A stretch of 53,344 bases of DNA from Bacteroidia bacterium (lineage in GTDB: Bacteria > Bacteroidota > Bacteroidia > Flavobacteriales_D > Crocinitomicaceae). The notes under the pieces were generated by a model. The model made no database searches, was not told the origin of the DNA, and saw only the letters and a program-made list of their open reading frames with translations. Of this stretch, positions 1 to 53,344 are shown piece after piece (positions within the stretch are counted from its first letter, which is position 1; every line of letters starts with the position of its first letter). The stretch covers positions 1 through 53,344 of the forward strand of contig JAUHXX010000001.1 in assembly GCA_030426825.1 (NCBI GenBank), written 5' to 3'. A program made the translations under genes and the position numbers.

Positions 1-854
1 ATACCCTTCTGAGTTTGTAATTTTGTATCAGCTTTTGGGAATTTTTTCAAAGCCTCTACATAACTATCTAACTCATAATTCAAGCAGCACTTCAACTTCC
101 CGCATTGACCTGCTAATTTTTGAGGGTTCACCGAAAGCTGTTGATATCTGGCAGATGCAGTAGATACTGACCTAAAGTCAGTTAACCAGGTTGAGCAACA
201 CAATTCGCGCCCACAAGAACCTATACCACCCAAACGAGCAGCCTCTTGTCGAACACCAATCTGCTTCATTTCAACTCTTACCTTGAATTCGTCAGCCAAA
301 TTTCTAATCAACTGTCTGAAATCAACACGGTCTTCTGCAGTATAATAAAAGGTAGCTTTATTGCCATCACCTTGATATTCTATATCCGAGATTTTCATTT
401 GAAGCGCCAATTGAGAAGCCAATTCTCTTGACTTGTACATGGTCATCTTCTCTTTCTCTCGATAATTCTTCCACTTCTCAACATCTTCAATTGTTGCCTT
501 TCTGACAACATTACGTGCTTCATGTGCTTTAAAGTTCGGCGCTTTTTTTCTAACTTGAATTCTGGCTAATTCACCAGTAACAGAAACAATTCCAATGTCA
601 TAACCTGGACTTGCTTCAACTGCTACTATATCTCCAACCTGAAGATTCAATCCTTTTAGGTTTCTAAAAAATGATTTTCTAGAATTTTTGAATCTTACTT
701 CAATTATATCGTAAGTGCTTTGACCATTTGGCAATTCAACATTTGCCAACCAATCGTAAACAGCTAATTTATCGCATCCGCCGGTGCCACAGGCACCGTT
801 ACTTTTACATCCATTCGGCACACCATTTGAACTTGAACAATTCGTGCATCCCAT
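1..854 (-). CDS. ricT: PSP1-domain / RicT (YaaT)-like Fe-S regulatory protein, 3'-truncated by the window edge
   Basis: Absent from the ORF track. Hand translation from ATG 854 gives MGCTNCSSSNGVPNGCKSNGACGTGGCDKLAVYDWL...IIEVRFKNSRKSFF...VGDIVAVEASPGYDIGIV, and further on GGIGSCGRELCCSTW and PQKLAGQCGKLKCCLNYE, typical of PSP1 proteins. Confidence 0.88.
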   Translation of the reverse strand, partial: MGCTNCSSSNGVPNGCKSNGACGTGGCDKLAVYDWLANVELPNGQSTYDIIEVRFKNSRKSFFRNLKGLNLQVGDIVAVEASPGYDIGIVSVTGELARIQVRKKAPNFKAHEARNVVRKATIEDVEKWKNYREKEKMTMYKSRELASQLALQMKISDIEYQGDGNKATFYYTAEDRVDFRQLIRNLADEFKVRVEMKQIGVRQEAARLGGIGSCGRELCCSTWLTDFRSVSTASARYQQLSVNPQKLAGQCGKLKCCLNYELDSYVEALKKFPKADTKLQTQKG

Positions 855-872
855 AGTAAAAATTTATAGTGT

Positions 873-880
873 CAAAGTTA
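873..880 (-). promoter_or_regulatory. Bacteroidota sigma-70 -7 element (TAACTTTG) for ricT
   Basis: Exact TAnnTTTG match 18 nt upstream of the ATG. Confidence 0.6.
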
Positions 881-917
881 AGAATTTGGCTTAGAAATTA
901 AACCATAAACAACTAAC

Positions 918-2120
918 TTAATAAACAATCTCAATGTTTTGGGCTCTGGAGAGGTACTTACTGATCACTAATCTTTGATCCTTAGTAATACCAAGATCTC
1001 CAAGATTTAGGTACTCTAACTTATCCAGTTCACCAATCAATGCGGGTATTTCATAAATAGATGTTCCAGATAAATCAAGCGACCTTAATGATTTTAATCT
1101 AAAGAAACTTTCAGGAAGCAGTGTCAAAGGGTTTTCATCTAAAGCAATGTCATTCAACCCAATCATTTCTCCTATATTTTCAGGTAATGATGTTATTCTG
1201 TTTGATGAAAAATGCATGGATTCTAGCTTTGACAAATTTGTAAAACTTTCAGGAACTGTTGAAATGCGGTTATAATCAACATTTAATTCTTGCAAAGACA
1301 CTAAATCACCAATAGATTCTGGAAGTTTGTTTAACTTATTGTCACTTAAATCAAGTTCTTTTAACAGAGTTAATGCACCCAGTTCAAGCGGTAATTTTTT
1401 CAATTTATTCTCATAGAGAAATAAAAACTCAAGTCGCTCCAACTGGGCGATTGCGTTTGGCAATTTTTTAATCTGATTATCCCCAAAATCTAAAATTGTT
1501 AACTCCTGACAAGAAAATAATTCGGCTGGGAATTTTTTGAATTTATTGCTGCCAATATAAACCGCTTCTAGGTTGTCCAGCTCTTCAAAAGAATCGGGTA
1601 ATTTGCTTAATTCATTGACGTAAAGGTCTGCTACAATTAAATTCTTCATTTGACCAATATTCTCAGGCAATTCAATTAGATTGTTAACATACAAGTCTAG
1701 CTTTGAAAGTCCGGTCAAGGTGCAAAATCCATCCGGTAATTTGGTTAATTTATTTTTGTGCAGTGTAAGCTCTCTTAAATTCTTAAGGTTTCCTATGGAA
1801 TCGTGCAACTTAGTTAGGCCATTATCATTTAGCCTTAAATATTGAAGTTTGCTTAATCTTGTCAACTCTACCGGCAGCTCAATTAAATCATTTTTTGAGA
1901 GATCTAAATATTGTACATTGACAAAACGATCTATATTTTCCGGCACGTCCTTTAGATCCTTACTTGATAGATTCAGAACTACAACGTCTTCCGGATTTTG
2001 ACTAGCCTCTAATATTGAAGTAAACTCTTTCTGATTGCGAATCTGATCTAATGTCAACAGTTGAGCCCTAAGCAAAAACGGAAGCATGCTCAAAACGACA
2101 AATAAACCAACTTTTTTCAC
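918..2120 (-). CDS. Secreted leucine-rich-repeat protein (~23-aa LRRs)
   Basis: Signal peptide followed by ~14 LxxLxLxxNxLxxLPxxIGxL repeats; GTG start. Confidence 0.92.
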   Translation of the reverse strand: MKKVGLFVVLSMLPFLLRAQLLTLDQIRNQKEFTSILEASQNPEDVVVLNLSSKDLKDVPENIDRFVNVQYLDLSKNDLIELPVELTRLSKLQYLRLNDNGLTKLHDSIGNLKNLRELTLHKNKLTKLPDGFCTLTGLSKLDLYVNNLIELPENIGQMKNLIVADLYVNELSKLPDSFEELDNLEAVYIGSNKFKKFPAELFSCQELTILDFGDNQIKKLPNAIAQLERLEFLFLYENKLKKLPLELGALTLLKELDLSDNKLNKLPESIGDLVSLQELNVDYNRISTVPESFTNLSKLESMHFSSNRITSLPENIGEMIGLNDIALDENPLTLLPESFFRLKSLRSLDLSGTSIYEIPALIGELDKLEYLNLGDLGITKDQRLVISKYLSRAQNIEIVY

Positions 2121-2161
2121 AGAATAATTTTCACTTTTGTACTATGTATCCAGCGGAAAGG

Positions 2162-3292
2162 TTACACTCCTTTTCTTACCAACTTAGTTAGTTTTATAAC
2201 CAAATCTGTAAATAGAATTTTTGCATTCGCGTTGCGCTCAAGATGATAATGCGCTTCATTAAACTCTTCCATCAGTTCCGTGATGTTCTGGTTATTAATA
2301 AATTTTGCAAATTTATTTAGGAAGGCTGTTTCTTCTTCTCGCAGATTCAGCAACTGATCTTTCATGTAATTCATGATGATGCTTTCTCTGAATATGTGCA
2401 AGCCATATTTAATAAAATTCTTTTGTCTTTGTTTCCCGATTTCTGCTATTTCATCACTGATAGCCATTAAATCGTTTGGGTTTGCTGCGTATGCCGAACG
2501 CATAAGTTTCACAAATAGATCAAAATAAGCCAATTGATCTTTATCACCATGTGCAGCATTTAGCGCCTCTACCATATTACCTTGTGACAAACTAGCTATT
2601 GAATGTGCAACGGCTTTGTCTATTCCATTCTTTTTTGATAGATAATCGGCTACTTGTTCTCTTTTCAGAGCAGGAACTGTTAAGGTCTGTGTTCTAGAAA
2701 TAATTGTTGGAAGAATTGCCTCGTTATTATCGCACAACAATAAAAACAGGGTTTGCTGTGGTGGCTCTTCAAGTAACTTCAACATTTTATTTGCCGCTTG
2801 CGCATTCATTCTTTCAGGCAACCAAATAATCATGACCTTGTACTTTCCAGAAAATGATTTGAGGGATAGTTTTTTTAGGATCGCTCTACTTTCATCTACA
2901 CCGATAATTGGATTTTTTCCTTCAGAACCAATATGGTCTAACCAATTTTCAACACCAAAATGCGGTTGTTTTAAAATGAGTTGATTCCATTCTGAACGCA
3001 AATCATCTGAAGTAGCCACTTTATCAGCCTTAGAAATTGGAACAGGAAAGGCAAAATGAAGATCAGGGTGTGTTAAGGAATTCATTTTTTGACAATTCGG
3101 GCATTCACCACAAGCATCTTTCTTCCCGGGATTGTCACAAAGTAAATACTGCGTGAAGGCTATGGCTAGACCCAATTTTCCAGAACCCTCAGGTCCCAAA
3201 AACATTTGTGCGTGACCGATTCGATCATTTTTTACCTCAGCCAATAAATGTTTGACTGCATTTTCGTTTACTATGACATCCTTAAAAAGCAC
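2162..3292 (-). CDS. holB: DNA polymerase III subunit delta'
   Basis: HAQMFLGPEGSGK, C-x7-CGECPNC Zn motif, HPDLH, ANKMLKLLEEPP, ILPTIISR. Start reassigned to GTG 3292 (ORF track starts at 3361). Confidence 0.92.
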   Translation of the reverse strand: MLFKDVIVNENAVKHLLAEVKNDRIGHAQMFLGPEGSGKLGLAIAFTQYLLCDNPGKKDACGECPNCQKMNSLTHPDLHFAFPVPISKADKVATSDDLRSEWNQLILKQPHFGVENWLDHIGSEGKNPIIGVDESRAILKKLSLKSFSGKYKVMIIWLPERMNAQAANKMLKLLEEPPQQTLFLLLCDNNEAILPTIISRTQTLTVPALKREQVADYLSKKNGIDKAVAHSIASLSQGNMVEALNAAHGDKDQLAYFDLFVKLMRSAYAANPNDLMAISDEIAEIGKQRQKNFIKYGLHIFRESIIMNYMKDQLLNLREEETAFLNKFAKFINNQNITELMEEFNEAHYHLERNANAKILFTDLVIKLTKLVRKGV

Positions 3293-3396
3293 TGGGCTAA
3301 AATTAGTTATTATCATGGTACGAATTTTGCCTATTATGGTAAAATTCTTAAATTTAAACACAGGGCAGTATTGCCTGAATCCTTAAAACAAACAAG

Positions 3397-4053
3397 ATGA
3401 AAAAAATACTTACACTATCCGCGCTATTTTTTGCACTAGGTTCATTTGCACAAGTTGGCGTTAAAGAAACTAATGTCAATATAGATGGTGGCAAAAATGG
3501 TTTTGAAATAGAAATTCCATATGCTGATAAAAAAACTACAGAAAAAGAGCTAAAAGACTTATTTAAAAGCTGGAAAGGCAGTTTTTCAGATAAAAAAGGG
3601 GTCATGAAGTCTGACGACTGTAAAGACAAAGACATGGGTGAAAACACTTTTGACGTTTACGGAACTGTGGTAGAAAACGGTGAAGATGGGTCGAAGGCTT
3701 TGGTGGCCGTAGATTTAGGAGGAGCTTATTTAAATTCTTCTGATCACAGTTCTCAATTTAAAGTGATGGAAAGCATTTTAAAAGTATGGGGTGTTAAAAC
3801 AGCTACCATTTACGTGCAGGAAGTTGAAAAAGAAGAAGAGAAAATCTTAAAAGACAAAGAAAAAGAACTGAGCGACTTGGAAAAAGATCAGGAGAAGATG
3901 GAAAAAGAAATTGAAGATTATAAAAAGAAGATCGAAGACAACGAAAAAGCCATTGAGCAAAGCAAGAAAGATCAAGAAGAAAAGAAAACTGAGATTAAAA
4001 CTCAAGAAGGTGTATTACAAGAAGTAATCAAGAAAAAAGAAGGAATTAAATAA
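3397..4053 (+). CDS. Secreted hypothetical protein with C-terminal coiled coil
   Basis: Signal peptide, globular alpha/beta region, then a ~75-aa K/E-rich heptad tail. Confidence 0.8.
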   Translation: MKKILTLSALFFALGSFAQVGVKETNVNIDGGKNGFEIEIPYADKKTTEKELKDLFKSWKGSFSDKKGVMKSDDCKDKDMGENTFDVYGTVVENGEDGSKALVAVDLGGAYLNSSDHSSQFKVMESILKVWGVKTATIYVQEVEKEEEKILKDKEKELSDLEKDQEKMEKEIEDYKKKIEDNEKAIEQSKKDQEEKKTEIKTQEGVLQEVIKKKEGIK

Positions 4054-4080
4054 TTCACCTTTTATTTAAGAATATATTTG

Positions 4081-4112
4081 TCCCCCTGCGTTTTACCGTA
4101 GGGGGATTTTTT
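4081..4112 (+). terminator. Intrinsic terminator-like hairpin
   Basis: TCCCCCTGCG-ttttac-CGTAGGGGGA followed by T6. Confidence 0.7.
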
Positions 4113-5033
4113 ATGGGTGAAAAGTTAAAATATTACGTCATTCTTCATCTGATCGTTTTGATTTGGGGAATAACAGGGATTCTAGGAGATGAAATCAATC
4201 TATCTGCAGATAAAATCACCTTTTTTAGGACACTCATTTCCCTATTTTCATTGGTGTTGGTAGGAATCTTTTTAAAAAAATCTTCTCAAATAACTCCTAA
4301 ACAAATTGCCCAAATTACTGCGACAGGAGTAGTTGTTGGATTACATTGGTTCTGCTTTTTTTATTCGATTAAACTAAGTACAGTTTCAATTGGTGTTGTT
4401 TGTATGTCAAGTTCAACCTTATTTACTTCGATTATAGAACCCATCATTTTTAAACGGAAGTTTTTAATCTCAGAATTGTTATTGAGTTTGTGCATTATCG
4501 GGGGTATTCTGATCATCTTTGGTTTCGAAAGTCAGTACTATTGGGGCATCTGCTTTGGATTATTGGCGGCTTTATTTGCCGCATTATTTACGGTTATAAA
4601 TGGTCGATTTATTACCAAAGTGTCTTCATTCAACATAACGAAATATGAAATGCTCGGAGGCTCCATAACACTCTTTATAATTTTATTGTTTAGCGGAAAA
4701 GTGGATAGTAATTTATTTACAGTGCCGGCACTTGATTGGTTGTACCTGATAATTTTAGGTATAGTTTGCACCACTATGGCTTTTATGGTATCTGTCTGGG
4801 TAATGAAACATGTTACACCTTTTACGGTGAGCATGAGTGTGAATATGGAGCCAATTTATACGATCATCATTGCCCTCATAATTGCAATGTATAGGGGCAC
4901 AGACAAAGAACAAATGAGTTCTGGGTTTTATGTTGGCGGTAGTGTAATTCTCTTGTCTATATTTACCAATGCGTATTTAAAAAAGCGTTCAAAGTCAAAA
5001 ATTGCCAAGGAAAAACAGACTTTGAGCACGTAA
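4113..5033 (+). CDS. EamA/DMT family transporter
   Basis: ~10 TM segments in two repeats; LIWGITGILG, GLHWFCFF, NMEPIY. Confidence 0.9.
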   Translation: MGEKLKYYVILHLIVLIWGITGILGDEINLSADKITFFRTLISLFSLVLVGIFLKKSSQITPKQIAQITATGVVVGLHWFCFFYSIKLSTVSIGVVCMSSSTLFTSIIEPIIFKRKFLISELLLSLCIIGGILIIFGFESQYYWGICFGLLAALFAALFTVINGRFITKVSSFNITKYEMLGGSITLFIILLFSGKVDSNLFTVPALDWLYLIILGIVCTTMAFMVSVWVMKHVTPFTVSMSVNMEPIYTIIIALIIAMYRGTDKEQMSSGFYVGGSVILLSIFTNAYLKKRSKSKIAKEKQTLST

Positions 5034-5081
5034 TTAGCTTATTTATTATTAAATTGAAAGCTCGATAAATTCTAAAATCGA

Positions 5082-5089
5082 TAACTTTG
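5082..5089 (+). promoter_or_regulatory. -7 promoter element (TAACTTTG) for the Usp gene
   Basis: Exact TAnnTTTG 33 nt upstream of the ATG. Confidence 0.6.
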
Positions 5090-5122
5090 CAAAAAAAATA
5101 AAACCTAGTAAACCATTATCAA

Positions 5123-5953
5123 ATGAAGAAGAAACTAATTGTACCTTACGACTTTACAGAAGTAGCTGACAATGCGATACATCATGCATTAGTTACTGCG
5201 AAAGTAGTAGATGCTGAAGTACACATCTTGCACGTTGTTGCTAAGAATGATGAAATAAAAGAAGCTAAAGCAAAAATTGAAGCTTCAACGAGCGCAGCAA
5301 AAGCCTCTTCTAAAGCTCCAGAAGTTGAATTAATTAATCACGTAAGAGTTGGAAACATCTTTGATGATATTGCAGATTTTGCCGTAGAAATTGGAGCTGA
5401 ACTTATTTTCATGGGGACGCATGGAGCCACTGGATGGCAGCACATTACTGGTTCTCACGCGTTAAAAGTGGTAACTAGTTCGCCTGCACCATTTGTAATC
5501 GTACAAGAAAATGATATTAACGAATCAGGTTATGATGATATCGTTGTTCCTTTAGATTTACATAAAGAAACAAAGCAAAAACTAACCTTAGTAGCGAACA
5601 TTGCTCAATACTTTGATTCTAGAGTACATGTAATTATTCCTGATGAGTCAGATGAGTTCTTGAAGCACACAGTAAAAGCAAATATTGTTTTCGCGAACAA
5701 ATTCTTTAGCGAAAGAGGAATTGAAGTAACAACAACTTTAGCTGATTCTTCAGGATTTGATAAAGAAGTAGTTAAACATGCAGTAAAAGTAGATGCCGAT
5801 TTAATTGCCATCATGAATCTTCAAAAAAATCAACTGTTAGGATTGTTTGGTTCTAACCATGAGCAATATATGATTACCAATGAGGCTCAAATTCCAGTAT
5901 TAATTGTTAACCCAATTGATGCAACGAATTCATATCAAACTATTTTTACTTGA
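5123..5953 (+). CDS. Universal stress protein (tandem Usp domains)
   Basis: LIVPYDFT, ELIFMGTHGATG...GSHALKVV, second domain IVVPLD...IPVLIV. Confidence 0.92.
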   Translation: MKKKLIVPYDFTEVADNAIHHALVTAKVVDAEVHILHVVAKNDEIKEAKAKIEASTSAAKASSKAPEVELINHVRVGNIFDDIADFAVEIGAELIFMGTHGATGWQHITGSHALKVVTSSPAPFVIVQENDINESGYDDIVVPLDLHKETKQKLTLVANIAQYFDSRVHVIIPDESDEFLKHTVKANIVFANKFFSERGIEVTTTLADSSGFDKEVVKHAVKVDADLIAIMNLQKNQLLGLFGSNHEQYMITNEAQIPVLIVNPIDATNSYQTIFT

Positions 5954-5970
5954 TTTGAGACGAACATTAT

Positions 5971-6004
5971 AAAAAAAGCCTCTTCATTTTGAAGGGGCTT
6001 TTTT
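5971..6004. terminator. Bidirectional intrinsic terminator between the convergent usp and nupC genes
   Basis: A7-GCCTCTTCA-tt-TTGAAGGGGC-T6. Confidence 0.85.
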
Positions 6005-6086
6005 GTTGGGTAAATCTCTCCTACTGATCCGTGATAAGCAATTACATTAGGGTAGGACCAAAATTTGATTGGATAAAAGTCTCTCG

Positions 6087-7856
6087 CTAATACATCATAC
6101 CAACAATTGCTGCTGTCATTAAGCTGGCAATAGTTCCGCCGAGCAGAGCTTTCATCCCTAATTGAGACAACAGACCTTTTCTAGAAGGCACCAACGAACC
6201 GATACCACCAATTTGGATACCAATAGAGGCAAAGTTTGCAAATCCGCACAGCATGTAAGTAGATATAATAACTGATTTTTCTGTCAATTCTCCTGAGGCT
6301 TTCAACTCTCCCAGTCTCGGGTAAGCAATGAACTCGTTTAATATCGTTTTTTGACCTAATAACTCTCCCACCAATACCATGTCGACACTGTCTACACCAA
6401 GCATCCAAACAATTGGCGCGCCTACATAACCCAAAATGAATTGAAAAGATAGGCCGTCTTTATAAGGAGTAGACGCCGCAATCATTTGATTTAAATCGGT
6501 CACCTCTCCAACCCATCCCAAAATACCGTTACCCATTGCCATCAAAGCAATAAACACGAGTAGCATAGCACCAACATTCACAGCCAACTTTAATCCGTCA
6601 GAGGTTCCATTTGCAATAGCCTCTAAAAGATTAGTTCCTATTTTCTCTTTGGTAACTGTTATTTCTTTACTTATTTCTTCTGTTTCAGGAACCAATATCT
6701 TTGCTGCGACTACTGCCGCTGGAGCTGAAATAATTGATGCCGTTAGCAAATGCTTAGCAAAAAACGCCTGTTCGACTGGATCATCCCCACCAAGAAAAAA
6801 CACATATGCTGCCAAGACACCGCCTGCAATGGTGGCCATCCCCCCAGTCATTAAACACATCATTTCTGACTTGGTCATCCCTAGCAAATAAGGCTTAACC
6901 AAAAGAGGTGATTCGGTCTGACCCAAAAAGACATTCCCAGCTGCAGCTAATGATTCAGCACCAGACATTCGCATAAATTTCTTCATGATCCAGGCAAAAA
7001 CATAAACCACTTTTTGAACAATTCCTAAATAATAGAACATGCTCATTAAAGCTGAAAAGAAAATAATAGTTGGTAATACTTTAACAGCAAATGTTATTAA
7101 GGGGGCTTGCACCACTCCAACTCCCATTTGACCGAATAGGAAATCAACTCCACTATCTGTAAATGAGATAACGTCCACGAAAAGACCACTTAACCAATTA
7201 AAGCCTTGTTCAACAAATGGGACTTTTAATACTAAGAAAGCTATGACAACCTGAAGAATAGTCCCCTTAATCACCAATCCCCAATCAATTTTCTTTTTGT
7301 TTGAAGAAAAAAGAAACGTCAATGCTAACAAAAAGGCCATACCGACAATGCCTCGAATAACCGAAGTAAAGGTCATGCCTTGCTCCACTTTTACCTCGCG
7401 CGTAAAATCTTTTCTATTTCCGCTTTCTTTAAGTACTAATGCATTTTCAGTTAAAGAAATTACCTTAATCTCTTTTGAAGTGGTTTCAGCTATAACGGCA
7501 CCTTCTATCTCTGATGCTACATGTTTTGAGTCACTATAGAATGCAGTTGTTGAATTTCCATTTGATTGATTACTGATTTCAATGGAATCAACATTATATG
7601 AATTTGGCTCTACGTAATTAAGGTTTATAATTCCTTCTTCATACTGCCAGGTTCCATTAATACTTTCGGCATACAATCCTGACTCAGAGAATTTCTGTCC
7701 AGAATCATCTTTGGTAAAAATAAAATAATCGGGGTTGTCTTCTACAGACTCGGATGAAAGAAGCCACTTACCCACTAGCGGGTCAGGTTTGTCGGATTTA
7801 CAAGAGCTTAATAAGCCCACAACTCCTAAGAGCAGTATAAATCCAAGTTTTTTCAC
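6087..7856 (-). CDS. Concentrative Na+/nucleoside transporter (CNT/NupC) with an N-terminal lipoprotein domain
   Basis: CNT motifs GVDFLFG, VLPTIIFFSAL, NVFLGQTESPL, GGMATIAG, LNEFIAY, CGFANFASIG, preceded by lipobox LLSSC and a ~140-aa soluble domain. Confidence 0.9.
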   Translation of the reverse strand: MKKLGFILLLGVVGLLSSCKSDKPDPLVGKWLLSSESVEDNPDYFIFTKDDSGQKFSESGLYAESINGTWQYEEGIINLNYVEPNSYNVDSIEISNQSNGNSTTAFYSDSKHVASEIEGAVIAETTSKEIKVISLTENALVLKESGNRKDFTREVKVEQGMTFTSVIRGIVGMAFLLALTFLFSSNKKKIDWGLVIKGTILQVVIAFLVLKVPFVEQGFNWLSGLFVDVISFTDSGVDFLFGQMGVGVVQAPLITFAVKVLPTIIFFSALMSMFYYLGIVQKVVYVFAWIMKKFMRMSGAESLAAAGNVFLGQTESPLLVKPYLLGMTKSEMMCLMTGGMATIAGGVLAAYVFFLGGDDPVEQAFFAKHLLTASIISAPAAVVAAKILVPETEEISKEITVTKEKIGTNLLEAIANGTSDGLKLAVNVGAMLLVFIALMAMGNGILGWVGEVTDLNQMIAASTPYKDGLSFQFILGYVGAPIVWMLGVDSVDMVLVGELLGQKTILNEFIAYPRLGELKASGELTEKSVIISTYMLCGFANFASIGIQIGGIGSLVPSRKGLLSQLGMKALLGGTIASLMTAAIVGMMY

Positions 7857-7858
7857 TT

Positions 7859-8452
7859 TTAGTTGCGTTTGTTCAGCTCATCTCTAATTTCAGATGCTCT
7901 TTCGTAATCTTCTCTATCAATTGCCTCTTGCATAAGAGTAGATAACTCTTCTGTAGACATAGCGCTCAGCTCATTCGCATTCGTTCCTTCTTCAGCCTCT
8001 TCAATTTCAGCCTCCATTGTTTCTTCAGCCTCTTCCAATTCATCTTCTAATTGAATACCTGCAGAACTTAAAATGTGCTCAAAAGTATAAACTGGGCATT
8101 CACAACGGATTCCAATAGCAATGGCGTCAGAGGTTCTAGCATCTATTTCCACTTCTTCTCCCTCTCTTTCACAAATTAGTTTGGAATAAAAGACGCCCTC
8201 AATTAAATTATAAATGACAACCTCCTTAATATTTACCACAAATGACTCGGCAAAAGATTTAAAAAGATCATGTGTTAGCGGTCTTGAAGGCTTCATGTTT
8301 TCAAGCTCAATAGCAATTGATTGCGCTTCAAACCCCCCAATAATTATTGGAAGACGTCTAGAACCTTGTTTTTCAGACAGCACTAGAGCATAAGCGCCAG
8401 ATTGTGTTTGGCTATATGAAAGACCGATTATTTTTAATTCTATTTTCTCCAT
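7859..8452 (-). CDS. Bifunctional nuclease (DUF151/BFN) with C-terminal UVR domain
   Basis: LPIIIGGFEAQSI, RPLTHDL, IDARTSDAIA; AIDREDYERASEIRDEL (UvrB/C motif). Confidence 0.92.
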   Translation of the reverse strand: MEKIELKIIGLSYSQTQSGAYALVLSEKQGSRRLPIIIGGFEAQSIAIELENMKPSRPLTHDLFKSFAESFVVNIKEVVIYNLIEGVFYSKLICEREGEEVEIDARTSDAIAIGIRCECPVYTFEHILSSAGIQLEDELEEAEETMEAEIEEAEEGTNANELSAMSTEELSTLMQEAIDREDYERASEIRDELNKRN

Positions 8453-8456
8453 AAAC

Positions 8457-8485
8457 ATAAAAGGACTCCGTTAGGCGGAATCCTT
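8457..8485 (-). terminator. Hairpin/terminator after etfA
   Basis: Minus strand AAGGATTCCG-cctaa-CGGAGTCCTT-TT. Confidence 0.55.
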
Positions 8486-8504
8486 AATGTGTAATACTAA
8501 AGTA

Positions 8505-9446
8505 CTAATTTTGAGATTTAAATTTCTCGATTTCTTCTTTTAATTTAGGAAGAACTTCAAATGCGTCTCCAACTATCCCGTAATCAGCAGCTTTGAAAAA
8601 CGGCGCCTCTGGGTCTGTATTAATTACTACAATAACTTTAGATCCGTTCACACCAGCAAGATGCTGAATTGCACCGCTAATACCTGCAGCAATATATAAG
8701 TTCGGACGAATAGCAACACCTGTTTGACCAACGTGCTCGTGATGAGGTCTCCATCCTATATCGGCAACCGGTCTAGAACATGCAGTAGCTGCTCCTAAAG
8801 CTTTCGCCAAATCTTCAACCATACCCCAATTTTCAGGGCCTTTTAAACCACGACCTGCCGAAACAACTAACTCAGCTTCTGGCAATAATATATCCCCTTC
8901 TTGCTTTTGAACATCTTTAACTACTACTGATGCAGCACCTGCGTCTGCAGAAAATTCTTCAACACTCGCAGAACCTCCAGTTTCACCTACTTGAATTGAA
9001 TTAGGTGTTAAAGCGATTATTTTTTTATCTGATTTAAAAGCTACGTTTCCAAAGGCCTTACCTGAAAACACATTTACTTTTACTGAACCGTCTGCAGCTG
9101 GCAAGGCTACCGCCCCTGAAGCCAATCCAGCCTTAAGTTTAGCAGATAATCTTGGGGCAACAGAACGACCGGTTAAATCTTGAGAGAAAACAATCGTTGA
9201 TGCACCTTCAGCCTCAGCTGCAGCAGCAACAATGTTAGTGATTTGAGCTGCATCCCCTGTAGTCACTCCTCTGTGAACTAAAACTTTAGACGCCCCTACA
9301 TTTCCTAATCCTGCTAATTCTGCTTCTCCAATTGAACCATTTGTTACAACGGTAGTTGTACCAATTTTACTTCCGTAATGAACCGCCTCTAATGCGTTTT
9401 TTGCAATTGAGCCGTTTAATGTATCTATATATACTAATACTGACAT
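8505..9446 (-). CDS. etfA: Electron transfer flavoprotein alpha subunit
   Basis: VVSAGRG, VGQTG, PNLYIAAGISGAIQHLAG, INTDPEAPFFKAADYG. Confidence 0.96.
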   Translation of the reverse strand: MSVLVYIDTLNGSIAKNALEAVHYGSKIGTTTVVTNGSIGEAELAGLGNVGASKVLVHRGVTTGDAAQITNIVAAAAEAEGASTIVFSQDLTGRSVAPRLSAKLKAGLASGAVALPAADGSVKVNVFSGKAFGNVAFKSDKKIIALTPNSIQVGETGGSASVEEFSADAGAASVVVKDVQKQEGDILLPEAELVVSAGRGLKGPENWGMVEDLAKALGAATACSRPVADIGWRPHHEHVGQTGVAIRPNLYIAAGISGAIQHLAGVNGSKVIVVINTDPEAPFFKAADYGIVGDAFEVLPKLKEEIEKFKSQN

Positions 9447-9469
9447 TTTAATCTTTTTTTCGTGTGGAA

Positions 9470-10210
9470 TTAAATTACTTTCGCTTCGTTGTGTAACAAA
9501 CTTACTAACTCAGCCATATTGTCTGGCTCTACATATTTACATGCCGATTTAGCCTCAGGTAGTGAATAACTTTGAAAGCTTACTAAATCATCACAAGCCG
9601 CAGGCTCAATCACCTCAAGAGGCTTTGTTCTAGCCGCCATAATTCCTCTCATGTTTGGAATTCTTTGTTCTGCCATTCCTTTTGCTGAGCTTACTACAAA
9701 CGGTGTGTTCACTTCAACAATCTCAACTCCTCCGGTCATTTCTCTATTAACCGTAGCTACACTTCCGTTTAAGTCTAACTTAGATGCAAGGGAAACAAAG
9801 GGCTGACCAAGCATTTCCGCTATCATTCCTCCAACTTGTGAACCGTTGTAATTAATAGTTTCCTTTCCGGTGAAAACAATGTCAAACCCGTTTGCTTTGG
9901 CATATTCAGCAATTTGAAAAGCCGTGAAATAAGCATCATTTGCTTCAGCATTTACTCTAACTGCATTATCAGCACCAATTGCCAGCGCCTTTCTAATAAT
10001 AGAATCATCTGCAGGAGTTCCTACAGTGATTGTAGTTACTGTTCCACCAGCGGCTTCTTTTAACTCTAATGCTCTTACTAAAGCATACCACTCGTCATAA
10101 GGATTTACAATATATTGAACCCCAGCTTCATTGAATTTAGAATTTCCTTCTGTAAAATCAATTTTACTTGTTGTATCTGGAGCTTTACTGATACATACTA
10201 AAAATTTCAT
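9470..10210 (-). CDS. etfB: Electron transfer flavoprotein beta subunit
   Basis: LVCISKAPDT, NPYDEWYAL, ALAIGAD, RIPNMRGIMAA; adjacent to etfA. Confidence 0.96.
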   Translation of the reverse strand: MKFLVCISKAPDTTSKIDFTEGNSKFNEAGVQYIVNPYDEWYALVRALELKEAAGGTVTTITVGTPADDSIIRKALAIGADNAVRVNAEANDAYFTAFQIAEYAKANGFDIVFTGKETINYNGSQVGGMIAEMLGQPFVSLASKLDLNGSVATVNREMTGGVEIVEVNTPFVVSSAKGMAEQRIPNMRGIMAARTKPLEVIEPAACDDLVSFQSYSLPEAKSACKYVEPDNMAELVSLLHNEAKVI

Positions 10211-10304
10211 GCGCTTTTACTAATTTGGTTATTGAGAATTCTCAAAATATTTAAAAATCAAGTCTTATAAGATAAATCTTACTCAACTCATTAATTGCGA
10301 GCCG

Positions 10305-10312
10305 CAAATTTA
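10305..10312 (-). promoter_or_regulatory. -7 promoter element (TAAATTTG) for etfBA
   Basis: Exact TAnnTTTG about 95 nt upstream of etfB. Confidence 0.55.
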
Positions 10313-10378
10313 TCAAAATTCTGTTCATCTTGTATAGAATTCGACAGCTTTTTTATTATGCGTGAATAATAAATTACC

Positions 10379-10900
10379 TTAGAGTTTTGATGTTAACTCT
10401 TTAGACATTGGCTTCGTTCCACTTCTGAATCTATGTTCTACTTTACCTTGCTCATTTACCAGGATTTTCTCAAAATTCCATTTGATGTCACCTACAAAAT
10501 CAACATTCTCTTGACTACACAACCATTTAAATAAAGGGTGGATATCGTCCCCTTTCACAGAAACCTTAGCTGCCATTTGGAATGTCACGCCATAATTTTT
10601 CTTACAGAAACCGGCAATTTCTTCATTCGTTCCCGGCTCTTGCTTCCCAAAATTATTTGCAGGAAATCCTATGATTACAAGTTCTTCTCCTACCTTTTCA
10701 TGAAGCTCTTGTAAACCTTCATACTGACCAGTAAAACCGCATTCCGAAGCAGTATTTACAATTAAAATCTTTTTCCCTTTGTAGTCTGCAAATGATTTTT
10801 TCTCTCCATTTAAGGTTTCGAATTCAAAATCATAAATGTTTTCTTGAGCAAAGGACGCTCCACCTAACACCATTAAGATCATTAAAATATTCTTTTTCAT
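10379..10900 (-). CDS. Glutathione peroxidase family (Cys-type), exported
   Basis: VNTASECGFT, GFPANNFGKQEPG, IKWNFEK; signal peptide begins at ATG 10900. Confidence 0.93.
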   Translation of the reverse strand: MKKNILMILMVLGGASFAQENIYDFEFETLNGEKKSFADYKGKKILIVNTASECGFTGQYEGLQELHEKVGEELVIIGFPANNFGKQEPGTNEEIAGFCKKNYGVTFQMAAKVSVKGDDIHPLFKWLCSQENVDFVGDIKWNFEKILVNEQGKVEHRFRSGTKPMSKELTSKL

Positions 10901-10941
10901 AATTTTTTGTTTTAGAACAATTGGACTGTAATTTAAGTTCA

Positions 10942-11325
10942 TTATTCAAGCCAATCAATCGCCAGTATGCACAACCATAATAACCCTAAGCCTATTCCGA
11001 AAACTATAAATAAGGCCAATAACTCTAACTTAGGGTAAAACGGTTTAAAATCCTTAGGATTATTAGGGTTTAAAGATAGATCAACCGTTTCATTTATGGT
11101 TGCATCTTGCGCAATTAAATAGGTTTTTTTATTCTCAAACTTTTCTCCTCTATATTCAAAACTGACGGTAACTATTTTACTCGGGGTTTTTGACCACCAA
11201 TTTTTTTCTTCTTCAATAATTTCGATTATCCTTCCTTTAACCCGTGGTTGACGCCAGCCTATAACCACCTTAACCAATAAGATTAGACCTACTAAAAGCA
11301 ATATGCAAGCAAAAATGAAAATCAT
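10942..11325 (-). CDS. Small membrane protein (DUF3592-like, two TM flanking a beta domain)
   Basis: TM, then VKGRII...VSFEYRGEKF...LNPNNP, then TM. Confidence 0.7.
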   Translation of the reverse strand: MIFIFACILLLVGLILLVKVVIGWRQPRVKGRIIEIIEEEKNWWSKTPSKIVTVSFEYRGEKFENKKTYLIAQDATINETVDLSLNPNNPKDFKPFYPKLELLALFIVFGIGLGLLWLCILAIDWLE

Positions 11326-11405
11326 ACTTTGAATTTAACTGAAAATGTTCATTCTATTGAAAAGCGCTAAGAATAATTAAAAGAAATCTTAACTATATTT
11401 GAAAC

Positions 11406-11987
11406 ATGTTTAAACATTGGTTTTATCTTCTTTTATTCTGCGTTTCTTGTTCAAATGAATCATCAAATTTATCCCTTGAAGAACAAGAAGATGTCGACAC
11501 AACTTCAATGCAAGATGTCTCAGATGCAGGCGTACAAACGAACTCAGAATTAGAAGAACTCAAAGCCTTTCAGATAGAGGATATGCCAGATAAATGGATT
11601 GCTCTAACTGATATTAGCAATGGTGAGGGAGAGTTTGCCATTGAAAAGTATTGTGATGCAGGCACCCCCGAATTGATGTTTTATAAAAATGATAGCGATT
11701 GGGAATTTTCTTGCTCATGGGGTCAGGATGGTGATTCTTGGAAAATTGACCATTTTGAAGGACAAGTCACCGATAATTTTGGGTCAGAATTAATAAAAGG
11801 CTATTTTATTTTGAAAAACCAACTCGTTTTTCCATCAGATACGATAACTTTTTCGTGGCAAACAGAAAATAAGATGTGTCAATTCGCAGACCTAAGCATG
11901 TCAAGCGAATATTTTGTGTCAGAAAAAAACAGTTCATTCTACTCTGTAAAAGAAGAAGATTGTGATGACTTTTTTGAAGAACCTTAG
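11406..11987 (+). CDS. Hypothetical lipoprotein
   Basis: Lipobox CVSC, acidic linker, beta-rich domain. Confidence 0.8.
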   Translation: MFKHWFYLLLFCVSCSNESSNLSLEEQEDVDTTSMQDVSDAGVQTNSELEELKAFQIEDMPDKWIALTDISNGEGEFAIEKYCDAGTPELMFYKNDSDWEFSCSWGQDGDSWKIDHFEGQVTDNFGSELIKGYFILKNQLVFPSDTITFSWQTENKMCQFADLSMSSEYFVSEKNSSFYSVKEEDCDDFFEEP

Positions 11988-11990
11988 CCT

Positions 11991-13148
11991 ATGAAAGATC
12001 TATTCTTATTAAATCCAGAAATCACTTATTTAAACCATGGCTCCTTTGGGGCATGCCCAAGAGAAGTGTTTTCTGAGTATCAACGATTCCAATTAATGCT
12101 TGAGGCTGACTCTGTACAGTTCATGACTAAAACCGGGGTCCAACTTTTAGATGAATCAAAAAAAGCTTTGGCAAATTACATCAACTGTCCGAAAGAAGAT
12201 TTAGTTTATGTGACCAACCCTTCTTGGGCCATGAATGTTGTCATTAAAAGTCTGGATTTAAAAGAAGGTGACGAAATTCTGGCAACAGACCAAGAATATG
12301 GTGCAGTAGATAAAGCTTTTAATTATTATTGTAAGAAAACGGGAGCAAAATATATCCGACAAAAAATTAATTTGCCCCTACTTTCTAAAGAACAATTTAT
12401 TGAGGATTTTTGGAAAGGTCTTTCAACTAAAACAAAAGTGGTTTGTTTATCCCAAATAACAAGCTCTACCGCTTTAATATTTCCAGTAAAAGAGATCTGC
12501 GAAAAAGCAAAAGAACTTGGATTAATTACCATAATTGATGGCGCCCATGTACCAGCACATATTGATTTAGATTTAAGTAAAATAAAAGCTGATGTATACA
12601 CTGGTGCCTGCCATAAATGGATGCTGGCACCAAAAGGCAGTTCATTTTTATATGCCTCAAAAGAAATTCAAAACTCTTTAGACCCATTAATTATTTCTTG
12701 GGGTTATGACGCTCAATTTCCTTCTGATTCTCAATTTCAAGATTATCATCAATATCAAGGGACGAGAGATTTTTCTGCATTCTTGACCACGCCTGCATGT
12801 CTTGACTTTTTGAATAAAAACAATTGGAAGGATAAAACAGATGAAAGTAAGGCTTTGCTCAAACACTACTATCCAATTGTTGCAAAAGAACTGAATAGCA
12901 GCCCAATTTGTGAAGTGTCAGATGAGTTTTTAGGTCAAATTTGTAGTATTCCTATTCAAACTCCAGACCCAATAAAGTTAAAAGAAACGTTATTCAATGA
13001 TTACAAAATAGAAATCCCTGTGATGAATAATGTAGGGCCAATCGTTTATACGCGTCTGTCTTTTCAACCCTATAATTCCGAAAAAGAAATTGAAGTATTC
13101 CTGGATGCGGTAAGAGATATTAAAGGCAAGACGAATCTAATTGGCTAG
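11991..13148 (+). CDS. PLP-dependent class V aminotransferase (CefD/cysteine desulfhydrase/C-S lyase-like)
   Basis: YLNHGSFGACP, IDGAH, GACHKWM (PLP lysine), QGTRDFS. Confidence 0.9.
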   Translation: MKDLFLLNPEITYLNHGSFGACPREVFSEYQRFQLMLEADSVQFMTKTGVQLLDESKKALANYINCPKEDLVYVTNPSWAMNVVIKSLDLKEGDEILATDQEYGAVDKAFNYYCKKTGAKYIRQKINLPLLSKEQFIEDFWKGLSTKTKVVCLSQITSSTALIFPVKEICEKAKELGLITIIDGAHVPAHIDLDLSKIKADVYTGACHKWMLAPKGSSFLYASKEIQNSLDPLIISWGYDAQFPSDSQFQDYHQYQGTRDFSAFLTTPACLDFLNKNNWKDKTDESKALLKHYYPIVAKELNSSPICEVSDEFLGQICSIPIQTPDPIKLKETLFNDYKIEIPVMNNVGPIVYTRLSFQPYNSEKEIEVFLDAVRDIKGKTNLIG

Positions 13149-14395
13149 GCTTTTTCTTCCCAAATTTTCACCAAGTGAACCATGGTTTTGACTGCCTTTT
13201 CCATATCCTGAACACTCACATATTCATGTTTAGAGTGGATCCCCATTTCACCAGTAAATAAATTCGGACAAGGAAGACCCATGAATGAAAGTCGCGACCC
13301 ATCTGTTCCGCCTCTAATGATAACAGGTCGAGGCGTTATTCCTACTCGTTGCATGGCTTCAATAGCATTGTCAGTGACAAAAGGCACATCTTTAATTACC
13401 TCCTTCATATTCCGGTATTGCTCGGTAATTTTAAACTCTGCCGTTACACCCGGATACTTTCCGACTACATTGTCCAAAATATCCTTCAAGCGGTCTTCGT
13501 ATTCTTTCAGCTTCGCAGTAATGTGATCTCTGATGATAAATTTAACTGTCGCTTTTTCAAGCACACCGGTAAAGGACATTGGGTGAACAAACCCTTCGCG
13601 ATCACTAGTTGTTTCAGGAGACCATGAGTCTTTGGGAAGTTCATCAACAAATTCACTCGCAACTTTAATGGCATTGACCAATTTGTTTTTTGCATATCCT
13701 GGGTGCGCAGAAATACCATGAATAATCACCTCAACAGAATCGGCTGAAAAGCTTTCGTCTTCGATTGAACCTAAGACTCCACCATCTAACGTATATCCGA
13801 AATCAGCATTTAATCTTTCCATGTCGATATGGTCAACTCCTCTACCTATTTCCTCGTCTGGCGTGAACAATATTCTCACTTTACCATGCTCAAAACCAGG
13901 GTTATTCATCATAAAATTTGCGAAATCCATTATACAGGCAACACCAGCCTTATCATCTGCTCCTAACAAAGTGAGCCCAGAAGCTGTAATGATATCATCT
14001 CCAATTTTCTCTTTTAAATAAGGATGTTTTTCTGTTGTGATAATTTGCGTTGAATCGTCCGGTAAGGTAATCGGATTACCATCATAGTTCTTATGCAAAA
14101 TTGGTTTAACATGTTTTCCTGAACAATCCGGTGCGGTATCCATATGTGAACAAAAACAGATGGTCGGAATATCTTTTGAACTATTAGCTGGTATGGTGGC
14201 ATAAACATAACCCCACTCATCCATCTCAGCATCTGCCACTCCTATTTCCAACAACTCTTTTACTAACACTTTTCCAAGGTCTTTTTGTTTCATGCTTGAT
14301 GGAAACGTTGTAGAATTTGGATCAGCTTCGGTATCTATTTTTGCATATTCAATAAATCGATCTGCTACAGTGTGCAAGTAATTTTCAAGGTTCAT
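13145..14395 (-). CDS. pepT: Peptidase T (M20B tripeptidase)
   Basis: SHMDT, LGADDKAG, FTPDEEIGRG, IRGGTDG, GIHSKHE. Confidence 0.96.
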   Translation of the reverse strand: MNLENYLHTVADRFIEYAKIDTEADPNSTTFPSSMKQKDLGKVLVKELLEIGVADAEMDEWGYVYATIPANSSKDIPTICFCSHMDTAPDCSGKHVKPILHKNYDGNPITLPDDSTQIITTEKHPYLKEKIGDDIITASGLTLLGADDKAGVACIMDFANFMMNNPGFEHGKVRILFTPDEEIGRGVDHIDMERLNADFGYTLDGGVLGSIEDESFSADSVEVIIHGISAHPGYAKNKLVNAIKVASEFVDELPKDSWSPETTSDREGFVHPMSFTGVLEKATVKFIIRDHITAKLKEYEDRLKDILDNVVGKYPGVTAEFKITEQYRNMKEVIKDVPFVTDNAIEAMQRVGITPRPVIIRGGTDGSRLSFMGLPCPNLFTGEMGIHSKHEYVSVQDMEKAVKTMVHLVKIWEEKA

Positions 14396-14415
14396 GTTGG
14401 TAATTTTAAGGTGAC

Positions 14416-14423
14416 CAAATTTA
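14416..14423 (-). promoter_or_regulatory. -7 promoter element (TAAATTTG) for pepT
   Basis: Exact TAnnTTTG 20 nt upstream of the ATG. Confidence 0.55.
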
Positions 14424-14434
14424 ATAATTCTGAA

Positions 14435-15004
14435 TTAGTCATTCTTTCTTTCGCCAAAGAATATTCCCAGCCTCAATTTAATCTCGAATGAAATTTGCGC
14501 AAAAGTATGGACATAGGTATAGAGGTCCTGTTTACTTTCATAAACTGATGGGCCCGCTAAAAATTCAAAGTGGAATCTTTTTTTAAACCCACTCAATCCG
14601 ATTGCTAACATTCCGTGATGCACGAAATTATCGTGCTCTGAATCAGCTGATTTACTAAAATTTACGAAGGGTTTATAAGCCAAACCAACTGTAAAAAAGA
14701 ATAACCTTTTTAGTCCAAATCGGTGATGATGATAACAGCCCATTTCAAATCCAAAACTGTTTCGGCTGGCTGAAGTTCCCAAGTTCTGTTTAGACAATCC
14801 ACCAGTCAGGGTGTGGTAATTCCTATAACCGAGTCCACCCCAAAAATTATAATGATAAACTAGTCCGTAACCAAGTCTGACTCTCATCAGATCAATAGAA
14901 ATGCCGTGCTGATATTTCATTTGTGGCAATGTGTCCAGATAAAAATTCTGACTTTTGGCAGAGATGGCCACAAACAAAAAAACTATTAGCAACTTGGGTT
15001 TCAC
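14435..15004 (-). CDS. Hypothetical exported protein, possible small outer-membrane beta-barrel
   Basis: Signal peptide, Gly/aromatic amphipathic strands, LRLGIFF near the C-terminus. Confidence 0.6.
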   Translation of the reverse strand: MKPKLLIVFLFVAISAKSQNFYLDTLPQMKYQHGISIDLMRVRLGYGLVYHYNFWGGLGYRNYHTLTGGLSKQNLGTSASRNSFGFEMGCYHHHRFGLKRLFFFTVGLAYKPFVNFSKSADSEHDNFVHHGMLAIGLSGFKKRFHFEFLAGPSVYESKQDLYTYVHTFAQISFEIKLRLGIFFGERKND

Positions 15005-15045
15005 ATAAATAGAACAGTTCGCTATACTAAAAAGTTACTTTCAAT

Positions 15046-15078
15046 AAAAAATGGGCTTCCTTTAGGAGGCCCATTTTT
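15046..15078. terminator. Intrinsic terminator (U-tracts on both strands)
   Basis: A6-TGGGCTTCC-ttta-GGAGGCCCA-T5. Confidence 0.8.
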
Positions 15079-15128
15079 CAACAGTAAGTAGCGTTCAAGG
15101 CTTTGAGCGCTGTGTAGAGTTTCTGAGT

Positions 15129-15206
15129 TTAATTGACTAGGTGGATCACCTCCACATTTGCGCACACGAAAACTGTTTTAATTTCAGTTGCAACAAGATT
15201 AGTCAT
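15129..15206 (-). CDS. Candidate 25-aa small protein MTNLVATEIKTVFVCANVEVIHLVN
   Basis: ATG...TAA ORF below the ORF-track cutoff, A-rich upstream region, followed by a hairpin and a terminator. Confidence 0.45.
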   Translation of the reverse strand: MTNLVATEIKTVFVCANVEVIHLVN

Positions 15207-15510
15207 GATGGTCTTTTTAAAAGCCGTTAGCAAGAAATGCTAAAAAAATGGGCAAGTGGCTTCGTTGGACTTTTAATTCGAATTTTCTTATTCAAATTTA
15301 AATTCAAGTCAAAAATAACGTACTCAGAATAGTCATTTTTACTTTCAATAGAATTTAAGTTATGCATTCATTTAAAAATCGAATTAAGCTTTTAACGGTT
15401 TCAAACTAGGATTTTAACAACCTGTTCTCAAGGTGATCGCCAAAAGTTAGGGCAATTTACAACAAAATACTTTACAGCACAAATAATTTTTACGGCTTAA
15501 AAGCAATCTA

Positions 15511-16161
15511 TTAATAAACCCGAATTTTTTTAATTTTAGAGCCAACGTTAAAGTCAATAAAATCTATTGGTTCTAGATCTGATGATCCCGTTGGGTTGAT
15601 GTTACAATCAGCTCCGTCTAGAATAAACTGAACATCCTTTAATTCATCTGTTTCCATCACATATCTATCACTGATGTATGAATACCAGATGTGAGCATCC
15701 GGGTAGGCTACTTGAAACTCTTCAAGAGTAGAGCCAACTCCTACACCTTTGGATGTTTCATAATAATTAGACAACACCAACATTTCTTGAATATCTTTAT
15801 CTTCATGGTGTTCATCATCCATTTGATGATCCATTATTAACTCCAACACATCTTCAAGCTGATTGAAAATAACATTGTGAGTCAGCTCTGGACCTGGCTC
15901 TCCTTCGCTCATTTCTGACTTCACAAATTGACGCATCTTAAGTTCTGTTGGTAAAGTGGGCACTTCAGAACCTATGGTGAACAAGCCCACATTTTTGGAT
16001 GAAATGAGAATCGAATTGATTACCTCTGTTTCTTCTTCAGCAACGACAACTGAATCTTCCGTTACGGTCTCTGATACATTATTCGAATCCGTATTATCTT
16101 CATTTGATCCACAAGAAAAAAATAAGAATAACGGAATTCCGGTTATATAGATAGCTTTCAT
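15511..16161 (-). CDS. Hypothetical lipoprotein
   Basis: Lipobox FFSC; KGVGVGSTLEEFQVAYP; TATATTTG -7 element at 16184-16191. Confidence 0.8.
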   Translation of the reverse strand: MKAIYITGIPLFLFFSCGSNEDNTDSNNVSETVTEDSVVVAEEETEVINSILISSKNVGLFTIGSEVPTLPTELKMRQFVKSEMSEGEPGPELTHNVIFNQLEDVLELIMDHQMDDEHHEDKDIQEMLVLSNYYETSKGVGVGSTLEEFQVAYPDAHIWYSYISDRYVMETDELKDVQFILDGADCNINPTGSSDLEPIDFIDFNVGSKIKKIRVY

Positions 16162-16234
16162 GATTTTAGGGTTTAGGCTTTTTCAAATATAGTCAAACAA
16201 AGCATGCAAAGCAATAGCAATCAGTCAAATAAAC

Positions 16235-16816
16235 TTATCCGTGAATTGAAGCTTTTTGACCATACGATTGAATGATTTGTTCTTCAAATACCAGCCATTC
16301 ATTCCAACGTTGAGTTACCTTTTCTATATCCCCGTACTGCTTAGCAAAACCTAAAAACATGGTGTAATGATTCGCCTCTGAAATCATTAGCTTGCGATAG
16401 AATTCAGCCAATTCTGGATCCTTAAAGTTCTCTGACAGCACTTTAAAACGTTCACAACTTCTAGCTTCAATCAGTGCCGAAAACAACAGTCGATCAATAA
16501 AACAATCCAATCTATCCCCTCCTTTTTCACAAAACTTGTAGAGACGATTTACATAATCATCCTTCCGTTCTCTTCCCAATTCAAGCCCTCTTTTTTTAAT
16601 GATTTCATGCACCATTTTAAAATGCTCAAGCTCTTCATCAGCCAGTTCAAGCATAGCATCTACCAAATCAGTTTTTTCAGGATTTAAAGTAATTAATGAA
16701 ATGGCATTTGTTGCAGCCTTTTGCTCGCACCAAGCATGATCGGACAGAATTTCCGAAATATCATTTTCAACTATATTCACCCAACGAGGGTCAGTCTTTA
16801 ATTTCAATCCTAACAT
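16235..16816 (-). CDS. miaE: tRNA-(ms2io6A37) hydroxylase
   Basis: DHAWCEQKAA, EELEHF, LIEARSCERF, SEANHY di-iron motifs; start at MLGLKL. Confidence 0.95.
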   Translation of the reverse strand: MLGLKLKTDPRWVNIVENDISEILSDHAWCEQKAATNAISLITLNPEKTDLVDAMLELADEELEHFKMVHEIIKKRGLELGRERKDDYVNRLYKFCEKGGDRLDCFIDRLLFSALIEARSCERFKVLSENFKDPELAEFYRKLMISEANHYTMFLGFAKQYGDIEKVTQRWNEWLVFEEQIIQSYGQKASIHG

Positions 16817-16893
16817 GCTTTTTTCTTTCAAAATTAAGAATAAATGATTTCGGTAAAATAAATCTGTTCCCGAAACGACTTAATGAAGTACAT

Positions 16894-17106
16894 ATGAAAC
16901 TATATAACTTTAAAACCAATATTACGAGTAAAAAGAAAGCGCAAAATTTAATGCTCTTGTTACAGAATTACTTTAATATCATATCTGCCGAAATTGATTT
17001 TGAAAAGATGAAAGGACTTATGAAAATAGAATCACCTGAACTTTCACCAATCAAGGTCACCAAAGTTCTAAATGAATTTGGATACACTTGTGAGGAAATT
17101 AATTAA
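16894..17106 (+). CDS. Small HMA/copper-chaperone-fold-like protein (70 aa)
   Basis: FKTNIT...IDFE...MKIES...LNEFGYTCEEI; this is the 3' part of the 16696..17106 ORF. Confidence 0.65.
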   Translation: MKLYNFKTNITSKKKAQNLMLLLQNYFNIISAEIDFEKMKGLMKIESPELSPIKVTKVLNEFGYTCEEIN

Positions 17107-17443
17107 TCCTAGCGTCTATTATGGCTATTAAGTCATGCAAATTCAAGTCTTTTAATTCGGAAGAAGCAACCAATTGTTCTATATTCTCTGAGTTCTCTAA
17201 CAAAACAACTGGGCAATTAAATTTTTTCTCCGCGGCTGATCGTTGATTGCAATATTTAAACTCGGTATTCACCTTGATTTCCGAAATGAAGTTTGCCCAA
17301 TCTTTCTTGCTTCCAAAATTCCCATGAGTTATGGAGCATAAATCGCAGGCATAGGTTTTGGGAGAAAACACTTTATGTAAAAAATCAACAGATTGATTGA
17401 ACATGCCTGACTTAGCATTATAAATGAAAATTAGCTTTTGCAT
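17099..17443 (-). CDS. Conserved hypothetical protein with CxxC (thioredoxin-like)
   Basis: IFIYNAKSG...HKVFSPKTYACDLCSITHG...CPVVL. Confidence 0.75.
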   Translation of the reverse strand: MQKLIFIYNAKSGMFNQSVDFLHKVFSPKTYACDLCSITHGNFGSKKDWANFISEIKVNTEFKYCNQRSAAEKKFNCPVVLLENSENIEQLVASSELKDLNLHDLIAIIDARIN

Positions 17444-17452
17444 GACCTAGTT

Positions 17453-17486
17453 AAAATAACAAAGCCCAACGATTGTCGGGCCTTGT
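17453..17486 (-). terminator. Intrinsic terminator
   Basis: ACAAGGCCCGAC-aatc-GTTGGGCTTTGT-TATTTT; fully paired (two G-U) only on the minus strand. Confidence 0.75.
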
Positions 17487-17562
17487 ACACTACTTACTTT
17501 GGAATTACATACTGCTTTTGAAAAACGTTTTTCTCTACTTACAGAAAACCATGAAAAAACTC
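17453..17562 (-). ncRNA. Candidate small RNA (~105 nt) or attenuated leader
   Basis: Bounded by a TATATTTG -7 element and a 12-bp terminator stem; no meaningful ORF; two GTAAGTAG copies. Confidence 0.55.
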
Positions 17563-17567
17563 TATCT

Positions 17568-17601
17568 CAAATATAGCATTCATTTTAACACTAAAAACAA
17601 A
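17568..17601 (-). promoter_or_regulatory. Bacteroidota promoter (TTTG -33, TATATTTG -7)
   Basis: TTTG at 17601-17598 and TATATTTG at 17575-17568, 22-nt spacer. Confidence 0.6.
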
Positions 17602-17692
17602 AAATAGATTTATCCACCAATTGTCTAGCTGAATACTAATATTTTAACGACCAATTAAAAATCTACCCCCTAAAAATTCTTACTTTTGGTGG

Positions 17693-18379
17693 ATGACTCA
17701 AATACCAAAAAGTAGTTTAGACTTCATAAACAAACTTTCAAAAAATAACAACCGAGACTGGTTCAATGCCAATAAGGACAACTACTTAAAGGAACATGAA
17801 CATATCATTTCATTTGCGGACCAACTATTAGCTGCAATGAACCTACATGACAATATTGAAACAGTTTCTGGTAAAAAATCGTTGCACCGCATATATAGAG
17901 ACACCAGGTTTTCAAAGGATAAAACTCCTTACAAAAATCATTGGAGCGGAGGATTTAAGAGAGCCACTCCACAATTAAGAGGGGGCTATTACTTTCATAT
18001 TGCACCAGGCAATTCGTTCGCAGCGGGCGGGTTCTGGGGTCCAAACTCAGATGATCTTAAACGAATTCGAGAAGAAATTGCATTGAGTGGAGATGATTTT
18101 AGAGATGTTTTTGAAGAAAGAAACTTTAAATCATTGTTTGGAAACCTAAGAGGAGAACAGCTTAAATCGGCACCAAAAGGATATCCAAAAGATCACACAG
18201 AAATTGAATTGTTGCGATACAAACAGTTCCTAGTTAAAAGAGATTTCACAGATCAAGAAGTTATGGCGACCACTTTTCTATCTGAGTTGAATAAAACATT
18301 CATTGGAATGAGACCTTTTTTCGATTTAATGAGTGAAGTTCTTACAACCAACTCCAATGGAGAATCAACATTGAAATGA
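17693..18379 (+). CDS. DUF2461 family protein
   Basis: NNNRDWFNANK, RIYRDTRFSKDKTPYK, GYYFHI, LKSAPKGY. Confidence 0.92.
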   Translation: MTQIPKSSLDFINKLSKNNNRDWFNANKDNYLKEHEHIISFADQLLAAMNLHDNIETVSGKKSLHRIYRDTRFSKDKTPYKNHWSGGFKRATPQLRGGYYFHIAPGNSFAAGGFWGPNSDDLKRIREEIALSGDDFRDVFEERNFKSLFGNLRGEQLKSAPKGYPKDHTEIELLRYKQFLVKRDFTDQEVMATTFLSELNKTFIGMRPFFDLMSEVLTTNSNGESTLK

Positions 18380-19150
18380 CAATCCAACGGTCAAACCAGA
18401 TTGTACTTTAGGCGAGATTAATTTCAGATCGGCGTCCAACTGATCTGCTAACATTTCAATCAATTGCATACCTAAACTTTCGACTTTCGTGATATCGAAA
18501 TTCTGCGGCAATCCAACACCATTGTCAGTATAGGAGAAATGAAACCTTTGGTTATCATCAAAAAAGGCATTTATTATAACTTGACCCTTATTGTCTGGGA
18601 AGGCATGTTTAAGTGAGTTGCTGAACATTTCGTTTATCATCAACCCGAGCGGAATCATCTTATCAATATTGAATTGGCAAGCTTCATCTATTTGCATATC
18701 CACCAAAATTTCATGGCTAGGTGGAGCGTATGACATAAAAATTGATCGCTGTAAAAAATCAAGGTATTCGTTCAATTTGGTGAATTCAAAACCCTCGGAA
18801 CTATACAACATTTCATGTACCAACGCCATAGAATCTATCCTTGATTTACTGTCTCTAACAAATGCTAAAATTTTTGGGTCAGTTTCGTTTACAGTTTGAA
18901 GTCTCAACATTGAGACTATTATTTGCATATTGTTTTTAACCCTATGGTGTAACTCTTTCAATAGACGCTCTTTCTCCTTTAAAGAAATTGAATTTTCTTT
19001 TAGTTCTTCCCCCAACATATTAACGCCTGCAGCGATTGCCGAAAGTTCATCTCTAGAAGAATCGACAGGGATAGCTTGTTCAAAATCTAACCTGGCATAG
19101 GACATTAATAATTCCATAATGGCCTTTATACGCTCATCCTTAACCTCCAT
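18365..19150 (-). CDS. Cytoplasmic HisKA_2/HWE-type histidine kinase
   Basis: ELHHRVKNNMQ, MALVHEMLY, NEMFSNSLKHAF, DNGVGLP, SLGMQLI; no TM. Confidence 0.92.
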   Translation of the reverse strand: MEVKDERIKAIMELLMSYARLDFEQAIPVDSSRDELSAIAAGVNMLGEELKENSISLKEKERLLKELHHRVKNNMQIIVSMLRLQTVNETDPKILAFVRDSKSRIDSMALVHEMLYSSEGFEFTKLNEYLDFLQRSIFMSYAPPSHEILVDMQIDEACQFNIDKMIPLGLMINEMFSNSLKHAFPDNKGQVIINAFFDDNQRFHFSYTDNGVGLPQNFDITKVESLGMQLIEMLADQLDADLKLISPKVQSGLTVGLSFQC

Positions 19151-19547
19151 TGACTACCAGAGATTTTTCCATAGACCATTCTATGGCGTTTTGTTCATTT
19201 GAAAAAATCCTAACGGGAACTTCAGGTTTGCTAACGCCTAAAAAAAAGTTAGCAATCATTCTTGATAAGGCCGAATCTGCAATAATCGCAATGCTGCAAA
19301 CATTACTTTTTCTGCCCTTAAGTGTAAAGTGTTCTCGAGCTTCTTTAGTCATTGATTTCATTGCTCGCGAATCCACAATTAAAGAATAAAAAGGCTCAGC
19401 TAAATCATTAACAATTTTACTGTTTTCTATTGCGTTATCAATCTCAATCACTGCACCTTCTTTTGTTTGCGTTCTTGCAATCCCGTCCTCTCCCATCCAA
19501 GTGAAAAAACAAGTTGTTTCATGATATCCCGTTTCTGGTAAACGCAT
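19140..19547 (-). CDS. Small STAS/SpoIIAA-like protein
   Basis: LIVDSRAMKSMTKEARE...AIIADSALSRMIANFF...PVRIFSNEQNAIEW. Confidence 0.75.
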   Translation of the reverse strand: MRLPETGYHETTCFFTWMGEDGIARTQTKEGAVIEIDNAIENSKIVNDLAEPFYSLIVDSRAMKSMTKEAREHFTLKGRKSNVCSIAIIADSALSRMIANFFLGVSKPEVPVRIFSNEQNAIEWSMEKSLVVNGG

Positions 19548-19610
19548 GCTTAAATATATGATATTTCTTCAAATTGCTTATCTTGCTCCTATAAATTCAA
19601 ATGAACCAAT

Positions 19611-21920
19611 TTGATTAAAAAATTCAACGATACTAGAATTAACTTTAAATTGACGGTTGCCTTTTTCACAATCGCCTTTTTATCAATATTGGTAATTGGT
19701 CTACTCTCCTATTTTTCTGGAAAAAAATCTCTCGAATTAGAATCCTTTAATCGTCTTACAGCAGTAAGAGAAATGAAGGCTACTCAAATAGAAGATTATT
19801 TCTCTGACATTACTAATCAACTCATTACATTCTCAGAAGACCACACTGTTGTAGATGCGATTAAAGATTTTCAAAACGGATATGATTCTTTATTGATTCA
19901 GCTTAATGTGAATGCTGGAATATTAGATTCTGCTAGTATAAGACTAAAAAATTACTATCAAAACGAATATCTTCCACGATTAAATCACAATGTCCAAATC
20001 TCTGAAGATGTTGAACACCACTGGCCTAAAGACCAAACAGCAGTGTTATTACAAGACATCTTCATTTCGAACAACAACAATCCTGTTGGAAAAAAACACT
20101 ACCTCAACCAAACTAACAATCAATGTTCTTACGGAGAAGCTCATGCCATTTATCATCCTTTGATTCGTTCTTATCTTGAAAAATTTGAATACTACGATAT
20201 TTTTTTAGTTGACCATAATACCGGCCGCATTATTTACTCGGTTTATAAAGAGGTCGATTTTGGGACGTCTCTTATTGATGGGCCTTACGCAAACTCTAAC
20301 TTAGCCAGGGCCTTCAATGCTGCCAATGAGTCCACTGACAGGGATTTTGTAAAGCTTGTAGACTTTGAACCTTATCATCCTTCTTATAATGCGCCTTCTT
20401 CATTTATCGCCTCTCCCATTTTTGAAGGTGAAGAAAAACTAGGAGTATTAATTTTTCAAATGCCCATTCAGAAAATCAATGAGATCATGACAAATCGCCA
20501 CGAATGGGCTGATGTAGGTCTAGGTGAAAGTGGAGAAACCTATATTGTAGCAGACGATTTCACATTAAGAAATCAATCCAGGTTCTTTATTGAGGATAAA
20601 GAAAATTACTTCAAAATGATTAAGGAAATTGGGGTTCCAGAGACCACAATTGCGCAGATTCAAAATTTTGAATCAACTGTTGGTTTGCAACCTGTGAAAA
20701 CCTTTGGTACTGAGGCTGCTTTAAAAGGCGAAACCAATACTGAAATCTTCAATGATTATAGAGGCGTACCTGTTTTATCATCATATAAACCATTACAAAT
20801 CCAGGATATGCATTGGGTAATCATGAGCGAAATAGACCGTGACGAGGCATTTGCACATGTTTATGATTTACGGCGTAATATCATTGTCATATTTATCGGG
20901 CTTCTAATATCTATCATATTTGCTTCGTTTTTTATTTCCAAAAAAATTACCAAACCTATTAAAATTCTTACCGGAAAAGCTCAAGAATTGGCCGGGGGTA
21001 ACTTAGATGTTGAAATTGAAAGCAATAGTAAAGACGAGATAGGACAATTAGCAAGTAGCTTTTCAGACATGCAACACTCAATCCATGATTTGGTGCATAA
21101 TTTGGAAGACAAGGTTCAAGAAAGAACACAAGAAATCCAACAACAAAAAGAAATTCTGGAGATCAAAAATCAGGAAATATTAGATTCTATCAATTATGCT
21201 CTGAGATTACAAAAAGCCATTATCCCTACTGAAGCTAAAGTTAAATCTGCGTTGCCGGAAAGTTTCGTTTATTTTAAACCTAAAGATATCGTTTCTGGAG
21301 ATTTTTACTGGATGAATCAACTTGAAGATAAAGTATTGATCGCAGCAATTGATTGCACAGGTCATGGAGTACCTGGAGCAATGGTTAGTGTTGTTGGAGC
21401 AAATGGTTTGAATCGTTGCGTAAAAGAATTCAATCTCAACAAACCGTCTGACATCTTGGACAAATTAACAGATCTCGTAAAAGAAACTTTTGAGTCTGGA
21501 GAAGACAAAGTAAAGGACGGAATGGATGGCGCGTTAATCTCAATTGACTTAAAGAATAGAAAGCTTGAGTATGCGGGAGCAAACAATCCTCTTTGGATTA
21601 TTAAACAAGAAGGTGCTTTGATTGAAATTAAAGCTAACAAACAACCGATTGGCGATTTTGATTTTAGAAAACCGTTTGAAAACCATACCATTCAACTTTC
21701 AGAAGGAGATCAGGTTTATATTTTTTCGGATGGATATGTTGACCAATTTGGTGGTCCAAAGGGCAAAAAATTTAAATATAAAACCCTCAAAACTCATTTA
21801 GAGGACAACAGACACCTGTCTATGGATGAGCAAGTTAAAGTCTTAGACAAAAGATTTCAAGAATGGAAAGGGAGTTTGGAACAACTTGATGATGTTTGTG
21901 TCATAGGAGTAAGATTTTAG
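19611..21920 (+). CDS. Membrane sensor Ser/Thr phosphatase (Cache-like sensor, HAMP, SpoIIE/PP2C)
   Basis: Two TMs around a large periplasmic domain; HAMP (DEIGQLA); IVSGDFY, DCTGHGVPG, DGMD, FSDG, DDVC. Confidence 0.92.
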   Translation: MIKKFNDTRINFKLTVAFFTIAFLSILVIGLLSYFSGKKSLELESFNRLTAVREMKATQIEDYFSDITNQLITFSEDHTVVDAIKDFQNGYDSLLIQLNVNAGILDSASIRLKNYYQNEYLPRLNHNVQISEDVEHHWPKDQTAVLLQDIFISNNNNPVGKKHYLNQTNNQCSYGEAHAIYHPLIRSYLEKFEYYDIFLVDHNTGRIIYSVYKEVDFGTSLIDGPYANSNLARAFNAANESTDRDFVKLVDFEPYHPSYNAPSSFIASPIFEGEEKLGVLIFQMPIQKINEIMTNRHEWADVGLGESGETYIVADDFTLRNQSRFFIEDKENYFKMIKEIGVPETTIAQIQNFESTVGLQPVKTFGTEAALKGETNTEIFNDYRGVPVLSSYKPLQIQDMHWVIMSEIDRDEAFAHVYDLRRNIIVIFIGLLISIIFASFFISKKITKPIKILTGKAQELAGGNLDVEIESNSKDEIGQLASSFSDMQHSIHDLVHNLEDKVQERTQEIQQQKEILEIKNQEILDSINYALRLQKAIIPTEAKVKSALPESFVYFKPKDIVSGDFYWMNQLEDKVLIAAIDCTGHGVPGAMVSVVGANGLNRCVKEFNLNKPSDILDKLTDLVKETFESGEDKVKDGMDGALISIDLKNRKLEYAGANNPLWIIKQEGALIEIKANKQPIGDFDFRKPFENHTIQLSEGDQVYIFSDGYVDQFGGPKGKKFKYKTLKTHLEDNRHLSMDEQVKVLDKRFQEWKGSLEQLDDVCVIGVRF

Positions 21921-22068
21921 ATAACGAATTACACCCTGTTTTATAGAAATTCACTTTCCGTTGTGAAAACATCATAAGTTTTGTCAGCTCAATTTCGCCT
22001 TATTACTGTACTTTCAGTGATTATTTATTTATATTTACAATTAGCACAATTGATCTTGATCAATTAAA

Positions 22069-23334
22069 ATGAATAAGCTTTTACTCTCTATCCTTATTTT
22101 AGGGGCAACTTTTATTGCTCATACTCAGCCTGCAAATGATGCTTGTTCTGACTCACAGCGGCTTTGCGCAAACCAACCACTGCAAGGAACAACAGCTGCC
22201 GCAACAGTTGACCCCGCTTCTGATTTAGATTTCTGTACAGTAAATACAGCAACCGTTTGGTATCATTTTACTACTAATGCAGCAGGAGGTAACGTTACAA
22301 TAGACATCACGAACATGTCTTTTAACCCGGGAGCCACATACGGACAAACCATTGACGCCATTATTTATTCAGCAACCTCACCTTGTGTACAAGGAACTAT
22401 GAACCCTGCGTCGGCCTGTGGAAACAGTGGTGTAGACTTCAGTGTAACAACCTTTGCTGCCTTGAATCCAAACACCACCTACTACCTAATGATCAATGGT
22501 AACACAAATGGAATGGCAAATTCTGCAGAATGCGATTTCACAATTGATATTTCAGGCCCGGCAGTAGACGCAACTTTCCCAACAGCATCAATTTCTACAA
22601 TGGATTCGGTTTTATGTGAGGGAGATGATGTACCAGTTGAAACAATCATTGCCAATTGCTCCGATACAGCCACATTTGATTGGTATTACAATAACACGCT
22701 CATCCTTTCTGGTCCAACCAATGATTTTTCAACTACGAGTTTAACTGAAGATGGATACCTTAAACTAATCATCAACTGCGGCTCAATCTGCACTTATTCA
22801 GACACTACTGATAGTATTTTTTACGAAGTTACTCCAATAGGTGCTAATGCCGGACCCGACAAATTTATTTTAGATGGGGAACTCGCTAACATTGAAGGCT
22901 CAGGGAATGGTACACCTTTGTGGAGCCCAACTGGCACATTAACAGACCCATCTAGTTTTACTCCCACAGCAAATCCAAGTGTAACGACAACCTATTTTTT
23001 AACTGTTAACAACGGGAGCTGCACAGCAACAGATAGTATGAATGTTTTTGTAGGAGAAGTGGTCACGATTTACAGTGGGTTTTCTCCTAACGGGGATGAT
23101 ATTAATGACAAATGGGTCATCAAAAACAGTGCTCAATACCCTGACATGGAAGTGACAATTTTCGACAGATCTGGACAGAGAATTTATCACACAACAGGTT
23201 ACTCAACTCAAGAAAAATGGTGGGACGGAACCTATAAGGGAAAGGCACTACCAGTATCAACTTATTTTTATGTCGTTGATCTAAAAATTGGTGATGAAGG
23301 TATTTTCAAAGGTCAAATAAACTTGATTAGATGA
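22069..23334 (+). CDS. T9SS cargo with type B (gliding-motility-associated) CTD
   Basis: Signal peptide, PANDAC, Ig-like modules, FSPNGDDINDKW...IFDRSG...WDG...TYFY. Confidence 0.9.
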   Translation: MNKLLLSILILGATFIAHTQPANDACSDSQRLCANQPLQGTTAAATVDPASDLDFCTVNTATVWYHFTTNAAGGNVTIDITNMSFNPGATYGQTIDAIIYSATSPCVQGTMNPASACGNSGVDFSVTTFAALNPNTTYYLMINGNTNGMANSAECDFTIDISGPAVDATFPTASISTMDSVLCEGDDVPVETIIANCSDTATFDWYYNNTLILSGPTNDFSTTSLTEDGYLKLIINCGSICTYSDTTDSIFYEVTPIGANAGPDKFILDGELANIEGSGNGTPLWSPTGTLTDPSSFTPTANPSVTTTYFLTVNNGSCTATDSMNVFVGEVVTIYSGFSPNGDDINDKWVIKNSAQYPDMEVTIFDRSGQRIYHTTGYSTQEKWWDGTYKGKALPVSTYFYVVDLKIGDEGIFKGQINLIR

Positions 23335-24275
23335 GGATAGGATCGATAATCATATTGTGCTCTCTGCTCTTTTCTTTCAATGGAATTGCCCAACAATTGG
23401 AACATTATACCCAGTATCAACACAACCAATTTGCATTCAATCCAGCCGTGGCTGGAACTAAAAACTGCCTAGATATTAGAACGGGTTATCGCTTTCAATG
23501 GGCTGGAATAGATGGAGCACCTCAGACAGGATTTATCAATGCTCACGCTCCCTTAAGATTAGGTAAAAAAAGAAATACTTTTGGGCCGAAACATGGAATC
23601 GGTGGTCAAATAAAGCGGGACGTTTTTGGCCCTTTCTCTTTTCTTAGCTTGCATGCTGCCTACGCCTTACATTTGCCCGTCTCAAGAAAATGGACCGCCT
23701 CATTAGGACTGTCGTTTGGATTCAAACAATCTGTCTATGATGCCGCCAACATAACAACGGAAATCGCAGATCCTGCCTTTCCTGGGACAAGTCAATCGTT
23801 TATCGTTTTTCCTGATGCGAAACTTGGGGCTTGGGTAACCAACAAAAAAACTTATGTTGGATTATCACTGCATAATTTATTTGGAAATACATTTTCGAAA
23901 ATTGGGCCAGGTGCAAAAGCCCAAAGACATGTCTATATTACAGCAGGCCACAGTTTTCCGCTTGAAAAAAACTGGTCGTTCATTCCTTCGTTATTTCTAC
24001 TTTGGACAAAATCAACTCCTATTGATTTTCACTTGAGTGCCCTGCTTGATTTAAATAATAAGTTTTCTTTTGGCTTGGGAATGCGAAGAACGGATGCCGT
24101 TACCGCACAAGTGCGAGTAAAATTCTTTAATTGGATATCTTTAGGGTATTCATTTGACTTTATCATTTCAAAACTAAATGGCAATATGTGGCAATCACAT
24201 GAAATTACTGGTGGATTCAATTCGTGCTCAAATTATGGTAATTCAAGCACGACCGATTGCCCTAGTTTTGAATAA
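23331..24275 (+). CDS. PorP/SprF family T9SS outer-membrane protein
   Basis: YTQYQHNQFAFNPAVAG, YRFQWAGIDGAP, GYSFD, SHEI. Confidence 0.92.
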   Translation: MRIGSIIILCSLLFSFNGIAQQLEHYTQYQHNQFAFNPAVAGTKNCLDIRTGYRFQWAGIDGAPQTGFINAHAPLRLGKKRNTFGPKHGIGGQIKRDVFGPFSFLSLHAAYALHLPVSRKWTASLGLSFGFKQSVYDAANITTEIADPAFPGTSQSFIVFPDAKLGAWVTNKKTYVGLSLHNLFGNTFSKIGPGAKAQRHVYITAGHSFPLEKNWSFIPSLFLLWTKSTPIDFHLSALLDLNNKFSFGLGMRRTDAVTAQVRVKFFNWISLGYSFDFIISKLNGNMWQSHEITGGFNSCSNYGNSSTTDCPSFE

Positions 24276-24351
24276 AACAACCTTTGACGCTATCCTTTCG
24301 TTTTGTATATTGAAGTCGAATAGGAGGATAGCCAACAAATATTTGACTTAA

Positions 24352-27300
24352 ATGACACCTACAAAATTACACACTATGAAAAAAATGAAGTCCTCATTTT
24401 TATATTCAGTTGTAGTTCTTATTGCTTTCACATTTATCACAAACTCTTCCTTTGCGGCGGACCTTTATTGGGTGAATGGCTCTGGAAATTGGAACGACTC
24501 AAACCATTGGTCAACAAGTTCTGGAGGCTCCACATCAAGCGCAATACCGGGCCCAGGAGACAACGTGCATTTTGACTTGAATTCCTTTCCGGCAACAAAT
24601 AATGTTATTACAATCGCCCAAAACATTTCTATCAACAACGTCAAAATTAACGGTGCCCATTTTTTCGTTTTAGACGCACCCAATCACAACCTTGAGGTAA
24701 AAGGAGATTTTACAGCCAACACAAAATTTCACCTTAACGCTGATGAATTGACCTTTAACGGAAATGGAAATCATGTAATTAACACGAACAATTGTGACAT
24801 TTCAGCTACCGTTGCTTTTGAAAACGGAACTTGGAATTTAAACGGGCACCTACAAACGACCGCATTGAAATCAATTTATTTTAATGGAGGAATAATCCAT
24901 TCTAACGGGTTCAGTATTGCTACCGAATCTGTAGTAGCTAATGTAGACCCTGTTCAATTAGATTTTACGAACTCCTATATCGTTGGATATAATTCAATTG
25001 ATTTAAGCCAAGCCTCAAATATTGGCGGAAATGCCATCTTTTTCACTGTGGACAATGAGGTTCCAGCCTCTAAAAAAGGAGGGTTCAATAATGCAACTTT
25101 TCAACGAGACCAAACTGTAAATTGTCAGTTTATGGGAAGTCCAACCGGCTTAGTTGTTGATATTACAACGATCGATTATGTTGGTGGATTTAATGTTTCC
25201 TGTGATGGAGTCTGTGATGGTGAAATTACAATTTCTGCCGCTGGTACCGCAGGGCCATATTCATATAGTTTAAATGGAAGCCCTTATACTTCTCAGACTG
25301 TTTATTCTGGACTTTGTGGTGTAACTTATACTATCTCTGTTAAAGACTCGTCTCAAGAAATTGGGGTTGGTTCTGGAGTATTTGTTAATTGTAATACTAC
25401 TGAGAACTTGCAGCCTCCTGGTCCACTTATCTTAGATGAACTTGCTCCTCCCACTGATGTGTCTTGTTTTGGAGTATGTGATGCAGATGCGTTTACCGAT
25501 CCTTTTGGTGGACAAGGTCCATATACGGTAACTTGGGCTACCAGTGGAGAAGTAACACCCTTCCCTACTTTCTTGTGTGCAGGACCAAATCCTGTTGAAA
25601 TTGTTGATGCAAATGGCTGTATTTTAAATACTTCTATCAACATTGGTGGACCACCAGACATTACAGCAATTCTTAGCATTAATGAACCAACATGTAACGG
25701 TGATTGTGATGGTGAAGTTAACATAATTCCAGGTGGTGGAAACGGAGGCCCTTATTCATATGTTTGGACGCCCGTTCCGACTTCTGGTCAGGGCACGGAG
25801 CCAGGAATAGGGTTTTGCGCTGGACTTATAAATGTAACAATTGGGGATGTAGCTGGCTGTACTAAAGACACCACGGTGACTATGACCGAACCATTAGTCT
25901 TAACTGCAGCACCTACTGCAGATGCGCCAACAAGTTGTTTTGGCTCTTGCGACGGACAAGCAAGCGCTAACCCATCTGGGGGTGCAGGCAATAACACATT
26001 TGAATGGTTCACTTGTGCTGGTGTATCTACCGGCATAACTGATGAAAATCCCAACACGCTTTGTGCCGGAGATTATTATGTGGTAGTTACTGATCAAAAT
26101 GGACTAGGATGTTCTTTTCAAAGTGGTTGTATTACCATAACTGAACCAACAGAAATTGACGCTACTGCTGATGCTTATCAGGTTTCTTGTTTTGGAGTGT
26201 GTGATGGATCTGTTGATGTTGACGCTACCGGAGGTGTTCTTCCTTACACTTATTCCTGGGTAACTGTTCCAGGAGGAACTGGAGTTGGAGCCAACGATAC
26301 CTTATTTGGACTTTGTCCCGGATTATATGAAGTAATCGTTACGGATGCAAACCTTTGTAATTCAACACCAGATACGGTAGAAATTCTTGAACCAGCACCA
26401 GTCACCTTATTGCTTAATGGAACCGACCCAACTTGTTATGACCTATGTGATGGATCTGTTGTTGCCACTCCAGGAGGAGGTACGGCTCCATATGGATTCA
26501 ATTGGATACCAGCACCAGGAGCTGGACAAGGAACTGCGAACGGAACCAATATGTGTGCAGGAACATATGATGTAACCTTAACCGATCTTAATGGATGTAA
26601 TGTTACAGAGCAAGTCATCTTAAATAATCCGCCTCAGTATGATATAACTACGGCCCAAACCAACTTACAGTGTGCTGGAGATGCAAACGGGACAATTGAT
26701 GTGACCGTAAACTCCGGAGGTTCTGGAGTTGGTTATACTTATACCTGGGTACCTGCTGCACCTATTGGTGACGGCACTCCTAATGTGTCAGGTCTAACTG
26801 CGGGTGTTTGGTGCGTTACTATTCAAGATGATCAACTCTGTGATACCACACTTTGTTTCACAATTTCAGAACCAAACCCATTAACAGCAAACGCATCAGT
26901 TATATCGCATGTCACCTGTTTTGCAGATTGTGACGGTTCCGGACAAGTAGTTATTAATGGAGGAACTGCTCCTTATGTGATTTCTTGGGCCCCAGGAGGA
27001 CAATCTTCACAAGTAGCAAGTAACTTGTGTGCAGGAAATTATACTGTAACGGTAACAGATGCAAATTTATGTTCTGTAAATGATAACATCACAATCAACC
27101 AACCCACTCAATTCGACCTGAGTATGTCTCAAACCGACATTAGTTGTTTCGGTGATTGTGTAGGTGATGCAACCATTACAGTGAATAGCGGCGGAACTCC
27201 TCCATACGTATATCAATGGAATGATCCACTATTACAAACCAACCCAACAGCCATCAATCTATGCGCAGGAAATTATACTGTAACAGTTACCGATCAAAAC

Positions 27301-30300
27301 CTATGTGATACAGTCATAGCTTATACTATAATTGAGCCAGCTCAGATCGTAATCGATACCAACGTTACCAATTCTTCTTGCTTTGGTACGTGCTCAGGTG
27401 AAGCAAATATCACCTTAGTTGGTGGAACTGGAGCATACAATTTCGAATGGTTTGATGTTGCTACTGGCCTTCCGCTTGGTGTTAATAACGATTCAATTTC
27501 AGGTCTATGTCCTGGACAATATTATGCACAAGTGACGGATGCTGCACTTTGTGTAGTAAATTCTGATACCATAACAATTACTGAACTTCCACCAATAAAC
27601 ACGTCTATAATATCTATTGGTGATGCTACTTGTGGTGTATGTGATGGAACGGCTGAGGTGCTGGCAACAGGAGGTACAGGAACGTTTACATATACTTGGA
27701 CTCCGGTGCCAGGAACTGGTCAAGGAACAACAACTGTAACTGGACTATGTGCTGGTGCTTATTCAGTTGCCGCAACAGATCAAGCTGGTTGTACCGCAAA
27801 CATTGCAGTTAACGTTAATAGTGTAGCCTTAGAAGTAACAACAATGGACTCTACAGACATCACTTGTTTTGGGTTGTGTGATGGAACCGCCACAATAAGT
27901 TACAATGTTTTAGACCCTCCTTACACAGTAACCTGGTTCGATAACTTAACTGGATTACCAATAGGAATTGTAGACAACCCCGCTTCACAACCCAGTACAG
28001 CGACAGGTCTATGCGCTGGAGAATATCTTGCGGTTTTGACGAATCAATCTGGATGTGTAACCTCTGACACCATACAAGTTAACGAACCGCCTCAAATTAC
28101 TGGAAGCGTTACACCAACCCCTGTTACATGTAACGGAGCCTGTGACGGATCAGCAGCAGCAGTTGCTGCAGGCGGCACCGGTGTATTGACTTATACATGG
28201 GGACCTGGCCTTCCAGGTGCTGGTCAGGGAACGCCAAATGCAAGTGGAATGTGTGCAGGTAACTGGACTGTTACAGTAACAGATGCGCAAGGTTGTACGG
28301 CTGCATTCCCAACAACTATTTCAGAACCAGTTGTACTTGCCATTACAAGCGAAAACTCTACTAATATCAGTTGTTTCGGTGCAAATGATGGAACTGCAAC
28401 AATAATTCATTCTGGTGGTATCCCACCGTACAATTATCAATGGATAGATTGTAATACAGGTTTACCAATTGGACAAACCTCACAAATGGCAACGAACCTA
28501 CCAGCGGGAGATTATCAAGTTGTTGTAACTGATGCTAACGGTTGTAACGTTACAAGTAACTGCCTACCTGTAATTGAACCCTCTGCTATCACGGCAAATT
28601 TAAATGCCAGTCCGGTAAACTGTTTTGGATTTTGTGATGGTCTTATTGATGTCGTACCGGCGGGAGGATCTGCCCCATATTTTTATCAATGGCAAGATGA
28701 ATTCTTTGTTGACCTCCCAGGTCAAACTAATGACACGTTAAATAATGTTTGTCAAGGAATGTATAATGTTGTAGTAACGGATTTCAATGGCTGCTCAATG
28801 ACTTTTGGGCCTGTAGACATGACCTCTCCAACCGACCCGTGGAATGTCACAACCAGCCAAACAAATGTTACCTGTTCTGGTAATTGTGATGGTACAGCAG
28901 GAGTCATTGTTGTCGCTGGAAACAATCCGCCATATACTTATCAATGGGATGATCCTTTGGCACAAATTACTCCAACAGCAACTTTTCTGTGCCCTGGAGT
29001 TTATACCGTAACCATCACGGATGCTAGTATTTGTGACACTACTATTCAATTTACAATTGTAGATGCCAATCCAATAATAGCCAATGCAACTATCAATAAT
29101 GTGCAATGCTTTGGGGATTGCACTGGGTCTGTAACTGTTGCACCAACTGGTGGTGATGGCACATACACTGTTAATTGGTCCGATTTACAAACTGGGCTGA
29201 CTGCTTCAAATTTATGTAGCGGAGCAATAACTGCTACAATTACTGATGGCGGAGGATGTTTTATTGATACTACTATCAATATTACTGAACCACCTGCATT
29301 AGTTGCAAATTCAACATTCTCAAATAATGCCAGTTGTGGGGCATGTAATGGTAGTGCAACAGTAAACATGGGTGGTGGAGTTGGACCTTATACTTACGAT
29401 TGGACGCCAGACCCTGCTGGAGGTGATGGAAATAATAATGCGACAGGCCTGTGTCCTGGTGTCGTTTCAGTATTGGTTACTGATGCCAATGGATGTACTT
29501 TAACAGAAGTCTTTGCTATATCAGATATCAATTCTGAAATTCTAACTATGGATTCAATTGATGTTAGTTGTTTTGGTGCCTGTGATGGATCCGCAATAGT
29601 TAACTACGTATGTAGTGACCCAGGATGTACAAATCAATGGTATGATGGAGCCACAGCAACCCCAATAGCTGGTGAAACAGGAACTACTTTGGCAAATCAA
29701 TGTGCTGGTGATTATTATGTTGAGGTCACAAACGCTTCTGGTTGTGTTGCTGTTGGGCTCACAACTATAACAGGGCCAACACAAATAATAGCCAACGAAA
29801 ACATTTCGCAAATTACATGTAATGGCGCTGGTGATGGTCAAATAGATCTTTTCCCTAGTGGGGGTTCTGGTGCAGGATATACTTATGTTTGGAATCCTGT
29901 TCCTCCAAATGGACAAGGAACAAGTCAAGCGATCGGTCTTGGAGGAGGTATCTGGTGTGTAGATATTACTGACAGTGATGGTTGTACAGAAAACTATTGT
30001 TACAATTTAACAGAGCCAACAGCAATCGTAATTACCCCAACTATAACAGACCCATTATGTAATGGTAGTTGCAATGGAATTATTTCGGTTTCCGTAAGTG
30101 GCGGAACAGGAGGTTATAACTTCCAATGGTTTGATGGCGGGGGTGCTCCAATTGGCACAAATAACCCAATTATTGGATCATTGTGTGCCGGTAATTACTC
30201 CGTAGATGTTACTGATGCAGGTGGATGTACTCAAACGTTGAATGTTACACTTACAGAGCCGAATCCAATCAGCACCGCTATTGCAAGCACAGATGTACAA

Positions 30301-33300
30301 TGCTTTGGCGCTTGTGATGGAACCATAACAGTAACCCCGGCGGGAGGATTTCCACCATATACCGTCAATTGGTTTAACTCAACTACTGGATTATTAATTG
30401 GACAATCAGGAGTAACGGCATCTAATTTATGTCCTGGTGACTTCCACGCTGTGATTACGGATGCCAATGGGTGCAGCTTTACATCAGCAACAACAACAAT
30501 CACCGAACCGGCAGAATTAACGTGGACATTAACAACAAATGACGCTTCATGTTTTGGAGTCTGTGATGGAGACGCCACAATTACACCTCTAGGGGGCACT
30601 CCTGCTTATATTTATGAATGGCTAGATATTACAGGAACACCAATAGTGGGAGGAACGAATCCTATGGTTGCAAACCTTTGTGCTGGAAATTACACAGTAC
30701 AAGTAACCGACCAAAACGGTTGTACATCAGGACAAGAACCAGTGGTTATTAATGAATTTCCTCAAATTACAGGTAACGTCTTCAGTAATGATGCAACTTG
30801 CGGATTAAATGATGGAAATGCAACAGTGTTTGCCAATGGAGGTAATCAACCATTTGTATATCAATGGTATGACAACTTGCTCAATCCATTAGTTGGAGAA
30901 ACCAACAATGTATTATTAAATGCTGCTGCCGGTACTTACTTTGTAGATGTTACAGATCAAAATGGCTGTACAACACAATTTCAAGCCAACATTTCAAATA
31001 TCCCTTCAACAACTCTTACATGGGATGCCGTTAATCACCCAAGTTGTTTTGGAGCGGCTGATGGAAGTTTAGCTATTACAACTACAGCCGTTAGTCCACC
31101 TCTGGTTTATCAATGGAATCCTGGAGGATTAATCGCAGAAGATCCAACCGGATTAACTGCAGGTAATTGGACTCTTCAAATCACGGATGCTTTGGGCTGC
31201 ATTAATTTTTATGACACTACACTTATTGACCCAAGCCCAATTATAGTTACTCCTACCACTACTCCTACAGACTGTGGCCAATGTAATGGTGCGATAACGG
31301 TGGCCGTAAGTGGTGGAACCGGCACATTAAACATTCTTTGGAATACATCCGATACTGGACCTACAATTACAGGATTATGTTCTAGTATTTATGAAGCACA
31401 AGTGACAGATCAAAACGGTTGTCAAGTTACTGAACCAATTGATGTTCCAAATAATGGAGGCCTCACGGAAGATGTAGTAATTCAGGCAATTACATGTGCT
31501 GGGTCTTGTGATGGTCAAGCAACTGTAACAGGGATTGGGGGAACTCCTCCATATACTTACTTATGGCTACATGATAATTCAACAGCACAAACTCAAACAA
31601 ACTTATGTGCTGGATCATATTTCTGCGAGATTACTGACGCCGCAGGTTGTGTGAGATCTATTGAAGTAGAAATGACGGATCCTAATGCTATAGACGCTAC
31701 TGCATTAATTTCTAACCCAGCATGTGGTGTTAATGACGGATCTATTACAGTAAGTTCGAGCAATGGTATTTTACCTCATACTTATCTTTGGAACACATTA
31801 GATGTCACACCGGTAATTTCAAACCTTGGTGCTGGAACTTATACATTAACGATTACAGATGCAGCTGGATGCTCTCAAGACTTTGTGTATGGGCTTAGCA
31901 ATTCAGATGCAGCGATAGCTATGTTAAGCAGTATAGATGTAAACTGTCATGGTGTATGTGATGGACAAGGAGACACGCTTTCTGTAACGGGAGGAACAGG
32001 ACCTTACTCATTTGATTGGTTGGATAATACCGGTTCCTCTACTGGAATATTAACTCCTTTAGCAACGGGATTATGCGCTGGTGATTATATGTTACAAGTT
32101 ACGGATGCATTAGGTTGTATTTCATTTGAAAACATTACCATCAATGAACCGGATACAGTAATACTCAATCCATTGTTCAGTGTTGACCCATCATGTGCTG
32201 GATTATGTGACGGTGAATTAATTGCGAATCCAATTGGCGGAACATTACCGTTTGGATTCCTATGGGACGATCCAGCCGCTCAAAGCACCATTACAGCAAC
32301 AGGACTTTGTGACGGTAATTTTAATGTAGATATTACTGATGCAAACGGTTGTACGTTTACTCAGTCTGGAACTGTAACGGAACCAAGCGCTATTACCGTG
32401 GTTACTGATAGTATAATTGATGCTACATGTTTAAACTCACCAGACGGTGAAATCTATATAACTATTTCAGGCGGAACTCCGGGATATACAACTCAGTGGG
32501 TTTCACAAACACTCACTGATACAATACCTGATGAGGACCCAACTGGGTTGTTGCCAATGGATTATTATTTAACTATAACGGATGCTAACGGCTGTATGGT
32601 CATGGACACCATGTCTGTTGATACCTTGCTAGTTGTTTTAGTAGATGCAGGTTTAGACACTCTTTTATGTTCTGGGTTTGGAACAAGTTTATTTGCTACT
32701 TCAAATGTTGACCCAATGGGCGATTATACTTGGTATGACATCAGCATGACTACCAACTTAAGTGACACAAACGAACTTGTAATCAACCCTGGCAACCCAG
32801 GCGTTACAGATTATATTATTGAAGTCACTTTAAACGGATGCTCTCATTCAGATACAATTTCAGTTACAACAACCTCTCCATTCACTGTAGATGCTGGACC
32901 AGATGTAGACATGTTTGCTACTCAAACCGAATCCATTGGAGGGAATCCAACATCCAATGAAGTCACGCACGTGTATTCATGGACTCCAAGTCTATTCTTA
33001 TCTGATACCACCTCAGCTAATCCAAGTGTGATTCAGCCTACTTCGTCAAATTGGTATTTCGTTACCGCAACAGATACAAACGGGTGTACCAACATAGATT
33101 CTATGTATGTTGAACTGCAACCTGACATAATAATTCCTGATGGTATTTCACCAGACGGAAATGGGCTTAACGATACTTGGATACTCGACTTTATGGAACT
33201 ATATCCGGGTGTAAGCATGGAAATTAATGTTTATAATAGATGGGGAGAGCCGTTGTTCACATCTGACGAAACTTACCAAGATGATTGGGGTGGAACAACA

Positions 33301-33405
33301 AAAGACGGTAAAAAACTTCCAGCAGGGACTTACTATTATACTATAACAATTGATCATGAGGACTTCCCAGATCCGTTTACTGGTCCGATAACAATAATGT
33401 GGTAA
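24352..33405 (+). CDS. Giant SprB-repeat surface adhesin with type B CTD (3017 aa)
   Basis: YWVNGSGNW N-terminal domain; ~31 Cys-rich repeats (CxGxCDG...GG..PY.Y.W...LCAG.Y.V.VTD.NGC); ISPDGNGLNDTW CTD. Start may be 24376. Confidence 0.92.
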   Translation: MTPTKLHTMKKMKSSFLYSVVVLIAFTFITNSSFAADLYWVNGSGNWNDSNHWSTSSGGSTSSAIPGPGDNVHFDLNSFPATNNVITIAQNISINNVKINGAHFFVLDAPNHNLEVKGDFTANTKFHLNADELTFNGNGNHVINTNNCDISATVAFENGTWNLNGHLQTTALKSIYFNGGIIHSNGFSIATESVVANVDPVQLDFTNSYIVGYNSIDLSQASNIGGNAIFFTVDNEVPASKKGGFNNATFQRDQTVNCQFMGSPTGLVVDITTIDYVGGFNVSCDGVCDGEITISAAGTAGPYSYSLNGSPYTSQTVYSGLCGVTYTISVKDSSQEIGVGSGVFVNCNTTENLQPPGPLILDELAPPTDVSCFGVCDADAFTDPFGGQGPYTVTWATSGEVTPFPTFLCAGPNPVEIVDANGCILNTSINIGGPPDITAILSINEPTCNGDCDGEVNIIPGGGNGGPYSYVWTPVPTSGQGTEPGIGFCAGLINVTIGDVAGCTKDTTVTMTEPLVLTAAPTADAPTSCFGSCDGQASANPSGGAGNNTFEWFTCAGVSTGITDENPNTLCAGDYYVVVTDQNGLGCSFQSGCITITEPTEIDATADAYQVSCFGVCDGSVDVDATGGVLPYTYSWVTVPGGTGVGANDTLFGLCPGLYEVIVTDANLCNSTPDTVEILEPAPVTLLLNGTDPTCYDLCDGSVVATPGGGTAPYGFNWIPAPGAGQGTANGTNMCAGTYDVTLTDLNGCNVTEQVILNNPPQYDITTAQTNLQCAGDANGTIDVTVNSGGSGVGYTYTWVPAAPIGDGTPNVSGLTAGVWCVTIQDDQLCDTTLCFTISEPNPLTANASVISHVTCFADCDGSGQVVINGGTAPYVISWAPGGQSSQVASNLCAGNYTVTVTDANLCSVNDNITINQPTQFDLSMSQTDISCFGDCVGDATITVNSGGTPPYVYQWNDPLLQTNPTAINLCAGNYTVTVTDQNLCDTVIAYTIIEPAQIVIDTNVTNSSCFGTCSGEANITLVGGTGAYNFEWFDVATGLPLGVNNDSISGLCPGQYYAQVTDAALCVVNSDTITITELPPINTSIISIGDATCGVCDGTAEVLATGGTGTFTYTWTPVPGTGQGTTTVTGLCAGAYSVAATDQAGCTANIAVNVNSVALEVTTMDSTDITCFGLCDGTATISYNVLDPPYTVTWFDNLTGLPIGIVDNPASQPSTATGLCAGEYLAVLTNQSGCVTSDTIQVNEPPQITGSVTPTPVTCNGACDGSAAAVAAGGTGVLTYTWGPGLPGAGQGTPNASGMCAGNWTVTVTDAQGCTAAFPTTISEPVVLAITSENSTNISCFGANDGTATIIHSGGIPPYNYQWIDCNTGLPIGQTSQMATNLPAGDYQVVVTDANGCNVTSNCLPVIEPSAITANLNASPVNCFGFCDGLIDVVPAGGSAPYFYQWQDEFFVDLPGQTNDTLNNVCQGMYNVVVTDFNGCSMTFGPVDMTSPTDPWNVTTSQTNVTCSGNCDGTAGVIVVAGNNPPYTYQWDDPLAQITPTATFLCPGVYTVTITDASICDTTIQFTIVDANPIIANATINNVQCFGDCTGSVTVAPTGGDGTYTVNWSDLQTGLTASNLCSGAITATITDGGGCFIDTTINITEPPALVANSTFSNNASCGACNGSATVNMGGGVGPYTYDWTPDPAGGDGNNNATGLCPGVVSVLVTDANGCTLTEVFAISDINSEILTMDSIDVSCFGACDGSAIVNYVCSDPGCTNQWYDGATATPIAGETGTTLANQCAGDYYVEVTNASGCVAVGLTTITGPTQIIANENISQITCNGAGDGQIDLFPSGGSGAGYTYVWNPVPPNGQGTSQAIGLGGGIWCVDITDSDGCTENYCYNLTEPTAIVITPTITDPLCNGSCNGIISVSVSGGTGGYNFQWFDGGGAPIGTNNPIIGSLCAGNYSVDVTDAGGCTQTLNVTLTEPNPISTAIASTDVQCFGACDGTITVTPAGGFPPYTVNWFNSTTGLLIGQSGVTASNLCPGDFHAVITDANGCSFTSATTTITEPAELTWTLTTNDASCFGVCDGDATITPLGGTPAYIYEWLDITGTPIVGGTNPMVANLCAGNYTVQVTDQNGCTSGQEPVVINEFPQITGNVFSNDATCGLNDGNATVFANGGNQPFVYQWYDNLLNPLVGETNNVLLNAAAGTYFVDVTDQNGCTTQFQANISNIPSTTLTWDAVNHPSCFGAADGSLAITTTAVSPPLVYQWNPGGLIAEDPTGLTAGNWTLQITDALGCINFYDTTLIDPSPIIVTPTTTPTDCGQCNGAITVAVSGGTGTLNILWNTSDTGPTITGLCSSIYEAQVTDQNGCQVTEPIDVPNNGGLTEDVVIQAITCAGSCDGQATVTGIGGTPPYTYLWLHDNSTAQTQTNLCAGSYFCEITDAAGCVRSIEVEMTDPNAIDATALISNPACGVNDGSITVSSSNGILPHTYLWNTLDVTPVISNLGAGTYTLTITDAAGCSQDFVYGLSNSDAAIAMLSSIDVNCHGVCDGQGDTLSVTGGTGPYSFDWLDNTGSSTGILTPLATGLCAGDYMLQVTDALGCISFENITINEPDTVILNPLFSVDPSCAGLCDGELIANPIGGTLPFGFLWDDPAAQSTITATGLCDGNFNVDITDANGCTFTQSGTVTEPSAITVVTDSIIDATCLNSPDGEIYITISGGTPGYTTQWVSQTLTDTIPDEDPTGLLPMDYYLTITDANGCMVMDTMSVDTLLVVLVDAGLDTLLCSGFGTSLFATSNVDPMGDYTWYDISMTTNLSDTNELVINPGNPGVTDYIIEVTLNGCSHSDTISVTTTSPFTVDAGPDVDMFATQTESIGGNPTSNEVTHVYSWTPSLFLSDTTSANPSVIQPTSSNWYFVTATDTNGCTNIDSMYVELQPDIIIPDGISPDGNGLNDTWILDFMELYPGVSMEINVYNRWGEPLFTSDETYQDDWGGTTKDGKKLPAGTYYYTITIDHEDFPDPFTGPITIMW

Positions 33406-33416
33406 AACGAAATCAG

Positions 33417-34337
33417 ATGAAAAAATTATTAATTATACCTTTTTTGTTCTTTTCGTTTAGCGTTATAGGACAGCAATTACCTCAGTTTACTCAATACATG
33501 TTTAACCAGTACGCCTTTAATCCGGCCTATGCTGGTCTAAACAAATATTGGGAAGCTACAACCGTTAACCGGTATCAATGGTTGGGAGTAACAGATGCAC
33601 CTAGAACATTTACTTTAAGCGCACATGGACCTTTAAAAAATGAAAAAGTAGCCTTAGGAGGATATGTATACACAGATGTTGTCGGTCCAACCAGAAGAAT
33701 TGGTTTCCAAGCATCTTTCACTTATCATTTAAAGCTGACTGAGAATTTGAATATGTCATTTGGACTTTCTGGTGGTTTCAACGAATGGTTATTAGATGCA
33801 GATAAAATCACGACCTATCATCCAAATGATTTTTATTTTTCTAATGGTCTTTTAAAGTCGTTTGAGCCTGACGCTAAATTTGGATTTTATCTTTATCATC
33901 CTGATTGGTATTTTGGGGCCTCAATTGGCCAAATGTTCCATAATAAAGTTTCTTTCCTTGAAACACAAACAAGCTCAGAAAGCTATATGGAAGACCACTT
34001 TTACTTCAACGGTGGATATAAGTTCAGGATTGGAGATGATTGGGGAATTGAACCAACAGCTATGCTTAAAATGGGGTTGCCGGCACCAGTTAAATTCGAT
34101 TTAGGAGTTCGTGGTATTTATAAAGAAACTGTATGGTTAGGTATCGGTTGGAGAAGTAATGATGCCGTAAATGCAATTATCGGTTATAAATACAAAGACA
34201 TGTTAACCATTGGTTATGCCTATGACCTAACTATCACCAAGCTTAAAAACTTCAACACGGGTTCACACGAAATTATGTTGGGTGTTAAATTCGGTAAAAC
34301 TGGTGGCCAAAACACCAACAAACCTTCGTTGGAATAA
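33417..34337 (+). CDS. PorP/SprF family T9SS outer-membrane protein
   Basis: QLPQFTQYMFNQYAFNPAYAG, RYQWLG, GYAYD, GSHEIML. Confidence 0.94.
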   Translation: MKKLLIIPFLFFSFSVIGQQLPQFTQYMFNQYAFNPAYAGLNKYWEATTVNRYQWLGVTDAPRTFTLSAHGPLKNEKVALGGYVYTDVVGPTRRIGFQASFTYHLKLTENLNMSFGLSGGFNEWLLDADKITTYHPNDFYFSNGLLKSFEPDAKFGFYLYHPDWYFGASIGQMFHNKVSFLETQTSSESYMEDHFYFNGGYKFRIGDDWGIEPTAMLKMGLPAPVKFDLGVRGIYKETVWLGIGWRSNDAVNAIIGYKYKDMLTIGYAYDLTITKLKNFNTGSHEIMLGVKFGKTGGQNTNKPSLE

Positions 34338-34377
34338 ATTTGATTATCTTCATGCACCTCTTAAACCTAATGTGCGT

Positions 34378-36831
34378 ATGAAAAAGATCTTTCTTTTTTA
34401 TCTATTTATTGGCCTTGTGTCATTTTGTTCGATAGGACAAGACTTAAAACAAAATATCCGTGGCACTGTCGTTGATGCTGAAAGTAAATATCCCCTTGTT
34501 GGAGCTAAAGTAATCGTCACCTCTGTTGACCCACAAATTGGTGGGATATGTGACGAGAAAGGAAATTTCACCTTGCTAAATGTCCCTATTGGCAAACATC
34601 AAGTAGATATAAAATCTATCGGATATAACCCAAGAAGTTTAACAGTCATTGTAAATGTTGGTAAGGAATCTATTATCAACGTTCAAATGGAAGAATCCGC
34701 CGTTATGGGTGAAACCGTAGTTGTTACTGGCCGTCAGAAAGGTGAGGTCATCAATGAAATGGCAACAGTATCAGCACAAAGTTTTTCGGTTGAAGAAACT
34801 AATCGATATGCTGGAAGTAGAGGTGACCCTGCCAGAATGATGTCAAACTATGCTGGAGCGCAAGGAACTGATGATTCAAGAAATGATCTTGTTATTAGAG
34901 GTAACTCACCATTAGGAATAATTTACCGTGTTGAAGGTGTAAGTATACCTAACCCCAATCATTTCGCTATTGCAGGATCAACAGGGGGGCCGGTATCTAT
35001 TTTAAATAATAAATTTTTAGATAATTCAGACTTTTTTATGAGTGCATTTCCGGCAGAATATGGAAATAGCGTTGCGGGCGTATTTGATTTGAATTTAAGA
35101 AAAGGAAATGATCGATTACATGAGTTTTCTGGGCAATTTGGCTTTCTTGGGACCGAACTATTATTTGAGGGGCCACTATCGAAAAAAACGGGTGCCAGTT
35201 ATCTAGTAATGGGCCGATATTCAACTTTAGCGCTATTTGATAAGGTAGGATTACAATACGGAACGGATGCAACCCCAACGTATGGAGATGCTGCTTTCAA
35301 ATTGAACTTTCCGTTAAAAAAGGGTGGGAATTTATCTCTTTGGAGCATTGCAGGAACCAGTGGTATTGATATCCTAATTTCAGATCAAACAGAACCAGAC
35401 CAAGATGCTTTTGGTGAACAAGATAGAGATCAACTATTTGGAACCGATATGGCCATTGCCGGAATTACTTATAAAAAACCCATCAACAAAAAGACATTTT
35501 TAAAAACAAGTTTGTCTTATGCTTATCAAAAACAATCAACCCAACATTTGTACATTTTACGGACCTTACTTCCAGACAGCACTTGGCAATATGATGCGGA
35601 CCCTTTTGATATGATGGGTTACTCTTATCAGATTCAAACAGGATCAGCCTATTTAAGCCTTAACCACAAATTAAATAAAAAGCACATCATCAAATACGGA
35701 ATAAATCTTGATGCTTATCACATGAATATGCAGGATTCGATTCGTTTTGACATTACAGACTCGAGTTCTAACTTTTTTTACAGATGGGATTACAAATCTA
35801 ACTCACCCGATTTTTTGGCCCAGGCCTTCTTACAATGGAAGTATAAGATCAATCAACGCCTTACATTAAACGCGGGAGTACACGCACAGTATTTTACATT
35901 AAGTAATTCATTATCTGCTGCTGAACCAAGAATTGGGCTCAAAATTGCAACTTCCGATAAAAGCGTTCTTGCTTTAGGAGCTGGAATGCACTCACAACAT
36001 CATCCCTTATATATCTATACCTATCATCAAAATTTAGGAAACCAAAAAATCTATCACAATTTAGATATGGACTTCATTAGAAGTATTCATTCAGTGATAA
36101 GTTACTCCACCAAAATTGGCAAGTCTATGTCATTTAAAACAGAGGCCTATTACCAATATTTATACAATGTTCCTGTAACTGTAGAGCCAAGTTCATTTTC
36201 TATTCTAAACCAGGGAAGTGGCTTTGCCAGATTTTTCCCTGACAGCCTTGAAAACACTGGAACAGGGTATAATTACGGACTCGAATTCACAGTACAGAAA
36301 TTCTTTGATAACAGTTTTTTCTTTATGACTACATTGAGTTTGTATAATTCTAAATACTACGGTAGTGACGGCATCTTGAGAAACACTGATTTTAACGGTA
36401 ATTATATTGCAAACGCCTTAGCCGGAAAAGAATTCAAAATCGGGAAAACAGATAAACACTCCTTATCCCTTGGATTGAAAGTGACCTATGCAGGAGGTAA
36501 GCGAAGAGGAATTGTTGACCCCGTCATGACTGATTCTTTAAAAGAAGTCATTTTCTTAGATTCTGGATATAATGAAGTGCGATTTAAAGATTATTTCCGC
36601 TTAGATGTAAAGGTGAATTATGTGCTGAACGCTAAAAAAACAACACACGAGTTTGGTCTAGACCTTGTGAATATTTTGAATTATGATAATATCCTTGGAT
36701 TAACCTATACACCGAATCAAGACAATCCTATGATGCCATATCAAGAAAGAAATCAGCTTGGATTTCTACCAATTTTCTATTACAAATTAGACTTCAAAGT
36801 TGCAGGAAAAAAAGAACCACCTATCGAATAG
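34378..36831 (+). CDS. TonB-dependent receptor with carboxypeptidase-regulatory-like N-domain
   Basis: IRGTVVDAES, plug RNDLVIRGNSP...IPNPNHF, AFPAEYGN, beta-barrel, YFRLD. Confidence 0.92.
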   Translation: MKKIFLFYLFIGLVSFCSIGQDLKQNIRGTVVDAESKYPLVGAKVIVTSVDPQIGGICDEKGNFTLLNVPIGKHQVDIKSIGYNPRSLTVIVNVGKESIINVQMEESAVMGETVVVTGRQKGEVINEMATVSAQSFSVEETNRYAGSRGDPARMMSNYAGAQGTDDSRNDLVIRGNSPLGIIYRVEGVSIPNPNHFAIAGSTGGPVSILNNKFLDNSDFFMSAFPAEYGNSVAGVFDLNLRKGNDRLHEFSGQFGFLGTELLFEGPLSKKTGASYLVMGRYSTLALFDKVGLQYGTDATPTYGDAAFKLNFPLKKGGNLSLWSIAGTSGIDILISDQTEPDQDAFGEQDRDQLFGTDMAIAGITYKKPINKKTFLKTSLSYAYQKQSTQHLYILRTLLPDSTWQYDADPFDMMGYSYQIQTGSAYLSLNHKLNKKHIIKYGINLDAYHMNMQDSIRFDITDSSSNFFYRWDYKSNSPDFLAQAFLQWKYKINQRLTLNAGVHAQYFTLSNSLSAAEPRIGLKIATSDKSVLALGAGMHSQHHPLYIYTYHQNLGNQKIYHNLDMDFIRSIHSVISYSTKIGKSMSFKTEAYYQYLYNVPVTVEPSSFSILNQGSGFARFFPDSLENTGTGYNYGLEFTVQKFFDNSFFFMTTLSLYNSKYYGSDGILRNTDFNGNYIANALAGKEFKIGKTDKHSLSLGLKVTYAGGKRRGIVDPVMTDSLKEVIFLDSGYNEVRFKDYFRLDVKVNYVLNAKKTTHEFGLDLVNILNYDNILGLTYTPNQDNPMMPYQERNQLGFLPIFYYKLDFKVAGKKEPPIE

Positions 36832-36880
36832 TGTAACCTTGTAAATAATGCTCCGTAAAAACGTTTATAAAACCTATTTT

Positions 36881-37228
36881 ATGAGTACTTGTTTAGAATG
36901 TGAAAAAGATTTTGACGGCAGATCCAACAGAAAGTTTTGCTCTATTTCTTGTAAAAACAAATATCATAACACGCGGAACAAAGAGAAAGAAGCCGCGGTT
37001 TTAGAAATCAATAAGATATTGCATAAAAACTGGGCTACTCTTCACAAGCTATATGAAGTTTACAGAAGCGCTCCTATTTCAATGGATGTTGCCGAAGCAT
37101 ATGGGTATAATAAAAACTATTTTACGCATATTCATAATTCACCAATGGGTGAAAAATACACCATGATTTACGATTTAGGCCTTAAGAACCATATCGACAA
37201 TAAAATTCAAATCATTATGATTGATTAA
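36881..37228 (+). CDS. Zn-finger hypothetical protein
   Basis: CLECEKDFDGRSNRKFCSISCKNKYHN; INKILHKN. Confidence 0.8.
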   Translation: MSTCLECEKDFDGRSNRKFCSISCKNKYHNTRNKEKEAAVLEINKILHKNWATLHKLYEVYRSAPISMDVAEAYGYNKNYFTHIHNSPMGEKYTMIYDLGLKNHIDNKIQIIMID

Positions 37229-37306
37229 GGTTTTGAGCCTTTTTCTGTTTAATACTTCTTCAATTTCTGAATATTAGTCTGAAATTCGCTCCGTATATTT
37301 GTCAGT

Positions 37307-40114
37307 ATGTCAAATAAGAGCCTTTTACTTTTTCTCGCTTCTGCATTTTTTTCATGCTTCTCAAGTTTTGGACAAAAAAAACCCATTGACCATACTGCAT
37401 ATGATGAATGGAAAAGAATTGAAGCTATTCAATTATCTCGTTCTGGAGACTGGGTAAGTTACGAGTCAAACCCATTAGATGGAGATAGTGAATTACATAT
37501 TCAAAAGACTAACCAATCGATTGATCGCGTCTTTATAAGGGGTAAAAAAGCTCAATTCTCAGAATCTAATTCTTATTGTGCTTTTCTATTAAAACCTCAA
37601 CATGACTCACTGAGAAAATTAAAGCTCGACAAAGTCGACAAGAACAAATTACCCAAAGACAGTTTAGTTGTTTATTGGACTGCGAGTGATTCGATTAAAA
37701 AAATCAAGGACATTAGTTCATTCAAAATTGCAGAAAAAGGAAATTGGATGGCCTATTTGCATACCAAAGATCTTAGCCCGGCCTTGGATAAAAAACAACT
37801 CAAAAAGCTAAAAAAGAAAGGACTATCTCCTCCTAAAACCAGTGGTAAAACACTGACACTATTTAATCCAATCACCGGGAAAAAGAAAAAAATTCATGGA
37901 GTAAAAGAGTACGCCTTTAATAGAACAGGCACCTTGATCGCAGTAACACAAAGTAATAAAGGCGAGAAAGACTCATTATCACTAACGGTCTTCAGTTTAA
38001 AAGATGATGAAAAACACACCATTGCTAATCAACAATTTTCTATCATGAAAATGAGTTTTGACTATCAAGGAGATCAACTCCTTTTCTATTCGTCTCAAGA
38101 TACCGGTAAAACGAAAAATTATCAGCTCAGCTATTGGAAAACTACAACAACACTGCCTCAACTATTAGTAGATTCCACAACCTCTGGAATGCCTGATGGC
38201 TGGACCGTGTCACCCAATTCAAGACCTTATTTTTCAAGAGATGGCAAAAAGATCTATTTAGGAATCAATGAAATTAACAGGGAAAAGCCTGAAGACTCCT
38301 TGCTAGTTAATGAAAAAGCCAAAGTGGATATTTGGTCGGGGACTGATTTAAAAATACAACCAGAACAGCTAAAAAACTTAAAGAAAGAGAAGTCTAAAAG
38401 CTACTTGGCTGTTTACCGACTCGACAATAACTCTTTTCATCAATTAGAAAACGATCTAATAGAACGTGTGAGACCGTATAATTTTGGAAATTCCGATTTT
38501 GCCATTGGTTATGATACGAAATCTCATAGTAGAGAAAGAAACTGGGCTTTTCCCTGGAGAACAAATTATCATCTTTACAACCTGAATGACGGCACCCAAA
38601 AATTGTTAAAAGCAGAACTACTTCACGGAGGTTCATTATCTCCTTCTGGCAAGTTTTTTATGTATTATAATGGGTCTGACAGTACCTGGATGGGCGTTAA
38701 CACAAGTGACTTAAGCGAAACCAATGTTTCAGACAATGTTCCGGTTTCATTTTCATCCAGAAATAACGGAATGCCATTTGTTGCATATCCTGAAAGTAGC
38801 TTGGGATGGATGAAAATTAACGGTGAGGAGTTTTTCGTTTGTAAAGATTTTTATGACGTCTGGTGTCTTCATCCAACAAATCCTAACAAAAATTTTTCAT
38901 TGACGAACAGCGAAGGAGCAAAGTCACAAATCCGCTTTACAATTCAACATTTAGAAAGAGACAGCATCTATCTATCTCCAGAAACGATAATAATTAGAGG
39001 CATGGATGACTCAACTAAAAACGAATCCATCTATTCAGTTAGCTTTGAAGGACGTGAAGTTAACCTCAACAAACATATAGAGTCTCCCCATAAGATCATT
39101 TATTTATCAAAAGCACAGAACTCAAATAAAGTGATCATAAGAAGGTCTAGCTTTATTGAATATCCAGAAATAGAATTCACCACCACAAAGTTTAAGCAAC
39201 TCAAAAAATTATCCAACACAAATCCTCAACAAGAAGATTATAATTGGGCCACCGTAGAGTTTGTGGATTGGAATGCTTACGACAGTACTAAACTACGCGG
39301 ATTACTTTACAAACCAGAAGACTTCGACTCTACAAAATCTTACCCTATGATCGTTTATTTTTATGAAGATTATCAGGACAATATTAACTTCTATTATGCT
39401 CCCAAACCAACGGCATCAATAATCTATCCTACGGAATACTGTAGCAACGGATATATCGTGTTTATTCCAGATGTTGCCTACGAACCTGGTCATCCGGCAA
39501 AATCTGCATATAACTGTATCGTTAGCGGAACTGAATATTTAGTGAATAAGTATTCATGGATTGACTCAACAAGACTTGGATTACAGGGGCAAAGTTGGGG
39601 TGGATATCAAACAGCTCAACTCATTACTATGACCAACAAATACAAAGCTGCAATGGCAGGTGCTCCAGTAAGCAACATGTTCTCTGCTTATGGCGGCATT
39701 CGTTGGGGAAGTGGCTTATCTAGAATGTTTCAATATGAGCGAACACAAAGTAGAATTGGATATACCATCTGGGAGCGCCCAGATTTATACATAGAAAACT
39801 CTCCCATATTTGGAATTCCTAACGTTGAAACACCACTTTTAATTATGCACAATGACAAAGATGGAGCGGTGCCATGGTATCAGGGCATAGAAATGTTTAT
39901 GGGTATGAGAAGGTTAGATAAAACGGTGTGGATGTTGAATTACAATGATGATTTTCACAACTTAACGCGACTTGCCAATAAGCGGGATTTAAGTATTAGA
40001 ATGAGACAGTTTTTTGATCACTACTTGTTAGGCAAGCCTATGCCCGACTGGATGAAAAATGGATTACCTGCAACTGAAAAAGAATTTAACAATGGTATTC
40101 AACACGAAAAATAA
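37307..40114 (+). CDS. S9 prolyl-oligopeptidase family peptidase, exported
   Basis: Beta-propeller region, GQSWGGY nucleophile, DGAV, H in DFHN. Confidence 0.94.
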   Translation: MSNKSLLLFLASAFFSCFSSFGQKKPIDHTAYDEWKRIEAIQLSRSGDWVSYESNPLDGDSELHIQKTNQSIDRVFIRGKKAQFSESNSYCAFLLKPQHDSLRKLKLDKVDKNKLPKDSLVVYWTASDSIKKIKDISSFKIAEKGNWMAYLHTKDLSPALDKKQLKKLKKKGLSPPKTSGKTLTLFNPITGKKKKIHGVKEYAFNRTGTLIAVTQSNKGEKDSLSLTVFSLKDDEKHTIANQQFSIMKMSFDYQGDQLLFYSSQDTGKTKNYQLSYWKTTTTLPQLLVDSTTSGMPDGWTVSPNSRPYFSRDGKKIYLGINEINREKPEDSLLVNEKAKVDIWSGTDLKIQPEQLKNLKKEKSKSYLAVYRLDNNSFHQLENDLIERVRPYNFGNSDFAIGYDTKSHSRERNWAFPWRTNYHLYNLNDGTQKLLKAELLHGGSLSPSGKFFMYYNGSDSTWMGVNTSDLSETNVSDNVPVSFSSRNNGMPFVAYPESSLGWMKINGEEFFVCKDFYDVWCLHPTNPNKNFSLTNSEGAKSQIRFTIQHLERDSIYLSPETIIIRGMDDSTKNESIYSVSFEGREVNLNKHIESPHKIIYLSKAQNSNKVIIRRSSFIEYPEIEFTTTKFKQLKKLSNTNPQQEDYNWATVEFVDWNAYDSTKLRGLLYKPEDFDSTKSYPMIVYFYEDYQDNINFYYAPKPTASIIYPTEYCSNGYIVFIPDVAYEPGHPAKSAYNCIVSGTEYLVNKYSWIDSTRLGLQGQSWGGYQTAQLITMTNKYKAAMAGAPVSNMFSAYGGIRWGSGLSRMFQYERTQSRIGYTIWERPDLYIENSPIFGIPNVETPLLIMHNDKDGAVPWYQGIEMFMGMRRLDKTVWMLNYNDDFHNLTRLANKRDLSIRMRQFFDHYLLGKPMPDWMKNGLPATEKEFNNGIQHEK

Positions 40115-40162
40115 CGTGGTTGTTGACTAAATGATCATTTTTTAATACCTTAACAGCATTAA

Positions 40163-40504
40163 ATGAATCTATTTAAGAGTATAATATTAGTTTTAGCCAT
40201 GTCCAGTTTTACTGGATTTAGCCAGAATGTTGTGACTATTCCAAACATTTTCACTCCAAATGATGATGGTGATAATGATGTTTTTAGAATACGTGATGCA
40301 GAAGCATTTGATGAGCTAACCTGTACGATTTACAATCGTTATGGAGAGCCCGTATATCGATTTTATGGTTTAAATGGCTCTTGGGATGGCTATAGTCATG
40401 CAGGTGTCAAAGTAAGCGCCGGAGTATACTTTGTAATACTAGAAGTTTCTGCTTCTGATGGTGAAAAAAAGACACAACAAGCGACTTTACAAGTCCACTA
40501 TTAA
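40163..40504 (+). CDS. Stand-alone type B CTD protein (signal peptide plus CTD only)
   Basis: IPNIFTPNDDGDNDVF...IYNRYG...WDG...GVYF directly after the signal peptide. Confidence 0.85.
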   Translation: MNLFKSIILVLAMSSFTGFSQNVVTIPNIFTPNDDGDNDVFRIRDAEAFDELTCTIYNRYGEPVYRFYGLNGSWDGYSHAGVKVSAGVYFVILEVSASDGEKKTQQATLQVHY

Positions 40505-40507
40505 TTC

Positions 40508-40690
40508 CTATTCCAACAGCAGTTCAATTTGATTATTCTCATCCGCCCTATTCTTCAAGGTGTGATTGAGATAGATTATTAATCCCAACAGGACAATTGC
40601 TATAATGATTTTTCTAATTAGCGCCCATGGGATCTTTCGCTCGTGTTTTTTAAACCGCTTGAGGTTAATTTTTGAGTCATTCTCTGTCAT
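40508..40690 (-). CDS. Small single-TM hypothetical protein (60 aa)
   Basis: MTENDSKINLKRFKK...IIIAIVLLGLIIYL; ATGA overlap with the upstream stop codon. Confidence 0.65.
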   Translation of the reverse strand: MTENDSKINLKRFKKHERKIPWALIRKIIIAIVLLGLIIYLNHTLKNRADENNQIELLLE

Positions 40691-42668
40691 ACTTTTACAC
40701 CCATCAAGCAAACATCATCAATTTGTTCTAAATCCCCTTTCCATTCTTTAAACCTATTGAGCAATCGAATTTTTTGCTCTTGCATTTCCAAATGATTATT
40801 CGCCATCAACAACTCTCTTAACTGCTTATACTTAAACTTTTTACCCTTCGGTCCACCAAATTGATCTGCATATCCATCTGAAAAGATATAAATTGAATCA
40901 CCTGGGGAAAGCTGAACTTTATGATTGGTGAACTTATCAGGTCTTTCTGGCATGTATCCAACGGGTTGTTTATCTGGTTTGATTTCCTTCATTTCTCCGT
41001 TTTGCACAAAATAAACCGGATTATTGGCGCCGGCATACTCAAAGGTCAGGGTATTTAAATCGAGTACACATAGAGCCATATCCATTCCGTCTTTCCGGGC
41101 GTTTTCTGAACCTTGTTGACTTAGTGCTGTAATGACACGTTCTCGTAGCTCATCTAGGATATCAGATGGCTGTAAAATCCGTCTTTCATTGACGATCTGA
41201 TGTAAAAATGTATTACCAATCATACTCATGAAAGCACCTGGAACCCCATGTCCTGTGCATCAGCAGCCGTAAAAACTACTTTACTACCAACTCTTGAATA
41301 CCATAAAAAATCTCCAGACACTATGTCTTTGGGCATTAATATGAAAAACGAATCTGAAAACAAGCCTTCATTTTCTTTAGTGGGTAACAAGGCCTCTTGA
41401 ATTTTACTCGCATATTCGATACTTGCAGTTATATCATTATTCTTTTCTTGGATGATTTCATTGGCAACCTGAAGCTCTAAATTCGCTTTTTGTTTTATTC
41501 TATTTCTATTATACAATACAAGTGCGAGTCCTACCAACAATAAAAGACCAACCACCACAGAAACAATTATCAATTTTGATTGATTTAAACGCGCCTTGTT
41601 CTCTTTGTTTTGGAGACTTTCAATTTTATTTTGTTGCTGTAAAATTTCATTCTCTTTCTGAGTCTGTACAGAATTATACTTCTCCTGCATTTCTATTAAA
41701 GTCTGTCTATTCTCTTGTAACTGAATAGTGTCACGCCAAGCCATGTACAACTTATAATTATCCATAGCGTTTTTGTACTCACCTAAATTTTCGTAAGTAC
41801 TTGCTATTCCTTTATAGGCCGCCTTTTTTGCACCAGGAGAGTTCAATAAATCTGCATATTCTAAAGACTTAAAATCGTAAACCAAGGCAATTTTATTTTT
41901 GCCTTGACGCCTAAACGCAAGGGCCAAATTATTATAAGACCTAGCAACTCCGTCTAGGTCGTTTAATTCGCTTTGTATCTCAATTGCCGAGAAGAACCAC
42001 GCTTTTCCGTCATCATAATTGCCTTTAGAAATCTCAAGGGCTCCCAAGTTTAAATATACGGTCGCTTCGGTTTCTTGATTATTTTCTTTTATTGCTAACT
42101 CCAAAGCAAAATCTAAGTTTATACGCGCTTTTTCAAAATCCCTTAGTTGAATATAAATACCTCCAAGGTTTAGATAAGAAGTTGTTGCCCCTTCAACATT
42201 TCCCATTAACACGTCAATTCGGGCGGACTCACTCATTTTTTCAAGACCAGTTTCATACTCGCCTAGATTCATATAAACCATGGCTTGATTGTTTAATGCC
42301 TTGGAAAGATGTAGAGAATCATTATTAATTTCTGCAAGTCGATAAGTTTCTTGGAAATAATGTAAAGCCGAATCTTCCTTTTCCATTCCCAAAAAAGAAA
42401 TTCCTATTAAATTGGTAGTAAACGTGATGTCTTGTGAAGATTCTTTTACAGCCAATTCATGTGCCTGTCTAGCTATTTCTAAAGCCTTTTGTGAATCATT
42501 GTGTTGAAAGTTAAAGCTCAGCTCACCCATCAATATAATCTTCTCATGCGGGTTTTTCGCAGTAAAAATTTGAGCCGACAAACTATCTTCAAGGTAAGAC
42601 TGTGAGAATGAAGAGTTCACTCCTGCGTAAAACACGCAAAACCATATAAGTAGTTGTTTTAAATGCAT
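40687..42668 (-). pseudogene. TPR-sensor SpoIIE/PP2C phosphatase split by a 1-bp frameshift (pseudogene or sequencing error)
   Basis: ORF 41226..42668 (TPRs, TM, IVSGDF) and ORF 40687..41229 (DGMD, FSDG, DDVC) join if one T is added at ~41259, restoring DCTGHGVPGAFMSM. Confidence 0.88.
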
Positions 42669-42736
42669 CTTGACTAGCGTAAAATACTAAATTTAATTGC
42701 TATATTGAAAATTGAACCACAATTAAAACAAATACA

Positions 42737-43048
42737 ATGGAAAGAGATTTTTTAGTACGATCACACAGAGAAGGCACAGTTGACACTACAGCTGACATGG
42801 AAACTATAATCAGTAATATGGGCTGCATTGGATTCAATAAGCGAGCACTTGGTAAAGTGACTATTATAGTTCAAAAAACAGGCGGAGAAATAACCAAACA
42901 AAAAGTAAAATGGGATGAAGCAAATGATCCTATTTTTAACGAATCACAACGAAAAGATGCAGATTCACTGTTGCCTATGGCTGTAAAAGTTGTAGATGGG
43001 GGTGGAGATGATGGCGAAATAAGAATTAAACTTATCGCAAAACTTTAA
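42737..43048 (+). CDS. Hypothetical protein (103 aa)
   Basis: Clean ORF, A-rich initiation region, own terminator; family not recognised. Confidence 0.75.
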   Translation: MERDFLVRSHREGTVDTTADMETIISNMGCIGFNKRALGKVTIIVQKTGGEITKQKVKWDEANDPIFNESQRKDADSLLPMAVKVVDGGGDDGEIRIKLIAKL

Positions 43049-43063
43049 AATCAAGATATACAG

Positions 43064-43099
43064 ACTAAAAAGGCGAGCTAAATAGCTCGCCTTTTTAGT
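43064..43099. terminator. Bidirectional terminator
   Basis: Perfect 17-bp inverted repeat ACTAAAAAGGCGAGCTA/TAGCTCGCCTTTTTAGT between convergent genes. Confidence 0.88.
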
Positions 43100-44123
43100 T
43101 TCTTCTTCTCTTAAATAAAGCAAAATCAAGATTGGTATAAACCAACGAAAACTCAAGCCCCCCAGCTCTTGCAACTTGACCAAGCTTTGACAAAGTAATA
43201 TCATAAGACAGACCCAGTTTGAAGCCCTTAATATCTACAAATACTACAGGTGAAATAGCGTCATTGACTCTATAAAATAATCCTCCAGATAGATGAGCAT
43301 CACGTGTAAGACCAGTAGTCTTAGACCCTGATGAGATTCTATATCTTAACATTCCACCGAACATAGTTTCAGAATGTGGTCCTTGTAAATACTGATTAAA
43401 AAGCACCTCTACACCCAATTTAGACCCAGATATATCTTTTAAAAACGAAGCGTTAATCCCCAATTTGGCATATAACTCTTCTTTAAAACCAAGTCTATAT
43501 TTTAATTCGGGTTTATTGACGTGCAAATACGAAAACCCTATAATAAAATCAGTAGCATCATCCCTTTCAAATCCAATTTTATGATTTCCATATCTATAAT
43601 TCAATCCGAATCCAATATCAGGGTAAACAAAAGAAACTAGGCTGTTGTTTTCATTATTCGGCAATGTTTGATCTAATTCAGTTCCATTAAATTGATTCGC
43701 AAAAAGCAATTGTCTTAAATCTCCCGTTCGCTGGCCAATACCAACTTGAATTGCTGCAGATAAAGCATGTGATTCTCCTAACGGAACAATTGCGTTAGCA
43801 TTCATTAACATCTGCTTAGTTCCAAACTTACTGTCACCGCCTTTATCATTATAGAATTGCATTCCTACACCTAGATGTGCCCCATTTTCTCCTTTTGACT
43901 TAAAGAAGTTCATGTCAGCAGCTACCGAGGTTGTTTGAAATTTGGTTCCAGCACTTACCCATTGACTTTTATGCGCCACTCCTACTCGTTCCCAACCATT
44001 AAACATTCCAGTAAACGCTGGATTCTGCAACATTGGCGTTTGCTGAAACTGTGTAAAATGAATATCCTGGGAAAAAGCGGTCGAAGCAATTAACAAGGAA
44101 AATAATATCCCGAACTTTTTCAT
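43095..44123 (-). CDS. PorP/SprF family T9SS outer-membrane protein
   Basis: QDIHFTQF...NPAFTG, HKSQW, GLSYDITLS, GGLEFSL. Confidence 0.92.
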   Translation of the reverse strand: MKKFGILFSLLIASTAFSQDIHFTQFQQTPMLQNPAFTGMFNGWERVGVAHKSQWVSAGTKFQTTSVAADMNFFKSKGENGAHLGVGMQFYNDKGGDSKFGTKQMLMNANAIVPLGESHALSAAIQVGIGQRTGDLRQLLFANQFNGTELDQTLPNNENNSLVSFVYPDIGFGLNYRYGNHKIGFERDDATDFIIGFSYLHVNKPELKYRLGFKEELYAKLGINASFLKDISGSKLGVEVLFNQYLQGPHSETMFGGMLRYRISSGSKTTGLTRDAHLSGGLFYRVNDAISPVVFVDIKGFKLGLSYDITLSKLGQVARAGGLEFSLVYTNLDFALFKRRRN

Positions 44124-46669
44124 TATCTCAATACAGTAATGTTACCGGTAGTTTTATTGCTTCCAGTTTCTGAGGACTCATAAATCAGCACATAGGTATA
44201 AATCCCTGTGTTGACCAGTTCCTCCCTATGTCGTCCATCCCAAAAATCACCTACAGTAGACGTCCCAAATACTTTTGTTCCCCAACGATCAAATATTTGA
44301 ATATTGAAGCTTGTAATGTCCCAACCTGCAAAAAACTCTAACCAATCATTGTTACCATCACCATTTGGAGAAAAAGCATTTGGAATATGAATTCCTGTAT
44401 AAGTATTTGGATTAGGTTGTCCAGGCGGAGTCACAACCGGTGGATTGGTTGTGGTAGCTGTATCAGTATAGATAAAATAAGCCACGACCGTGTCGTTTGA
44501 CATTAAATCCAAGGTGTCGGATAAACTGTCAGGATAAACAAAGGTGTGGTTATTAGATCCCCAGTGATCAAAGACGTAATTTGCGTTTGCATCAGCCTTG
44601 AAGAGGGTGTTGATTTGACCATAATACTGTCCGGTCCAAGGATAATAAGGCGCCCAAACAGAGTTTACTTTTACAGTTCCTGCTCCAGGGGGATCAACAT
44701 TTACCGTTAAATCAAATGGACCAGTCAAGTTATAACAATCAATTAAACCTTGTGTCATAGCAACACACCTGTCATCAATGTAATCTCTTAAGGTTTGCAC
44801 ATTAGCTTCCCATCCAGCATAAGTTCCTCCCCAAGTTGCTATTTGTCTTGGCATTTCAGGGTCAATTACGGCAACCATACTATCTAACAAGGCATGCATT
44901 GCTGGGCATCCAAAAGGACCATTAATCAAATCGGCATATCTTGTAATATACTCTTGGCTAAACTCATCATTTAACAACAGTTGATTCAAGATAGGAATGT
45001 GACCTTGGCCTCCAGGATCTGGAAGATTGTCAGCGTTGCAAGGGTCTGCATCAGGAGCAGTACTAGGCACCCCTGTATAGTTGATATAGTGTCCCCAACT
45101 TGCATCATTATCCCAAAGCGCATATCTCCATTTTTGTTTGTCTCCAACTGGCGGCGGAACCCATCCATGCCACCAAGCTGTATTCCAGTTTAACCAATCT
45201 GAAGTAACGATATATGAATTCAAGACAACGTAATCTATCAAACTGCCCGTGTTATATACACTTTTTACATAAGCATACTGTGCTGGATCTTGCATATTTC
45301 CACCAACTACGTATGCTTTAAAAGCCTCCCATTCAGGATGAGGGTTGGTTTGGTCACCATATTCGGCCCAAGTCGCACCCCAAGTTTTTAAGAACTCAAT
45401 ATTAAATTTATCTTGATTGTAATAATAATCAGTAAAATCGGCGTCATCTACTTTTTCCCTTAAATCATATACTCCCCAATATTGGCCATTCACATAAACC
45501 ACTGCGAATCTAGATGTTCGTTCATCCATTCTTAGATCGGCATTCTGTGACAAGGTATGAACCATTGCGTCTCTAATATGCGCACCATCTTCAAAAGGGT
45601 AATTGTCATTTGCTGCAGCCTTAATAATAATTCTTTGATACTCTTGTCTGTTTTTGGTGGTAAATACAGGATGTCTTACTGCGTTTGTATAACCATATTC
45701 ATCTCTTACGACTAAATCAAAACCTCTTTGATCGTAAGCCCAAGAGTCATTACCGTGTTTGTTATAATAACCTTCTCCTTCAGCCACTTCTTGTCCATTA
45801 TCCTCAAATAATTCAAAAGCACCATCAAAATTGCTGTTAAATGAACCCGGCGCGACATCATTCAAAAAGTCCATTACTTGGTCTCCACAAACGGCTAATA
45901 CCGGTACTGTATGCGTTTCGTCTATGAAGAAAGTGTTAGTTTCAGTAAAACTTGGTGGTACATTAGGGTTGGATGAAATTCCAATTACTCTTACCACGGT
46001 AGTTGTACTGACACTCAACGGGCTTCCATACACCGGGGAAGCAGCAGTTGGTTGCGAACCGTCAGTTGTATAATGGAGTGTTGCGCTTGCATCAGTTGTT
46101 GCCAACGAAACAACTTGAGTTCCTGAATAAAAACCAGCCGCCAAACTAATTGTTGGTTTTGCTGAATAATAATCCATTCCTCCAGTGTTAGCAGCGTTAG
46201 GCGTTGGTGTAGTAAAAATGCTCCAAGTAGAAGCAGCATCTGTTGTTCTACCATACGAATGATCATTTTGAGTCATTTTAACAATTTTCAAACTGTCCTG
46301 AATAGCTCCTGATGACGAAGCAAGAATAATCCATTCATTCTTCGTTTGAGTTAATCCAAAATTAGGGTGAAGCTCACCAGCGTTAAAGGCGTCTCTTTTT
46401 GAGGCATAAACCATCATATAACCACCTGCAGGAACACTTGCTCCGGCAGGGATTTCCCATTTTGCCAAGTTGTTGTTGTTGTCAGAAAGATAATATCCTG
46501 ATAAATCAAAGGCCGTAGCCCCAATATTGTGTAATTCTACCCAGTCTGAATTGTCACCATATGAATCAACCGGTCCATTGCTATTTGAACAAGAATATTC
46601 ATTTATTATCACTTGGGCATTTGCTGCATATAGAGCAACCAGTGAAGCAAGAGTAAATAACGTTTTCAT
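44123..46669 (-). CDS. Lamin-tail + Fn3-like + CotH kinase T9SS cargo with type B CTD
   Basis: INEYSCSN..DWVELHN; YTTDGSQP; VYVNGQYWGVYDLREK, DWLNWN, LWDND; IPNAFSPNGDGNND. Confidence 0.9.
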   Translation of the reverse strand: MKTLFTLASLVALYAANAQVIINEYSCSNSNGPVDSYGDNSDWVELHNIGATAFDLSGYYLSDNNNNLAKWEIPAGASVPAGGYMMVYASKRDAFNAGELHPNFGLTQTKNEWIILASSSGAIQDSLKIVKMTQNDHSYGRTTDAASTWSIFTTPTPNAANTGGMDYYSAKPTISLAAGFYSGTQVVSLATTDASATLHYTTDGSQPTAASPVYGSPLSVSTTTVVRVIGISSNPNVPPSFTETNTFFIDETHTVPVLAVCGDQVMDFLNDVAPGSFNSNFDGAFELFEDNGQEVAEGEGYYNKHGNDSWAYDQRGFDLVVRDEYGYTNAVRHPVFTTKNRQEYQRIIIKAAANDNYPFEDGAHIRDAMVHTLSQNADLRMDERTSRFAVVYVNGQYWGVYDLREKVDDADFTDYYYNQDKFNIEFLKTWGATWAEYGDQTNPHPEWEAFKAYVVGGNMQDPAQYAYVKSVYNTGSLIDYVVLNSYIVTSDWLNWNTAWWHGWVPPPVGDKQKWRYALWDNDASWGHYINYTGVPSTAPDADPCNADNLPDPGGQGHIPILNQLLLNDEFSQEYITRYADLINGPFGCPAMHALLDSMVAVIDPEMPRQIATWGGTYAGWEANVQTLRDYIDDRCVAMTQGLIDCYNLTGPFDLTVNVDPPGAGTVKVNSVWAPYYPWTGQYYGQINTLFKADANANYVFDHWGSNNHTFVYPDSLSDTLDLMSNDTVVAYFIYTDTATTTNPPVVTPPGQPNPNTYTGIHIPNAFSPNGDGNNDWLEFFAGWDITSFNIQIFDRWGTKVFGTSTVGDFWDGRHREELVNTGIYTYVLIYESSETGSNKTTGNITVLR

Positions 46670-46843
46670 AACATTAATACATTATATCCTTAATAAAGGT
46701 TGCCAGAGCAACCAAAAAAAATCTCAGGGTTTTACCAAATATACTCATTTTAAACCAAAGGCTTTAAAAACAGTAATCTATGCCAGTGTTAATATAAGGT
46801 TAAGAATTATATTTCTATATTTAGCTTTTTAACATTAATTGAA

Positions 46844-47230
46844 ATGAACAAATTCATCTTTAGTGCGCTATTATTATCGGCATTATTCTCTTGTAATAAA
46901 GAGCCTGGCCAAGGAGGCACTTCTTCAATAGAAGGCAAAGTCTATCGTGTAGAAACAAATTCTTTAGGAGATACTTTAGACCAGTACTATGCTCCCGATT
47001 ATGATGTTTATATCATTTATGGTGATGAGGACCAGACTTATGATGATGATTTTTCAACGAGTTATGACGGCAGCTATCGCTTTACACACTTGACTCCTGG
47101 CACATATACAGTTTTTGCCTATACCAGATGTGATTTATGTGGCGGTGGGGATACAGCTGTATCACAGACCATTGAAATAACAGAGAAAGAATCGAAGATA
47201 ATGTTGGACGACTTGGTTGTGTTTAAATGA
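46844..47230 (+). CDS. Lipoprotein with carboxypeptidase-regulatory/Cna-B-like domain
   Basis: LFSC lipobox; SIEGKV, DGSYRFTHLTPGTYTVF. Confidence 0.8.
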   Translation: MNKFIFSALLLSALFSCNKEPGQGGTSSIEGKVYRVETNSLGDTLDQYYAPDYDVYIIYGDEDQTYDDDFSTSYDGSYRFTHLTPGTYTVFAYTRCDLCGGGDTAVSQTIEITEKESKIMLDDLVVFK

Positions 47231-47949
47231 GAATTCTTTTAGTCATATTTTCAATGTGCTCAATAATAGGATTTGGGCAAGTAAAAGACGCCAATATTTG
47301 GATGGGCTATGGTCTTGAAATGGAAATGACAAAAAAAATTAGCTTAGAATTGGAAAGCCAAGCACGTTTTAATAATAATGCCTCTAGCTTTAATCAGTTT
47401 TATACTGAATTAAGTGCAGGATATGACATCATCAAACCTATCAATATAAGTGGAACATACAGATACAGTCGAAAAAACAATGGGGATTATTATTTCAGTC
47501 AGAACCGATTTTGCTTAGACCTTAGCTACAAGTTTAAGCTGGAGATGGGTCTCGGGTTCAAAACTAGAGCGCGTTACCAACATGTGTTTGATCGATTAAA
47601 AGAAATAAATGGGGTCTATCCTGATAAGGCAAATTTATATCGCCATTCGTTTAAAATCTCTTATGACATTCCAAATTTTAAACTAATTACACCGTATATC
47701 GGTGGCGAGCTTTTTTATGCTTTACAGCCCGTGAATCCAACCTCAAAGTTGGATACTTACAGGTTCAAGGCTGGGATGGATTTTGATTTGCCTAAAAGAA
47801 TCAGTTTAAGGCTATTTTATACTTACGAATATGAGCACAGAACTGTAGACAATATTGCTCACATCTATGGGTTTCAAATAAATTATGCCTTTAAGTCATT
47901 GAAAAAACTAACAAAATCAAGCTCTAAACCAAGTAAGCCAGAGAATTAG
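47227..47949 (+). CDS. DUF2490-like outer-membrane beta-barrel
   Basis: Signal peptide; W..Y, LESQARF, RARYQ, PYIGGELF, RFKAG. Confidence 0.8.
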   Translation: MRILLVIFSMCSIIGFGQVKDANIWMGYGLEMEMTKKISLELESQARFNNNASSFNQFYTELSAGYDIIKPINISGTYRYSRKNNGDYYFSQNRFCLDLSYKFKLEMGLGFKTRARYQHVFDRLKEINGVYPDKANLYRHSFKISYDIPNFKLITPYIGGELFYALQPVNPTSKLDTYRFKAGMDFDLPKRISLRLFYTYEYEHRTVDNIAHIYGFQINYAFKSLKKLTKSSSKPSKPEN

Positions 47950-50072
47950 TCCATCAGCTCAAAATCAATTTGTCTTTTCGTTAAAGAGACTGACAACACC
48001 TTCACAAAAACTCGGTCACCAAGATTAAATTCTTCCCCGCTCTTTGTTCCGTAAACAACATATTTCTCTTCGTCAAACTGATATCTCTCTCCTTTCATTG
48101 ACTTTAAGGATATCATCCCTTCACAAAAATTAGTTTCTATTTCCACGTATATTCCCCATTCAGTCAAACCGGTTATCGAACCAGCGAAAACTTCGCCCTC
48201 TTTGTCTTGAAGATAAACTGCCTGGAAATACTTTTTTGATGCCCTTTCTGCCTCAGATGCTCTTCGCTCAGTAATGGATATATGTTCTGCAGTCCCTTGA
48301 AGATTGGAATACCTCTTGTTCACTTTTTCGAGATCATTGAGCAAAATTCTGTGAACCATTAAATCAGCATATCTTCTAATCGGTGAAGTAAAGTGAGCGT
48401 AATAATCAAAACCTAAACCATAATGGCCTATGTTCTCAGTGTCATAAACAGCTTTGGACATGGTCTTAATTGCCATTTGCTGAACTAAAGCAAATTCACT
48501 TTGGTCTTTCATTTCCTCAAATACCGCATTCATATTTAAGGCAATATCCCTTTCGTTTTTATAACTGAATTTTTTTCCGAATTTTGACAGAAACACTGCA
48601 AATTGTTGGACTTTTTCTATATCAGGCTTGTCATGAATTCTGTAGATTAAAGGAACACTAACCTTTCTTTTAGTGTCACCAATATAGCGCCCTACCCTTT
48701 TGTTAGCAAGTAGCATATATTCTTCCACTAATTTATTGGCGTCTTTCTGTGTTTTTTTAAAAACTTCAATAGGCCTTCCAGCATCATCTAGCTCAAACCT
48801 TAATTCAGACCCATGAATCTCTAAAGCACCTTTAGATAGACGATCTTTTCTCATGATTTTTGCAATCGAATCCACCCTCAACAGCTCCTCAGATAATTCC
48901 CCTTTCTTATTTTCTAGTATTTCTTGAGCTTCTTCATATGTAAATCTGCGATCAGAATTGATTACTGTTTTACCAAACCATTCACCTAAAATTTCACCTT
49001 TGGAATCTAGATCAAAAACAGCTGAAAAGGCAAACTTTTCCTCATTAGGACGTAAAGAGCAAACGCCATTACTTAAATGTTCTGGCAACATTGGAATCAC
49101 TCGGTCCACCAAGTAGACTGAATTTCCTCGCTCTTTGGCCTCTTTGTCCAAGGCACTATTTTCAAGAACGTAATGCGCTACGTCTGCAATATGAACTCCT
49201 ATTCTGAATTTATCTTCTCCTAATTTCTCAAATGATATTGCATCATCAAAATCCTTAGCGTCAATTGGGTCAATCGTGAAAGTTAATATGTCTCTAAAGT
49301 CCCTTCTTTTTTTAATTTCTTCTTTGTCTAATTCTAAAGAAACTCTACTTGCTTCATTCAACACTTCATCTGGAAAAGTGTAATTTATTCCATAAAGTGC
49401 CAAAATTCCCTTCATCTCAGCATCATTAGACTCAGGTTTTCCCAAAACTTCTACAATTTTTCCGAAAGGATTTTTTGCAGAGTCTGGCCAATCAGTTATC
49501 TGTGCTATTGCCTTATATCCAGACTTCCCGCCATTCAAATCTGAGCTTGGTATGAATATATCCGCATTAAATCTTGGGTCATCAGGAATTAAAAAAGAAA
49601 AATGATCTTGGACGTCAAGTTTGCCTACAATCATTCTTTTTGATTGATTCAGTACTTCAACAACCTTTCCTTCAGAACCTTTTCTACGTGCCTTAATTAA
49701 TTTCACTTTTACCTCATCCCCGTGCAAAGCTTTACCTAGATTCTTTTCATCCACGTAAATATCATCATCAAAATCCTCAACACGCACATAGCCACTTCCT
49801 CTTCTGATTATTTCAATTCGACCCACCAGTGTTTTTTGTCCTTCGGTGAATTTATATTTTCCACGTTGTGTTTCAGAAATTATTTTTGAATCGGCTAAAT
49901 CGGTTAAAATAGAAAAGATTAATTTTCTAAGTTGCTTGTCGCTCACTTCCAGCAAACCTGCTATTTGCTTGTAATTCAATTGTTTTCCAGGATTGCTTTC
50001 AAAAATATCTAGGATGTCTTGTCGTAATTTTTTACCAAGTTTTTTCTTGCCGGATTTTTTTTTCTGATTCAT
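47946..50072 (-). CDS. rnr: Ribonuclease R
   Basis: TIDPIDAKDFDDAI, HIADV, HFTSPIRRYADL, C-terminal S1 domain. Confidence 0.97.
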   Translation of the reverse strand: MNQKKKSGKKKLGKKLRQDILDIFESNPGKQLNYKQIAGLLEVSDKQLRKLIFSILTDLADSKIISETQRGKYKFTEGQKTLVGRIEIIRRGSGYVRVEDFDDDIYVDEKNLGKALHGDEVKVKLIKARRKGSEGKVVEVLNQSKRMIVGKLDVQDHFSFLIPDDPRFNADIFIPSSDLNGGKSGYKAIAQITDWPDSAKNPFGKIVEVLGKPESNDAEMKGILALYGINYTFPDEVLNEASRVSLELDKEEIKKRRDFRDILTFTIDPIDAKDFDDAISFEKLGEDKFRIGVHIADVAHYVLENSALDKEAKERGNSVYLVDRVIPMLPEHLSNGVCSLRPNEEKFAFSAVFDLDSKGEILGEWFGKTVINSDRRFTYEEAQEILENKKGELSEELLRVDSIAKIMRKDRLSKGALEIHGSELRFELDDAGRPIEVFKKTQKDANKLVEEYMLLANKRVGRYIGDTKRKVSVPLIYRIHDKPDIEKVQQFAVFLSKFGKKFSYKNERDIALNMNAVFEEMKDQSEFALVQQMAIKTMSKAVYDTENIGHYGLGFDYYAHFTSPIRRYADLMVHRILLNDLEKVNKRYSNLQGTAEHISITERRASEAERASKKYFQAVYLQDKEGEVFAGSITGLTEWGIYVEIETNFCEGMISLKSMKGERYQFDEEKYVVYGTKSGEEFNLGDRVFVKVLSVSLTKRQIDFELMD

Positions 50073-50180
50073 TCAAATTTATATCTGGTTAAAATTATCA
50101 ATTATTTCCCATGAATTCGGGAACATTTCTTTATTTTAGTGTTTTTTTGCGCGCATTTGCGTCTAACCAAAAAATTATTT

Positions 50181-50699
50181 GTGTTGAATAAAAAAGTAGA
50201 AGACATACTAAACAAACAAATTTCAGGGGAGGCAAGCTCTTCTCACCTGTATCTCGCCATGGCTTCATGGGCTGAAAACGCTGGGTTTGGAGGAACGGCA
50301 GCTTTTCTTTACACGCATTCAGATGAAGAACGACAACACATGTTGAAGCTCGTAAAATTTGTTAATGAGCGTGGTGGCAAAGCAATTATTCCTGACTTAT
50401 CAGTGGGAACTATTTCATTTAAAAATTTAAAAGATGTGTTTAAAACACTTTTAGATCATGAAATTGAGGTGACCAACTCTATTAACGAAGTTGTGCATGT
50501 ATGTTTGAATGAAAAAGATTATACTACCCATAATTTCATGCAATGGTACGTTGCTGAACAGCTTGAAGAGGAAGCTCTTGCTCGCAGCATACTTGACAAA
50601 TTAAACTTAATTGACAACGATAAAGGAGGTCTTTACCTCTTTGATCGCGATTTAGAAAACTTTAAAGCAGATACAGTTGCCAACGATCAAGCGAATTAA
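50181..50699 (+). CDS. ftnA: Non-heme ferritin
   Basis: LYLAMASW, EERQH, HEIEVT, QWYVAEQLEEE; GTG start 50181. Confidence 0.93.
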   Translation: MLNKKVEDILNKQISGEASSSHLYLAMASWAENAGFGGTAAFLYTHSDEERQHMLKLVKFVNERGGKAIIPDLSVGTISFKNLKDVFKTLLDHEIEVTNSINEVVHVCLNEKDYTTHNFMQWYVAEQLEEEALARSILDKLNLIDNDKGGLYLFDRDLENFKADTVANDQAN

Positions 50700-50742
50700 C
50701 TTTGGCATACTTTTAGTACATTAGGAAACCAAATTCATTTTT

Positions 50743-51282
50743 TTGAGTAAAAAAGCTTACATAGTATTAATCCTTGTTGTTCTGACGGGCTGGTCAATGA
50801 CCCCCCCTTCAGTGACGCAGATGAAGGACACACGTTCTCCTGTAAAGGCTTTGTACTTGTATAATTTTGCAACCTTAATTGATTGGCCTACGGATTACCG
50901 AAAAGGAGACTTTATTATCGGAGTTTATGGCTCAAAAGAGGGGGTATACGATAATTTAAAAATGAAATTTGAAGGCAAGGCGATTGGTAGCCAAGAGATT
51001 GTTGTGAAGAGCTTTACAAGTTCCTCACAAATTAGCAAGGCACACATCTTGTATGTTACTCCTAAAAACAGTTCTCAAATAAGCTCGCTTAATTCACAGT
51101 TTAAAGGAAAAAGCACATTGCTTGTTACTGAACGAGATGGCAACTTAAGTAAAGGGGCAGCAATAAATTTCGTTGTAAAAGGAACGAGTCAAAAATTTGA
51201 GATAAGTAAATCGAATGCTCAAAAACACAAATTGGTCATTGCTGATAGATTGTTGAATCTTGCAGTGAATGTAGTAGAATGA
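50743..51282 (+). CDS. YfiR (DUF4154) family periplasmic protein
   Basis: VKALYLYNFATLIDWP, HILYV, AINFV..KFEIS..NA....L.I...LLNLA. Confidence 0.9.
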   Translation: MSKKAYIVLILVVLTGWSMTPPSVTQMKDTRSPVKALYLYNFATLIDWPTDYRKGDFIIGVYGSKEGVYDNLKMKFEGKAIGSQEIVVKSFTSSSQISKAHILYVTPKNSSQISSLNSQFKGKSTLLVTERDGNLSKGAAINFVVKGTSQKFEISKSNAQKHKLVIADRLLNLAVNVVE

Positions 51283-52283
51283 AAGTTTTAAAGCACATAT
51301 CGCTAATCGTATTGTTTCTGAGCGCATTTTCAGGCATCAGTCAACAATATACGACCAAGGCTTATGCAAAATATCAAGCACAAGAGTTTGATAGCGCTAA
51401 GTATTGGGTTGATTCTGCTGTGGTATCCAATGAAAAAACCAATTCTCAAACTTGGCAATTAAGAGGCCTTATCTACAGGAAATTAGAGTCTCCAGAAAAT
51501 AAGGGATACAGAGAAATTGCAATTGAATCTTTCCTTGAAGCTCAAAAGGTAGATCCAGAAGGAAATCATAAAGAAAAAATTGATGGCTATCTATACAATA
51601 CAATTATTCGTTACTATAATGACGCGGTAACGCAACTAGGAGAAAAAGACCTTGAGGGGTCAGAAAAGTCATATGTAGCTTACAAAGAAATGTACCTAGC
51701 TCATGTAGACGGAACTAAAGATTTTAAAACCAACGACATTGAGTATTACAATGCGTTAGGAAGTGAATATTTGAAACTCATTGGCACTTTAAGCGGTGAA
51801 GAAAAAACTCAAAAAACAGCCAAAGGTGTTGCCTTTTTTGAACAAGTTCTAAGTTTGGATCCTAACCAGTTCCAGCCAAACTTCAATGTTGGTATTATGT
51901 ACTATAACTCTGGAGCTGATTTAATTATGAATATGGATCCTCTTACGCCTATTGAAGAGATTCCAGTAATTGAAGAAAAAGCTCAAAACAATTTCAAGAA
52001 AGCCTTGCCTTTCTTGCTTGAGGCACATAAAATGCAACCGGAAAGAACAGATGTTATTGAAGCCATTACGGGCTGTTATTACGGGCTTCAAGATGACGAA
52101 AACTACACGAAGTTTCAGAAAATTCTGGACGAAAAAAACTTACCTACTTTATTAGAAAAACATTCGGCGAATCCAAAAAACCGAGCTGTGGTGAGAGAGC
52201 TGGTTAGAATTTATTCTACCACCTTCAAAGATGATGAGAAGTATAAAAAATATGCTGAGATTTTGGACAACCTGGAAGAGTAA
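51279..52283 (+). CDS. Exported TPR protein
   Basis: Signal peptide; helical TPR-like repeats (LSLDPN..FNVGIMYYN, ALPFLLEAH). Confidence 0.85.
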   Translation: MKVLKHISLIVLFLSAFSGISQQYTTKAYAKYQAQEFDSAKYWVDSAVVSNEKTNSQTWQLRGLIYRKLESPENKGYREIAIESFLEAQKVDPEGNHKEKIDGYLYNTIIRYYNDAVTQLGEKDLEGSEKSYVAYKEMYLAHVDGTKDFKTNDIEYYNALGSEYLKLIGTLSGEEKTQKTAKGVAFFEQVLSLDPNQFQPNFNVGIMYYNSGADLIMNMDPLTPIEEIPVIEEKAQNNFKKALPFLLEAHKMQPERTDVIEAITGCYYGLQDDENYTKFQKILDEKNLPTLLEKHSANPKNRAVVRELVRIYSTTFKDDEKYKKYAEILDNLEE

Positions 52284-52292
52284 TCTTCATTA

Positions 52293-53344
52293 ATGGGCTT
52301 TAGATTTACCATAGCAAGAAAAATAGGGACGGGATTTGGCGTCCTTATTCTGTTTATAATAGTTGTATTTGGTGCAACTTTTATTGCAGTTAATAATGGT
52401 ATTTCGACCTTCCAAGAAAACGATAAAACATCAACACAGTTAATTGATGTTATCACCCCATCTAAAGAAAAAGTTACCCGGCTAAAAATACAAGTCAATG
52501 AATCTAAATTATTGGCCATCCAATGGGTAGATCATCAAGGCCGAAACGATACTCCTGATAAAATAAGGTTGAAGACCTTAATGGAGCAAAACATTCCTCA
52601 AACAAGAAATGAAATTCTTGAATTATCTGAAAAATGGTCAGATGAAGAAGACAAAAAATTATTGAATAGGGCCATTGGAAAAATAGACACGCTATTCAAT
52701 TTTTATGAGGAAATTATGTTGTATTTGCCAGACATTGCCAGCTATGACGACCCTTTTAATTCCTTGTCTGCGCGATTTATAATCTCTCAAGATGGAGATG
52801 TTCCGGTAATTGCGGGAAAAATTGATCAAAACTTATTGACCCTTCAAAACAGTCTTGAAAAGAAGGAAGAAGATGCTTTAGCTTTAGTAAAAAACTCAAG
52901 TGAAGAGTCTAAAGAGCGATTTGAGTCACTTACTTTTTATTGGCTCCTAGGTGGTGGTTTAATCATTTTTGCCATTCTAATTGCCGTTTTTACCACCAAC
53001 ACAATTGTAAAGCCAGTTCGTTCTTTAAGAAGTGTTCTACTTTCATTGGGCAAAGGAATTTTTCCTGAAACAAAGATTTTAGTTTCAAATGATGAAATTG
53101 GTGACATGTCTTCTGCCATGATAGAGCTGGTAGATGGCCTAAGAAAAACAACCGACTTTGCCAAAAACGTTGGGCAAAGTAATTTTAATTACCCTTATAC
53201 ACCTTTAAGTGATGAAGACGTTCTAGGACATGCGTTACTTAAAATGAAAGATGAACTTGCGGAGACGGAAAGAATTCTTGAGCAAAAAGTTAAAGAGCGG
53301 ACAGAGGAGGTTGTAAAGCAAAAAGATGAAATCGAATCTCAAAA
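52293..53344 (+). CDS. Membrane sensor (four-helix-bundle-like, double HAMP), 3'-truncated; output domain outside the window
   Basis: Absent from the ORF track. MGFRFTIARKIGTGFGVL, TM2, IVKPVRSL, NDEIGDM, SDEDVLGHALLKM, LEQKVKERTEEVVKQK. Confidence 0.88.
   Translation, partial: MGFRFTIARKIGTGFGVLILFIIVVFGATFIAVNNGISTFQENDKTSTQLIDVITPSKEKVTRLKIQVNESKLLAIQWVDHQGRNDTPDKIRLKTLMEQNIPQTRNEILELSEKWSDEEDKKLLNRAIGKIDTLFNFYEEIMLYLPDIASYDDPFNSLSARFIISQDGDVPVIAGKIDQNLLTLQNSLEKKEEDALALVKNSSEESKERFESLTFYWLLGGGLIIFAILIAVFTTNTIVKPVRSLRSVLLSLGKGIFPETKILVSNDEIGDMSSAMIELVDGLRKTTDFAKNVGQSNFNYPYTPLSDEDVLGHALLKMKDELAETERILEQKVKERTEEVVKQKDEIESQ

Follow-up and report, generated by a model that had tools for sequence, protein, structure and literature searches.

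Type I toxin-antitoxin mRNAs (hok/sok, tisB/istR, txpA/ratA) consist of a long structured leader, a sequestered start, a small open reading frame (ORF) and a terminator. CsrB and CrcZ titrate their proteins, 6S RNA forms a rod with paired ends and a central bubble, and the hammerhead ribozyme has a CUGANGA core, GAAA and three stems. The dual-function sRNA SR1 of Bacillus subtilis is a stand-alone small RNA in which a small ORF is combined with a distinct RNA domain (PMC8501984, in part). Structured 5' transcribed regions in Flavobacterium psychrophilum indicate that leaders without Rfam matches are common in flavobacteria (PMC9723704, in part). Section 19 of that paper, its table of 64 leaders aside, names no leader of a type IX secretion system (T9SS) cargo gene.

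We analyzed a stretch of 53,344 nt (the window; genome G000), in which the intergenic gap at 15005-15510 (506 nt) is the longest, the next-largest being 249 nt, as the initial annotation had it. Like SR1, the unit within this gap has the form of a stand-alone small RNA with a coding part and a separate RNA domain; unlike SR1, it has two ORFs with nearly unconstrained peptides, no base-pairing target was found for it, and its 5' domain is shared with mRNA leaders. It resembles the hok/sok-type mRNAs in its long structured leader, sequestered start, small ORF and terminator, but differs from them in having no conserved hydrophobic helix, in the absence of a visible antisense gene and in being single-copy. 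Its features, in the order of predicted transcription, are:

15452 to 15483, minus strand: promoter of the Bacteroidota primary-sigma type, in which 20 nt separate the -33 TTTG (15480-15483) from the -7 box (15452-15459)
15388 to 15447, minus strand: 5'-terminal RNA motif, supported by covariation, register, distribution and position
15273 to 15387, minus strand: helix H, in which 15379-15387 pairs with 15273-15281 within ORF1, enclosing the ORF1 start
15227 to 15367, minus strand: ORF1, 46 aa, with the same start and frame in 7/7 genomes (43-51 aa) and a barely conserved peptide
15129 to 15206, minus strand: ORF2, 25 aa, the frame singled out by the initial annotation, with a positional counterpart open in 7/7 genomes
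15080 to 15122, minus strand: conserved 3' RNA domain, with an AAACUCU block (15114-15122), a hairpin (15090-15111) and a CUACUUACU block reaching to 15080
15046 to 15079, minus strand: terminal hairpin, intrinsic-terminator-like in G000 and strong in 7/7 genomes, with a weak U-tract in G002-G004

BLAST against 61 genomes detected the element in G000, where it is single-copy, and in six of seven congeners; the 5' part alone was found in one other genus, and one terminator-only match was attributed to chance. Note that the seven carrier genomes are related by kinship. The element is syntenic across the carriers, and the remaining congener, G007, keeps the flanking genes without the element at that site. 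In the window, the neighbor on one side is a 216-aa lipoprotein-like gene that lies downstream of miaE; on the other side it is a 189-aa gene, and this lies upstream of an M20 peptidase, which we read as pepT. The 189-aa gene (14435-15004, minus strand) has no Pfam or NCBIfam match; a gene of similar size lies between element and pepT in G003 and G006, and none does in G002, G004 and G005. Besides promoter and 3' block, the congeners conserve the first 90 nt and a 9-nt mid segment, and the most variable part of the unit is the region holding ORF2. One congener peptide is labelled Paracrocinitomix mangrovi at NCBI. An Rfam 15 scan, a check proposed in the initial annotation, gave nothing at or above the gathering threshold in the window, the best of the sub-threshold matches (E<=10) lying on the terminator with an E of 0.086, and none in five other copies of the 5' motif. 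The description of the gap as an unannotated structured transcript is borne out as far as it concerns a structured, conserved transcription unit, for which a hint of RNA exists, but its center lies elsewhere than in the 25-aa peptide.

The hint comes from metatranscriptome contigs, three RNA runs containing part of the stretch. In run X4, the binned word depth was 455-1246 at 15110-15377 versus 19 and 78 in the adjoining bins; strand, ends and level cannot be read from such contigs, and individual ones in X4 span both promoter and terminator. The small-share runs X19 and X20 yielded only contigs of 151-301 nt at a depth of 2-3 on the element, which are no evidence of level.

With the Bacteroidota -33/-7 promoter consensus and numbering (PMC6847099, in part), the predicted +1 is 15447, where the conserved stem begins. 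The initial annotation had described a near-consensus promoter. A promoter is indeed present, and its position is kept in the congeners, but it is of the Bacteroidota type and not sigma-70 (the scan found no sigma-70 site on the minus strand), and its -7 box fits only 4/6 consensus bases, the weakest among 73 motif copies scored. In 71 of these 73 distinct copies, a TAnnTTTG box (>=5/6) puts +1 8-16 nt before the closing G, compared with 11% of random positions; the core letters were preselected in this set, and core invariance is better judged from alignment A5. The 73 are the distinct ones of 76 loci; the weak L094, L273, L139, L225 and L242 and the duplicates L117, L119, L202 and L269 were omitted. 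Separately, a perfect TAAATTTG -7 box lies within ORF1 (15293-15300, minus strand) and could start a shorter, ORF2-only RNA; it has no -33 box at the usual distance and was not seen in relatives.

The 5' motif is closed by a 10-bp stem of variable sequence, P1 (15438-15447 with 15388-15397). It contains an asymmetric loop, two U-A pairs, predicted tandem G.A pairs and a variable apical stem, with the core G-W-U-C-W-CCUUGA ... YGAAACC. Among nine sequences, P1 showed two-sided changes in 9/10 pairs, a score reached by 0/500 shuffles, and slid controls were 31-56% paired. On a 26-sequence alignment P1 was 95.8% paired. In the inner register with tandem G.A pairs, pair 25-47 was kept in 26/26 sequences with 8 two-sided changes; the register first returned by RNAalifold for the inner stem breaks a pair in 8/26, and the tandem G.A register was preferred. 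Read in the minus orientation, P1 contains 34 G.U cells versus 11 unpaired cells of 260. This G.U excess, together with the promoters and downstream genes of the other copies, supports the minus strand. From the variable, wobble-rich pairing we infer that the motif is an RNA structure and not a DNA operator.

Tandem G.A pairs (predicted here) beside a stem, followed by GAAAC, are shared with hammerhead domain 2 and kink-turns. The motif is not a hammerhead: it has CCUUGA instead of the CUGANGA turn, no stem I (alignment A5) and no Rfam match. A kink-turn is defined by a 3-nt bulge directly before the tandem G.A pairs (in part from PMC3651934), whereas pairs 21-51 and 25-47 of the motif flank the G.A pairs without one. 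As to 6S RNA, the consensus of the unit has no end-to-end pairing, and the 6S-Flavo model, run without a positive control, matched 0/4 genomes.

Model R1 of the motif matched 31/141 genomes of the family. The 21 new R1 loci were inspected; 17 were kept and the four weakest dropped (L067-L070, three of them within long ORFs), giving the 26 sequences. Model R2 matched 83/150 family genomes and 20/28 genera, training genomes included; in the genera g9, g23 and g17 it matched 0/11, 0/9 and 0/3 genomes. Matches thinned out at wider range, with 16/150 genomes in a sample of the order (4/128 outside the family, one of them, L273, doubtful) and 3/150 in a sample of the phylum, where the 148 genomes of other families gave a single weak site. 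Note that the strict filters in these scans may lose divergent copies. Five further genomes, one of them an Ignavibacteriota, contained no motif. Named records with the motif were mostly Crocinitomicaceae (Fluviicola, Brumimicrobium), with Parvicellaceae and unclassified Flavobacteriales in addition. Among pattern matches in a genome collection, 92/120 failed E<=1.4e-4 and were treated as chance. Metagenome pattern scans gave no match and then one without the GAAACC half; viral scans gave none and then 47 pattern matches, two scoring weakly and none convincing.

Motif copies always lie 5' of genes, at 9 to about 165 nt from the start codon. Outside the stand-alone unit these genes encode secreted proteins, many of them T9SS cargo. 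A domain scan of 20 downstream proteins found LTD with a T9SS type A tail in five, SprB or CHU Ig repeats in six and other extracellular domains in three; the remaining six, cut by locus ends, had no match. All five full-length large proteins matched the T9SS type B domain, four of them above the cut-off. In the literature consulted, which includes PMC11109978, PMC8632094 and PMC5737381 (each in part) and 2026 bioRxiv surveys, no RNA leader common to T9SS cargo genes was found; the supplements may list the motif. The motif would be a new orphan among leaders, and its stand-alone derivative is unusual.

We next consider the coding part of the stand-alone unit. ORF1 went unmentioned in the initial annotation, which had assigned some 230 nt to a hairpin-rich leader. 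This region is structured, but it is not a plain leader, as it contains the 60-nt conserved motif and the 46-aa ORF. The distances from the ORF1 ATG to an Arg anchor (84-99 nt) take five different values, every one a multiple of 3. The ORF1 frame has no stops, while the other sense frames have 1-9 each (chance of staying open 0.03-0.12 per genome). DNA identity is 41-67%, indicating sequences near saturation, and variability by codon position is 0.52/0.49/0.46, third positions being no more variable than the others. The start context is poor, with U at -3 in 7/7 genomes, suggesting that ORF1 may be weakly translated. In run X3, nine differing sites are listed in 72 nt of ORF1 (15263-15334) versus 53 over 4001 nt; ORF1 thus looks hypervariable between close strains.

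Helix H joins the segment directly after the motif to codons 29-32 of ORF1. Its 9 pairs are formed in 96.8% of cells in the seven genomes, one of them with a two-sided change, and its predicted probability ranges from 0.15 to 1.0 across genomes. A competing hairpin over the ORF1 start codon showed no covariation.

ORF2 reads as the initial annotation described it. In 7/7 genomes the first ATG past the ORF1 stop, 19-29 nt after it, opens a frame of 22-34 aa; this rule was chosen post hoc, and the chance of an open frame is 0.04-0.18 per genome. ORF1 and ORF2 together span 85-92% of the variable middle. The ORF2 counterparts are the least conserved part of the unit, with 9-38% identity to the 25-aa peptide, and the seven of them share no invariant column. 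This does not agree with the FVCxNV...LV family suggested in the initial annotation, and the exact peptide is absent from the protein collection, as are 8/9 of the peptides looked up there.

By sequence comparison, then, the layout is conserved, a 5' stem covaries at the predicted +1, the motif is associated with T9SS cargo, and the frames stay open while their peptides drift. The last observation suggests that the unit likely acts as RNA and through translation, and not as a toxin message. Tentatively, and at somewhat less than even confidence, we favor a stand-alone RNA of ~400 nt under a cargo-type leader, in which translation and not the peptide is selected and the 3' domain is the likely payload. 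The 5' hairpin would set the level of the RNA by binding a trans-acting factor; a protein or ligand that co-regulates the cargo mRNAs may read it in cis directly after initiation. Ribosome transit of ORF1 would melt helix H, coupling translation to structure, and translation of ORF1 and ORF2 may shield the RNA from Rho or nucleases. Ribosome cover of the middle would let the conserved 3' domain be made and survive, and this domain may bind a protein or RNA partner.

The strongest competitor, which we regard as unlikely but worth serious consideration, is that ORF1, and perhaps ORF2, encode functional small proteins that evolve fast, the unit being a two-gene mRNA which the motif places in the secreted-protein regulon. 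Both frames are open in 7/7 genomes, and ORF1 has the invariant residues M1 and N5 besides the Arg anchor; in column shuffles, p was 0.001 for its first 8 codons and 0.06 for the second block. In run X3, 4/8 changed ORF1 codons were synonymous among the listed differences, compared with 18% expected. NCBI calls the G002 counterpart of ORF1 a 'hypothetical protein', and the ORF2 start has a good context in G000 (A at -3, -6 and -12; A at -3 in 3/7 genomes). However, ORF1 shows no third-position excess, its peptides are only 19-31% identical among genomes, and the Arg anchor lies within helix H, which is an RNA constraint. Homologue searches were likewise unproductive: the peptide search gave no candidate for ORF1 alone, none of 114 candidates matched the ORF1 profile except its own G002 member, and language-model features (Atlas) gave no usable match. 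Moreover, the near-invariant 3' block is left unexplained by small proteins.

The stand-alone form was seen in one genus. The copies outside the genus that are most like that of the window (G034, G077) head a cargo gene, and the leader of this gene's orthologue is short and lacks the motif in G000 and in 6/6 congeners tested. Comparison of these leaders suggests that, in this genus, a motif copy may have been moved from a cargo gene to the stand-alone unit. G004 and G006 have the stand-alone unit plus a second motif copy before another, T9SS cargo gene. Searches of G000, single-contig G002 and G005 gave no second copy (for G002 and G005, 150 of ~4000 candidates were scored each).

The RNA might, by analogy with CsrB and CrcZ, act as a decoy, titrating whatever factor reads the motif on cargo mRNAs. 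The same motif on a short, possibly abundant RNA and the coexistence of unit and cargo copy in G004 and G006 would fit such a role. We nevertheless judge it improbable, as each RNA carries a single motif copy and G000, G002 and G005, in which the scoring gave no second copy, show nothing to de-repress.

A further reading, distinctly improbable in our estimate, takes the motif as the aptamer of a metabolite- or ion-sensing riboswitch that would control ORF1 translation via helix H. The motif is, as in riboswitches, a conserved, covarying aptamer-like structure 5' of genes, with invariant internal-loop bases within covarying stems. On the other hand, it is small and simple, the distance to the start codon varies widely, and the downstream genes share secretion and not a metabolic pathway. 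Inspection of the cis copies revealed no shared expression platform, and helix H adjoins the motif only in the stand-alone unit. Among known leader motifs, DUF805b (RF02914) is similar: it, too, is a short hairpin of 5' leaders whose internal bases are conserved, and it occurs in genomes of the same family. Its sequence is unrelated, and the window motif differs in sitting at the predicted +1 and in tracking secreted proteins. Identity of the two was rejected, since 0/5 motif sites were among the DUF805b matches listed and true DUF805b matches lie elsewhere in those genomes. One family genome has two above-threshold DUF805b copies 1.1 kb apart (L284, L289; G103:C1:2910-4039).

Returning to the ribosome-covered RNA that we favor, its proposed payload, the 3' domain, is nearly invariant in blocks and hairpin within the genus and intact only there; allowing one mismatch in the 3' block, matches outside the genus were at control level. 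In a search for targets, the best duplexes of the domain with 2735 G000 start regions were no better than those of 10 shuffled seeds. The 3' hairpin and the terminator-like hairpin are both present as the initial annotation claimed, and its remark that the two stems pair slightly better on the plus strand is true in G000. Whole-region folding in G000 gave z-scores of -2.5 for the minus and -3.6 for the plus strand. On the minus strand, the 3' hairpin has one C.A mismatch in 5/7 genomes, favoring the plus strand, whereas in G002 and G004 the G.U pairs of the terminal hairpin favor the minus strand. With signals for either strand, an antisense RNA is conceivable.

The resemblance to a type I toxin mRNA, proposed in the initial annotation, would call for an antisense antitoxin, here over the 3' end. 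Besides the plus-strand pairing of the 3' hairpin, the structured leader with its start enclosed by a long-range helix, the A/U tracts that flank the terminal hairpin on either side in G000, G001 and G006 and the patchy presence of the unit agree with this idea. It is nonetheless very improbable. The small toxin with a conserved hydrophobic helix that marks this class is represented by neither ORF1 nor ORF2: neither has a transmembrane segment consistently (the best 19 residues reach a hydropathy of 0.08-1.59 in ORF1 and -0.21 to 1.70 in ORF2). The 25-aa peptide, for which a toxin or regulatory role was suggested, shows the lowest conservation within the unit and is inconsistent in hydrophobicity (GRAVY -0.29 to 1.65). 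Furthermore, no antisense promoter beyond the terminator was seen by eye in G000, G004, G005 and G006, the G.U pairs in the G002 and G004 hairpins favor the minus strand, the element is single-copy, and no family matched.

Within ORF1, 15248-15258 is complementary over 11 bp to the 5' arm of the terminal hairpin (15069-15079; both minus strand), only in G000. A leader-peptide attenuator for the downstream gene is the least probable reading, as this potential anti-terminator (p=0.023, uncorrected) and one X4 contig that crosses the terminator are set against its occurrence in 1/7 genomes instead of a conserved anti-terminator, a varying next gene (pepT in three genomes, a ~200-aa protein in three, none called in one) in place of a fixed downstream operon, a separate -7 box for pepT (14416-14423) and the absence of a run of control codons.

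A broader interpretation, which we consider doubtful, is that the motif is the receiving end of a post-transcriptional T9SS-cargo regulon, operated by a new riboswitch class or an RNA-binding regulator, and that a captured copy made a ribosome-gated RNA in which two sequence-free mini-ORFs license a 3' effector. The reach of the findings is that of a motif mostly of one family and a stand-alone form of one genus. Within it, the regulator or ligand could be sought by way of a motif that covaries well and stands at transcript starts in more than half of the family genomes. The stand-alone form, for its part, allows a compact test of the idea that ORFs can be kept open by selection for translation alone.

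The window also contains a T9SS-cargo-like gene cluster (22069-36831, plus strand), named by inspection, in which the cargo-like genes, one of them for a 3017-aa repeat protein, alternate with PorP/SprF-like genes; none of its genes carries the RNA motif. In L051, L054-L058, L060, L062 and similar loci, the motif lies between an S9-peptidase-like gene and an LTD-T9SS gene, followed by a TonB-dependent-receptor-like gene. This arrangement, its flanking genes likewise named by inspection, recurs across several genera and might be a DNA or polymer uptake unit. Finally, a strong motif copy with the start of a Fluviicola-like LTD gene occurs in L184 (CP034120.1:2716391-2717029), a record labelled as the gammaproteobacterium Glaciecola amylolytica, possibly reflecting mislabelling or a mixed assembly.

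Follow-up and report, generated by a model that had tools for sequence, protein, structure and literature searches.

A candidate translated, leader-derived sponge RNA for a small RNA of one Crocinitomicaceae genus

Introduction

To our knowledge, Bacteroidota have no Hfq and only a handful of their small RNAs (sRNAs) have been characterised. Among type I toxin-antitoxin loci, TisB/IstR-1, ZorO/OrzO and TxpA/RatA have antitoxins that are partly complementary to their targets. Sponges of sRNAs are known from Vibrio cholerae (QrrX, PMC9732341), Bacillus subtilis (RosA, PMC8216469) and Caulobacter (CrfA, PMC12559287), and the available text of PMC12721325 describes two modes for them, seed occlusion and induced decay. 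Our literature searches found no sponge described in Bacteroidota and nothing on Crocinitomicaceae small RNAs, and the word 'sponge' does not occur in the text of the FopS paper (PMC11697453) or of a 2026 review (PMC13750123).

Here we analyse a 53,344-nucleotide stretch of a Crocinitomicaceae genome (the window), in which a first-pass annotation had proposed that two intergenic RNAs 2.4 kb apart pair through a 19-nt element and form an antitoxin, sponge or regulator system. We call these RNAs A and B. Like QrrX, RosA and CrfA, A is predicted to be a separate transcript with extended, conserved complementarity to an sRNA. In contrast to them, A carries conserved frames and a 5' motif of the mRNA-leader kind, its main contact would invade the terminator stem of the sRNA while a separate contact meets the sRNA's 5' end, and no Hfq was found in this genome, which encodes an RNase III gene and one RRM protein; A is set apart from these families by absent Rfam matches, not by direct alignment. 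B, in turn, shares with GibS and FopS of Bacteroides, as the available text of PMC7366714 and PMC11697453 describes them, the phylum, a -7-box promoter, a terminator hairpin, a conserved single-stranded 5' seed predicted to lie over start codons and an RRM protein in the genome. Unlike these multicopy paralogues, B is a single-copy RNA of one Crocinitomicaceae genus, and it has no GibS/FopS match at the gathering score or at E<=10 in our Rfam copy, which may not hold a FopS model.

Results

B has the features of a conserved sRNA gene on the minus strand:

17452..17563, minus strand: sRNA B, about 110 nt, single copy; 93% mean column identity over 8 genomes, fold z = -3.3
17568..17575, minus strand: -7 box TAnnTTTG of B's promoter, TATATTTG; kept in 8/8 genus genomes between variable flanks
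17544..17563, minus strand: first 20 nt of B, predicted seed; unchanged in 10/10 copies
17480..17498, minus strand: B-side arm of the 19-nt duplex, with its final 7 nt at the base of the terminator stem
17452..17486, minus strand: B's intrinsic terminator, with a 12-bp stem and a U-rich tail

The consensus of the box is that given in the available text of PMC7366714. B is present in all 8 genomes of the genus and in 2 further metagenome copies, at one copy per genome; no further paralogue was found in genome G000. A model search of 114 genomes outside the genus and a pattern search of 243 other family genomes returned no B, and three genomes (G034, G075, G068) had no match below E 0.2. Pattern matches were mostly chance matches in metagenomes (19/21), and 3/9 in the genome collection lacked a model match. 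Within the genomes searched, B is limited to one Crocinitomicaceae genus. Its conserved 5' end is a predicted single-stranded seed complementary to A-rich start-codon regions: most of the top duplexes among 2686 ORF starts span the start codon, so that the seed can reach start codons in silico, and, U-rich as it is, it pairs weakly with many ORF starts.

The gene for A lies about 2 kb away on the same strand and is more composite:

about 15040-15447, minus strand: RNA A, length about 410 nt, a putative translated sponge; 8 homologues aligned, metatranscriptome contigs over 15127-15372, ends placed from the promoter box and the 3' hairpin
15452..15459, minus strand: promoter-like box of A, TAAATTGC, a TAnnTTGY variant; similar boxes precede the homologues
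15389..15446, minus strand: 5' hairpin motif with a covarying outer stem and the loop sequences CCUUGA and GAAACC
15379..15387, minus strand: 5' strand of a long-range helix of 9 bp, immediately before the ORF1 start
15273..15281, minus strand: 3' strand of the same 9-bp helix, within ORF1
15227..15367, minus strand: ORF1, 46 codons; frame conserved, peptide not; no Pfam match
15129..15206, minus strand: ORF2, the 25-codon sORF already annotated; position kept, peptide not; no Pfam match
15116..15122, minus strand: site 1, AAACUCU, complementary to B bases 1-7; in 8/8 loci, with 7-8 Watson-Crick pairs
15090..15111, minus strand: weak hairpin, from fold prediction, masking part of site 2 and leaving a 7-nt toehold free
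15083..15101, minus strand: site 2, A's side of the 18-19-bp duplex with B
15047..15078, minus strand: A's 3' hairpin, terminator-like and usable in both directions; hairpin in 8/8, clean U tail in 5/8

A is not a plain non-coding RNA by these features, since a 5' motif is followed by a frame-conserved ORF1 and then by ORF2. The outer stem of the motif has changed on both sides at 5 of its 10 pairs; in the long-range helix 97% of the cells are paired and 2 pairs show two-sided change. A model of the motif matches 42/151 family genomes at E<=0.05 and 17 of the 28 sampled genera, and elsewhere in the family the motif forms the transcript start of leaders of genes for type IX-secreted proteins. 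Neither the window nor 7 related loci had an Rfam match at the gathering score, and at E<=10 only unrelated chance matches appeared. We regard it as a leader motif absent from Rfam and as a candidate riboswitch or protein-binding element; unnamed structured 5' elements have been reported from flavobacteria in the available part of PMC9723704, whose supplement lists new F. psychrophilum RNAs and 5' elements that could bear on the motif's novelty. A resembles leader-peptide attenuators and riboswitch-like motifs in having a structured motif at the transcript start and then an upstream ORF, but differs from them in that no long gene follows within A and the motif is not in Rfam. A-like 3' sites occur within 600 nt at 0/28 other motif loci, and no ORF1-like frame was found in the 4 tested leaders whose motif resembles A's most. 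A pairing of B's seed with the 3' strand of the outer stem, picked out by eye, was dropped because it is not conserved.

The frames are kept while the peptides are not. ORF1 homologues span 43-51 codons in 8/8 loci, with indels in multiples of three and 16-49% amino-acid identity, and an ATG ORF of 22-34 codons occupies the ORF2 position in 8/8. The first-pass annotation thus had the sORF and the main duplex, but ORF1, the RNA motif at the start of A and the additional contact, at the 5' end of B, escaped it, and its sORF as a functional product finds no support in the diverging ORF2 peptide.

As to transcription, its proposal of two intergenic RNA genes on the minus strand is supported by sequence features. 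For A, these are the G-U pairs of the 5' motif, ORF1 and the promoter box; such a box precedes 24/28 motif loci (0.6% expected), and the TAnnTTGY variant is described as SM5 in the available text of PMC9723704. Metatranscriptome contigs of two studies cover A but carry neither strand nor ends; contig depth on A (X1) is 433-751 vs 5-78 for the other listed pieces, a weak hint. The RNA contigs do not cover 17498-17588, and run X4 yielded no aligned contig; as short RNAs drop out of such libraries, the gap carries no information on the expression of B. A sigma-70 promoter scan gave 9 sites vs 9.9 expected, with a model unsuited to this phylum. 6S-Flavo (RF01685) had no match above the cut-off in G000, in 5 relatives or at A, in a search where the controls also remained without a match above it, and A's consensus fold is not the single rod of about 180 nt expected of 6S RNA. 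zapA was not found in G000, and the gap behind it is short in 5/5 relatives. The tmRNA is located elsewhere in the genome.

The element that links the two loci is real, although within this one genome it does not exceed chance expectation. The 19-mers at 15083-15101 (plus strand) and 17480-17498 (minus strand) are identical at 17/19 positions, as first annotated, and, with both RNAs read from the minus strand, the annotated 18/19 duplex comprises 17 Watson-Crick pairs, one G-U and one A-A. Its placement also holds: the site makes up the 3' arm of hairpin 15090-15111 and stops 4 nt short of hairpin 15047-15078, whose switching, as proposed in the first-pass annotation, is hypothetical. A dispersed genomic repeat is ruled out, as the whole 3.6-Mb genome has just these two places at <=2 mismatches. 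Inverted 17/19 pairs number 30 in the window, against 16-32 in 4 shuffles, and at least one arose in 26/60 shuffles of the 8-kb region. What raises the match above chance is the conservation of the duplex in 8/8 loci that have both RNAs, whereas the adjacent sequence drifts: the site columns are 93% identical (13/19 invariant) vs 56-65% in the flanking parts of A, and none of 300 shuffled versions of B attains 17 pairs in 19 against A. The conserved complementarity to a candidate regulatory sRNA extends to both sites, of which site 1 would cover bases 1-8 of B's predicted seed and has a 4% chance of arising in one shuffled tail.

The evidence for pairing comes from 8 related loci of a single genus. 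The duplex energy is -28.0 to -33.1 kcal/mol in 7 genomes, and the net gain after unfolding is -9.9 to -14.6 over the 8 loci. B's own opposite strand excepted, A is the best partner of B among 2062 seed-bearing genomic sites, with a score of -29.4 against -25.9 for the next-best. Changes mostly preserve pairing, with two new G-U pairs and one two-sided change in G004, and one duplex position is mismatched in 5/8 loci; the compensatory change that the first-pass annotation had named as a check is thus present but thin, a single case accompanied by a bulge. Because sites 1 and 2 lack colinearity with their partner stretches in B, both could be bound at once only in a looped geometry.

Between the two genes lie four others:

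15511..17443: genes for a 216-aa protein, miaE, a 73-aa and a 114-aa protein

Each of these is missing from some homologous loci, and they are therefore not parts of the system. A is present in 8/10 B loci, and all 8 A loci have B; the co-occurrence of the RNAs that had been put forward as a check is borne out, A's 3' sites never being seen without B. No relocated copy of A was found in G007 (genome 95% complete). Selection on the pair is asymmetric as far as the alignments go: B is conserved end to end, including in the 2/10 loci without A, and the 3' half of A only in the stretches matching B.

Discussion

Sequence comparison establishes two genes, each with a promoter box and a 3' hairpin, and within A the 5' motif, the open frames and two sites complementary to B; from these we infer the A-B pairing, the strand and the direction of control. 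The tail of A is complementary to B at two places in all relatives with both RNAs, which makes A a likely sponge and supports the sponge or regulator option first raised. In full, we give an even chance to A being a translated sponge that derives from a leader and that, on binding B, occludes the beginning of B's seed and promotes the decay of B. B's invariant U-rich 5' end would pair with start-codon regions and repress mRNAs, as in GibS/FopS in Bacteroides. The single-stranded 7-nt toehold of A would nucleate on B, and strand exchange would melt the weak hairpin in A together with the bottom 7 bp of the terminator stem in B to give 18-19 bp, after which AAACUCU of A could capture the first 7-8 bases of B. 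The duplex might then be cleaved, an RNase III gene being present, or the loosened 3' end of B degraded, and B's targets released. A may have originated as the leader of a secreted-protein gene, motif and upstream ORF included, that lost its gene, and the passage of ribosomes, not the peptide, may set its stability or folding.

Identical pairing data would also suit the opposite direction of control, with B as the regulator and A as a target degraded via its 3' end, whose job lies elsewhere, for example as an abundant decoy for the ligand or protein that the motif binds in leaders of secreted-protein genes. The 5' motif, the long-range helix and the open frame are under selection and a pure sponge needs none of them, and G004 and G006 have the motif in canonical leaders as well as in A. 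However, the second site meets B's predicted 5' seed exactly, which suits the blocking of B, and a model search found no second motif copy to protect in G000, G002, G003 and G005; we consider this direction unlikely, though it is the rival we take most seriously. Somewhat less probable still is that no pairing takes place and the match is a same-sense element, either a plus-strand sibling small RNA at 15083-15125 or a shared protein-binding motif. The plus strand at the site does hold both B motifs, the RNA contigs are strandless, and the predicted fold of the 15090-15111 hairpin is better for the plus strand in 5/8 loci (equal in 3), with U-G pairs where the minus strand has C-A mismatches; for the whole 3' region of A in the window the plus fold is -34.9 vs -26.6 for the minus. 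Yet the two motifs stand in reverse order relative to B, a plus-strand hairpin with a U tail directly precedes the site, no TAnnTTTG box lies before it (a loose match in 2/8 falls inside the hairpin), and promoter, G-U pattern and ORFs place A on the minus strand. We also find it improbable that A is a long leader in which B binding, or ribosomes ending ORF2, switch termination before the 189-aa gene and pepT. Site 2 ends a few bases before the 3' hairpin, the U tail is poor in 3/8, one RNA contig bridges the hairpin, and most pepT genes of A-bearing loci have no TAnnTTTG box within 60 nt, but the gene behind A varies (the 189-aa gene in G000, G001, G003 and G006, pepT directly in G002, G004, G005 and L058), pepT is retained where A is missing and has a box of its own in G000 and G007, and the consensus fold contains no conserved antiterminator helix.

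The two remaining readings come from the first-pass annotation itself. With its 18-19-bp complementarity of a putative antitoxin RNA to a putative toxin mRNA, a structured leader caging a small ORF, and A never without B, the pair recalls TisB/IstR-1, ZorO/OrzO and TxpA/RatA, in which roughly 18-20 nt are complementary and a small ORF sits in a structured leader, and 7/8 ORF1 peptides include a mildly hydrophobic segment (0.72-1.59). A would then be a type I toxin mRNA restrained by the long-range helix. Here, unlike in those systems, there is no conserved hydrophobic toxin and the RNAs share a strand and are separated by about 2 kb; the peptides are only 16-49% identical, with changes across all codon positions and no Pfam match, the window's own ORF1 has no hydrophobic segment (0.08), and B is conserved far past the pairing site and, in full, after loss of A. 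The antitoxin option is accordingly very improbable. Least probable of all is that the 19-mers are a chance match or inverted repeats bounding an invertible 2.4-kb DNA segment: the arms are inverted and a 17/19 inverted match is common by chance per window, but the orientation is the same in 8/8 loci with both arms and in a close strain's colinear contig, gene content between the arms varies, a C/T difference between the arms is fixed in 8/8, the arms lie inside structured RNA genes that inversion would break, and, as the annotation had remarked, no recombinase is nearby (none among 44 proteins scanned).

Returning to A as a sponge, a fuller version, tentative and on balance unlikely, would make it a two-headed, translation-coupled decoy: a leader detached from its secreted-protein gene that would use its 5' end to titrate whatever factor recognises the motif and its 3' end to disarm B by seizing both seed and terminator, at a level set by ribosome traffic on ORFs indifferent to their peptides. 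Sponges as a class are already well known, and the A-B pair is limited to a single genus that is known chiefly through genome assemblies. The locus nevertheless offers a pair that lends itself to sharp tests, with two predicted contacts and relatives that have naturally lost one of the RNAs, and it exposes a new leader motif of interest in its own right. If A is a true two-headed decoy, it would, as far as our literature searches show, be the first sponge reported from Bacteroidota, and it would let the origin of a regulatory RNA from a leader be traced.

The 19-mer match and its locus

Both 19-mers that the first-pass annotation had read as an sRNA-target pair are indeed where it placed them, and their 17/19 identity was borne out. 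Nor is the 19-mer a dispersed repeat, since no further site within two mismatches occurs in the genome (G000; 3.6 Mb, 93% complete). On its own, the 17/19 match lacks significance: inverted 17/19 pairs number 30 in the window and 16-32 in four shuffles, and when the 8 kb around the match were shuffled 60 times, at least one such pair arose in 26 cases. The case for the match rests on relatives. The arm at 15.1 kb forms the 3' end of a unit of ~410 nt (A). The arm at 17.5 kb lies inside a block conserved in all eight genomes of the genus (mean column identity 93%), which holds a small RNA of ~110 nt (B).

Features of the two RNAs
about 15040-15447, minus strand: RNA A
15389-15446, minus strand: 5' motif of A
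15227-15367, minus strand: ORF1
15129-15206, minus strand: ORF2
15116-15122, minus strand: site 1
15083-15101, minus strand: site 2
17452-17563, minus strand: RNA B
17480-17498, minus strand: arm of the 19-nt duplex in B

Between the arms lie a 216-aa gene without assignment, miaE and two short unassigned ORFs; beyond them stand DUF2461 at one side and, at the other, a 189-aa unassigned gene next to a family M20 peptidase that we take to be pepT. A 73-aa ORF without a Pfam match (16885-17106, plus strand), convergent with a 114-aa gene, is kept in six related loci at 36-56% identity. Several other inverted 17/19 matches in the window stem from a pair of SpoIIE-type phosphatase domains, one on each strand (19611-21920 and 40687-41229), the latter a stand-alone 180-aa ORF right behind a TPR gene, from which it may be split.

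RNA B and RNA A

B starts 4 nt past a box, TATATTTG, that agrees in sequence with the Bacteroidetes -7 consensus and in placement with the -12 to -5 interval described for it in the available text of PMC7366714 and PMC9723704. At its 3' end B has a 12-bp hairpin followed by a U-rich tail. It is single-copy; further copies were found in 2 of 21 metagenome pattern matches and in none of 243 other family genomes. All ten copies agree in the first 20 bases, which are complementary to an A-rich start-codon context. When 2686 ORF starts were compared, most of the 15 best predicted duplexes covered the start codon, and many of the best start-codon duplexes fell on proteins with signal-peptide-like ends. 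GibS and FopS of Bacteroides act by start-codon pairing (available text of PMC7366714 and PMC11697453), and B is predicted to act likewise, with weak specificity. A second, partial copy of the pairing motif near B's 5' end (17534-17542, minus strand) is eroded in the metagenome locus L058.

A is present in seven of the eight genus genomes and in L058, always on the same strand as B and 1.6-2.5 kb from it. It is cleanly absent at the same locus in the congener G007 and the metagenome locus L060, both with B intact. In the G007 copy of B (L044), a substitution in the 19-nt site would mismatch A, with the terminator stem kept; the L060 copy has no such substitution. From 5' to 3', A is laid out as a promoter-like box, a covarying hairpin, a 9-bp long-range helix, ORF1, ORF2, AAACUCU, a weak hairpin, site 2 and a 3' hairpin. 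The outer stem of the 5' hairpin changed on both sides in 5 of 10 pairs, and its covariation score was reached by none of 500 column shuffles, a control uncorrected for kinship; the long-range helix is paired in 97% of cells, with two two-sided changes.

Predicted pairing between A and B

The complementarity on which the proposed pair depends is kept in relatives, site 2 being predicted to form 18-19 pairs with B over its 19 positions in each of the eight loci, which are not independent because all come from one genus. The columns of site 2 are 93% identical; elsewhere in A the figure is 61% within ORF1, 56% over the stretch from where ORF1 stops to the end of ORF2, and 65% for the 3' hairpin. 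Seventeen Watson-Crick pairs in 19 against A were reached by none of 300 B shuffles, and site 2 is B's best predicted partner of 2062 seed-bearing genomic sites, B's own opposite strand aside. The duplex mostly tolerates variation: it has a single fixed G-U, to which G002 and G004 each add another, one position is mismatched in five of eight loci, and the terminal pair is lost in G001. Compensatory change, suggested earlier as a check, was found once, as a two-sided change in G004 beside a 1-nt bulge, the only real intermolecular case. Site 1 is complementary to B bases 1-7 or 1-8 in all eight loci (chance occurrence 4% in a single shuffled tail). Toehold regions are predicted to be mostly unpaired (0.53-0.91), with a predicted net pairing gain after unfolding of -9.9 to -14.6 kcal/mol.

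Open frames and expression

ORF1 begins with an ATG that lies 11-12 nt past the helix and stays open for 43-51 codons in all eight homologues; between this ATG and the 3' strand of the helix, five different spacings occur (83-98 nt), all differing by multiples of three, and the chance of a frame staying open for 42 codons after shuffling is 2-10% per sequence. Amino-acid identity is 16-49%, with changes spread about evenly over the three codon positions. At the place of ORF2, the small ORF of the first-pass annotation, all eight have an ATG frame of 22-34 codons (chance 13-35% per sequence, in a window chosen after the fact), and its peptide is not conserved. As the frames are kept while the peptides diverge, selection may be for translation, not for product.

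In one metatranscriptome, 57% of the words of the stretch recur; among the 8 of 16 pieces listed, depth is 433-751 for the contigs over 15127-15372 and 5-78 for the rest. A second study gave low-depth contigs over A. Since contig depth is no guide to the ranking of genes or to strand, and could also come from DNA, this coverage is only a hint of expression. Another contig of run X3 (window 15316-15552) shows two matches of 20-23 nt lying 60 kb from each other, most likely by chance and from another organism.

A leader motif of secreted-protein genes

A model of A's 5' motif, built from 11 copies that match by construction, finds a match at E<=0.05 in 42 of the 151 genomes searched from the family and, at E<=0.01, in 10 of 151 from the order. 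Among 28 motif loci inspected outside A, the core is conserved in 27, a perfect TAnnTTTG box, outside the model, directly precedes the motif in 24 (0.6% expected), and a long ORF follows in 26, within 160 nt in 24. Three tested motif-led products carry lamin-tail and type IX sorting domains, or SprB-like repeats, which in one product fall below the curated cut-off. The motif, with its covarying stem, CCUUGA and GAAACC loop sequences and variable inner hairpin, found no Rfam match and is apparently undescribed; it is a candidate riboswitch or protein-binding element (15389-15446 and loci L107-L130, L135, L136, L138 and L145). Anti-B sites are absent from all 28 loci. Some genera (L127, L128, L122 and L129) have an outer stem whose 5' strand looks like the 5' seed of B and whose opposite strand looks like a start-codon context, possibly an AT-rich coincidence.

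An upstream ORF of 31-44 codons, starting 17-27 nt past the hairpin, occurs in 8 of 21 leaders examined, at the position that ORF1 takes in A. Among the motif copies, those closest to A's head a single type of gene in five genomes from other genera, and that gene type lacks the motif in G000 and all five congeners checked, suggesting that the front half of A may be a displaced leader. Against direct descent, an ORF1-like frame was found in none of the four closest leaders tested.

Other observations

The 6S RNA of Bacteroidetes lies behind zapA. In five of five relatives (L091-L095) the gap there is by eye too short for it, and 6S-Flavo gave no match above cut-off in G000 and five relatives (controls uninformative); the 6S RNA of Crocinitomicaceae is unlocated or lost. 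In a type IX secretion cluster (22069-36831), a PorP/SprF gene comes after each of two genes, one for a 3017-aa SprB-repeat protein and one for a CHU_C protein. A 113-aa ORF (40163-40504), almost solely a CHU_C sorting domain, lies right behind a 935-aa S9 peptidase and is possibly part of a split gene.

A possible sponge

Taken together, the models with real A-B pairing are very probable. Favoured among all readings, at roughly even credence, is that A would be a translated sponge of B; that B represses A as target or decoy is considerably less likely. A same-sense sibling RNA without pairing is improbable but stays alive because the site hairpin folds better on the plus strand in five of eight loci and equally in three, and the 3' region of the window's A folds better on plus; against it, a terminator-like hairpin stands directly before the site on that strand, with no proper promoter box. 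Poor U tails of the 3' hairpin in three of eight loci, and one RNA contig spanning it, make read-through control conceivable, at a lower probability still. A type I toxin-antitoxin system is doubtful in the extreme; the window's ORF1 peptide has no hydrophobic segment. An inversion or a chance match is the least credible.

As a sponge, A would resemble known cases, which act by seed occlusion or induced decay (available text of PMC12721325): RosA cuts RoxS half-life (PMC8216469), QrrX pairs with and destabilises Qrr RNAs (PMC9732341) and CrfA inactivates SisA-D (PMC12559287). Judging by its lack of Rfam matches, A would act in their manner yet be no member of their families. G000 encodes RNase III and an RRM protein, with no Hfq match. 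The literature listings searched, which took in few subscription papers, showed no sponge from Bacteroidota and no work on small RNAs of Crocinitomicaceae; the word 'sponge' is missing from a 2026 gut-commensal sRNA review (PMC13750123) and the FopS paper (PMC11697453), and occurs once in the available text of PMC7366714.

To conclude, A and B form a real, conserved and apparently undescribed two-RNA module, best filed with sRNA sponges. As a by-product, their analysis yielded a new leader motif that sits right behind the promoters of large secreted-protein genes across the family.

Follow-up and report, generated by a model that had tools for sequence, protein, structure and literature searches.

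We identified a small RNA (sRNA) gene of marine-type Bacteroidota on the minus strand of the window, the whole 53,344-nt stretch of DNA that was analysed (contig C395, part of a 3.6-Mb genome). Judged from sequence comparison, the gene is real and restricted to one genus, and it has a promoter box and a terminator of its own. Two blocks of the predicted RNA are invariant. One is complementary to start codons and the other to Leu-Leu-Thr codons, and thus many secreted-protein messages are likely to be blocked in translation. Our preferred reading, to which we give a probability of about 0.55, is that this is a trans-acting base-pairing sRNA that would block the translation of many secreted-protein mRNAs, and that a nearby element with complements of both blocks (the partner, Table 1) would be its decoy. 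By analogy, the RNA is likely to be a repressor similar to GibS and FopS, without belonging to either.

Table 1. Features of the predicted sRNA gene, its neighbours and the partner element (positions in the window).
Feature	Position	Strand	Description
Bacteroidota -7 promoter box TATATTTG	17575-17568	minus	invariant in 10/10 homologues; consensus TAnnTTTG
Predicted sRNA gene	17563-17453	minus	111 nt; +1 set by the 4-nt spacer at FopS loci
Block A, invariant 5' seed	17544-17563 (nt 1-20)	minus	AGAGUUUUUUCAUGGUUUUC; antisense to GAAAACC-AUG-AAA-AAA-CUC-U; similar to R1 of FopS/GibS
Central hairpin	17512-17544	minus	4-bp stem, 5x4 internal loop, 6-bp stem, 4-nt loop; compensatory changes
Block B, invariant, single-stranded	17487-17508 (nt 56-77)	minus	second GUAAGUAG at 17497-17490; complementary both to Leu-Leu-Thr codons and to the partner
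Intrinsic terminator hairpin and imperfect U tract	17453-17486	minus
114-aa ORF	17099-17443	minus	starts 10 nt past the U tract; differs from the usual downstream neighbour
DUF2461 gene	17693-18379	plus
Partner element	15122-15083	minus	complements of blocks A and B; 2.4 kb from the sRNA, same strand
Partner A', AAACUCU	15116-15122	minus	complements nt 1-7 of block A; invariant in 7/7 aligned genomes
Partner B', ACGCUACUUACU	15083-15094	minus	12-nt complement of block B, one G-U; 11/12 nt invariant in 7/7 aligned genomes
Terminator-like hairpin closing the partner	15046-15077	minus

The gene sits between two divergent genes, the 114-aa ORF and the DUF2461 gene. A Pfam search with the 114-aa ORF returned no family above the cut-off. 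A TAnnTTTG box at 17681-17688 on the plus strand ends 5 nt 5' of the DUF2461 ATG, suggesting that this mRNA is leaderless. In the accessible part of PMC9723704, TAnnTTTG is the Bacteroidota -7 promoter consensus. A preliminary description of the region had proposed an RNA of ~105 nt between a consensus promoter and a strand-specific terminator. A terminator-like hairpin (17486-17459) was indeed found on the minus strand only, and the TATATTTG box serves as the promoter, but TTTG at 17598-17601 is not conserved among homologues. We inferred the +1 (17563) and the length with a 4-nt promoter spacer borrowed from FopS loci, which replaces ~105 nt by a predicted 111 nt. A sigma-70 promoter scan, which is unsuited to Bacteroidota, was discarded (7 promoters found, 7.2 expected).

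When 60 relatives were searched, the element was found in 7/7 same-genus genomes (82-92% identity, E 1e-31 to 1e-50), and the other 53 gave no match better than E 2e-4. A covariance model run across 150 genomes of the family returned the same distribution as the sequence search; its three weak matches outside the main locus fell on terminators, lacked the 5' seed and were rejected. Two metagenome contigs supplied further homologues. Six records carry the same element, four of them titled Crocinitomicaceae, one Flavobacteriales and one Arenicella; the title of the last (L040, Arenicella sp.) may be misassigned. In ten sequences the conserved stretch runs from TATATTTG to the U tract. The downstream gene encodes a 116-118-aa secreted-type protein in eight homologues and the 114-aa protein in the window and L044. 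Conservation is thus bounded by the promoter box and the terminator and is independent of the downstream gene, which supports the independent sRNA with a base-pairing seed that the preliminary description had suggested. Like trans-acting sRNAs in general, the RNA has its own promoter and terminator, a conserved unpaired seed and no conserved ORF. No RNA contig covers 17477-17716 in the one metatranscriptome whose contigs were used, an absence that proves nothing.

The minus strand folds with -27.2 kcal/mol (z -3.26) and the plus strand with -13.5 (z -0.58), both compared with shuffles. The central hairpin is paired in 100% of cells in eight genomes. For the central hairpin and the terminator together, 98.6% of cells are paired in ten sequences and four pairs have changed on both sides, although the central-hairpin fold was derived from the same sequences on which it was scored, so that the scoring favours it. 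The internal loop reads AGUA/GAA in 7/10 sequences and, we presume, resembles a loop-E (bulged-G) motif. The predicted openness of block A is 0.33-0.63. The preliminary description reported two copies of GTAAGTAG, one of them displayed in a hairpin loop. Both copies are present on the minus strand at 17535-17542 and 17490-17497, and TTTTCT/AGAAAA flank the first. Since 56 occurrences of the 8-mer were counted on both strands of the genome, a second copy within 111 nt is expected by chance at ~1e-3 per site (our own arithmetic). The loop display was not borne out: 38/200 shuffles were equally stable, no compensatory change was seen, the UUUUCU/AGAAAA stem is broken in 7/48 cells (8 genomes), and covariation supports a different fold. 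In that fold the first GUAAGUAG spans the stem and the internal loop of the central hairpin. This copy is variable; it is exact in 3/10 homologues and lost in L044, and its AGUAG core is kept in 9/10. Therefore, of the proposed duplicated seed only the second, single-stranded copy stands, and the loop copy is no conserved seed. The invariant 5' block against start codons, which links the RNA to FopS and GibS, had been missed.

Block A reads GAGUUUUUUCAUGGU and has GUUUUU(U)CAU(A/G)GU in common with both the FopS consensus and the 5' terminus of GibS (rows of the PMC11697453 supplement). The FopS consensus and GibS both begin with GUGUUUUUCAUAGU (PMC11697453). We compared the block with the 2960 ORFs of our own gene calls, for which gene starts and signal peptides were assigned by crude heuristics of our own. 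Pairing of block A was stronger at start windows than in coding controls (difference -1.03 kcal/mol), and 0/40 shuffles were as low. The complement of block A, ATGAAAAA, ranks 1 of 65,536 8-mers around the gene starts of the window's genome. The signal-peptide heuristic was passed by 60 of the best 100 block-A targets, compared with 33.7% overall; this excess arises partly because MKK starts pass the heuristic (211/272). Among the proteins behind perfect 13-nt complements of block A, blastp found no orthologous pair in the 30 of 38 loci examined. Because the seeds are invariant in all homologues, there is no covariation between seed and target to draw on.

The exact complement of block B, CTACTTAC, reads CUA-CUU-AC, which encodes Leu-Leu-Thr. 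It occurs in the first 34 coding nucleotides of 6/993 signal-peptide genes and 0/1959 others, with one further site in all remaining bins from -60 to +240. The enrichment that the preliminary description had pointed to in UTRs is therefore positive, but it is seen in the opening codons of signal-peptide genes. Between +6 and +45 of these genes, CTACTTAC ranks 80 of 65,536 8-mers (7 seen, 0.25 expected), and it ranks 1 of the 56,064 8-mers with at least three G/C, a cut-off chosen afterwards. The number of top-1% 8-mers in block B was matched by 14/1402 GC-matched segments, block B included, and by 54/5000 shuffles. Block B showed no preference for windows from -20 to +20 (31/40 shuffles as low) and a weak energy preference for +3 to +33 (5/60 as low). 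In five relatives, which are not independent of each other, ATGAA followed by CTACTTAC was found 61 times and the opposite orientation 27 times (p 4e-4); the 61 sites include five sibling-RNA sites and three nested repeats. Thirty-eight of the 61 are in frame, and the opposite-orientation control is itself mildly frame-biased (14/27). Predicted targets with sites for both seeds are on contigs C182, C226, C236 and C169 of genome G000.

The seeds of the sRNA recur in sibling elements at unlinked loci, where they read as a contiguous anti-'MKKLLT'. In genome G000, GTAAG was found in 8 of the 27 terminator-upstream windows that hold TTTTCAT and in 45 of 1362 others (p 3e-6, in a test run after four such loci had been seen). 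Elements with GUAAG and UUUUCAU lie just 5' of terminators on contigs C29, C96, C109, C142, C235, C288 (two sites) and C359 of this genome. Several are within 3' UTRs and are candidate 3'-derived sRNAs. The antisense of 5/8 hand-picked sibling elements spells MKK and then LL (LLT, LLLLT, LLLLMLT, LLTL and LLY), with three frames allowed and a one-base bulge needed in three of the five. One sibling element has an identical core in five relatives. Summed over eight genus genomes, GTAAG-N-TTTTTCAT gave 315 matches and a control 202; among 20 hand-picked sites, a terminator was called at eight, and several of the rest proved to be ordinary gene starts on the opposite strand. A CTACTTAC site near 4043 (minus) on C14 of G000 is also 5' of a terminator-like hairpin, and it adjoins what we take to be a tRNA-like stretch and an integrase-like ORF.

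Other RNAs carry the 5' seed as well. A second Crocinitomicaceae sRNA family of ~65 nt (L214-L216, L218-L222, L225, L226, L228 and L231-L243) has the same 5' seed and was found, in 24/50 loci read and in five genera, 5' of a gene that is presumably ppk1-like. In G000 this gene starts at the contig edge. Eight loci of the family were scanned against Rfam and gave chance-level matches only, none of them relevant. A third seed-bearing element, bounded by a promoter and a terminator and with a variable body (C191:631-724 of G000, or L110; L247; L293), occupies a syntenic position in G000, G006 and G004. When the C191 sibling was used as a DNA query, no homologue was retrieved; the counterparts in G006 and G004 were found otherwise. 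Across the phylum, the pattern of promoter plus seed matched 83 of 401 genomes. Fifty of these loci were read, and they included 12 FopS-like loci and 7 other short terminator-bounded RNAs without an Rfam match. L120, L124-L128 and L131 are short terminator-bounded RNAs with a FopS-like 5' seed and no RF04319 match, representing two other families of the class. Within the order, promoter plus GTTTTTCAT matched 68 of 201 genomes. Most of the 50 loci that were read lay antisense to gene starts or were intragenic, and thus we make no order-wide claim.

FopS of Bacteroides (Rfam RF04319; PMC11697453) resembles our RNA in its primary-sigma promoter, its intrinsic terminator and its single-stranded 5' seed, in which UUUUUCAU is antisense to AUG-AAA. 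The two are also alike in having several seed-sharing paralogues per genome and predicted targets among exported proteins (PMC11697453 for FopS). In our RNA, an R1-type 5' seed with UUUUUCAU lies just 3' of the TAnnTTTG promoter. However, the R1' extension (GUAUUAGAUUUAAGG), which pairs 5' of the AUG in the supplement consensus of PMC11697453, is absent. The sequence after the seed is unrelated, the length is 111 nt compared with a 71-position model, and the RNA comes from a different bacterial order. The single-stranded 5' part of FopS directly precedes the terminator, whereas here there is an extra covarying hairpin, a second seed aimed at codons past the start and a linked partner element. 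FopS has 12-15 alignable paralogues per genome, while our covariance model finds one copy in G000, and the seed-sharing siblings are otherwise unrelated. RF04319 has no match in the window, none at E<=10 in 16800-17750 and none in four homologue loci, while all six FopS-like loci submitted as a positive control match it (gathering threshold 56 bits). The sRNA is therefore not a member of RF04319. An Rfam scan found no family at gathering in the window and chance-level matches only for the RNA. GibS of Bacteroides is similar in having a conserved single-stranded 5' seed, a middle hairpin, a linear stretch, a terminator and two seeds (PMC7366714, in the part accessible). R1 and R2 of GibS, which is 145 nt with promoter motif 2, are adjacent within the 5' 30-50 nt (PMC7366714). 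In our 111-nt RNA the hairpin splits the seeds and the second adjoins the terminator. The Rfam search gave no GibS match for this sRNA. Judged by sequence, what appears to stand out beyond FopS and GibS is the second seed and the linked partner. We found no publication that describes this RNA, or seeds directed at signal-peptide codons, in a literature search that reached subscription papers and bioRxiv supplements only to a small extent.

The partner keeps CGCUACUUACU, and AAACUCUA 30-41 nt upstream of it, amid variable sequence in seven genomes. Its pattern matched 7/8 genus genomes and 1/193 others, and there were 11 control matches. A' precedes B', as at an mRNA start; an inverted copy would have the opposite order. 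No Rfam family was found for the partner (chance-level matches only). It lies at the end of a 500-nt intergenic stretch (15045-15472, minus) with a conserved upstream block (15362-15472), and the stretch is possibly an abundant ncRNA of ~400 nt. In G034 the upstream block occurs in another context, before an unrelated gene and without the complements. RNA contigs of the one metatranscriptome cover 15100-15343 at a depth of at least 433 (bin mean 834), and the listed pieces over flanking genes have a depth of no more than 78; this coverage is a hint only, because expression cannot be ranked by contig depth and carried-over DNA may contribute. Sponge (target-mimic) RNAs of enterobacterial sRNAs are second non-coding RNAs that carry the complement of a seed. 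The partner would be alike in this, but it appears to copy two separated sites in mRNA order.

The partner might also be the chief target of the sRNA, the two being a dedicated RNA pair and the match to signal-peptide codons incidental. We consider this doubtful. It would fit the conservation of both complements in seven genomes, the RNA contigs over the partner and the strength of the block-B duplex (-18 to -28.5 kcal/mol over 12 bp, compared with -7 to -11 for the 5' end of block A). Complements of 12 nt to block B that contain no more than one G-U number six in the genome, a count that includes the block's own antisense strand. However, G007 (95% complete) lacks the whole partner interval while its sRNA and both blocks are unchanged, the partner's match to block A extends over only 7-10 of the block's 20 nt, and the seeds also occur in the unlinked siblings. 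It is rather unlikely that the GUAAG/GUAG repeats are sites for an RRM protein similar to RbpB, which the RNA would titrate, as the preliminary description had considered, or by which it would be escorted. B. thetaiotaomicron RbpB binds three copies of GUAGGAUA with a KD of 5.1 uM (10.1101/2021.04.27.441718, as far as its accessible text goes), and it binds FopS and GibS (PMC11697453, likewise). The genome has one RRM_1 match, and the retained AGUAG core would suit such a site. Nevertheless, the first copy, placed in an internal loop, is missing from L044, the invariance around the second copy spans 22 nt, which is more than an RRM site, and the exact complement of block B is conserved in the neighbouring element. 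Protein binding could coexist with base-pairing.

The two other explanations concern the locus itself. A role as 5' leader or attenuator for the gene downstream, where there is no space for a separate promoter, seems improbable to us. A same-strand ORF starts 11-23 nt past the terminator stem in 9/9 homologues, the U tract is imperfect, and an RNA contig, for which DNA carry-over is possible, extends from the terminator loop (17476) into the ORF. Yet the blocks stay invariant while the downstream gene changes, and the consensus fold shows no conserved antiterminator; read-through can coexist with an sRNA. Least likely of all, the locus encodes a tiny peptide or is an untranscribed conserved DNA site. 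A 5-codon frame, MVFx(K/E), is present in 9/10 homologues and the opposite strand reads as an MKKL start. However, the 5-codon frame extends to 35 aa in L044, and the opposite frame stops after MKKL in 5/6 relatives shown and reaches 18 aa in the window. Small ORFs on either strand were thus rejected. Covariation in the stems and G-U pairs point to a minus-strand RNA rather than a DNA site.

We therefore favour a trans-acting repressor. The sRNA would be transcribed from its own promoter. Block A would pair over -8 to +12 of MKK-type starts, as shown for FopS and GibS, and block B, by itself or jointly with A, would pair inside the first 15 codons. Such pairing would block initiation in the manner of FopS and GibS; FopS-10 blocks translation by binding beside the start codon (PMC11697453). 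The partner would titrate the sRNA by presenting both complements in mRNA order. In our model, pairing of both seeds on one molecule would require two crossing helices.

Bacteroidota mRNAs are without Shine-Dalgarno sequences, and to our knowledge sRNA target choice in this phylum is known from a handful of Bacteroides cases. Secreted and outer-membrane proteins are central to polymer degradation in Bacteroidota. More tentatively than the reading above, we suggest that an sRNA family may read signal peptides at the RNA level, with seeds antisense to the codons of the MKK n-region and the Leu-rich h-region. It might thus throttle exported proteins as a class without Hfq or a Shine-Dalgarno target, and the member described here might be checked by a linked abundant ncRNA that mimics, at two separated sites, the 5' end of a message coding for a signal peptide. 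If this is true, a seed that matches signal-peptide codons would provide a simple rule by which secreted and outer-membrane proteins could be controlled class-wide.
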